DNA from: Synechococcus elongatus PCC 6301 | Lineage (GTDB): Bacteria; Cyanobacteriota; Cyanobacteriia; Synechococcales; Synechococcaceae | Direction: 5' to 3' | Length of the DNA stretch: 32,000 nucleotides | Assembly (NCBI RefSeq): GCF_000010065.1 | Contig: NC_006576.1 | Location: forward strand, 1,680,001-1,712,000 | Shown here: positions 1-32,000 of the stretch, piece by piece | How the letters are laid out: the number at the start of each line of letters is the position of its first letter | Position numbering within the stretch: the stretch's first letter is position 1 | Notes under the pieces: generated by a model | What the model saw: the letters and a program-made list of their open reading frames with translations, nothing else | Told to the model about the DNA's origin: nothing | The model's database searches: none | Made by a program: the position numbers and the translations under genes

Positions 1-268
1 GCTGGGTCTCGGCCACACCTTTGATCGCTAGATTGTTGGCTTCCGTCGCGCCGCTACAAAAAATGAGCTCTTCAGGTTGTGCCGCGATCGCCGTTGCCAG
101 AGTTTCTCGAGCGACTTGTACGGCGGCGGCGGCTTCGAGTCCATAGCGATGGCTGCGGCTAGCGGGATTGCCAAACTGCTCACCCCAAAACGGCTGCATG
201 GCTGTGACCACCCGCGAATCAACCGGTGTGGTGGCGTGGTAGTCCAAATAAATCGGATCTTTTGACAT
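1..268 (-). CDS. cysteine desulfurase (IscS/NifS-type, PLP-dependent), N-terminal part; gene runs off the left edge
   Basis: A reverse-strand ATG at 268-266 opens a frame with no stop to position 1. It reads [84 protein letters not shown], a typical class-V aminotransferase/IscS N-terminus. It is absent from the ORF track only because the window truncates it. Confidence 0.8.
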
Positions 269-431
269 CCGTTCTGCTCGGCCTCTAGCCCTGATCTCTA
301 GTCTGCAAGCTGGCTTTGCGATCGCGAATCTAAAGCCTCTGGTGTAGTTTTGGGCATGGCCCAAGCGTGCTAGCCAGGATAAAGGCGACTGACCTGCAAT
401 GGGTCAGCAGATCCCTGTGGTGACTCCGTCG

Positions 432-1148
432 ATGTCTGTCGTCACCTTACAAATTGATGATCAAGAGCTGGCTGCCAACGTAGGCCAAACGGTGCTGCAG
501 GTGGCTCGCGAGGCGAGCATTCCGATTCCGACCCTCTGCCATCTTCAAGGGGTGAGTGATGTAGGAGCCTGTCGTCTCTGCGTCGTGGAAGTGGCGGGAT
601 CGCCTAAGCTGCAACCGGCTTGTTTACTGACGGTCAGTGAAGGTTTGGTGGTGCAAACGCGATCGCCCCGCCTTGAGCGCTACCGCCGCCAGATTGTCGA
701 ACTCTTTTTTGCGGAAGGCAATCACGTTTGTGCGATCTGTGTGGCCAATGGCAATTGCGAACTGCAGGATGCCGCGATCGCCGTCGGCATGGATCACAGC
801 CGCTACCCTTACCGTTTCCCGAAACGGGACGTCGATCTATCGCACCGCTTCTTTGGGCTGGATCACAATCGCTGCATTCTCTGTACGCGCTGTGTGCGGG
901 TTTGTGACGAAATCGAAGGGGCGCATGTCTGGGATGTGGCGATGAGGGGCGAGCACTGTCGGATTGTTGCCGGCATGGATCAGCCTTGGGGCGCAGTCGA
1001 TGCCTGCACCAACTGCGGCAAATGTATCGATGCCTGCCCGACCGGAGCGCTGTTCCACAAGGGCGAAACTACGGGCGAAATTGAGCGCGATCGCGACAAG
1101 TTAGCGTTCTTGGCCGAAGCACGAGGACAGCGGCGATGGACAAGATAA
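432..1148 (+). CDS. hoxU: bidirectional [NiFe]-hydrogenase diaphorase subunit HoxU (2Fe-2S plus 4Fe-4S clusters, NuoG-N-terminal-like)
   Basis: The ORF is 399..1148. MSVVTLQIDDQEL is the usual 2Fe-2S ferredoxin-fold start. Cys clusters are CHLQGVSDVGACRLC, CAICVANGNCELQ, CILCTRCVRVC and CTNCGKCIDACP. I prefer the ATG at 432 (238 aa); the ATG at 399 is an alternative. The gene sits directly upstream of hoxY/hoxH. Confidence 0.9.
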   Translation: MSVVTLQIDDQELAANVGQTVLQVAREASIPIPTLCHLQGVSDVGACRLCVVEVAGSPKLQPACLLTVSEGLVVQTRSPRLERYRRQIVELFFAEGNHVCAICVANGNCELQDAAIAVGMDHSRYPYRFPKRDVDLSHRFFGLDHNRCILCTRCVRVCDEIEGAHVWDVAMRGEHCRIVAGMDQPWGAVDACTNCGKCIDACPTGALFHKGETTGEIERDRDKLAFLAEARGQRRWTR

Positions 1149-1690
1149 AGCTGGCAACCGTTTGGCTGGCGGGCTGTTCGGGTTGCCACATGTCCTTTTT
1201 AGATTTGGATGAATGGCTGATCGATTTGGCGGAGCGCGTCGAGGTCGTCTTCAGTCCTGTTGCTTGCGATCGCAAGGACTATCCCGAAGGCGTCGATCTC
1301 TGCCTGATTGAAGGAGCGGTTGCCAATCTCGATAATTTGGAGCTGCTCCACCAAGTCCGCGATCGCACCCGCATTTTGGTGTCCTTTGGCGACTGCGCGA
1401 TTCATGCCAATGTGCCAGGGATGCGCAATCTCTGGGGGGCTGAATCTGCCGCTGCTGTTCTGGAACGGGGCTATCTGGAGCTGGCCGATACGACGCCGCA
1501 ATTGCCGAATGAGCCCGGAATTGTGCCGCCGCTGCTCAATCGCGTTACACCGATTCACGAACTGGTGGCGATTGAGCATTATCTGCCGGGCTGTCCGCCG
1601 CCCGCCGATCGCATTCGCAGTCTGCTGCAAGCGCTGCTCGACCAGCAAACCCCGCCCCACTCCGGTCGGGACTTGCTGAAATTTGGTTGA
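1136..1690 (+). CDS. hoxY: bidirectional [NiFe]-hydrogenase small subunit HoxY
   Basis: The N-terminus KLATVWLAGCSGCHMSFLD, plus GDCA and LPGCPP, are typical of the NAD-reducing hydrogenase small (delta) subunit. It overlaps the hoxU 3' end by 13 nt. Confidence 0.9.
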   Translation: MDKIKLATVWLAGCSGCHMSFLDLDEWLIDLAERVEVVFSPVACDRKDYPEGVDLCLIEGAVANLDNLELLHQVRDRTRILVSFGDCAIHANVPGMRNLWGAESAAAVLERGYLELADTTPQLPNEPGIVPPLLNRVTPIHELVAIEHYLPGCPPPADRIRSLLQALLDQQTPPHSGRDLLKFG

Positions 1691-1699
1691 GGCTGGATT

Positions 1700-3130
1700 A
1701 TGACGCGCACGATTGTCATTGATCCAGTAACGCGGATTGAAGGCCACGCCAAGATCTCCGTGTTTTTGGATGATCAGGGCAATGCCGAGGCAGCGCGGTT
1801 TCACGTCGTTGAATATCGCGGCTTTGAAAAGTTCTGCGAGGGCCGCCCCTTTACCGAAATGGCGGGGATCACGGCGCGGATCTGCGGCATTTGTCCGGTC
1901 AGCCACCTACTGGCCGCCGCGAAAACCGGCGACAAAATTCTGGCGGTGCAGATCCCGCCAGCCGCGGAAAACCTGCGTCGATTGATCAATCTGGCCCAGA
2001 TCATCCAGTCCCACGCCCTCAGCTTTTTTCATCTCAGTAGCCCCGATTTTCTGCTGGGCTGGGATAGTGATCCGGCAAGGCGTAATCTCTTCGGCTTGAT
2101 TGCTGCTGATCCAGAAAGCGCTCGCGCCGGCATCCGACTCCGGCAGTTTGGACAGCAGCTGATCGAGTGGTTGGGGGGGCGCAAAATTCATGCAGCTTGG
2201 GCGGTACCGGGCGGGGTGCGGAGTCTTCTCAGTCAGGAAGGCATGGTTTGGATCCGCGATCGCCTACCCGCTGAGCTAGCGACAGTACGGGCCACGCTCG
2301 ATCGCTTCAAACGGCTGCTCGATCGCGAGTTCCGAGAAGAAACAGCCGTCTTTGGCGACTTCCCCAGCTTGTTCATGGGGCTGGTGGCCGATAACGGCGA
2401 CTGGGAGCACTACGGCGGTCATCTCCGCTTTGTTGATAGCCAAGGACGGATCATTGCCGATCGCCTCAGGGAGGATGACTATGCCAGCTTTTTGGGTGAA
2501 GCGGTCGAACCGTGGTCCTATCTCAAATTTCCCTACTACAAGCCGTGGGGCTACCCTGAGGGGATGTATCGGGTTGGGCCGCTGGCGCGTCTCAATGTCT
2601 GCGATCGCATCGGTACGGGCAGGGGCGGAAGCAGAGCGACAGGAACTGCGCGATCGCGTGGTGGCACAGTCACCAGCAGCTTCCTCTATCACTACGCTCG
2701 GCTAGTCGAAATTTTGGCGAGCCTCGAGAAGATTGCGGAGATGGTTGAAGACCCCAACCTGCAAACAGGATTCCTGCGATCGCAGGCTGGGGTCAATTGT
2801 CTGGAGGCGATTGGTGTCAGTGAGGCACCTCGTGGGACGTTATTCCACCACTACCGCGTCGATTCCCACGGCAAAATCGAGCGCGTCAACCTGATCATTG
2901 CCACGGGCCAAAACAATCTGGCGATGAATCGCACTGTTACCCAAATTGCCCAACACTACATTCGCCATGGGGAGGTGCAGGAGTCTTTTCTGAACCGAGT
3001 GGAGGCGGGTATTCGCTGCTTTGATCCCTGCCTTTCCTGCTCAACCCATACAGCCGGACAAATGCCCCTCAAAATCGAGATTTTTGACAGTCGGGGGGAA
3101 CTCTACCAATGCCTATGTCGTGATCTCTAA
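1700..3130 (+). CDS. hoxH: bidirectional [NiFe]-hydrogenase large subunit HoxH
   Basis: It has the N-terminal Ni-Fe ligand motif [10 protein letters not shown] and the C-terminal DPCLSCSTH, followed by a 26-aa extension that would be removed by Hox[12 protein letters not shown] is also present. An anomalous internal patch is described in the findings. Confidence 0.93.
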
Positions 3131-3138
3131 TCCCAGCA

Positions 3139-3597
3139 ATGTGCCTTGTAATCGGCTATGGCAATGCACTGCGGAGTGATGATGGCGCCGGGATCGCTGT
3201 TGCTGAAGCGATCGCTCGCTGGCCCGGAACGACGTTTCGAGCGATCGCCTGTCATCAAGTCCTGCCGGAGCTAGCCGCAGAATTAGCCACGGTACCCACG
3301 GTCATTTTTGTCGATGCCTATCCCGCCGCCGATTGCACGGATGGTGGAGTGGAAATGCGGCGATTGTCTCCGGATATCGAAGCATCCATGCTCAGTCCTC
3401 ACGACCTAACGCCTGCAGCTTTACTGGGGTTGTGTGAGCGACTCTACGGCCATTGCCCCACGGCTTACTGGGTACTGATTCCAGGTCATGACTGGCATTT
3501 TTCAGAACAGCTGTCGCCGGCTACCCAGTCGGGGGTGCAGCAAGCCCTCTGGCTGATTCGCCATTGGAACGACCAAGAGGTGCTGTGCACGAATTAA
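3139..3597 (+). CDS. hoxW: hydrogenase maturation endopeptidase HoxW
   Basis: It has the GYGNALRSDDGAG motif and the size (152 aa) of HybD/HoxW-type C-terminal proteases. It lies immediately downstream of hoxH. Confidence 0.85.
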   Translation: MCLVIGYGNALRSDDGAGIAVAEAIARWPGTTFRAIACHQVLPELAAELATVPTVIFVDAYPAADCTDGGVEMRRLSPDIEASMLSPHDLTPAALLGLCERLYGHCPTAYWVLIPGHDWHFSEQLSPATQSGVQQALWLIRHWNDQEVLCTN

Positions 3598-3923
3598 GTC
3601 TGGCGACTGCCTTGGTAGAGACTGCGCTCTGGCAGGCAGTTCAAGCCGAGGCGCAGCAAATCGTCAGTCTGAAGCTGCGATTGGGAACTTGGGCAGGCGT
3701 GGATGCGGAGGCGCTGCGATTTGCCTTTTCCCTTGTGCAGCAAGACACGATCGCTGCCTCGGCGCAATTAGTGATTGAGTCAGTGCCTGCTCAATTTCGC
3801 TGTCAGACCTGTGGCCAGCAAACCCCACCGCCGCTGTTAGCTGCCTGTTCCCACTGTGGAAGCGATCGCTGGCAGTTGCAGCAGGGGCGAGAGTTGCAGT
3901 TGCAATCGATGGAGGTGGTTTAG
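3585..3923 (+). CDS. hypA: hydrogenase nickel-insertion protein HypA
   Basis: The ORF track frame is 3564..3923. HypA proteins start MHELS, so the GTG at 3585 (VHELSLA) is the likely start, overlapping the hoxW stop. Zn-site motifs CQTCG and CSHCGS are present. Confidence 0.85.
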   Translation: MHELSLATALVETALWQAVQAEAQQIVSLKLRLGTWAGVDAEALRFAFSLVQQDTIAASAQLVIESVPAQFRCQTCGQQTPPPLLAACSHCGSDRWQLQQGRELQLQSMEVV

Positions 3924-4652
3924 ATGTGTGGTGTTTGTGGCTGCCAAAGTCCCGATCCGGTCGTGATTGCTACGCCGGAGCCACGCCAGATTTCTTTGGC
4001 AGAAGCGATTTTGCATCGTAATGATCATGCGGCAGCGCATAATCGCGAGCATTTTCAGCGGGCTGGCGTGCTAGCGCTTAACCTATTGTCGTCGCCCGGT
4101 TCCGGCAAAACGGCGCTGCTAGAACGGACGTTGCGCGAGTTGCCGCCTACCCTGCGACCGGCTGCGATCGTGGGTGATCTGGCGACCGATCGCGATGCCC
4201 AGCGTCTGCAAGCAACGGGTGCGCCGGCGATTCAGATTGAAACGGGCGAACTCTGCCATCTGGAAGCGGATCTCGTTCATCGTGCCTGCCATCAGCTCGA
4301 CCTGAGCGCGATCGATATTCTCTTCATCGAAAATGTTGGCAATTTGGTTTGTCCTGCTGCGTTTGACCTTGGGGAAGAGCGGCGGGTGTTGCTGCTGTCG
4401 GTGACGGAGGGCGAGGATAAGCCGCTCAAGTATCCCAGTGCCTTTAGTCGTGCTGATCTGGTGCTGATTACTAAAGTCGATTTAGCCGAGGCAGTGGAGT
4501 TTGATCAGGCGGCGGCGATCGCCAATCTGCGGGCAGTCAATCCCACGGCGACGATTCTGCCGGTCAGCAGTCGGGGCGGACAGGGTTGGAGCGACTGGCT
4601 GGATTGGTTGCAGGTGCAGCGATCTCATCTTCTAGCGCCGGTCAAAGCTTAA
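3924..4652 (+). CDS. hypB: hydrogenase nickel-incorporation GTPase HypB
   Basis: It has the N-terminal MCGVCGC metal site, the P-loop GSPGSGKTALL, ENVGNLVCP, and the NKxD-position motif reading TKVD. The ATG directly abuts the hypA stop. Confidence 0.9.
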   Translation: MCGVCGCQSPDPVVIATPEPRQISLAEAILHRNDHAAAHNREHFQRAGVLALNLLSSPGSGKTALLERTLRELPPTLRPAAIVGDLATDRDAQRLQATGAPAIQIETGELCHLEADLVHRACHQLDLSAIDILFIENVGNLVCPAAFDLGEERRVLLLSVTEGEDKPLKYPSAFSRADLVLITKVDLAEAVEFDQAAAIANLRAVNPTATILPVSSRGGQGWSDWLDWLQVQRSHLLAPVKA

Positions 4653-4723
4653 ATTGCAGGGGCGATCGCGCTCCAAAACTCGATGGGTCGTCACACTGAA
4701 GCCACTGTCCGATTGCTCTCGGT

Positions 4724-7036
4724 ATGACAGGAGTCCTCACGGCAAAACAGGAGCGCTGGCGGCTGCGCGTCCAAGGCGTGGTGCAGGGCATCGGCTTCCG
4801 ACCTTTTGTCTGGCGTTTGGCTCGCGAACTGGGACTGACCGGCTGGGTGAACAATGATGCGGCTGGCGCTCAGATTGAAGTGGAAGGAGCGATCGCCCAA
4901 CTCCAGCAGTTTCAGCAGCGCTTGCTGGTTGAACTCCCTGCGGCAGGTCGCTGTGATCGCCTGCAACAAGAACGGCTGACTCTTCAAGGCGATCGCGAGT
5001 TTGTGATTGCAACTTCAATGGCTTCGGAGCAGAGCACCGCGCAACTACCGCCCGATCGCGCTCCTTGCTCTGCCTGTCTGCGAGAACTGTGGGATCTGCG
5101 CGATCGCCGCTATCGCTATCCCTTTCTGAATTGCACCGTCTGCGGCCCGCGCGCCAGCATTGTTCGGCAACTTCCCTACGATCGCAATCGCACCACGCTG
5201 GCGACGTTTCCGCTCTGCCCCGACTGTCAGCGGGAGTATCAAGATCCGAGCGATCGCCGGTTTCATGCCCAGCCGATCGCCTGCCCCACCTGTGGCCCAC
5301 AACTGCAACTTTGGGATGCTCAAGGTCAAGTTTTAGCCGATCGCGATCGCTCTTTGACTGAGGCGATCGCCGCACTTCAACAAGGCAAAATTCTGGCATT
5401 GAAAGGACTGGGCGGCTTTCAACTGCTGGTAGATGCCTGCCAGACTGACGCGGTGCAACGACTGCGCGATCGCAAAAGCCGACCTCATAAACCGCTAGCG
5501 TTACTCCTGCCGGATCTGGAGGCGGTGCGACAGCTTTGCCAAATCTCTGCCGCTGAAGCAGAACTCTTGCAGTCGCCTGCTGCACCGATCGTGTTGCTGC
5601 GGGCGATCGCTTCGGAACCTTGGCTGGCGGCGATCGCACCAGACTGCTGTGAACTCGGCCTGATGCTACCGGCGACACCGCTCCATCATTTGCTCAGTCG
5701 TGATTTTGGTCAGCCGTTGGTCGCCACCAGTGGCAACCGTAGCGGCGATCCGCTCTGCTGGGATGAAGTAGATGCGCTGGAGAGCTTGAGTGCAATCGCC
5801 GATCTTTGGCTCGTCCACGATCGTCCGATCGCCCTACCAATGGATGATTCCGTCACGCGGATTATTGATGGACAGATTCAAGTTCTGCGCCGAGCAAGGG
5901 GCTACGTTCCGACGCCGATCGCGATCGCAACGCCCGCTGAACCCCTCCTCATTCTGGGTAGTTGGCAGAAGAACACGCCCGCGATCGCGGCTGATGGACA
6001 ACTGCAACTCGCGCCCTATGTTGGTGACCTCGAAAGTCTTGCCGCCCGCGATCGCCGCCAACAAGTAATTGAGCATCTACAAACTGTGATGGGATTGCAG
6101 CCAACCGCTTGGGTTGCCGATGCTCATCCGGATGCGCCTTTGCTGGCGCCAACCGAAACGCGATCGGGCTGGCATGTTCAGCATCACTTGGCGCATGTGT
6201 TGGCCGTAGCAGCCGAACATCAACTGCAACCACCTTTTCTCGGGCTGGCTTGGGATGGCAGTGGCTGGGGACTCGATCAAACCGTTTGGGGCAGTGAAGC
6301 CTTGATTTGCCAGACGGAGGGCTGGCAACGCTGGAGGCATCTCCAGCTGTGGCCACTGTTGGGGGGCGATCGCGCTGCAAAAGAACCGCGCCGGTCTGCT
6401 CTGGCCCTGCTCTGGCAGCTCGAAGGCGATCGCTGCTGGGATTTGCCGGAGTTACAAACGGTGTTCAGCCCGACGGAGCGATCGCTGTTACAGGCGTGGT
6501 TAAGTCGCGATCGCGGCCTGAAAACCTCCAGCATGGGGCGATTATTTGAGGCGATCGCTTGGATCTGTCGTTGGCAGGGTGATCAAACCTACGAAGGGCA
6601 GGTGGCGACTTGGCTAGAAAATCAGTGCGATCCTCAGATTGTCGGCGATTATCCGCTGTCCCTGACTGAAACAGGTATTGACTGGCGATCGCTTCTGCAA
6701 GCGGTTTGGTGCGATCGCCAAGCAGATCTATCCACGGCGATCCTCGCAACTCGTTTTCATCGCAGCCTGATTCAGTTGGTTGTGGCACTTGCCCAGCAAG
6801 CAGGGCTAGAGCCAGTGATTTTGAGTGGTGGTTGCTTCCAGAATCGTTTCTTATTGGAAGGCGCGATCGCGGCTTTGCGATCGGCGGGCTTCCAGCCCTA
6901 TTGGGCACAGCAACTACCGCCCAATGATGGTGGCATTGCAGCTGGACAGGTCTTAGCCGTTCATTGGTATGGAGGATCCAAGCATGTGCTTAGCGGTTCC
7001 GGGACAACTGCTCAGTATTCACACGCAGCCGGATGA
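4724..7036 (+). CDS. hypF: carbamoyltransferase HypF (CN-ligand biosynthesis)
   Basis: It has an acylphosphatase-like N-terminus (VQGVVQGIGFRPFV). It has two Zn-finger pairs (CSACLRE..CTVCGPR and CPDCQRE..CPTCGP), a YrdC-like segment (LKGLGGFQL, SGN) and a Kae1-like C-terminal half. Length is 770 aa. Confidence 0.92.
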   Translation: MTGVLTAKQERWRLRVQGVVQGIGFRPFVWRLARELGLTGWVNNDAAGAQIEVEGAIAQLQQFQQRLLVELPAAGRCDRLQQERLTLQGDREFVIATSMASEQSTAQLPPDRAPCSACLRELWDLRDRRYRYPFLNCTVCGPRASIVRQLPYDRNRTTLATFPLCPDCQREYQDPSDRRFHAQPIACPTCGPQLQLWDAQGQVLADRDRSLTEAIAALQQGKILALKGLGGFQLLVDACQTDAVQRLRDRKSRPHKPLALLLPDLEAVRQLCQISAAEAELLQSPAAPIVLLRAIASEPWLAAIAPDCCELGLMLPATPLHHLLSRDFGQPLVATSGNRSGDPLCWDEVDALESLSAIADLWLVHDRPIALPMDDSVTRIIDGQIQVLRRARGYVPTPIAIATPAEPLLILGSWQKNTPAIAADGQLQLAPYVGDLESLAARDRRQQVIEHLQTVMGLQPTAWVADAHPDAPLLAPTETRSGWHVQHHLAHVLAVAAEHQLQPPFLGLAWDGSGWGLDQTVWGSEALICQTEGWQRWRHLQLWPLLGGDRAAKEPRRSALALLWQLEGDRCWDLPELQTVFSPTERSLLQAWLSRDRGLKTSSMGRLFEAIAWICRWQGDQTYEGQVATWLENQCDPQIVGDYPLSLTETGIDWRSLLQAVWCDRQADLSTAILATRFHRSLIQLVVALAQQAGLEPVILSGGCFQNRFLLEGAIAALRSAGFQPYWAQQLPPNDGGIAAGQVLAVHWYGGSKHVLSGSGTTAQYSHAAG

Positions 7037-7229
7037 TCCGGACGGTCTGTTTCGTAGTGGACGTGTCAGCTTTGGCGGTGCCATTCGTGCAGTCAGCCTT
7101 GCCTGTGTGCCTGAGGCGCGAGTGGGCGACTACGTGATTGTCCATGCGGGCTTGGCTCTCACGGTTCTGGATGCGGAAGAAGCAGAGCGAACCTTGGTGA
7201 TAACGGCCGCGATCGCGGCTGAGAATTAG
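6984..7229 (+). CDS. hypC: hydrogenase assembly chaperone HypC
   Basis: The ORF is 6969..7229. HypC requires an N-terminal Met-Cys (MCLAVPGQL), so the ATG at 6984 is the likely start. It overlaps the hypF 3' end by about 53 nt. Confidence 0.85.
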   Translation: MCLAVPGQLLSIHTQPDDPDGLFRSGRVSFGGAIRAVSLACVPEARVGDYVIVHAGLALTVLDAEEAERTLVITAAIAAEN

Positions 7230-8299
7230 CCGACTCGCCGTTGTAGCCATTGCCCAAACAGCGGCAGCGCTAAGCGATACCCTGACTCAGGACCATAGAT
7301 CAGGCCCTTCTGCATCAAGCTGTTCAAGGCACCTTGCAAACCACCACCCCGAGAGAGTTGGTGTTTTTGGATGTAGTGACCGGCCTGGGGACTAGAGGTT
7401 GGGTCGATCGCCAAACTCTCCAGGAGTCGCACCTGACTCGTGGGTAGCAGCAGCAATAGCGACTCGAAGGTCAGCGCCAGATCTTCCAAGAGTGAAGCGA
7501 TCGCCACCTCCACCTGCGATCGCTCGATAGTCGGGCTGGGTTGCAGCAGCCAGAGTCGCCGCGCTAGGGTTTCTGTCTCTCCCGGATGGCCTTGGGTTGC
7601 TGCCCAAAATGCTTGAATGGCGTCTGGACTAAAGCTGCGACCCCAATCGGCAAATTGCTGATTGAGCCACTGCTCGACAGTCGCTTGACTGAGGGGATGG
7701 AGCGTAATAATTTCCAGTCCACTGGCGATCGCCCAAGGTTCAGCCGCCGTGGCAATCAAGGCATAGCAAACCTGTGTCTGCCGAGCAATTTCGCTGCGGA
7801 GCTGCGTCTCCCAATGCCCCTTCCGGTCCCAAGTCTGGAGATGGCTAAAGTTGCGGAACATCACCACCACGCGCTGCTCAAAGCGCTCAGCCAAGAGTTG
7901 CGGTAACGCCAAAATGGCATGACTAAGCTGCCGTTCGCGGCTACTAGCCCCCAGTTCAAATTTGAATGTGGTGGCGCTCTCTTGAATACCCACCCGATGC
8001 TCAGCGGCCCACTCCCGTAGCTGGTCGCGCTCTGGTGGAGCCGTAAAGGCAGTGGCGATCGCATCAAGATAGAGGGCTAGGAAGCGAGGATTATTGGTTG
8101 CTCGTAGGCAATCGACTTCGAGGCAATAACCGCCCAGTACCTGGGTCACTGCTCGTACGAGGGCAGTACGACCACTGCGGGGCACACCGGCAATCAGACA
8201 ATCACCATCCTGTTCCAGACAGTGCTGAAGCCGCTCAGCTTCCGTTGCTCGGCCAAGGGGTAGCCCCTGCTCAAACAGGGCAAATTTGGGAATAGACAT
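7226..8299 (-). CDS. AAA-like (Arch_ATPase/DUF234-type) P-loop protein with degenerate Walker motifs
   Basis: This 357-aa ORF has a P-loop-like GVPRSGRTALV (Arg in place of the Walker A Lys). The Walker-B position reads VVVMFRNF (no D/E), and the C-terminus is winged-helix-like. Its stop overlaps the hypC stop (TTAG at 7226-7229). Confidence 0.6.
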   Translation of the reverse strand: MSIPKFALFEQGLPLGRATEAERLQHCLEQDGDCLIAGVPRSGRTALVRAVTQVLGGYCLEVDCLRATNNPRFLALYLDAIATAFTAPPERDQLREWAAEHRVGIQESATTFKFELGASSRERQLSHAILALPQLLAERFEQRVVVMFRNFSHLQTWDRKGHWETQLRSEIARQTQVCYALIATAAEPWAIASGLEIITLHPLSQATVEQWLNQQFADWGRSFSPDAIQAFWAATQGHPGETETLARRLWLLQPSPTIERSQVEVAIASLLEDLALTFESLLLLLPTSQVRLLESLAIDPTSSPQAGHYIQKHQLSRGGGLQGALNSLMQKGLIYGPESGYRLALPLFGQWLQRRVG

Positions 8300-8427
8300 G
8301 CTCTCCAGCCTAAAAGATGCCTGCTGCTTGGGAACTAGAAGGCTCGTTTAAGGACCGCAGAAATGAGCAGCGATCGCTCAGCTGGGGATGCCTCAGCTAG
8401 GACACACTACGCCTGTGAAATCCTGCT

Positions 8428-8682
8428 ATGACCGCTTCTGGAGAGCGCATCAGCCGCTTTGAAGCCGAGATCGCTGCTTCCTTGCAGCGCATCGACCAGC
8501 TCCGCGAAGACTACCAACGCGACCAAGCTAGAGCGCAAGAGCAGTTTGAGTCGTATCAGAAGGCTGCACAGGCGCGCTTTGATCTTTACCAGCAGACGAC
8601 GCAATCCTTGGTCAATCTAGCCTTTGGTTTGATTGTCTCCGCCACGATCGCAGTCGTTGTTTCGGTCATCTTCAAGTCCTAG
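8428..8682 (+). CDS. hypothetical small coiled-coil protein with C-terminal transmembrane anchor
   Basis: This 84-aa ORF has a Q/E/R-rich heptad region (RIDQLREDYQRDQARAQEQFESYQKAAQ) followed by the hydrophobic LVNLAFGLIVSATIAVVVSVIF. No family was recognised. Confidence 0.45.
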   Translation: MTASGERISRFEAEIAASLQRIDQLREDYQRDQARAQEQFESYQKAAQARFDLYQQTTQSLVNLAFGLIVSATIAVVVSVIFKS

Positions 8683-8690
8683 CGATCGCC

Positions 8691-8728
8691 CAACACAAAA
8701 CCGATCGCGGCAGGCACCAACGATCGGT
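8691..8728 (-). terminator. putative intrinsic terminator downstream of leuD
   Basis: On the minus strand, ACCGATCG-13 nt loop-CGATCGGT forms an 8-bp stem and is followed by TTTGTGTT. The loop is long, so confidence is modest. Confidence 0.35.
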
Positions 8729-8754
8729 CTAACCTCGAGCAACAAGGTCAAATG

Positions 8755-9363
8755 CTAGCTGGCTGCGATCGCTTGCCAGCCCACGTAAGGAAGATTGGCG
8801 GCAGTTTGAGCGATCGCTTCTGCATTGGCGACTAGTTGACCGGTTGCATCCCACTGACCGCTACGCAGCATTTGGAGTGGCCCAGGAGCGAGTGTCAGCT
8901 CTGCGCTCCAAGCTCCGCGTCGAACTTGCAGTTCTTCTAGATCGACTGTGACAGGCTGGCTAGGGTCAGATGCGATCGCTGCTTGCAATTCAGCCACTGC
9001 TGCCGCCCCAGCTGTCACGCAGGGAATCCCCAGACTGAGGCAGTTGCCAAAGAAAATCTCCGCAAAACTTTCGCCCACAATCGCCTGAATGCCCCATTTA
9101 GCGATCGCCTGAGGAGCGTGCTCTCGGCTAGAACCACAGCCAAAGTTACGGTTGACCACCAGAACCGTCGCGCCCTGATACTGTGCTTGGTCAAAGGGAT
9201 GTTGGCCCTGCAGTTGCTGGCGATCATCGATAAAGACGTTGGCACCCAGACCGTCAAAGGTGACACTGCGCAGGAATCGGGCTGGGATGATGCGATCGGT
9301 GTCGATATCGTTGCCCACCAACGGCACAGCCCGACCGGTTACTTCCAGGATTTCGCTACCCAT
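8755..9363 (-). CDS. leuD: 3-isopropylmalate dehydratase small subunit
   Basis: [27 protein letters not shown] and a length of 202 aa are the classic LeuD signature. Confidence 0.9.
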
Positions 9364-9460
9364 GTGACTCGCGCATGCAAACAGTGCTCCCTAGATCATG
9401 CCTGATTGCTGAGCGATGCTGACGAAAGAGGGAGGAGCGATCGCCTCAATCTGGTCACGA

Positions 9461-9781
9461 TCAGTCTGCTTGGGCCGCAATATCCTCGTCACCAGCCTCA
9501 TCTAGCAGTGCATCCGCCACATACTCGATGATCCGCAGACAGGCATGCCGACAGCCATCCCGGCAATCATCAAACATTTCCGTGATGTGCTCGCCCGGTA
9601 GCCCAGCATCCTGCAGCAACTTGACTACGCGCAGGTTCGCTTCCCAGTCTTCGCCAAAAACAGCTTCATTGACGAGCTCCTCTGCTACCGCAAAGGCATT
9701 ACAGAGATAAACGCCCGCTTCCTCTGTCGGCTCGGCTGCAGCCAAGGGATGGAGGAATTGCGGTGTTTCTTGTTCTGACAT
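9461..9781 (-). CDS. hypothetical acidic protein with CxxxCxxxC motif
   Basis: This 106-aa ORF is very acidic and contains DDCRDGCRHAC. It has a clean ATG, is not antisense to any other gene, and shows coding-like composition. Confidence 0.55.
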   Translation of the reverse strand: MSEQETPQFLHPLAAAEPTEEAGVYLCNAFAVAEELVNEAVFGEDWEANLRVVKLLQDAGLPGEHITEMFDDCRDGCRHACLRIIEYVADALLDEAGDEDIAAQAD

Positions 9782-9829
9782 CAGGGCCTGGGGCAGACAG
9801 CAGGTTGGTTGCAGTGTAGCGGAGGGGGG

Positions 9830-10549
9830 TCACAAATGGGTGACACGGGTTCTGACGCTGGCGATTTCAGCAGCCAAACTGGGCTGGTACAGCAACTGTT
9901 GTAAGGGTGCCCAAGCTTGCACCTCTTCGTATATGGCGCGATAACCACTGACATTCGGATGAAGCCCATCGGGACCGAGGCAAGACTGCCACCATTCTTC
10001 GCCCCGTTCCCACCAGCGGCTGAACAGATCGAGATAGGGCAGATTCAGTTCTTCACAAGCCTGCTGCGTAATTGCCGTATATTCACGCTGATCCGCATGG
10101 TTGAACCAGAGGCAATCGGCGAACGGCATCTGCGCTTCGGACACTGGCACCATGCCGATCACGAGGGTCGGCGCAAGCGATTTTGATTCCTGCAGCAAGG
10201 CTTGGATCGCTTCCGTAAAGCGATCGCGTGGACACATTTGTCGTCCTTTCAAAGAACCAATGCGGGCGGAATCATTAATACCGACCGAGAGCAGGATGAC
10301 ATCGGGTTGTTGGCGCCGCAATTCACCCCGACAGCGAAATTCGGCCTCTAGGCGTTGCTGAACTTGCTCTACCCCATCCCCACGGACGCCGAGGTTGTAG
10401 AGCACTGGGCCGGGGCGATCGGGGTGCATCCACTGACGTCGTAGCCGCTCCACCCAGCCACCGCCCTCTGGATCACCGTAGCCATAAATTGTGCTGTCCC
10501 CAATCGCGATCCAACGCTGCGGAACCAGCGGCCGAACTGTCGAACCCAT
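9830..10549 (-). CDS. SGNH/GDSL-family hydrolase
   Basis: Block I is IAIGDSTIYGYGD, with a block III-like SVGINDS. GLHPN appears near the C-terminus (the catalytic-His block, canonically DxxH). Length is 239 aa. Confidence 0.8.
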   Translation of the reverse strand: MGSTVRPLVPQRWIAIGDSTIYGYGDPEGGGWVERLRRQWMHPDRPGPVLYNLGVRGDGVEQVQQRLEAEFRCRGELRRQQPDVILLSVGINDSARIGSLKGRQMCPRDRFTEAIQALLQESKSLAPTLVIGMVPVSEAQMPFADCLWFNHADQREYTAITQQACEELNLPYLDLFSRWWERGEEWWQSCLGPDGLHPNVSGYRAIYEEVQAWAPLQQLLYQPSLAAEIASVRTRVTHL

Positions 10550-10625
10550 CGCTTACTAAGCAAAAGTGCTGATCAAGATAGCACCTTGTCTCCAGTCACG
10601 GTGGACAAGGACGACTAATGCAGCC

Positions 10626-11804
10626 TCAAACCGAGACACCAAGCAGGCTGTTTTGGAAGAGCTGTAACCGTTCCAGACCCTTTTCAATCGTTTGGCAGTC
10701 AGTGGCGTAGGAGAGCCGGATGCTGCGATCGTCGCCAAAGGCAATGCCGGGAATGGCTGCAACTTGATGTTGATCCAACAGTTGACGGCAATAGGTCATC
10801 GAGTCGAGACCTGTTTTGCTGATGTCCACGAAGACGTAGAACGCCCCTTCCGGTATTGGACAGGAGAGCCCCGCGATTTGATTCAGTCCGTTCAAGATCA
10901 ACTGACGCCGCTCCGTAAAGGCAGCCAGCATTTCTGCCACACAATCCTGTGGACCTTGCAGAGCTGCGATCGCGCCGTACTGGGCAAAGGTGCAGACGTT
11001 TGAGGTGCTGTGGCTTTGCAGCGATGCAGCAGCAGCAATTAGCTCGCTCGGACCCGCGAGGTAGCCAACCCGCCATCCTGTCATCGAGTAGGCTTTGGCG
11101 AAGCCGTTGCTGATCAGCGTTCGTTCAAAACAGGCGGGGCTCAAGCTGCCAATGCTGTGGTGATCGGCTCCGTCGTAAAGGATCTTTTCGTAAATTTCAT
11201 CAGAAACGACCCAAAAGTCATGGGCTTCAATGATCGGCGCGATCGCTTCCAGTTCTTGCCGGCTATAGACCATCCCCGTGGGATTGGAGGGGGAATTCAG
11301 CACTAGCAGCCGTGTCCGAGGCGTAATCGCCCCTGCCAATTGCTGCGGCTGGAGTTTAAAGCCGTCGCTGGCGAAAGTTTCAACGATGACGGGCACACCG
11401 CCCGCCAACTTGACCATTTCGGGATAGCTCAACCAGTAAGGTGCGGGGATAATCACCTCATCGCCCGGATCGAGCAGCACCTGCATCAGGTTGTAGAGTG
11501 ACTGCTTACCGCCATTGGTGACGAGAATGTTGGCGGCTTGGTAATCGAGTCCGTTGTCGGCGCGCAATTTTTGGGCGATCGCTTCGCGCAGATCAGGTTC
11601 ACCGGCTGCAGGACCGTAGCGAGTTTTGCCCTCTGCTAGCGCTTGAGCTGCTGCATTGCGAATGTGCAAAGGTGTTTCAAAGTCGGGCTCCCCGGCGCTG
11701 AAGCTGCAGACATCCAAGCCCTCAGCTTTCATCGCTTTGGCTTGGGCAGCGATCGCGAGAGTCAACGATGGTGACACTCGCCCCACACGCTCGGATAGTT
11801 TCAT
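10626..11804 (-). CDS. aspartate/aromatic aminotransferase (class I PLP enzyme)
   Basis: Motifs are [18 protein letters not shown] and the PLP-lysine region [14 protein letters not shown]. The ORF-track start at 11831 is a TTG. The ATG at 11804 (MKLSERV) is the likely start. Confidence 0.9.
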
Positions 11805-11917
11805 GAAAGCGGCTGGCGGCGCAGGTGGCAAAAAGGCAATCTTTCGATCTTAAAGTCTTGGCTCACTCCACGACGCATCAATTTTTGAAGAATTTGCAGT
11901 TGTGACTGACAGAATCC

Positions 11918-12307
11918 ATGCTCACTCTTGAAATGACCTTGGCCGTACAGAATCTAGCGGTGATGCAGGCGTTCTATACAGCTCTGCTGGGCAGCGGGCC
12001 AGGGGTGGTTTGGGGCGATCGCTACGCGGGTTTTCAGATTCACGGGCAACGACTAGGATTGTTCCGCCCCCGCGCTGAGGAGCGCGATCGCTGGCGATCG
12101 GCGGCTGGTGCTTGGAGTCTCTGCCTTTACGTGCCGGATCTGGAAATGGCTTGTCAGACGGTGCTGGCAGCCGGTGGATGGATTGAATCCGCGGCGATCG
12201 CCGAAACCTACGGACGCGAATGTTACGCCCAAGATCCCGAAGGGAATCGACTCCTGCTCTGTCAGGGTGAGCCTCCGGTTACGATTCCAGATCCCCAGCC
12301 CGCTTAA
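11918..12307 (+). CDS. VOC (glyoxalase/bleomycin-resistance/dioxygenase fold) family protein
   Basis: The 129-aa size and pattern (FYTALLG..., ECYAQDPEGNRLLL) are typical of single-domain VOC proteins. Confidence 0.7.
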   Translation: MLTLEMTLAVQNLAVMQAFYTALLGSGPGVVWGDRYAGFQIHGQRLGLFRPRAEERDRWRSAAGAWSLCLYVPDLEMACQTVLAAGGWIESAAIAETYGRECYAQDPEGNRLLLCQGEPPVTIPDPQPA

Positions 12308-12336
12308 GATCGAGCCAGCGATCGCAATCTGGGGCT

Positions 12337-13044
12337 ATGAGCGAGGATCAAATTAGTCTGTTCGACTTCGGTGCTGCAGCGGAACCGGTGGCCGACGCCC
12401 CAGCCACGGTCGATCGCGCCGCAATTCCGACGAGCGCCAGTATTCCGATTCCTGCAGGAACTTTCAGCACTGTCGAAGAGCTGCTAGAGCCCTGTAATGC
12501 TTGCCAGCGCTGTGGATTGGGGCAAACCCGCACCCATGCGGTGGTGGGGCGCGGTAATCCTCAAGCCAAGCTGATGGTGATTGGCGAAGGCCCTGGCGAG
12601 AACGAGGATCTACAAGGCCTGCCGTTTGTTGGTAAAGCGGGTCAATTGCTCGATCGCATTCTGGCGGCGGTCAGCCTCGATAGCAATCGCGACGTCTACA
12701 TCGCCAACATCGTCAAATGTCGGCCGCCGGGGAACCGCAAGCCCACGCCCGAGGAAATGGCGGCCTGTGTGCCCTACTTGCAAGAGCAGGTGCGCCTGGT
12801 CCAACCCAAGATCATTCTTTTGGCGGGCGCGACGGCGGTGCAAGGGCTGCTGGGTGACAAGCGCGGCATCACCAAAATTCGCGGCCTCTGGATGGAATGG
12901 CAAGGCATTGCCTGTATGCCCGTCTTTCACCCGGCCTATCTGCTGCGCAACCCGTCCAAAGAGCAGGGCAGTCCCAAATGGCTGATGTGGCAGGACATCC
13001 AAGAAGTCAAACGGCGCCTCGACGAATTGTCCGCAACCCCCTAA
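12337..13044 (+). CDS. uracil-DNA glycosylase, family 4
   Basis: Motifs are CQRCGL..R, MVIGEGPGENEDLQGLPFVGKAGQLL, NIVKCRPPGNR and HPAYLLR. These are the family-4 UDG (SPO1 DNA-polymerase-related) signatures, with Fe-S cysteines. Confidence 0.85.
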   Translation: MSEDQISLFDFGAAAEPVADAPATVDRAAIPTSASIPIPAGTFSTVEELLEPCNACQRCGLGQTRTHAVVGRGNPQAKLMVIGEGPGENEDLQGLPFVGKAGQLLDRILAAVSLDSNRDVYIANIVKCRPPGNRKPTPEEMAACVPYLQEQVRLVQPKIILLAGATAVQGLLGDKRGITKIRGLWMEWQGIACMPVFHPAYLLRNPSKEQGSPKWLMWQDIQEVKRRLDELSATP

Positions 13045-13060
13045 GCCCTCGAGAACTGTC

Positions 13061-13408
13061 ATGAACCGTCTGTTGCGATCGCTCCTCATGGCTTTTTGCC
13101 TGCTGATTTGTGGGCTGACTATCGCTCCAATTTCCACTCAGGCTGCACCGGCAACTGGAGCAGCGCTCTTCGAGGCACAGTGCGTTGGTTGCCATATTGG
13201 CGGCGGCAATATTATTCGCCGGGGCAAAACCCTACAACTCAAAGCCCTGAAAAAAAATGGTTACGACACTGCTGAAGCGATCGCGACGATCGTCAGCCAG
13301 GGCAAAAACAACATGTCCGCCTACAGCGATCGCCTCAGCCCCGAGGAAATTGCGATCGTTTCCGCCTATGTGCTGGAACAAGCCAACGCGGGCTGGCCTC
13401 GGTCATAA
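13061..13408 (+). CDS. class I c-type cytochrome, cytochrome c6-like (c6B/c6C-type)
   Basis: It has a signal peptide, then GAALFEAQCVGCH (CxxCH haem site) and KNNMSAY (Met axial ligand region). Length is 115 aa. Confidence 0.8.
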   Translation: MNRLLRSLLMAFCLLICGLTIAPISTQAAPATGAALFEAQCVGCHIGGGNIIRRGKTLQLKALKKNGYDTAEAIATIVSQGKNNMSAYSDRLSPEEIAIVSAYVLEQANAGWPRS

Positions 13409-13621
13409 TCCCTGTCGCTAAGCGGAACGATTCAGAAGCTTTGGACAGGACTCGCCCTGAATTCCGAGGATTCTTGCTGCGTCGGGAGTCCAGTGAATCG
13501 GTCTGCTGCGGGTGTGAACCGAGTGCCCTTAACAATGTGCGATTGAGTCAGATCAGAGTGCTTCAAAAGCCAGCAAACCTCTACTCAAGCTAGCTAGCCT
13601 TTTAAGTTGTTGAAGTTAGAA

Positions 13622-13695
13622 CGGGACTGACGGGGCTCGAACCCGCAACTTCCGCCGTGACAGGGCGGTGCTCTAACCGATTGAACTACAGTCCC
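13622..13695 (-). tRNA. tRNA-Asp (anticodon GUC)
   Basis: The minus strand reads GGGACTG TA GTTC AATCGGTTA GAGC A CCGCC CTGTCAC GGCGG AAGTT GCGGG TTCGAGC CCCGT CAGTCCC G. This folds into a full cloverleaf of 74 nt. CCA is not encoded. Confidence 0.9.
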
Positions 13696-13725
13696 AGTTG
13701 CAACTCATTACTGAGCGCATGAATA

Positions 13726-13754
13726 ATCATGCCTGTCTGTCCAGCCTGTGTCAA
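13726..13754 (-). promoter_or_regulatory. candidate sigma70-type promoter for tRNA-Asp
   Basis: The minus strand reads TTGACA (13754-13749), a 17-nt spacer, then CATGAT (13731-13726). It sits about 30 nt upstream of the tRNA 5' end. This is a sequence match only. Confidence 0.35.
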
Positions 13755-13860
13755 GCCTTTCCGACAAAGTTTTTGTGCGGTTCCAGTGAATTGCTTTCCG
13801 ATCGCTTGCTAATCGCCATCAGTGAAAGCTGTGATCATCGCTGCTGATCAAAACTCACTC

Positions 13861-13892
13861 AAAACAAAACCCTCAGTCCTGTGACTGAAGGT
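13861..13892 (-). terminator. intrinsic terminator after tRNA-Trp (end of the rplS-tRNA-Trp unit)
   Basis: On the minus strand, CCTTCAGTC-ACAG-GACTGAGGG forms a 9-bp stem with one G-U pair. It is followed by TTTTGTTTT and lies 10 nt after the tRNA 3' end. Confidence 0.55.
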
Positions 13893-13901
13893 TGTTTAAA
13901 A

Positions 13902-13974
13902 CGCGCCCTGGAGGACTTGAACCCCCGACATCAGGTTTTGGAGACCTGCGTTCTACCAACTGAACTAAGAGCGC
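13902..13974 (-). tRNA. tRNA-Trp (anticodon CCA)
   Basis: The minus strand reads GCGCTCT TA GTTC AGTTGGTA GAAC G CAGGT CTCCAAA ACCTG ATGTC GGGGG TTCAAGT CCTCC AGGGCGC G. Length is 73 nt. Confidence 0.9.
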
Positions 13975-14019
13975 AAGAGCAGAGGCCGAAACCTCTTGCA
14001 TTGTATCGGATGCCGATCC

Positions 14020-14382
14020 TTAGATCGAGCGATCGAAGCGCTGTTTGACGCGGGTTGCTTTGCCGACGCGATCGCGCAGGTAGTACAGCTTCGCCCGACG
14101 CACTCGACCGCGACGGAGAACTTGCACACTAGCGACGGCCGGCGAGTGAAGCAGGAAGACCCGTTCAACGCCTACACCTTGGAAGATGCGGCGAACGGTA
14201 ATGCTCTCGTTGATGCCACCGCCACTGTTGGCGATTACAACCCCTTCATACGGCTGTACGCGCTCTTTGCCACCCTCTTGGATGCGAACGCCCACTTTGA
14301 CCGTGTCACCGACGTAGATCGTCGGCAAGTCCGACTTGGTGTATTCCGCTTCAATTGAGCGGATGATTTCTTGGGCGCCCAT
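14020..14382 (-). CDS. rplS: 50S ribosomal protein L19
   Basis: The sequence [14 protein letters not shown]...[27 protein letters not shown]...[19 protein letters not shown]...[14 protein letters not shown] is recognisably L19. The ORF-track start at 14496 is an upstream extension. The ATG at 14382 gives about 120 aa. Confidence 0.92.
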
Positions 14383-14487
14383 AGACCCGCTGTAAAACTC
14401 ACAGTCCACTAGCTTAGCGAAGTTGATTGTCACTTGTCTAGAGGGGAATGCTAAAAATGCCCCCGATCGCTGCTTGAGGATTGCGCT

Positions 14488-14949
14488 ATGGCTCATCTCT
14501 CATCTCTATGGAAACCGCAAGGGCTGCGCCACTGGCTGCTATGGTTGGCGATCGTGCTCTGGGCTGCTTGGTGCTGCTGGCCGAGACCAGTGATCGCGGC
14601 CACCGTTCGGCAAAGCATTAGCATCGATCTCGGGAATGCAGCAGGCGAGCTGCGCTTTTTCCCCAGTCAACTCCGGCTCAAAGCGGGCCAGCCCTACGAA
14701 TTGGCCTTACATAATCCCAGCCCACTCAAGCACTACTTCACCGCCAAAGACTTTAGCGATGCTATCTGGACTCGCAAAGTCGATGCCGGTGGTGTCGAAG
14801 TCAAGGGCAGCATTCGGGAGCTGGAGCTGCGGCCTGGCAGTGAAGCCGTGTGGCAATTTACCCCGGAACGGCCCGGACAATATGACCTACGCTGTCGCAT
14901 TGCGGGGCATACCGATGCGGGCATGACAGGACAGTTAATCGTCGAGTAA
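14488..14949 (+). CDS. membrane-anchored cupredoxin (type-1 blue copper) domain protein
   Basis: It has an N-terminal hydrophobic anchor. The C-terminal ligand set is C-x4-H-x4-M in [21 protein letters not shown], with an upstream His ([11 protein letters not shown]). Confidence 0.75.
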
Positions 14950-15129
14950 CTCGCTGAGATTTCTAAGGGTGAAGCCTGTCTAGCGGTCGGGCGATCGCGG
15001 TGGATTCACGCCGGGCTATCTCAGTGGGGAGTCTTGGTGCTCTGTTGTCTGCTCAATCGCTTGCCCTCTGCAGCTTTCATTTCAGCGCGATCGGTATCTG
15101 AGGGAGAATAAAGACCCGCCGCTGTCTAT

Positions 15130-15684
15130 GTGCTGGTTATGCGTCGTTTTGTTCTCTGCTGCCTGACCGTCCTGATCTTGGGAATGAGCTGCTTGTGGTC
15201 ACCCGCAGCGCAGGCCAGCCTGCAAGACGATCGCTTTGACGGCAACATTTTTGCGCTCTATGCAGGCAATGGATCGCTGGTGCCGCCTCGGATGCCTTTG
15301 AGTCAGGCGATCGCAGAGCACCGCCCCTCGCTATTGGTCTTCTATTTAGATGACAGCCGCGATTGCAAGCAGTTCGCCAGTGTGGTTTCGCAGCTGCAAG
15401 CGCCCTTCGGTCGGGTAGTGGAGTTCATTCCCGTCAATGCTGATACGGTGCAGGGCGATCGCCCACAAGATCCGGCTGAAGCAGGTTTCTATTACCAAGG
15501 TGTGGTGCCCCAAGTCGTTGTCTTCGATCAGCAAGGCAAGGTTCGCCTCAATCAAACCGGATTGGTTGCCTACGATGCGATCGACGATGCGTTGCGGTCG
15601 GTGTTGGATCTGCCCGCGCGATCGCAGACGGAGACGACTCGTCCTCGCATCCTCAACGAAATCAACACCGAATTGGTGCAGTAG
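15130..15684 (+). CDS. exported thioredoxin-fold protein lacking CxxC (resembles the family annotated as thylakoid membrane PSI accumulation factor)
   Basis: It has a signal peptide ending AAQA. The thioredoxin-like core LLVFYLDDSRDCKQFASV carries a single Cys. The ORF start at 15130 is GTG, and the ATG at 15139 (MRRFVL) is an alternative. The family name comes from memory and is unverified. Confidence 0.55.
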   Translation: MLVMRRFVLCCLTVLILGMSCLWSPAAQASLQDDRFDGNIFALYAGNGSLVPPRMPLSQAIAEHRPSLLVFYLDDSRDCKQFASVVSQLQAPFGRVVEFIPVNADTVQGDRPQDPAEAGFYYQGVVPQVVVFDQQGKVRLNQTGLVAYDAIDDALRSVLDLPARSQTETTRPRILNEINTELVQ

Positions 15685-15825
15685 TCAGGGGACTGAGCTA
15701 GGGCGATCGCAGTCTGTAGTCTGTCGGACTTGATCCCGATACGGGGTTAACCCTCAGCACACAGGGAGCGGCAGGCAAAGCGAGCGCTAGACTGAAGAAA
15801 CGTCGCTCAGCGGAACCGCTTGGCT

Positions 15826-16512
15826 ATGCTCGAATCGATTCAAGCAGTGCAGGCACCTTATTACGGGGATGTGTCCTACCGGACGCCGCCACCGGATTTG
15901 CCCTCGTTGCTGCTCAAGGAGCGGATTATCTACCTCGGCATGCCGTTGTTCTCGTCTGACGATGTGAAGCGGCAAGTGGGTTTCGATGTGACGGAGCTGA
16001 TCATTGCTCAGCTGCTCTATCTGGAATTCGATAATCCCGAGAAGCCGATTTACTTCTACATCAATTCCACCGGCACCTCTTGGTACACCGGCGATGCGAT
16101 CGGCTACGAAACCGAAGCCTTCGCCATCTGCGACACGATGCGCTACATCAAGCCGCCGGTACACACCATCTGCATCGGTCAGGCAATGGGAACGGCGGCC
16201 ATGATTCTCTCGGGTGGGACGCCGGGCAACCGCGCCAGCTTGCCCCACGCCACGATCGTGCTCAACCAGCCCCGTACTGGTGCTCAGGGTCAGGCCTCGG
16301 ATATTCAAATCCGCGCCAAAGAGGTGCTGGCTAACAAGCGCACCATGCTGGAGATCTTTGCTCGCAACACAGGTCAAGATCCCGATCGCTTGGCCCGCGA
16401 CACCGATCGCATGCTTTATATGACTCCGGCTCAGGCTGTGGAGTATGGCTTGATCGATCGCGTCCTCGACAGCCGCAAGGATTTGCCTGCGCCGTTGCCA
16501 AGCTTCTCCTAG
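15826..16512 (+). CDS. clpR: ClpR, proteolytically inactive ClpP paralogue
   Basis: It has a ClpP fold but no catalytic triad. GQAMGTAAM replaces GxAASMGAF (Ser to Gly), and IVLNQP replaces IMIHQP (His to Asn). The ORF-track start at 15820 is TTG. The ATG at 15826 gives 228 aa. Confidence 0.88.
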   Translation: MLESIQAVQAPYYGDVSYRTPPPDLPSLLLKERIIYLGMPLFSSDDVKRQVGFDVTELIIAQLLYLEFDNPEKPIYFYINSTGTSWYTGDAIGYETEAFAICDTMRYIKPPVHTICIGQAMGTAAMILSGGTPGNRASLPHATIVLNQPRTGAQGQASDIQIRAKEVLANKRTMLEIFARNTGQDPDRLARDTDRMLYMTPAQAVEYGLIDRVLDSRKDLPAPLPSFS

Positions 16513-16554
16513 TCTTCCGACCGTCTTTGTCCTGTCCTCCACCCATCCTGCGCT

Positions 16555-17154
16555 ATGCCTATTGGAGTCCCGAGCGTTCCCTACCGTCTTCCGGGAAGCA
16601 GCTTTGAACGCTGGATCGATATCTACAACCGTCTAGCGATGGAGCGGATCATCTTCCTCGGGCAGGAAGTGACCGATGGCTTGGCCAATAGCATTGTGGC
16701 TCAGCTGCTCTATCTTGATTCGGAAGACTCCAGCAAGCCGATCTATCTCTACATCAACTCGCCCGGTGGCTCAGTCACGGCGGGGATGGCGATCTACGAC
16801 ACGATGCAATACATCAAGTCGCCGGTGATCACTATTTGCTTGGGTCTGGCGGCTTCGATGGGTGCGTTCCTGCTCTGCGCCGGCAGCAAAGGAAAACGGC
16901 TCGCATTGCCTCATTCGCGGATTATGATTCACCAACCGCTGGGGGGAACGGGTCGCCGTCAGGCTTCCGATATTGAAATCGAAGCCAAAGAGATTCTGCG
17001 AATCAAAAAACTGCTGAACCAAATCATGGCCGATCGCACCGGTCAGCCTCTTGAAAAAATCGAGAAGGACACCGATCGCGACTACTTCATGTCTGCTGAA
17101 GAAGCCCGTGAGTACGGCTTGATCGACCAAGTGATCGCGGAACGGCCTGTCTAG
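16555..17154 (+). CDS. clpP: ATP-dependent Clp protease proteolytic subunit (ClpP3-type, partner of ClpR)
   Basis: The catalytic motifs [11 protein letters not shown] and IMIHQPLGG are intact. Length is 199 aa, and it lies 42 nt downstream of clpR. Confidence 0.92.
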
Positions 17155-17159
17155 TTGCC

Positions 17160-17693
17160 ATGAGTGCCGAGCGATCGCGATGGCTGCAGTGTTTGGGACT
17201 TCCTGCTACGGCTGACGCGATCGCGATCAAAACGGCTTACCGTCAGTTGGCGCGGCAGTGGCACCCCGATTGCAATCCCGATCCGCAAGCCACCGCTCGT
17301 TTTCAGGAGATCCAGATCGCCTACGAGCGGCTGTTAGTTCTGCAAGAATCCGCCACGGCTCAACCCGTTCCGCAAGCCCCCCCAGCGGATGCAGCTCTGA
17401 TTGCCCTCAAACGTCAGTTCCAGCCACAACTACAAGATCTGCTGGCGGATGGACGCTGGGCGAAGGCGATCGCCTTAACTGAAGCACTGCAACAACGCTT
17501 ACCCGACGATTGGGAAGTGCGTCAGTGGTTGGCAATCTGTTATCTCCGGCAAGGGCAAGCCTTGCTGGTTCAACAACAGCGACAGCAAGCGATCGTCTAC
17601 TTTGAGAAAGCGCGCCGCACCGATCCGCACAATCCACGCCTCCAACAAGAAATTCAAGCCAGCCATAGGCTGGCCTCAGCTCGGCGAGCCTGA
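17160..17693 (+). CDS. J-domain (DnaJ-like) protein with TPR-like C-terminal half
   Basis: The J-domain reads LGLPATADAIAIKTAYRQLARQWHPDCNPD..ARFQEIQIAYERL and includes the HPD motif. The helical repeat region contains WAKAIALTEAL and YLRQGQALLV. It starts 5 nt after the clpP3 stop. Confidence 0.75.
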   Translation: MSAERSRWLQCLGLPATADAIAIKTAYRQLARQWHPDCNPDPQATARFQEIQIAYERLLVLQESATAQPVPQAPPADAALIALKRQFQPQLQDLLADGRWAKAIALTEALQQRLPDDWEVRQWLAICYLRQGQALLVQQQRQQAIVYFEKARRTDPHNPRLQQEIQASHRLASARRA

Positions 17694-20600
17694 CGGATCT
17701 GGATTAACCGCGATTGCAGAGTCATCAGCGCTCATCAATTCGAATTTGCGCCAGCTGGGTTGATGTACCACGACGCAGTTACGGCCTGCAGCTTTGGCTT
17801 GGTAAAGACTGGTGTCAGCTGACTTGATCAACGTATCGCTCGCTAGCCCCGATTCTGGGAATGCAGCCACCCCAATTGAGATCGTGAGAGAGGGCAGCGT
17901 TTGCTCGTGATAGCTGATGATTAATTGAGCGATCGCCTGTCGAATTTGATCAGCCTTGCGAGCGCTGACTTCAAGGCTGGCTCCCGGCATTAAAATCGCA
18001 ATTTCTTCGCCACCAAAGCGACAGACCACATCTGAGGCACGAACTTGGTTAAGCAGGGCGCGAGCTACCTGTTTCAAGACCATATCGCCTGCATCGTGGC
18101 CAAACTCGTCGTTGAAACGCTTGAAGTAGTCAATATCCAGCATTAATATCCCGATGCTGTCACCACTGCGCTTGGCGCGGGCCAATTCCTGTTCAAAAAA
18201 TTCCTGCAGATAGCGGCGATTGAACAACCCTGTAAGCGGATCGCGCAGGTTCTCTTGGCGCAGGGTTTCTCGCAGTTGGAGGTTGGCAATTGCTAATGCA
18301 AGTTGCTCAGCGATGGTTTCAGCTAGAGGTGGGGCCTTGCTGTCCACACAGCTATTGTCATGTGTAACCATTTGTTCAAACTGTAGGTGCCCCAAAATCT
18401 CGCCGAAAGCGGCGAGCGGCAAGCAAAAAATGCTTTCTCCCGAGGAGATCTTGCCCTTGACGTGGGGGCAAGCTGGACTAAGCACTTGGTCCGGATCATA
18501 GAGATAGGGCGTACCACGGCGTAGAGCCCAACAATCGCTGAGCAAAAAAGACGGCTGAGTATGAACGGGTTGGCCCCATTCAACAATGGCTTGGAGCATT
18601 TCGAGCTTTCCATCCCGCTGGAGCAAACTCAGCTGACCGCGACAGTTAGGAAAGAGTTGGGGGAGAAATCCGGCAATTACTTGTCCTGCTTCAGCAACCG
18701 TGGAACAAGCCTGTAGAAAATCATTCAGCTGTCCCAGCAGTTGCATCTCCCGATTACGTTGATCGAGTTCTTGAATGCGCTCCTGCAACGCCAAGCCCAT
18801 TTCTTTGAGTGCTGTGATATCAATCGCTAGTCCTTGGACTAGCAGCGTTCCATCGACTGACAGCAACATCTCGCCTTGGTCGCGCACCCAAATGGTTTGG
18901 CCATCGCTGCGAATCATCCGATATTCAAAGCTGTAGGCTCGTTGTTCGGCGAGCGCGGCTTCAAACTGCTGTTGTATCTTGTCTAGGTCGTCTGGATGCA
19001 CAAACTGTTGCCACGTGTTGGCAAAGCCTGCATGCCACTGGGATTGATCAACTCCGAGCAAGGTTTCAATCTGAGGGCTGACATACCCCTTGTCCTGTAG
19101 AGCATTCGGCGAGAAACGATAGACCACCCCCGGATTCTTCTCGATCAGAAGACGGGCTTGCTCTTCGGCCTGGGCTAAACGTAATTCTGTAGCTTTGCGA
19201 TCGGTGATATCGATCGCACTGCCGATGAGTCGCACCACCTGACCTTCAGCATTACGAACGGCTTCGCCTTGTCCACTGACCCAGTGAATGCTGCCATCAG
19301 CCCAAGTCACACGAAAGTCGATGGAATAAGGAGTTCCTTGTTGGATGCATCTCTGCACATTTCTAAGCCAGTAGTCGCGATCGAGGGGATGAATTTGCTG
19401 TAGATGTTCCTCAAAGCTGGGTACGGGCTCACTGGGGTTCATCCCAAACAAACGAAACAGTTGAGGCGACCATTCAATTGTTTGGGTGACAACCTCAAAG
19501 GCCCAACTGCCAACCTTGGCGACGCGCTGAGCCGTTTCGAGCTGATCGCGAATCGACTCCAGTTCGGTGGTACGGATCTGCACTAAATGCTCAAGATTTT
19601 CGCTGAGATCCCGTAGCTGGCGATCAGTGTGTGCACGCTCGGTGACATCAATCACTGTACTTAAAACTAGTGATCGTCCTTCGGCGTCTGGCCCGAGAGC
19701 GGAGGAATAAAAATCCCAAGTCCGCAGCGCTCCCGAGCGAGTTTGAATGACAAATTCCCCATTCGCCTGCCGTTGACCGGGCGGCATCGCATAAACTTCC
19801 TCTGCGATGCGTAACACTTCTGCTACCTTCTCTGGGCCATAGACTTTTTCGAACCAACTTTCAACGGTGGGCGTGTCTTCAAGTTCATAACCACTTAATT
19901 CCCGCCAAGCTTCGTTGACCTCTAAGATGCAACCGTCACTGCGATAGAGCACCATCGGCTGAGGGGCTTGCATGACAATTTGTCGGAAACGCCGCTGGAT
20001 CTCTTGGGCTGCTTGGAGTGCGGTCAACAGTTTTTCTTCTTGCTGATTGAGCGATCGCGCAACAACCCAAAGAAGTGCGACTAGCAGACTGGTCGTAATC
20101 GGTGCCACGAGGCCGTCACTGACCACGGGGGTGACCGATAAGTACTGTTGGCTCAAAAACTTGAGACCGCGTAACAGCAGCGGTAATACAAAGAGCCAAG
20201 GCAACAGAGTCCGACTCAGTCGCCCCCCAAGCGAAGGACTACTCAGAATTGCTAGCAATCCCCGTTGGGGGTGGAAGCTGAGAGCCCCAATGCTGAGCAC
20301 TAAGAACCCCACAACCGTGTTAGAGGCGATCGCACTTTGGCGGTCGAGGAATAGATAAAAAGCATTGATGCCGAGTAAATAGCCAAAAAGGCCAAGCATT
20401 GCAATCCACCCGGCAATCAAAGCAAGACTCTGGCTACAGATCACTCGTGGTTCTCTCTGACTGCGAGCACAGCTGAGAGAAGCGGTCAGCAGTAAAAACG
20501 AGATTGCAGCTTGATCACTCATCCGACCCGGCAGGCCAGACCCCACTGGGGAAATGCGATCGCGAACCAGCAGTTCATCCAGCCCTAGATTCCAGCCCGT

Positions 20601-20882
20601 GACATATTGCAGCATGGTCAAGCTGGTGATCGTAGCGACTAGTAATAGACAAACGCGGTGCCATTGCTGCTGCCAACGCACCCTTGACTGCGCCCAGATC
20701 AATGCCCAACCGCTGAGGATAAAGCAGAAAGCCGTGTTGACCTTCATTGTGTTGGCACTGCCCGGCAGCAGCATCGTTAGTGCTGGACTACTGATTGCCC
20801 AGCCCAAGAGCACGATGAGCCCGAGGGTGATTGCCAAGAAGCCACAGAGTCGAGGGAGTGACAGCCAAACCCGTAATCGCAT
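17676..20882 (-). CDS. membrane-bound multi-sensor diguanylate cyclase (polytopic N-domain, 3 PAS/PAC, GAF, GGDEF)
   Basis: The first ~330 aa contain multiple hydrophobic helices. PAS/PAC-like repeats follow (WSPQLFRLFG, YRMIRSDGQTIWV and others), then a GAF domain. The GGDEF domain reads DPLTGLFNRRY..DIDYFKRFNDEFGHDAGD..RASDVVCRFGGEEI, with an RxxD I-site and the active-site variant GGEEI. The ORF-track start at 20987 is TTG. The ATG at 20882 (MRLRVWLSL) is preferred. Confidence 0.85.
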   Translation of the reverse strand: MRLRVWLSLPRLCGFLAITLGLIVLLGWAISSPALTMLLPGSANTMKVNTAFCFILSGWALIWAQSRVRWQQQWHRVCLLLVATITSLTMLQYVTGWNLGLDELLVRDRISPVGSGLPGRMSDQAAISFLLLTASLSCARSQREPRVICSQSLALIAGWIAMLGLFGYLLGINAFYLFLDRQSAIASNTVVGFLVLSIGALSFHPQRGLLAILSSPSLGGRLSRTLLPWLFVLPLLLRGLKFLSQQYLSVTPVVSDGLVAPITTSLLVALLWVVARSLNQQEEKLLTALQAAQEIQRRFRQIVMQAPQPMVLYRSDGCILEVNEAWRELSGYELEDTPTVESWFEKVYGPEKVAEVLRIAEEVYAMPPGQRQANGEFVIQTRSGALRTWDFYSSALGPDAEGRSLVLSTVIDVTERAHTDRQLRDLSENLEHLVQIRTTELESIRDQLETAQRVAKVGSWAFEVVTQTIEWSPQLFRLFGMNPSEPVPSFEEHLQQIHPLDRDYWLRNVQRCIQQGTPYSIDFRVTWADGSIHWVSGQGEAVRNAEGQVVRLIGSAIDITDRKATELRLAQAEEQARLLIEKNPGVVYRFSPNALQDKGYVSPQIETLLGVDQSQWHAGFANTWQQFVHPDDLDKIQQQFEAALAEQRAYSFEYRMIRSDGQTIWVRDQGEMLLSVDGTLLVQGLAIDITALKEMGLALQERIQELDQRNREMQLLGQLNDFLQACSTVAEAGQVIAGFLPQLFPNCRGQLSLLQRDGKLEMLQAIVEWGQPVHTQPSFLLSDCWALRRGTPYLYDPDQVLSPACPHVKGKISSGESIFCLPLAAFGEILGHLQFEQMVTHDNSCVDSKAPPLAETIAEQLALAIANLQLRETLRQENLRDPLTGLFNRRYLQEFFEQELARAKRSGDSIGILMLDIDYFKRFNDEFGHDAGDMVLKQVARALLNQVRASDVVCRFGGEEIAILMPGASLEVSARKADQIRQAIAQLIISYHEQTLPSLTISIGVAAFPESGLASDTLIKSADTSLYQAKAAGRNCVVVHQPSWRKFELMSADDSAIAVNPDPSGSPS

Positions 20883-21074
20883 GAACTGCTCAAAGCCCAA
20901 AACAAAGGGGCTAGCACCTCCTCTTCTAGTATCTTGAGCTCCACCTTGATTGCTCGGCTTTTTTACAATGCCCAACAGAAATCCCAAGGCAGGTCTTAAT
21001 CTATAGAGAGCAGCCCAAACTAGTTATTCCCTAGTGTGGTATCTGATTGTTTAATTTGTTGAGCTAACTGTTCT

Positions 21075-22391
21075 GTGCCACCCTCGCGCGACTCACGCCA
21101 TCCTTGGCCGGCAGCTAGTCGATGGATGCTGGGACTGGCGGCAGGGCTCGTCGTCGCTTGCTTGCTCGCGATTTTGAAGCCCGGTTCTGGCTGGTTGTTT
21201 TTGGCCAGTGGACTTGCCTCTGTTAGCGTAGCGTCTTTCCTCCAGGCAGCCAGTGATCGGCGCTACCTCGACGATCTGAGCCATCGCTATGAGCAGTTGC
21301 ATGATGAGAAAGAAATACTAGAGGAAAACTATCAGAAACAACTCGCCCAAGAGCGCATCCTACTAGACATTACCCTCAATATTCGTCAGTCGCTTAACCT
21401 CAGCCAAGTGATGGAGACCGCGGTCTCAGAAGTGCGATCGCTTCTGCGTGTCAATCGTGTCTTAATCTATCAATTTCAGCCTGACTGGCGTGGTCTGATC
21501 GTTGCTGAATCAGTATCTGAGCCGGAATTCTCGCTGATGGGAATTCAGATTGAAGATTATTGCTTTGCCAATAACTGGGACCAGCAGTATCGTGATGGTT
21601 ATATCCATCAAATTGACCACGTTGCCATTGCTGGATTAGATGACTGCTATCGTCGGTTGTTGCAATCGATCAAGGTAAAAGCCAATTTGGTTTTGCCGAT
21701 TCGCTACGGTGATAGCCTGTGGGGCTTATTAGCTGCTCATCACTGTATTCTGCCGCGGACTTGGCGTAATAGTGAAGTCGTATTGCTGACCCAAGTTGCC
21801 GAACAGCTGAGTATTGCGATCGCTCAATCGCAGTTGCTGAAAACCTTGCAAGTAACGAACCAGAGATTGCAGGATCAGGTGCGCATTGACGGCCTGACTC
21901 AAATTCCCAATCGCCGCCGCTTTGATGAGTATTTCAACGATGTTTGGCTATGGGGCTGTCGTGATCACACGCCTGTGGCCTTACTGCTGATCGATGTTGA
22001 TTACTTCAAAACCTATAACGATTTTTACGGGCATTTGGCCGGTGATGAAGTCCTGCGAAAAATTGGTTTATTGCTGAATTCGGTCGTTTTGCGAGCTACA
22101 GATCTGGTCGCTCGCTACGGGGGCGAAGAATTTGTCGCTGTTCTGCCAAGCACGACTCTCGAGGGAGCCCAAGCGGTGGCACGACGGTTACAAGCAGATT
22201 TACAGCGGTTGCAGATCCCACACAATCATTCGCCAGTTGCCGCTTGGGTGACAGTCAGTATTGGTATTGCGGTCACCATTCCCACGATTGATGTTGCATT
22301 AACGGACCTGATTGATCAGGCAGATAAGGCTTTGTACGAGGCGAAATCAGCAGGCCGCAATTGCATTATGTGGGCGGAGTCTTTGGCTTGA
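21075..22391 (+). CDS. diguanylate cyclase with two N-terminal TM helices, a coiled coil and a phytochrome/cyanobacteriochrome-class GAF domain
   Basis: The GAF reads RVLIYQFQPDWRGLIVAES..IEDYCF..YRDGYIHQIDHVAIAGLDDCYRRLLQSIKVKANLVLPI..LWGLLAAHHC. The GGDEF reads DGLTQIPNRRRF..DVDYFKTYNDFYGHLAGD..RATDLVARYGGEEF. The start at 21075 is GTG, with an alternative ATG at 21126. Confidence 0.85.
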   Translation: MPPSRDSRHPWPAASRWMLGLAAGLVVACLLAILKPGSGWLFLASGLASVSVASFLQAASDRRYLDDLSHRYEQLHDEKEILEENYQKQLAQERILLDITLNIRQSLNLSQVMETAVSEVRSLLRVNRVLIYQFQPDWRGLIVAESVSEPEFSLMGIQIEDYCFANNWDQQYRDGYIHQIDHVAIAGLDDCYRRLLQSIKVKANLVLPIRYGDSLWGLLAAHHCILPRTWRNSEVVLLTQVAEQLSIAIAQSQLLKTLQVTNQRLQDQVRIDGLTQIPNRRRFDEYFNDVWLWGCRDHTPVALLLIDVDYFKTYNDFYGHLAGDEVLRKIGLLLNSVVLRATDLVARYGGEEFVAVLPSTTLEGAQAVARRLQADLQRLQIPHNHSPVAAWVTVSIGIAVTIPTIDVALTDLIDQADKALYEAKSAGRNCIMWAESLA

Positions 22392-22407
22392 ATTGCTGAT
22401 CTAGATG

Positions 22408-22788
22408 TCAGGGTTGCTCGGTCGACTGTCGACCGAGGGCATAGACCCCGCAGGCGATCGAAGCAACCATGCCAAGACTTAAACCCCAGCTGTGTCCTAG
22501 GCTCACCTCCACACCCCAATCGCAAACACCACCCAAGACCAACAGGGGAAGGGTACTGATAATTGAGGCATAGAGCAGATTGACCGATTCCCGGGCTTCC
22601 CGCGATCGCTCGTACTCGGTGGTCGATGTGTAGAGAGAGCGATCGGCTTCTCCTAGCCAATGGGCAAGCTGCTGACTGAGTCGGCGGGTGACTGGCGCTA
22701 GGGCAAAGTAGAGCGCAATTGCCCAGAGAGCGGCTGCGGCCACACTGACCGCATCAAAGGGAAACAGCGATCGCAGGAAGAGAAACAT
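22408..22788 (-). CDS. hypothetical integral membrane protein
   Basis: This 126-aa ORF has about 3 hydrophobic helices (AAAALWAIALYFALAP, IISTLPLLVLGGV, LSLGMVASIACGVYAL). It has a clean ATG. No family was recognised. Confidence 0.5.
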   Translation of the reverse strand: MFLFLRSLFPFDAVSVAAAALWAIALYFALAPVTRRLSQQLAHWLGEADRSLYTSTTEYERSREARESVNLLYASIISTLPLLVLGGVCDWGVEVSLGHSWGLSLGMVASIACGVYALGRQSTEQP

Positions 22789-22896
22789 CGGAGTCAGGAG
22801 ACGACATAGTCTCTACAGCCTGACACAGACTTTTGGGCAGAACCGTTCATGGTGCGATCGCTAGGATCAAATCAGCCATTGTGGAGTGAGGAGATC

Positions 22897-23796
22897 ATGC
22901 CGATCGCAGCAGTACCCGGTCAGGTTTGGACTTGGCAGGGTCACCAGATCTATTACGTGCAAGCTGGGGAGACAGCAGGCGATCGCCCGCCTTTATTGTT
23001 GGTGCATGGCTTTGGTGCCTCAACCGACCACTGGTGGAAAAATATTGCAGACCTACAGGCAGACTTCCAAGTCTGGGCCATTGACCTGCTGGGCTTTGGT
23101 CGCTCCGCCAAACCGGCGATTGACTACAGCGGTCAACTCTGGCAACAGCAGCTCACGGATTTTATTCAAACCGTCATCGGTCAGCCTGCGATCGTGGCGG
23201 GTAACTCTCTGGGAGGATACGCTGCCCTCTGTGCGGCTGCCGCTGCTTCAGATTGGGTCAAGGGGGTTGTGTTGCTGAATAGTGCTGGCCCCTTCACGCC
23301 CGATGCGCCGCCCCCCGAGCCCTCGCCCTTGCAAAAATTCTGGCGATCGCTGCTGCGTGGCCTCACCCGCCAGCCCTGGGCCGTTTGGTTAGTCTTCAAG
23401 AATTTGCAGCGCCCCCAAACGATTCGCCGCACCCTCGAAAAGGTCTACTGCGATCGCAGTGCCGTCACCGATGATCTCGTTGAAGCGATTCGCCGTCCTT
23501 CCCTCGATCCGGGCGCCTTTGAGGTGTTTCGCTCGGTCTTCCGAACGCCCCAAGGTGAACCCGTTGATCAGCTCCTAGCACGACTCACCTGTCCGTTGCT
23601 CTTGATCTGGGGGAGCGGCGATCCCTGGATGAATTGCCAGCAGCGCAGTCAGCAGTTCCAGCGCTATGCTCGCAACCTGACAGAGCATTTTCTCGAAGCG
23701 GGCCATTGCCCCCACGATGAAGTACCTGACCAAGTCGATCGCTTGATTCGGGAGTGGGTAGAGCAGGCGATCACGCCGCAGTCACTGTGCTGTTAG
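22897..23796 (+). CDS. alpha/beta-hydrolase, pheophytinase/chlorophyll-dephytylase (PPH/CLD1)-like subfamily
   Basis: Motifs are WTWQGHQIYY..PPLLLVHGFGAS..HWWKNI..FQVWAIDLLGFGRSAKP..GNSLGG (nucleophile elbow) and GHCPHDE (catalytic His). The ATG at 22897 is preceded by GAGGAG. The ORF-track ATG at 22849 is an alternative. The subfamily assignment is from memory. Confidence 0.78.
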   Translation: MPIAAVPGQVWTWQGHQIYYVQAGETAGDRPPLLLVHGFGASTDHWWKNIADLQADFQVWAIDLLGFGRSAKPAIDYSGQLWQQQLTDFIQTVIGQPAIVAGNSLGGYAALCAAAAASDWVKGVVLLNSAGPFTPDAPPPEPSPLQKFWRSLLRGLTRQPWAVWLVFKNLQRPQTIRRTLEKVYCDRSAVTDDLVEAIRRPSLDPGAFEVFRSVFRTPQGEPVDQLLARLTCPLLLIWGSGDPWMNCQQRSQQFQRYARNLTEHFLEAGHCPHDEVPDQVDRLIREWVEQAITPQSLCC

Positions 23797-23805
23797 CGAT
23801 CGCGC

Positions 23806-23838
23806 AAAAAAAGAGGCAGAACCCGATCGGCTCTGCCC
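23806..23838 (-). terminator. intrinsic terminator of the rpsB-tsf operon (possibly bidirectional)
   Basis: On the minus strand, GGCAGAGCC-GATCG-GGTTCTGCC forms a 9-bp stem and is followed by TCTTTTTTT. It lies about 40 nt after the tsf stop. On the plus strand the same hairpin follows the hydrolase stop. Confidence 0.6.
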
Positions 23839-23879
23839 CTATATTTCTAACTCGTTCGAGTTGCTAGAATCAGCGGTTT

Positions 23880-24545
23880 TTAGCTTTGGGCAGCTGCTGC
23901 TTGAGCGGCCACTTCGGCAGCAAAATCGCTCTCAGCTTTCTCAATGCCTTCACCGAGGACAAAGCGGGTAAAGCGACGCACTTGGATGTTTTCACCCAAT
24001 TCAGCGATCGACTGTTTCACCAGCTCAGCCACCGAGATGTTGGGGTCGCGGATGTAGGGCTGATCCAGCAGCGTCAACTCTTTCAGTCGTTTTTCAATCC
24101 GGCCCACCACGATTTTCTCGCGGATATTTTCCGGCTTGTTGGCCAAGTCGTCACGACCCATTTCGATCGCTTTTTCCCGCTCAGCAATTTCAGCCGGGAT
24201 GTCTTCGACTTTGACAAATTCCACGTTCGGGCAAGCCGCAATTTGCATGGCAATGCTGCGGACGAGCTCTTGGAATTTATCGCCACGAGCCACGAAGTCG
24301 GTTTCGCAGTTGACTTCAACCAGCACGCCGACACGGCCGCCGGTGTGGATGTAGCTGCCAACCAACCCTTCAGCTGCGGTGCGGCCCGATTTCTTCTCAG
24401 CCGAAGCAATCCCTTTCTGACGCAGCCATTCGATCGCTTTTTGCAGGTCGCCGTCGTTTTCGTTCAGCGCCTTTTTGCAATCCATCATGCCAGCGCCGGT
24501 CTTTTCCCGGAGCTCCTTAACGAGCTTTGCACTAATTTCAGCCAT
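23880..24545 (-). CDS. tsf: translation elongation factor Ts
   Basis: The sequence [27 protein letters not shown]...CETDFVA is the canonical EF-Ts N-terminal UBA-like domain and core. Confidence 0.95.
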
Positions 24546-24647
24546 GATCCAGGTGTGATGTGGGGGTCAAATTTTTGTCGATGAGGCGGTGGAGCCGCCG
24601 CAGGGCCACTGGGCCGCAGACTAGCCTACTCCACCGCGATCGCTTGC

Positions 24648-25403
24648 CTATGCTTCGTCGGCGTCGTCTTCGTACTCGTCTTCGGCGCCGTCGTAGTCAT
24701 ACTCTTCAGCAACCGGAGCTGCACCGTGACGAGCTTCGTAGATCGCGTCTGCCAGTTTGCTGACAATCAGCTTGACCGAGCGAATCGCGTCGTCGTTGCC
24801 CGGAATCGGCACATCGACCACGTCGGGGTCACAGTTGGTATCGAGCATCGCCACGATCGGAATGCCCAGCTTTTGGCATTCTTGGACCGCGTTGTACTCG
24901 CGTTTTTGGTCGATGATCACCACTGCGTCGGGCAGGCGGCGCATATTTTTGATGCCGCCCAAGTATTTCTGCAGCCGCTCCAGCTCACGCCGCAGCACTG
25001 CCGCTTCTTTCTTGGGACGCAGGGCCAAAGCGCCGGTTTCTCCCATCCGTTCCAGCTCTTTCAAGCGGTCAACCCGGCCTTTAATCGTGGCCCAGTTGGT
25101 AAGCATGCCGCCCAACCAACGTTGGTTGATGTAGTAGGAGCCGCAGCGGGTGGCTTCTTCAGCGATGATGCCAGCAGCTTGGCGTTTGGTGCCAACAAAC
25201 AGGAAGCGCTTACCTTGCTCGGCGTTGGTGCGCACCCAGCGGTAGGCAGTTTCGACACATTGCGCTGTTTTGACAAGGTCAATGATGTGGACCCCATTGC
25301 GCGCCGTGTAGATGTAGGGCGCCATGCGGGGGTTCCAACGACGAGTCTGGTGTCCAAAGTGGACACCAGACTCCATCATTTCAGCGAGAGAAATGATTGC
25401 CAT
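24648..25403 (-). CDS. rpsB: 30S ribosomal protein S2
   Basis: Motifs are [27 protein letters not shown] and [11 protein letters not shown]. It has an acidic C-terminal tail and lies upstream of tsf, as in most bacteria. Confidence 0.95.
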
Positions 25404-25748
25404 GATTATTTGACTCCAGGTCGGGTTTAAGCCTCCACCTCGACAGGATTCATTCCACCGGAATGAACACCCGAACGTCGAAGTGTGCGATTTGACACTT
25501 TTTCTAGGGTAGCACTTGGGCGCGATCGCAGGCGATGACCTGACTACAGCGATCGCGTGACAGATGGGACGGTATCTCCAGACAAGCGCTAGGAATGTGC
25601 TTCAGAAAACAGCCACAAATTCCGTAGCATTTGCTACAGTTTAAGGGCGAGGGTAATCGTTGGCCCAGTTTATCTGGGTGGAAGTAAGGTCTTTGGCCTG
25701 AAGCAACGCGCCTCTCAATGTCAAACAAAGTTGAGACGCGTACCCAAA

Positions 25749-26033
25749 ATGGAACTGACATACCGCGGGATTAAATATCCCTACACCCCCCCGACCGTCG
25801 CTTCGGCACCGAGCAGCATCTATACCGAATACAAAGGTCTCGATCTGCGCTTCCGCTCTAAAGAAGAACCCGTGCAACCGCTGAAAGTTGAAATGGCTCA
25901 GGCCAAACCGGCAACTTCAGCAAATCCAACGGAAGAAAAACTGGTGAGTCATCTCTACCGCCACGCCCTGCGTAGCTTGCAGCGGCAACAGCAAAAATCG
26001 ATGCGGGCCAAACAAGAGCTGCAGTTTGGCTAA
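25749..26033 (+). CDS. DUF4278-like small protein
   Basis: MELTYRGIKYPYTPPTV matches the M-x-L-x-YRG-x-x-Y N-terminus of the cyanobacterial DUF4278 family (from memory). The ORF-track start at 25731 is TTG, and the ATG at 25749 is preferred. A strong terminator follows. Confidence 0.6.
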   Translation: MELTYRGIKYPYTPPTVASAPSSIYTEYKGLDLRFRSKEEPVQPLKVEMAQAKPATSANPTEEKLVSHLYRHALRSLQRQQQKSMRAKQELQFG

Positions 26034-26074
26034 AAATTCGCCAGGATTGGCTCCCTATCCTGTTTGACGACGCC

Positions 26075-26101
26075 TACAGATCGCCTGCTGGAGTTCCAGC
26101 A
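26075..26101 (+). terminator. intrinsic terminator after the DUF4278-like gene
   Basis: CCTGCTGG-AGTT-CCAGCAGG forms a perfect 8-bp stem and is followed by CTTTTTT. Confidence 0.65.
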
Positions 26102-26402
26102 GGCTTTTTTATGGCAATCTGCAAGGTAGTTAGGACGATTGAACTTCGAATAGTTTGGTTGAGAGTCAACAGCCTCGGCTCGTGGGGGGTGATTACGCCC
26201 GCACCCGCGTACTGGGAAACTCAGTGAGAATGATCGGCTCAATCACGATCGCTACGGGTACCACTCGCTGGTTTAGCCACAGGTTTGAGGCTCATTCAGT
26301 TAGGTCAAAACCTCTTAATTTCCGACTCACTCAGTGCAATATGAGCGATCGCTGTCCGCTAGATCCGCGAGAGTAGTTGCCGTAATTCTGCCAGCTGCAG
26401 TT

Positions 26403-27044
26403 CTAGATTCTGCATTTGGCGCTTGAGGGGATAGCGCTTTTCGAGGGCGGCACGGGCGAGGTCTTCGCGATCGCGCTGCAGGGCGGTTTGGGCTGTTTTG
26501 TGCCAGGATTCGGCTTCTTGTCGGATCTGGGCCAGTTGTTGCTGGAGTTGGTTTCCGTCACCAAGAGGGAGGTCCGAGCTTCTTGTAGCAAGCGTTCGGC
26601 TTGGACAGGATCCGCAGACTGTTGAGCTTGACTGAGGAGATTCTGCACCCCTAGGGCACCGGCGGCTGCCAAGGCTGGCAGCACGAGCGGGCCACCGAGG
26701 AGTAGCCCACCAACGGCCCCGATTGCTAGCGATCGCTCAACTTGGCTGCTGTTTGCCCGACCCGTTTTGCACCAAGTGGCGAAGTGTTCGCAGTTGCTGA
26801 ACAGGACGTTGTAGCGTTGTTCCCCCAGACGACTGAGGGCGCGTTCGATCGTGATGTCGGCAGGGTCGCAGTCGGCATAATCACGCAGCCGAATGGGCTC
26901 GCCCCGACGGAAGTATTCTTTGCTGGTGCGAACAATCGTTTCGCCTTCGAGGTAGTGCACGACGGTGCCATCCCCAATATCAATGCCGTGATGGGTGTAC
27001 AGTCCGCCCCGTCGATCGACAACGAGATGATCGCCTTGTGCCAT
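26403..27044 (-). CDS. LRAT/NlpC-P60 (H-rev107-like) domain protein with a hydrophobic Gly/Ala-rich segment; the 3' part appears frameshifted (true end probably 26359)
   Basis: LRAT-family catalytic residues are seen in YTHHGIDIG, VVHY and NCEHFATW, followed by LAIGAVGGLLLGGPLVLPALAAAGALGV. The last ~50 codons of this frame are Pro/Ser/Lys-rich nonsense. Another frame continues as a clean coiled coil (see findings). Confidence 0.75.
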   Translation of the reverse strand: MAQGDHLVVDRRGGLYTHHGIDIGDGTVVHYLEGETIVRTSKEYFRRGEPIRLRDYADCDPADITIERALSRLGEQRYNVLFSNCEHFATWCKTGRANSSQVERSLAIGAVGGLLLGGPLVLPALAAAGALGVQNLLSQAQQSADPVQAERLLQEARTSLLVTETNSSNNWPRSDKKPNPGTKQPKPPCSAIAKTSPVPPSKSAIPSSAKCRI

Positions 27045-27067
27045 AGAACCGAGAAGAGTCCTCTTCG

Positions 27068-27910
27068 CTAGGGTAGCGAGCTGCGGGGGGCTTGGAGGAA
27101 CGGTCGTGCGATCGCGGCAAAAGTGGTTGGATCCTCCAGCATCGGTAGGTGTCCAACTTGGGGAATAACCACCTGCCGACAGCGATTGCTGAGGGTTGCA
27201 GCCTGCTCAGCCAAGGCAACTGGTGCAATCTGATCAAACTGGCCCGAAATCAGTAGAGTCGGCACAGCGATCGATCGCCAAGCCTGACCGAGTTGCTCGA
27301 TAGCATTGGCGCTGACAGCGTCTTGCAGGCTGCCGATCGCGGCTTCGGTATCCGCTTGCAGAAAGTCCGCCAGAAAGGATCGAGTGGTTGCTGGATCAAG
27401 CGGTCGATGACAGAAGCGACTGAGAATCAGGCGATCGAGGCCAGGAATTTGCTGCCAGAGCGGCGATCGCGAGCGCACAAGGAGCTGGCTGATCTGCTGA
27501 AAAATCGCAAAGGCGATCGGGGAGTAAGTAAACAGTCCGCTGGCGGTCAACAGCAGACGATCGCAGCGATCGGGATAAGCCTGGGCAAATAGGAGCGCGA
27601 TGCTGCAGCCCCAAGAGTGAGCCACAATCCGGACTGGCGGTAACGCAAGCTGATCAAGTAGAGCGACTACATCCGCAACCGTTGCTTGCAAGCTGTAGTC
27701 CTGACCTGCTGGCTGCGATCGGGCTTCACCAAAGCCGCGCCAATCGAGAGCCAGTCCTGCTCCACAATCCTCCAGCGCTTGGGCCATTGGCTGCCAATTA
27801 CGACGACTGCCCCCCCAACCATGGAGATAGAGAATGGGCGCTTGGCGATCGCCTGCTAAAGTCCATTCCGCTTGCAGTGACCCCCCTTGGGGTGAGGCGA
27901 TCGCAATCAA
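27068..27910 (-). CDS. alpha/beta-hydrolase fold protein
   Basis: Motifs are [10 protein letters not shown], the nucleophile elbow AHSWGCS, and VGHLPMLE (catalytic His). The only available start is the TTG at 27910, which overlaps the clpX TGA (TTGA). Confidence 0.78.
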
Positions 27911-29256
27911 GCGGATTCCGGTGTGGGCAAACTGGACGGGAGCAAGAGTACGTCTGCGCTAGAGCGTTTTTCAACCATCTCCCGCGTGATCGTGCAGTGG
28001 GTGACGTCCTGACGCGAGGGCAGTTCGTACATCACTTCCAGCATGATCTCTTCGACAATGCCGCGGAGTGCCCGCGCTCCGGTCTTACGGCGGAAGGCTT
28101 CACGAGCGATCGCTTCGATCGCATCTTGGCGAAACTCCAGCTCGACGCTGTCCATGTGCATCAGCTTCTGATACTGCTTGACCAGCGCATCCCGGGGTTC
28201 GGTCAGGATTTCCGTCAACGCCGTTTCGTCGAGCGGATCGAGGACCGCCGTGACGGGCATCCGGCCAATAAATTCGGGAATCAGGCCAAACTGGACCAGA
28301 TCCTCGGGTTCCATGTGGCGCAGGATGGCCGCTGCCCGCTGCTCCTTGGTTTTGCTCTCTTCTGGGTGAACAAAGCCGATCGATTTTTTGCCAAGACGGC
28401 GATCGACTAGTTTCTCCAACCCGACAAAAGCACCACCACAGATAAACAGGATGTTGCGCGTATCGATTTGGATACAGTCCTGATAGGGATGCTTGCGACC
28501 GCCTTGGGGGGGGACATTGGCAATTGTGCCTTCCAGCATCTTCAGGAGTGCCTGCTGGACGCCTTCGCCCGAGACATCGCGCGTGATCGAAGGGTTTTCG
28601 CTCTTGCGCGCGATTTTGTCGATTTCGTCGATGTAGATGATGCCGCGTTGAGCTTCCTCGATATCGAGATCGGCCACTTGCAGGAGCCGCAGCAGAATGT
28701 TTTCGACGTCCTCACCGACGTAGCCGGCTTCGGTCAGGGTTGTCGCATCAGCGACGGCAAAAGGAACATCTAACAGCTTGGCAAGCGTCTGAGCCAGCAA
28801 GGTTTTACCGCAGCCCGTTGGTCCAATCAGCAGAATATTCGACTTCTGGATTTCAATCGTTTCGCCTGCTTCCTCCGCTGATTGCTGGTAGGCGAGCCGC
28901 TTGTAGTGGTTGTAAACCGCTACCGACAACATCTTTTTGGCTTCGTTTTGACCAATGACGTGGTGGTCAAGATAGCGCTTGATGTCGTGGGGCTTGGGAA
29001 TCTGCGACAGCGTTAGCGATCGCTTCGGTTTGCGTGGGCCTTGGTGACTAGTGGTAGCAGCAGTGGCTGGTTTAGGGCTACCGGGCGGCGGTGCTGGGTT
29101 GGCATTACCGTCGAACAGCTCTTCGTCGAGGATTTCGTTGCAGAGGTCGACGCACTCATCACAAATGTAGACTCCAGGGCCGGCGATGAGTTTGCGCACC
29201 TGCTCCTGGGATTTTCCACAAAAAGAGCACTTCAGGTGAGAGTCGTATCTCGACAT
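27907..29256 (-). CDS. clpX: ATP-dependent Clp protease ATP-binding subunit ClpX
   Basis: It has the zinc-binding N-domain [20 protein letters not shown], Walker [12 protein letters not shown] and Walker [10 protein letters not shown], plus the IGF loop. The ATG at 29256 ([10 protein letters not shown]) is preferred over the GTG at 29259. Confidence 0.95.
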
Positions 29257-29268
29257 CACGCCTGCCCG

Positions 29269-29991
29269 CTACTGGAGAACAGCATCATTATGGTCGGTGA
29301 TGGCCATGGTTGGCCGTGTAAGTACCTGATCAATTAATCCGTAAGCCTTGGCTTCTTCCGGCGACATGAAGAAGTCGCGATCGGTGTCGACTTCAATTTT
29401 TTCGAGGGGCTGGCCTGTGTGCTGGGCGAGCAAGTCGTTCAGCGTGCTCTTGTGATAGAGGATTTCTCTCGCTTGGATTTCAATATCCACGGCCTGACCC
29501 TGAGCACCGCCGAGGGGTTGGTGGATCATGATCCGAGCACTCGGAAGCGCCATCCGCTTGCCTTGGGCACCCCCCGAAAGCAGGAATGCCCCCATGCTGG
29601 CCGCTAGGCCAAAACAGATGGTGGCGACATCCGGCGCAACCTGCTGCATTGTGTCGTAGATCGCCATCCCTGCCGTGACGGAGCCGCCGGGGGAGTTGAT
29701 ATAGAGCTGAATGTCTTTCTCTGGATCTTCGGCTTCCAGAAAGAGCAGCTGGGCCACGATCGAATCGGCAACGGCATCATCAACGCCAGTCCCTAGGAAG
29801 ACAATCCGTTCGCGTAGCAAGCGGGAATAGATGTCAAAGGCGCGTTCGCCCCGGCCGGACTGCTCTACCACCGTCGGCACAATGGCTTGGGAGCCTGCGA
29901 TCGCTTGAATCTGCGGCTGCTGCCAGCGGCTGTCGAGACCAGCGGCCAGTCGTCGGCTGTGGATGGGCAGAGAAGCGTGGGACGAAAACAT
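29269..29991 (-). CDS. clpP: ATP-dependent Clp protease proteolytic subunit (ClpP2-type, with N-terminal extension)
   Basis: [11 protein letters not shown] and IMIHQPLGG are intact. The ORF-track start at 30177 lies inside tig. The ATG at 29991 (MFSSHASLP) is the first start after the tig stop and gives 240 aa. Confidence 0.9.
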
Positions 29992-30082
29992 AGAGGAAGG
30001 CACTGGATACAGCAGCGGCAGCGAGAGAGTCCCGCTGCCGACAATTATGCCGCGCCGAACTGGTCGACTGTGAGCGAGCGGC

Positions 30083-31507
30083 TTAGGCTTTTTTCTTGCC
30101 TTTCTTCGCTTTGGGTGCTTCAGGGGCTTCTTCTGCAGTTTCCGTCGCGGTTGTTTCCACGGTCGCGGAGGCAGCATCGACTTCAGTTTCTGCTGCTTTG
30201 GGGGCGACGAAGGTCACGCTGTTGTTGGCCTCAAACCACTCCAGCAGTTTGTCCTCTAGTAATTCTTCGCGGACGACCGTGATGAGGCGATCGCGATCGA
30301 CTTCTTGCGGGCGAGGATAGTTGCTCAGCAGTTCAGCTGCCCGAGCCTTCACGGCTTCGTCATCAACCTGAGTCTCGGTGACTTTTGCCAACTCACCCAG
30401 GGCGATCGTGCGGCGCAGACGTTGCTCGTCTTCGTCCTTGGAATTTTCGCGCAACCGTTCCAGTACTTCTTCGGTGAACAGCTTGCGGACATCCATGCCT
30501 TGTCCCGAGAGACGGCTGGCCGTCTCGTTGATCATGGCAGAGATTTCGCGCTGGAGCAGCGACTCGGGAATTTCCACATCCAGCTGATCGGCCAACGCAG
30601 TCAGGATCGCGTCACGCTTGCTGGCTTTGACTTCGCTCTCATGTTCCGCTTGGAAGCGCTCGGTCAAGGCTGTTTTCAGCTCTTCGATCGTTTCGTACTG
30701 GCTGGCTTCCTGAGCGAAGGCATCATCCAGTTCTGGCAGATCGCGGGTTTTCAGCTCTTTGAGCGTGATTGTGAACTGGGCAGCTTTGCCGGCGACTTCT
30801 TCCTGGGCATAGGTCTCGGGAAAGGTGGCATCAACGGTGCGGGTTTCTTCGATCGCCATGCCAACGATGCCGCTGATGAAGCCTGGGATAAAGCGATCTT
30901 CTTCAACTTCAATTTGGAAGTCGGTGCCGCTACCACCCGGAATTTCTTCGCCGCTCTCGACGAGGATGCCTTGGAAGTCGATCACGGCCACATCGCCGAT
31001 CGCCGCATTGCGGCCTTCGACGGGGACCAAGGTCGCCATCTGTTTTTGTTGCTCGGCTAAAACATTGTCAACGCGGTTGGCATCAAAGGGCACCTCAGCC
31101 ACTTCGACCGTCAAGCCGGTGTACTGCGCTAGGGTTGCCGTCGGCTGCACGTCGACACTGGCTTCAAAGCTGAAAGACTTGCCGGGTTGAAAGGCAGCAA
31201 CGAGCGTCTCAAAGTCGCTGCTCAACTGGTAGTTGCCGATCGCTGGAATCGATTCTTGGGCGATCGCCGATTCCAAGCTTTGCTGAACCAAGTCCTCAAT
31301 AGCGTTGGCCTTGAGAGCGGTTTCACCCAAACGCTGAATCAGAACTGGACGGGGGACTTTCCCAGGACGAAAGCCGGGGAAACGAACTTCGCGACTGAGG
31401 CGGGTGAGGGTACGCTCGTAGACTTGGCGCGACTGTTCGCCACTGACTTCAATCTGCAGACCAACGCGACTGGCCGGCAGCTTCTCCTGGGTAACTTTTA
31501 TCGACAT
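30083..31507 (-). CDS. tig: trigger factor (ribosome-associated PPIase chaperone)
   Basis: The N-terminus reads [21 protein letters not shown]...[10 protein letters not shown] (ribosome-binding GFRxGxxP motif). It has a central FKBP-like domain and a Lys-rich C-terminal tail. Length is 474 aa. Confidence 0.95.
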
Positions 31508-31774
31508 CCGAGTTCAGATTATTTGAGGGAGCTGGTTGCAGCGTGGGCAATGATCCAGTGGCCTTGCCATAGGCCAATGATCGCGCTCGAGATCTCAGGG
31601 GGATGGCGATCGCGGATCGAGGCTTCTTTTTTCTGCAGTCTTTGATCGTATCTGATGGACATGGCTCCTGACCAGAATCGATCGAATTGCTCCCAGTCAC
31701 GCTTCAGCCTTGTGGCGATCGCCCGCATCAGGAACAATGCCATGCTGAAACAGGCATAGCGATGTTGTGAGGCC

Positions 31775-32000
31775 ATGCAAGAGGCAAAAGTTGCGGCAAT
31801 TTTGGGAGCCGGTGCTTGGGGAACGACCCTGGCTCAGCTCTTGCGCAGCAATGGCCTTGAGGTGCGGCAATGGTCTCGCCGAAGTGAGACCTCTTTGGCA
31901 GCAACATTGGCAGAGGCCGATCTCTGGATTATGGCGGTCTCCATGGCCGGCTTGGCTTCCGTGGCGGATCAAGTGGCAGCCCTCCAACTGGGCGATCGCG
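31775..32000 (+). CDS. gpsA: NAD(P)H-dependent glycerol-3-phosphate dehydrogenase, N-terminal part (runs off the right edge)
   Basis: The ATG at 31775 has an in-frame TAG at 31757. MQEAKVAAILGAGAWGTTLAQLLRSNGLEVRQWSRR is the GpsA Rossmann N-terminus. There is no stop before the window ends. Confidence 0.75.
   Translation, partial: MQEAKVAAILGAGAWGTTLAQLLRSNGLEVRQWSRRSETSLAATLAEADLWIMAVSMAGLASVADQVAALQLGDR

Follow-up and report, generated by a model that had tools for sequence, protein, structure and literature searches.

Within the window, that is, the whole stretch of 32,000 nucleotides of Synechococcus elongatus PCC 6301 that was analysed, lies a gene for a multidomain protein whose features are collected in Table 1. 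The open reading frame list, Pfam and a direct reading of the codons returned the frame, domains and residues described in the original prediction, with the codons of Cys163 and Cys191 where it had placed them. The public gene models begin at the ATG at 21126 and give 421 aa (P0001, 100% identical at 421 aa); the GTG start and its PWPxASRW extension show in-frame conservation in two further lineages. The hydrophobicity of helix 1 exceeded 1.9 in Kyte-Doolittle windows of 19 residues. The two N-terminal transmembrane helices were absent from the original prediction. Promoter and terminator scans flanking the gene gave a number of sites that was not above that of shuffled sequence.

Table 1. Features of the gene, with positions in the window
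Feature	Position	Strand	Residues and basis
Whole gene	21075..22391	+	ORF list; 438 aa, GTG start, stop codon included
Domain order TM-TM-coiled coil-GAF-signalling helix-GGDEF	21075..22391	+	
Predicted transmembrane helix 1	21114..21176	+	residues 14-34; AlphaFold2 helix 14-34
Predicted transmembrane helix 2	within 21189..21389	+	about residues 39-58; hydrophobic windows 38-59
Continuation of helix 2 as a single long helix/coiled coil to residue 105, entering the GAF	21189..21389	+	AlphaFold2 helix 39-105
Cyanobacteriochrome-type GAF	21396..21824	+	residues 108-250; Pfam GAF 108-249, E 7.7e-19
DXCF motif D161-Y162-C163-F164	21555..21566	+	gat-tat-tgc-ttt; aligned with TePixJ D492-P-C494-F495
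Lineage-specific derived segment Y176-I-H-Q-I-D-H-V-A184	21600..21626	+	residue frequencies, 231 DXCF GAFs
Predicted canonical bilin-attachment Cys191 with Tyr192 (CY motif)	21645..21650	+	tgc-tat; aligned with TePixJ C522-H523
H222-H223-C224	21738..21746	+	column frequencies among DXCF GAFs
Signalling helix from GAF to GGDEF	21768..21881	+	residues 232-269; continuous in AlphaFold2
GGDEF diguanylate cyclase domain	21885..22361	+	residues 271-429; Pfam GGDEF E 1.3e-50
I-site R340-A-T-D343 (RxxD product-inhibition site)	22092..22103	+	aligned to WspR RSSD
Active-site motif G349-G-E-E-F353	22119..22133	+	read from sequence; invariant in alignment A1

The homology and the fold of the GAF domain were analysed. 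A word-indexed search with the GAF alone returned 7 matches, which is useless for statistics, and an exhaustive representative search was used instead. All the top PDB sequence matches were bilin-binding GAF domains of cyanobacteriochromes (CBCRs; E 1e-39 to 1e-24), the best solved relatives being PPHK (6oap, E 1.6e-39) and TePixJ (E 1.9e-27); the phmmer alignment with TePixJ (3vv4) extended over 145 residues and was free of gaps. The AlphaFold2 model of the domain superposed on TePixJ (4glq) at 1.2 A over 143 columns, and Foldseek gave an RMSD of 1.2 A to TePixJ, and likewise to miRFP670nano, with target-normalised TM-scores of 0.92-0.95 to both. Sequence and model together support a CBCR-type domain of the DXCF lineage. 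The contig scan gave Nostoc-type GAF-GGDEF genes (44-47% identity) as the best matches outside S. elongatus, and these are at most putative orthologs.

The alignment placed Cys163 on C494 and Cys191 on C522 of TePixJ, gap-free, bearing out the proposal that both cysteines are in register. The two motifs read IEDYCF and AGLDDCYRRL against IEDPCF and AGLTECHLNQL in TePixJ, and in each protein the canonical Cys lies 30 residues after the Asp. Cys191 is invariant in alignment A1 and also falls on the corresponding Cys of PPHK and on C86 of miRFP670nano. Cys163 is predicted to be the second, reversible cysteine that forms the C10 adduct, and its DXCF motif is kept in all four orthologs. The chromophore contacts of TePixJ that are present comprise D161, F164, Y172, L196 (counterpart of Leu527, position from PMC7504144), N204 and H222, the last two aligning to TePixJ positions 535 and 553. 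In the Pb state of TePixJ the Asn and the His coordinate the D-ring carbonyl (PMC9945933), and H222, as the equivalent of H553, is presumably a ligand of that carbonyl here. W168 corresponds to TePixJ W499, which forms a hydrogen bond to the B-ring propionate (PMC6955287); H498, another ligand of this propionate, is replaced by Asn167. Tyr172, Asn204, His222, Cys224, Arg228 and Trp230 are each the majority residue in 85-100% of 231 DXCF GAFs, and Cys224, a third cysteine, is conserved in 99% of them.

The output of the protein was predicted to be a GGDEF domain driven by the GAF, and the presence of this domain was upheld by Pfam, the WspR alignment and alignment A1, which put the GAF directly upstream of a GGDEF with complete catalytic residues. 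The match to WspR (3bre) had an E of 7.5e-43, and D307, D309, K312, N315, D316, D324, K424 and R428 are invariant in alignment A1. The RxxD of the I-site lies five residues upstream of GGEEF. Both active site and I-site read as intact, and the domain is a predicted c-di-GMP synthase. Of 27 homologs, 23 show a W230-to-D272 distance of 42 residues, three of 35 and one of 63, and the linkers thus differ in length by whole heptads only.

A DXCF GAF that has both cysteines and stands directly upstream of an intact GGDEF makes a light-gated c-di-GMP synthase resembling SesA and Cph2 the natural reading. The gene product is accordingly read, with a probability of roughly 0.6, as a membrane-anchored, dimeric diguanylate cyclase that is set by a DXCF-type CBCR GAF. 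The regulation is most likely by blue/violet versus green/teal light, comparable to that of SesA or Cph2; the binding of bilin, the colours of the photocycle and the sign of the regulation are here presumptive. Cys191 would bind phycocyanobilin covalently at ring A, and the bound bilin would possibly be isomerised to phycoviolobilin; the determinants described for this isomerisation are positions of the red/green lineage and give no prediction for the present GAF (PMC11284453). In the dark state Cys163 would add to the bilin C10 to give a violet/blue-absorbing form, and light-driven 15Z/15E isomerisation would free the second thioether to give a green/teal-absorbing form. The continuous, heptad-phased helix 232-269 would carry the change to the GGDEF pair and switch the synthesis of c-di-GMP, with the RxxD I-site contributing product inhibition. 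Tyr192 would be expected to stack on the bilin like the engineered Tyr of miRFP670nano, and would adjust colour, fluorescence or the yield of photoconversion while leaving binding in place.

The effect of this Tyr on the classification of the domain was analysed. The protein does not have the CH motif, that is, His after the canonical Cys, and has Tyr192 at this place. The His had been described as normally invariant and the Cys-Tyr pair as atypical, and neither description holds: of the 242 DXCF-type GAFs sampled among relatives, 103 (43%) have Tyr there, as do 139 of 425 sampled Cys-bearing GAF domains, and the CY pair is enriched among the DXCF domains (odds ratio 3.0, p 5e-7). In a tree of 231 domains, at least 37 changes between His and Tyr were counted, with many gains and reversions, and being both common and evolutionarily labile in DXCF GAFs the CY motif does not merit the label. 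The canonical Cys was retained equally in CY domains (139 of 157) and CH domains (286 of 321), which indicates equal constraint on the two kinds of pocket. In practice the CH motif is not a defining feature of CBCRs. A natural CY motif in NpF2164g5 (PMC9378818) and an engineered one in miRFP670nano (H87Y; PMC6336887) both allow covalent binding of bilin. In the literature, the search for a DXCF domain that has Cys-Tyr and characterised spectra returned examples from the red/green lineage only. A cluster look-up of ten proteins, nine having at least one DXCF/CY domain, gave metagenome or MAG sources only, several of them named PixJ, and in the same set there was no model-organism protein linkable to published spectra.

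The behaviour of those red/green examples bears on a distinctly less probable explanation, in which the GAF binds bilin covalently and is photochemically inert or nearly so, being locked and fluorescent through the stacking of Tyr192; in that case the cyclase would respond to the availability of bilin, to thiol/redox state (via Cys163 and Cys224) or to the intensity of light, and not to its colour. In NpF2164g5 and miRFP670nano the CY motif is accompanied by high fluorescence and the loss of any detectable photoconversion (PMC9378818, PMC6336887), and the additional lineage-specific changes of the pocket and the three conserved cysteines point the same way. However, photoconversion persists in the engineered SPI1085g3 C448S_CY variant (PMC9378818), and the His/Tyr flips on the tree are repeated and occur without large co-varying changes. 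The 43% share of CY among DXCF GAFs, PixJ-type phototaxis receptors being among them, also fits poorly with light sensing being lost in general.

The residue frequencies revealed a departure in the segment that precedes the Cys helix. The consensus of the DXCF family after G is R-[IV]-x-A-[IV]-x-[DN]-I-Y, from which G-Y-I-H-Q-I-D-H-V-A departs by the lineage-specific changes R176Y, A179Q, D/N182H and Y184A, to which D127N is added. The four family residues R176, A179, D/N182 and Y184 are conserved at 81-98%, Asp or Asn at position 182 being present in 98% of the 231 DXCF GAFs; the frequencies of the present residues are 3% for Y176, 1.3% for Q179, 1.3% for H182 and 2.6% for A184. Among the 231 domains a non-Arg residue 176 together with a non-Asp/Asn residue 182 was found only in four orthologs of the S. 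elongatus clade. This reshaped segment had been overlooked in the original prediction; it is the segment, and not Cys-Tyr, that is unusual in this lineage. The proposal that R176Y removes an anchor of the B-ring propionate was weakened by the TePixJ crystals, where H498 and W499 hold that propionate, whereas the only propionate bonded by R507, which occupies the position of residue 176, belongs to an adjacent molecule (PMC6955287); this argues that the Arg is not an essential in-cis ligand.

Tyr192 and the altered pocket edge of this clade (Y176, H178, Q179, H182, A184 and N127) may together make the protein a non-standard DXCF CBCR, and more broadly the His/Tyr dimorphism may be a general natural tuning switch; both parts of this proposal are tentative and rather doubtful. 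Non-standard behaviour could be, for example, a locked fluorescent input that senses thiol or bilin, an unusual colour pair or an unusual dark-reversion regime. No description of the dimorphism as a tuning switch in two-Cys CBCRs was found in the literature.

Selection on the protein was compared by region. Against a 90%-identical ortholog the dN/dS was 0.039 for the GAF, 0.063 for the GGDEF half and 0.106 for the N-terminus, the GAF thereby being under strong purifying selection, and every residue of the pocket, Y176, H178 and Y192 among them, is unchanged across four orthologs whose identity goes down to 68%. The value for the GAF makes a degenerate relative less likely. The CBCR-like GAF of CikA from S. 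elongatus does not carry the bilin-binding Cys. With this precedent and the rare substitutions at the conserved positions 176, 179, 182 and 184, a GAF that binds no bilin and serves as a degenerate CBCR-derived module for dimerisation or transmission, or binds another ligand, with regulation from the membrane anchor or I-site feedback, could be proposed, but it is improbable, since both cysteines, D161, F164, Y172, N204, H222 and W230 are all kept, the dN/dS of the GAF is the lowest of the three regions and the Arg at 176 is not essential in cis.

The predicted light-regulated cyclase is an ordinary member of a known family and no new kind of system, and the individual protein is uncharacterised. 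Circadian and biofilm research uses S. elongatus as a leading model, as does research on phototaxis in the case of strain UTEX 3055. A 2026 paper (PMC13197396) lists two pigment-binding GAF proteins for PCC 7942, and one of them, Synpcc7942_2534 (GAF+GGDEF), probably corresponds to the present gene. Searches of the literature by locus tag returned only a brief reference to Synpcc7942_2534 and, from a transcriptome, one to Synpcc7942_2535, and no biochemistry was found. Should the colour of light prove to regulate c-di-GMP synthesis by this protein, the protein would be the obvious light input to the c-di-GMP network of S. elongatus, a network for which an effect on circadian period and phase was recently demonstrated (PMC13001216). 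The commonness and lability of CY in DXCF domains may further aid spectral tuning and the engineering of fluorescent CBCRs.

The protein was compared with known systems. TePixJ (Thermosynechococcus Tll0569; 3vv4, 4glq), the prototype DXCF blue/green CBCR, has the same fold at 36% identity and an RMSD of 1.2 A. The two share the Asp, Cys and Phe of the DXCF motif and, given as TePixJ/present protein, W499/W168, Y503/Y172, Leu527/L196, Asn535/N204 and His553/H222, whereas they differ at His523/Tyr192, His498/Asn167, Arg507/Tyr176, Asp513/His182 and Phe515/Ala184, and the output of TePixJ is HAMP-MCP in place of GGDEF. SesA (Tlr0924) and Cph2 GAF3-GGDEF are likewise cyanobacterial and carry a DXCF GAF directly upstream of GGDEF, a likeness drawn from the described domain order. 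Unlike the present protein, with its two transmembrane helices, one GAF and Cys-Tyr, SesA and Cph2 are soluble and have the Cys-His motif together with PAS or additional GAF domains. Both SesA and Cph2 GAF3-GGDEF are activated by blue light and raise c-di-GMP (PMC13001216, PMC7690835).

The CBCR domain of PPHK (Leptolyngbya JSC-1; 6oap) is the closest solved relative in sequence (38-39% identity, RMSD 1.7-2.0 A); unlike the present GAF it has D-Q-Y-F, with no second Cys, and Cys-His, and its partners are REC and a histidine kinase. NpF2164g5 and miRFP670nano have, as here, Tyr directly after the canonical Cys, and the Tyr of miRFP670nano forms a pi-stack with the bilin (PMC6336887), but both proteins belong to red/green-type lineages that do not have the DXCF Cys and show no detectable photoconversion, whereas the present pocket has two Cys. 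The best whole-chain Foldseek match was the bacteriophytochrome-activated diguanylate cyclase IsPadC (5llw, E 3e-23), which is alike in its bilin-sensor GAF, coiled-coil helix and GGDEF dimer; IsPadC has a full PAS-GAF-PHY and binds biliverdin, while the present protein has a stand-alone CBCR GAF.

The public gene models of the 438-aa GAF-GGDEF protein probably have a mis-set start codon. The 421-aa model (cluster representative P0001, recorded on 294 contigs) starts at ATG 21126 and is 100% identical to the query from Met18 on, while GTG 21075 lies 17 codons upstream (window 21075-21128). These upstream codons, VPPSRDSRHPWPAASRW, are conserved in frame in the 90%-identical (L082) and 68%-identical (L084) lineages; in the latter, gene calling starts at the corresponding GTG, which directly follows a stop codon, and Val stands at the Met18 position. 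The nearest named relative was from Synechococcus elongatus IITB7 (76% identity). A separate full-protein scan of the genome contig collection returned no Synechococcus elongatus locus. With 27 aligned sequences as input, AlphaFold2 gave a model (mean pLDDT 84.8; GAF and GGDEF mostly >85) that has helices 14-34 and 39-105, then the GAF, then an unbroken helix 232-269 running into the GGDEF. All the peptide strings quoted in the original prediction were found in the ORF, and its GAF interval, 21357-21842, corresponds to residues 95-256, i.e. to the GAF.

Location of the query gene, its domains and motifs, and neighbouring features
Feature	Window position (nt)	Residues	Strand	Basis and remarks
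Query ORF	21075..22391	438 aa	+	ORF listing; GTG start
Predicted transmembrane segments		~16-36 and 38-59	+	Hydrophobicity
GAF domain		108-249	+	Pfam E 7.7e-19
D161-Y162-C163-F164 (gat-tat-tgc-ttt)	21555-21566	161-164	+	DNA read directly
C191-Y192 (tgc-tat)	21645-21650	191-192	+	DNA read directly
Third cysteine	21744-21746	224		Motif A-H-[QH]-C
GGDEF domain		271-429	+	Pfam E 1.3e-50
Two tRNA genes	13622-13695 and 13902-13974		-	Rfam RF00005, 67 bits each; ~200 bp apart
Divergent ORF	17676-20987	1103 aa (1068 aa in gene calls elsewhere)	-	Several PAS domains and a second intact GGDEF domain; N-terminal region hydrophobic
Small ORF	22408-22788	126 aa	-	Hydrophobic; no Pfam match; convergent to query gene, 16 bp from its stop codon
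Glutamine riboswitch aptamer	25656-25712		+	Rfam RF01739, 43.8 bits, above gathering score; directly upstream of DUF4278 ORF
Small DUF4278 ORF	25731-26033			

The register of the two cysteines was analysed by comparing the GAF with all PDB chains using phmmer. The top matches were exclusively bilin-binding GAFs: PPHK (6oap, E 1.6e-39), the RcaE Pg-state GAF (8k9o, 6.8e-30), miRFP670nano (6mgh, 1.7e-29), NpR6012g4 (6bhn, 1.6e-28) and TePixJ (3vv4, 1.9e-27). TePixJ was the sole DXCF-type structure in this list, and no structure combining DXCF with Cys-Tyr (CY) was among the matches. TePixJ aligned over 145 residues with zero gaps, IEDYCF falling on IEDPCF and AGLDDCYRRL on AGLTECHLNQL, which pairs C494 with C163 and C522 with C191 and sets H523 opposite Y192. 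Foldseek superpositions of the modelled GAF gave 1.2 A both with TePixJ (4glq; 143 columns) and with miRFP670nano. The original prediction had proposed a rigorous alignment of both cysteines; from this alignment and superposition, their register with the DXCF and canonical positions is therefore confirmed. The reading as a DXCF cyanobacteriochrome (CBCR) coupled to GGDEF is well supported by homology.

The label "atypical" had been given to the GAF on the premise that His after the canonical Cys is normally invariant, and this premise was mistaken. An exhaustive HMMER search of 1.84 billion representative proteins with the GAF as query gave 7,227 matches at E<=1e-3. All GAF domains of the 150 best-scoring proteins and of the earlier matches were surveyed, the motifs being read from the alignment, and 604 domains spanned both motifs. 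These included 139 DXCF domains with Cys-His (CH) and 103 with Cys-Tyr, against 147 and 36 non-DXCF domains, respectively. Among the DXCF-type domains sampled, 43% have Tyr after the canonical Cys; since these are the best-scoring relatives of the query, CBCRs at large may show a different figure. The representative-only subset held 91 CY vs 114 CH domains. At least one DXCF/CY domain was present in 64 distinct proteins, 21 of which also carry a DXCF/CH domain, and several DXCF/CY domains reside in PixJ-type chemotaxis receptors. CY was commoner in DXCF domains than in other CBCR-like GAFs (odds ratio 3.0, p 5e-7), and the canonical Cys was kept equally often beside Tyr (139/157) and beside His (286/321). 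When the His/Tyr states were mapped by Fitch parsimony onto a neighbour-joining tree for 231 DXCF domains, at least 37 switches were needed vs 74.5 for shuffled states; no further alignment column differed strongly between the classes.

Precedent comes from another lineage: covalent bilin binding has been described both for NpF2164g5, which has a natural CY motif, and for miRFP670nano, in which the Tyr of the engineered H87Y stands in parallel pi-stacking with the bilin (PMC9378818, PMC6336887). Tyr192 probably stacks on the bilin likewise, tuning yield, fluorescence or colour. No DXCF/CY domain with published spectra was found in the literature. How CY behaves in red/green CBCRs suggests another reading, held to be unlikely: that the GAF binds bilin but is photochemically inert and senses bilin, redox or light intensity.

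Across 231 DXCF GAFs, column frequencies show that the query keeps the hallmark residues R128, E145, D161, C163, F164, Y172, G175, C191, L196, N204, P208, H222, C224, R228 and W230. Its actual oddity by these frequencies is a compact stretch, directly ahead of the Cys helix, that carries uncommon residues: Y176 (Arg in 81% of the family, Tyr in 3%), Q179 (Ala 74%, Gln 1.3%), H182 (Asp/Asn 98%, His 1.3%) and A184 (Tyr 61%, Ala 2.6%). N127 also departs from the family (Asp 95%). The Arg-to-Tyr change was visible in the consensus string of the original prediction, yet unflagged there. Non-Arg 176 together with non-Asp/Asn 182 was confined to the four orthologs of the S. elongatus clade; these all share Y176, H178 and Y192, even at 68% identity. 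In TePixJ, H498 and W499 hold the B-ring propionate and R507, the equivalent of residue 176, contacts a symmetry mate only (PMC6955287); W499 is kept as W168, while the H498 position is Asn in the query. The D-ring carbonyl of TePixJ Pb is held by one Asn and one His (PMC9945933), which we infer to be N535 and H553, and their equivalents N204 and H222 are present. Cys224 lies two residues past the predicted D-ring His, in a column that is Cys in 229/231 DXCF-type GAFs vs only about one third of non-DXCF CBCR-like GAFs.

Selection was estimated by the Nei-Gojobori method between the query gene and its 90%-identical ortholog. The dN/dS was 0.039 for the GAF (dS 0.93), 0.063 for linker plus GGDEF (dS 0.83) and 0.106 for the N-terminal region (dS 1.08). 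Protein identity to three orthologs was 93%, 77% and 72% for the GAF and 90%, 79% and 68% for the GGDEF. By dN/dS and ortholog identity, the sensor GAF is under tighter constraint than any other part of the protein and is not decaying. Loss of bilin binding, suggested by the rare segment before the Cys helix, is the least probable reading; the retained cysteines and the low dN/dS speak against it.

The GGDEF domain, whose best solved relative was WspR (E 7.5e-43), retains the active-site residues GGEEF (349-353), metal-binding D307-x-D309, K312, N315, D324, K424 and R428, with an RxxD I-site (R340-ATD) five residues before GGEEF. The top whole-chain structural match was IsPadC, a phytochrome-activated cyclase (Foldseek, AlphaFold2 model). 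The distance from W230 to D272 was 42 residues in 23 of 27 aligned homologs, 35 in three and 63 in one; the linker lengths differ by 7 and 21 residues, and such heptad quantisation is as expected of a register-sensitive coiled-coil signalling helix.

The gene order was clpP/clpR-like genes, a DnaJ-TPR gene, the divergent PAS-GGDEF gene, the query, the 126-aa ORF, a hydrolase, tsf and rpsB. This order agrees with that near locus tags 2530-2538 of PCC 7942, and we infer that the query gene is Synpcc7942_2534. The two cyclase genes are syntenic with a short common intergenic region in L001 and L082, the lineages with the upstream flank visible. The small convergent ORF is called at the same position in L001, L082 and L084 (126, 126 and 123 aa). 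The divergent neighbour is probably Synpcc7942_2535, a diguanylate cyclase homolog whose expression is reported to rise in the biofilm-forming mutants sigF1 and pilB (PMC11345509). The query is probably already listed in the literature among pigment-binding GAF proteins; a search for biochemical or genetic work on it found none. It belongs to a known class but is itself uncharacterised. What is left of mild interest is the part of the pocket that is specific to this clade and the unexplored frequency of Cys-Tyr among CBCRs with two cysteines.

The favoured reading, to which a probability of about 60% is given, sees the query as a dimeric diguanylate cyclase that is tethered to the membrane and gated by a bilin photocycle with two cysteines. 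Cys191 would carry the bilin and Cys163 would add reversibly to its C10, interconverting a violet/blue and a green/teal form; helix 232-269 would pass the change to the GGDEF pair, and the I-site would limit c-di-GMP output. This proposed mechanism is matched by SesA and Cph2 as described earlier (PMC13001216, PMC7690835).

What the first reader, a model, noticed from the sequence alone, without database searches (positions are those of the whole stretch)
26359..27044. LRAT/NlpC-P60-like enzyme whose PspA/IM30-like coiled-coil tail lies in another reading frame (frameshift, pseudogene or recoding)
**What the sequence shows.**
- Residues 1 to about 105 carry the LRAT/H-rev107 catalytic signature: His in YTHHGIDIG, VVHY, and Cys in NCEHFATW.
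- A Gly/Ala-rich hydrophobic segment follows, then heptad-like DPVQAERLLQEARTSLL.
- From roughly 26579-26553 onward the annotated frame decays into TNSSNNWPRSDKKPNPGTKQPKPPCSAIAKTSPVPPSKSAIPSSAKCRI* (stop at 26403).
- The frame reached by skipping two nt (equivalently, restoring one missing nt) reads GDGNQLQQQLAQIRQEAESWHKTAQTALQRDREDLARAALEKRYPLKRQMQNLELQLAELRQLLSRI* (stop at 26361-26359).
- That second frame has no ATG, GTG or TTG upstream of the Met in MQNLE, so it cannot be an independent gene.

**Established knowledge (from memory).** A W..KA..AL..G.EDLAR.AL.RK pattern is the hallmark helix of PspA/IM30(Vipp1) membrane-stress proteins.

**Inference.** The ancestral or real product is an LRAT-hydrophobic-PspA-like fusion. 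This is an acyltransferase/phospholipase-type enzyme tethered to a membrane-remodelling coiled coil, an architecture I do not know to be described. Here it is either inactivated, mis-sequenced or expressed by frameshifting.
Basis: partly seen in the sequence, partly recalled or inferred. Interest (0 to 1): 0.75.

Follow-up and report, generated by a model that had tools for sequence, protein, structure and literature searches.

The report
Sequencing-error frameshift in LRAT–PspA gene
The split reading frame is a one-base error in the old Synechococcus elongatus PCC 6301 genome record; the real gene is an intact 228-residue lipid-enzyme/PspA-like fusion that is common in cyanobacteria, already noted in print, and still untested.

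Summary
The 213-aa ORF at 26403-27044(-) has an LRAT domain, and a PspA/IM30-like coiled coil continues in another frame to the stop at 26359.

The window is the 2007 S. elongatus PCC 6301 record; the ORF is identical to BAD79771.1/syc1581_c. The frame change is one missing C in a CCC run at window 26550-26551. PCC 7942 (CP000100) and the 2022 re-sequencing of PCC 6301 itself (CP085785) both carry the C. Both encode one continuous 228-aa protein.

Adomako et al. 2022 showed that the old PCC 6301 sequence is full of errors. Here it differs from the other two records at 14 sites in 15.6 kb. One is S83 in place of an invariant Asn next to the catalytic Cys.

79 of 80 orthologous loci hold a single continuous ORF, and there is no slippery site. 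The cause is therefore mis-sequencing, not recoding, and very probably not a pseudogene.

It is not undescribed. It occurs in at least 568 species genomes, nearly all with cyanobacterial titles. It is annotated in databases and listed as 'NlpC+PspA' by Ravi et al. 2024. Its function is untested.

The parts
26359..27044 (-). True extent of the gene, the orthologue of Synpcc7942_2528 (ABB58558.1). It is 686 nt here and 687 nt in intact copies, which encode a 228-aa LRAT-PspA-like protein.
   Evidence: The DNA alignment to CP085785 and a Logan assembly is identical except for 2 substitutions and 1 gap. Intact protein P0122 is on 238 contigs and in 309 index blocks.
26403..27044 (-). Annotated 213-aa ORF of the legacy record (syc1581_c, BAD79771.1). 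Everything after residue 165 (TNSSNNWPRS...CRI) is out-of-frame artefact.
   Evidence: Exact sequence look-up finds it on one contig only, the 2,696,255-bp NCBI PCC 6301 record. Translation.
26550..26551 (-). Frameshift site. On the gene strand the window reads GAA ACC AAC, while all other S. elongatus copies read GAA ACC CAA. One C of a CCC run is missing.
   Evidence: There is no X XXY YYZ slippery heptamer.
26797..26797 (-). Substitution AGC (Ser83) in the window against AAC (Asn83) elsewhere. It lies two residues before catalytic Cys85, and the column is invariant in 34 homologues. A probable base error.
26709..26709 (-). Synonymous substitution, GGT in the window against GGC elsewhere (Gly112).
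26754..27038 (-). LRAT/PLAAT-type (circularly permuted NlpC/P60) catalytic domain, residues 3-97. The catalytic triad candidates are His18 (26991-26993), His30 (26955-26957) and Cys85 (26790-26792).
   Evidence: Pfam PF04970 at E=1e-22. H18, H19, H30 and NNCEHF are invariant. The AF2 model matches human PLAAT3 4DOT with TM 0.82 and rmsd 2.2 Å. The family profile hits PLAAT2/3/4 in the PDB at about 3e-9.
26646..26732 (-). Gly/Ala-rich uncharged hydrophobic segment, residues 105-133 (SLAIGAVGGLLLGGPLVLPALAAAGALGV). It is probably a membrane anchor and is a lineage-specific insertion. Its topology is unresolved.
   Evidence: The maximum 19-residue Kyte-Doolittle mean is 1.89. The segment is absent from most family members. 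AF2 pLDDT is below 50. It is present in the clpX-linked subclade.
26362..26615 (-). PspA/Vipp1-like helical hairpin, residues about 144-228 of the corrected protein. It comprises the 'DP' N-cap, α1, a tip at R191-D192-R193, and about half of α2. In the window the part 3' of 26550 is in the other frame.
   Evidence: Pfam PF04012 profile positions 42-113 of 220. The family profile aligns to Vipp1/PspA chain residues 23-124 at E=2.8e-9. AF2 gives helices 146-190 and 194-227, and fold hits include E. coli PspA 4WHE and Vipp1.
27068..27910 (-). Upstream α/β-hydrolase gene (280 aa). Its start overlaps the clpX stop by 4 nt, and its stop lies 23 nt before the LRAT start codon. It is probably in the same transcription unit.
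27907..29259 (-). clpX. It lies upstream on the same strand, a linkage conserved in 28 of 80 related loci.

Best explanation
The frameshift is an error in the legacy (2007, Sanger-era) genome record of Synechococcus elongatus PCC 6301. One C of a CCC run was lost at window 26550-26551. There are also two base substitutions inside the same gene. In the organism the gene is a single 228-codon ORF.

The product has three parts:
- An N-terminal LRAT/PLAAT-type Cys-His-His domain.
- In this lineage only, a hydrophobic Gly/Ala-rich segment.
- A C-terminal truncated PspA/Vipp1 (ESCRT-III-type) α1-α2 hairpin.

**Inferred mechanism, not shown.** The enzyme domain forms an acyl-Cys85 thioester from a membrane glycerolipid and acts as a phospholipase A1/2 or O-/N-acyltransferase. 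The hairpin, helped by the hydrophobic segment here, would oligomerise the enzyme or bring it to the membrane, possibly beside Vipp1 assemblies.
For: **Identity of the record**
- The 213-aa ORF equals BAD79771.1 (syc1581_c) and occurs on one contig only.

**Same strain, re-sequenced**
- CP085785 has the extra C and an intact 228-aa ORF identical to that of PCC 7942.
- Adomako et al. 2022 (PMC9239245) name CP085785-CP085787 as the corrected PCC 6301 sequence. They state that most of the more than 1,000 apparent SNPs and indels of the old record are sequencing errors.

**Error pattern in the window**
- Over 15,643 bp the window differs from CP000100, CP085785 and a Logan assembly at the same 13 substitutions plus this one gap.
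- 9 of the substitutions are non-synonymous and 4 synonymous. They include changes in rpsB and four in trigger factor. This looks unselected.
- S83 replaces an Asn that is invariant in 34 homologues.

**Orthologues**
- 79 of 80 orthologous loci hold one continuous ORF of 204-244 aa; the other runs off its locus.
- All 34 aligned members hit both LRAT and PspA_IM30.

**Domain evidence**
-.
Against: - I could not inspect raw reads. A real mutation in the particular subclone sequenced in 2007 cannot be formally excluded.
- 11 of the 13 substitutions are transitions. That fits polymerase or cloning errors, or real mutations, better than base-calling noise.
- The functional part is inference only. 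No experiment on any family member was found.
- The tail lacks α0 and α3-α5 of PspA. In the full-length protein it scores below Pfam's gathering threshold (29-31 bits against 33.9).
Confidence: 0.93

Rival explanations
1. This is a genuine inactivating mutation (a pseudogene), present in the particular PCC 6301 culture sequenced for the 2007 record but not in other stocks.
For: - Three changes sit in one 686-nt gene: a frameshift, a hit on an invariant Asn and a synonymous change. Together they could look like decay.
- The region average is about 0.9 differences per kb.
- The substitutions are mostly transitions.
Against: - The re-sequenced PCC 6301 (CP085785) lacks all 14 differences.
- Adomako et al. 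found that the old record's variants include frameshifts and nonsense changes in essential genes, all absent on re-sequencing.
- The same record shows non-synonymous changes in rpsB and tig nearby.
- No other assembly among hundreds carries the 213-aa product.
Confidence: 0.05
2. Programmed ribosomal frameshifting (-1/+2) or another recoding event joins the two frames in vivo.
For: The second frame has no start codon of its own and encodes the conserved tail.
Against: - The shift site GAA ACC AAC is not a slippery heptamer.
- The nearly identical strains and 79 of 80 orthologous loci encode the fusion in one frame, so no frameshift signal is conserved.
- The site is absent from the corrected genome of the same strain.
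Confidence: 0.01
3. The tail is only a generic coiled coil, and its likeness to PspA is compositional.
For: - The tail also gives weak hits to other coiled-coil families, namely CHASE3, Snf7 and FlxA.
- The full-length protein is below the Pfam gathering score.
Against: - The family profile hits Vipp1/PspA chains at E=3e-9 over about 100 residues. The next unrelated coiled coil is at E=4e-3.
- All 34 members hit PF04012, the best at 1e-12.
- The W..A..A and (R/K)EDLARAAL motif is conserved at the predicted hairpin tip, as in E. coli PspA residues 71-91 (the PspA sequence is from memory).
- The conserved DP N-cap aligns with the EDPEK at the start of Vipp1 α1.
Confidence: 0.05

Closest known systems
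Documented errors of the legacy S. elongatus PCC 6301 genome record, corrected as CP085785-CP085787 (Adomako et al. 2022, mBio, PMC9239245)
   Same: This is the same record with the same kind of defect: single-base indels and substitutions that disappear on re-sequencing. At this locus the corrected record is identical to PCC 7942.
   Different: The stored supplement was cut before this row, so I found no mention of this gene in the paper. The attribution rests on my own alignment.
'NlpC+PspA' fusion architecture (AFZ52345.1, Cyan10605_0189, Cyanobacterium aponinum) in Ravi et al. 2024, mSystems (PMC11237479)
   Same: It has the same domain order, an N-terminal NlpC/P60-superfamily hydrolase followed by PspA. 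It is cyanobacterial and is predicted to modify membrane phospholipid.
   Different: I could not retrieve AFZ52345.1 to align it, so its orthology is inferred from architecture and taxon. The paper gives about one sentence. It does not note that the PspA part is truncated, nor the hydrophobic insertion or the clpX linkage of the S. elongatus subclade.
Eukaryotic PLAAT/HRASLS (H-rev107) and LRAT enzymes, Pfam PF04970
   Same: - Shared permuted NlpC/P60 fold.
- His-His-Cys triad with 12-residue His-His spacing, and the NCEHF Cys motif.
- A hydrophobic segment after the catalytic domain in this subclade.
- TM 0.82 to PLAAT3.
   Different: - About 25% identity.
- Bacterial.
- Carries a C-terminal ESCRT-III-type hairpin.
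- Most family members have no hydrophobic anchor.
- Activity is untested.
PspA / Vipp1 (IM30), ESCRT-III superfamily, Pfam PF04012
   Same: - The α1-tip-α2 hairpin is homologous.
- Conserved W/A/A pattern, EDLARAAL tip motif and DP N-cap.
- Closest to cyanobacterial Vipp1 at E=3e-9.
   Different: - Only about 85 of about 220 residues are present.
- No α0 amphipathic membrane helix, no distal α2/α3, and no α4 or α5.
- It cannot be assumed to form rings or rods on its own.

Membership tests
LRAT/PLAAT (H-rev107) family, PF04970 | The profile match is above the curated threshold. | tested here: met
   80-81 bits against a 24.3 cut-off, E=1e-22, residues 3-97. All 34 of 34 family members match.
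LRAT/PLAAT (H-rev107) family, PF04970 | Catalytic Cys in the NCEHF motif, with the catalytic His and a second His N-terminal to it (permuted NlpC/P60 order). | tested here: met
   H18, H19, H30 and N84-C85-E86-H87-F88 are invariant in 34 sequences. These residues align with PLAAT2/3 chains.
LRAT/PLAAT (H-rev107) family, PF04970 | The PLAAT fold. | tested here: met
   The AF2 model has domain pLDDT of about 80-97. It matches 4DOT, 7ZOM and 7C3Z with target TM 0.76-0.82 and rmsd 2.2-2.6 Å.
LRAT/PLAAT (H-rev107) family, PF04970 | Phospholipase A1/2 or acyltransferase activity through an acyl-Cys intermediate. | not testable with these tools
   No experimental report was found.
PspA/IM30/Vipp1, PF04012 | The profile match is above the curated threshold. 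| tested here: inconclusive
   The tail alone scores 34.6 bits against a 33.9 cut-off. The full protein scores 29-31 bits, below the cut-off. The family profile against PDB Vipp1 gives E=2.8e-9.
PspA/IM30/Vipp1, PF04012 | Full α0-α5 architecture of about 220 aa, including the N-terminal amphipathic helix α0 and the C-terminal α4/α5. | tested here: not met
   Only profile positions 42-113 of 220, or chain residues 23-124, are covered. The protein ends at residue 228, inside α2.
PspA/IM30/Vipp1, PF04012 | Self-assembly into rings or rods, and membrane remodelling. | not testable with these tools
   No data.
Programmed ribosomal frameshift genes | A slippery sequence at the shift site, with the two-frame arrangement conserved in orthologues. 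| tested here: not met
   The site GAA ACC AAC is not slippery. 79 of 80 orthologous loci and all other S. elongatus strains are single-frame.
Sequencing errors of the legacy PCC 6301 record | The variant is present only in the old record and absent from the re-sequenced same strain and from sister strains. | tested here: met

The most novel reading that the evidence does not exclude
The intact protein may be a cyanobacteria-specific lipid-remodelling enzyme. Its truncated ESCRT-III hairpin would dock it into or beside Vipp1/IM30 polymers, or let it self-assemble. That would couple phospholipase or acyltransferase chemistry to membrane-stress repair sites. In the S. elongatus/picocyanobacterial subclade it would also be membrane-anchored and co-transcribed with clpP-clpX. 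Nothing here excludes this, and nothing here tests it.
Probability: 0.15. Interest if true: 0.55.

Novelty: already known. Interest (0 to 1): 0.12.

Why it matters
**Practical value**
- syc1581_c (BAD79771.1 / WP_011243891.1) carries a false C-terminus and a false S83.
- The legacy PCC 6301 record should not be used to call pseudogenes or recoding. In this window it differs from the corrected sequence about once per kb.

**Biology**
- The biological residue is modest. The LRAT-PspA-hairpin family is widespread in cyanobacteria (at least 568 species genomes), mentioned in one sentence of the literature, and uncharacterised.
- It is a reasonable candidate for anyone studying Vipp1 or thylakoid membrane maintenance. 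That is a lead, not a discovery made here.

Tried and rejected
- **Recoding or programmed frameshift:** rejected. There is no slippery site, and orthologues and the corrected genome are single-frame.
- **Independent small gene for the tail:** rejected. Frame B has no start codon before the ATG at 26415.
- **Terminator check:** no terminator-like site was found on the gene strand downstream of the stop. This is uninformative.
- **Literature searches that found nothing:**
  - 'Synpcc7942_2528'.
  - PspA + LRAT + cyanobacteria.
  - LRAT + cyanobacteria + Vipp1: no paper holds all three terms.
  - The Vipp1 interaction study PMC4297356 does not mention the protein.
- **Adomako supplement:** the table is cut before this gene, so I saw no essentiality call or per-site listing.
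- **NCBIfam:** there is no dedicated model, only weak PspA hits.
- **Genome-contig scan:** it did not return S. elongatus itself among the best 80 loci. The strain comparison therefore rests on loci fetched by exact-protein look-up.
- **α0-like helix in the linker of insertion-less members:** considered, but no alignment supports it.

Full report
**1. The observation**

On the minus strand an ATG at 27044 opens a 213-codon ORF that ends at 26403.
- Residues 3-97 match Pfam LRAT (PF04970) at E=1e-22.
- After ...EARTSLLVTET the frame runs into a Pro/Ser/Lys-rich tail.
- A second frame reads ...QLQQQLAQIRQEAESWHKTAQTALQRDREDLARAALEKRYPLKRQMQNLELQLAELRQLLSRI* and stops at 26359-26361.
- That frame is open for 125 codons. 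It holds no ATG, GTG or TTG other than the ATG at 26415, so it cannot be a separate gene.
- A conceptual fusion tail hits Pfam PspA_IM30 at E=2e-8, 34.6 bits against a 33.9 cut-off, profile positions 42-113 of 220.

Only the junction is misplaced by a few residues.

**2. Where the window comes from and what the frameshift is**

The 213-aa product is identical to BAD79771.1 (syc1581_c) of Synechococcus elongatus PCC 6301. In a collection of about 15 billion proteins it occurs on a single contig, the 2,696,255-bp NCBI record.

The intact 228-aa version (P0122 = ABB58558.1, PCC 7942) is on 238 contigs and in 309 index blocks.

I aligned window 26330-27070(-) with CP085785.1 and with a Logan assembly. 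There are exactly three differences in 742 columns:
- AGC in the window against AAC (Ser83 against Asn83).
- GGT against GGC (synonymous).
- One missing C, AAACCAA against AAACCCAA, at window 26550-26551.

Restoring the C gives ...LLVTETQLQQQLAQ... and a 228-aa protein.

CP085785 is not just a sister strain. Adomako et al. 2022 (PMC9239245) identify CP085785-CP085787 as their re-sequencing of PCC 6301 itself. They report three things:
- The published sequence shows more than 1,000 apparent SNPs and indels.
- Many of these would disrupt essential genes.
- The variants seen in essential genes were all absent on re-sequencing, and the majority of the reported differences were sequencing errors.

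My own comparison agrees.
- Over 15,643 bp (window 16359-32000) the window differs from PCC 7942 (CP000100), CP085785 and a Logan assembly at the same 13 substitutions plus this gap.
- In the real genes, 9 substitutions are non-synonymous and 4 synonymous. They include one in rpsB and four in trigger factor. That is an unselected pattern.
- Ser83 replaces an Asn that is invariant in 34 homologues and lies two residues before the catalytic Cys.

The shift site (ACG GAA ACC AAC) is not a slippery heptamer. 79 of 80 orthologous loci from other cyanobacteria carry one continuous ORF of 204-244 aa, and the remaining locus is cut by the end of the stored DNA.

Conclusion:
- The frameshift is an error of the legacy record, with probability about 0.93.
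- A real mutation confined to the subclone sequenced in 2007 remains possible, at about 0.05. I could not see raw reads, and the substitutions are mostly transitions.
- Recoding is effectively excluded.

**3. What the real gene encodes**

*N-terminal domain.* This is an LRAT/PLAAT-type permuted NlpC/P60 domain.
- H18, H19, H30 and NNCEHF (C85) are invariant.
- The family profile hits PLAAT2, 3 and 4 structures at about 3e-9.
- The AlphaFold model has mean pLDDT 82. It superposes on human PLAAT3 (4DOT) with target TM 0.82 and rmsd 2.2 Å.

*Middle segment.* Residues 105-133 are uncharged, Gly/Ala/Leu-rich and strongly hydrophobic (19-residue Kyte-Doolittle mean 1.89).
- They are modelled with pLDDT below 50.
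- The segment is an insertion present only in a subclade: S. elongatus, Pseudanabaenaceae MAGs, Prochlorothrix, and Cyanobium/Synechococcus-type picocyanobacteria.
- Most family members pass from the LRAT domain to the tail through a short polar linker.
- Insertion-less orthologues must have both domains in one compartment, so a re-entrant or interfacial anchor is the more parsimonious reading.
- The flanking charges (more positive on the N-terminal side) would also fit a single pass with the N-terminus inside. This is unresolved.

*C-terminal part.* Residues about 144-228 are homologous to the ESCRT-III-type hairpin of PspA/Vipp1.
- The family profile aligns to Vipp1/PspA chains over residues 23-124 at E=2.8e-9. 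The alignment starts at the conserved 'DP' N-cap of α1.
- All 34 aligned members hit PF04012, the best at E=1e-12.
- AF2 gives helices 146-190 and 194-227 with the turn at R191-D192-R193. This is just before EDLARAAL, the same place as the hairpin tip of E. coli PspA (4WHE is among the fold hits).
- The hairpin is truncated. There is no α0, no distal α2/α3, and no α4 or α5.

It should therefore be called PspA-hairpin-like and not filed as a PspA/IM30 family member.

**4. Context**

In S. elongatus the order on one strand is tig, clpP, clpX, α/β-hydrolase, LRAT-PspA.
- The hydrolase start overlaps the clpX stop by 4 nt.
- The hydrolase stop lies 23 nt before the LRAT start codon.

In 28 of 80 related loci clpX lies immediately upstream on the same strand.
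- All 28 carry a hydrophobic middle segment (KD19 of at least 1.22).
- 49 of the 52 loci without clpX do not.
- The α/β-hydrolase neighbour is found at only 3 of the 80 loci, and lies between clpX and the LRAT gene in two of them, L006 and L007.

The clpX linkage may be inherited synteny within one clade and need not reflect a functional link.

**5. How it most likely works (inference)**

By analogy with PLAAT/LRAT enzymes (established knowledge), Cys85, activated by His18 and oriented by His30, would take an acyl chain from a membrane glycerolipid. It would pass the chain to water (PLA1/2 activity) or to an acceptor (acyltransfer). The hairpin would mediate self-association or membrane targeting, possibly alongside Vipp1. 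The hydrophobic insertion would add a permanent anchor in this lineage. No step of this has been tested, and I found no experimental paper.

**6. Comparison with what is known, and novelty**

Both halves of the finding are already on record.
- The unreliability of the old PCC 6301 sequence is published.
- The fusion is annotated widely as PF04970+PF04012. Source names include 'Lecithin retinol acyltransferase/PspA/IM30 family' and 'phage shock protein A (PspA) family protein'.
- It is found in at least 568 species genomes, nearly all with cyanobacterial titles.
- Ravi et al. 2024 list it as 'NlpC+PspA' (AFZ52345.1, Cyanobacterium aponinum) with a predicted lipid-modifying role.

What I add is small:
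- The exact error site.
- The truncated extent of the PspA part.
- The lineage-specific hydrophobic insertion and its association with clpX.

**7. Verdict**

The frameshift is not biology. The gene is an ordinary member of a known but uncharacterised cyanobacterial family. Interest is low, at 0.12. The residual novel reading, a Vipp1-associated lipid-remodelling enzyme, has a probability of about 0.15 and moderate interest if true.

Noticed in passing
window 17426, 17596, 18799, 20101, 20310, 25042, 25386, 30282, 30301, 30429, 31180: These are eleven further single-base differences between the window and PCC 7942, re-sequenced PCC 6301 and a Logan assembly, all of which agree with each other. 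They include Gly against Glu in rpsB (25042) and four non-synonymous changes in trigger factor (30282-31180). They are probably more errors of the legacy record. Window 1-16358 was not compared.
   Followed up: partly
window 28959 (clpX, residue 101): Re-sequenced PCC 6301 (CP085785) has A where the window and PCC 7942 have C, which gives Val101Phe in ClpX. This looks like a genuine PCC 6301 variant that the legacy record lacks. I did not check whether it is shared with UTEX 2973.
   Followed up: no
L006-L085 (80 related loci); window 27907-29259: clpX lies immediately upstream on the same strand in 28 of 80 loci. All 28 have a hydrophobic middle segment in the LRAT-PspA protein (KD19 of at least 1.22). 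Without clpX, 49 of 52 proteins lack the insertion; the exceptions are L008, L028 and L074.
   Followed up: partly
L014, L038, L044, L046, L049, L051, L053, L056 and the other clpX-linked loci from Cyanobium/Synechococcus/Vulcanococcus-type genomes: In the picocyanobacterial members a regular expression for the canonical (R/K)EDLARAAL tip motif did not match. tblastn identity to the S. elongatus tail also fades after about residue 130-180. The PspA-like part seems more diverged there.
   Followed up: no
L044 (CALRUP020000002.1) and L051 (CALRKO020000001.1): These MAG contigs are titled 'Acidovorax caeni' and 'Chitinophaga pinensis', yet they carry a cyanobacterial-type clpX (about 70% identity to S. 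elongatus) followed by the LRAT gene. They are probably mislabelled or contaminated bins.
   Followed up: no
window 27068-27910 (-): An α/β-hydrolase gene (280 aa; best NCBIfam hits are generic, such as PcaD-, MenH- and BioH-like) is wedged between clpX and the LRAT gene. Its start overlaps the clpX stop by 4 nt. It sits in that position in only two other loci, L006 and L007 (Pseudanabaenaceae MAGs); a third locus, L017, has a more distant homologue downstream on the opposite strand.
   Followed up: partly
window 26083-26104 (+): A strong terminator-like hairpin (9-bp stem with 7 GC pairs, then TTTTTT) lies 50 nt after the convergent DUF4278 gene (25731-26033, +). No comparable site follows the LRAT-PspA gene on the minus strand.
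   Followed up: no
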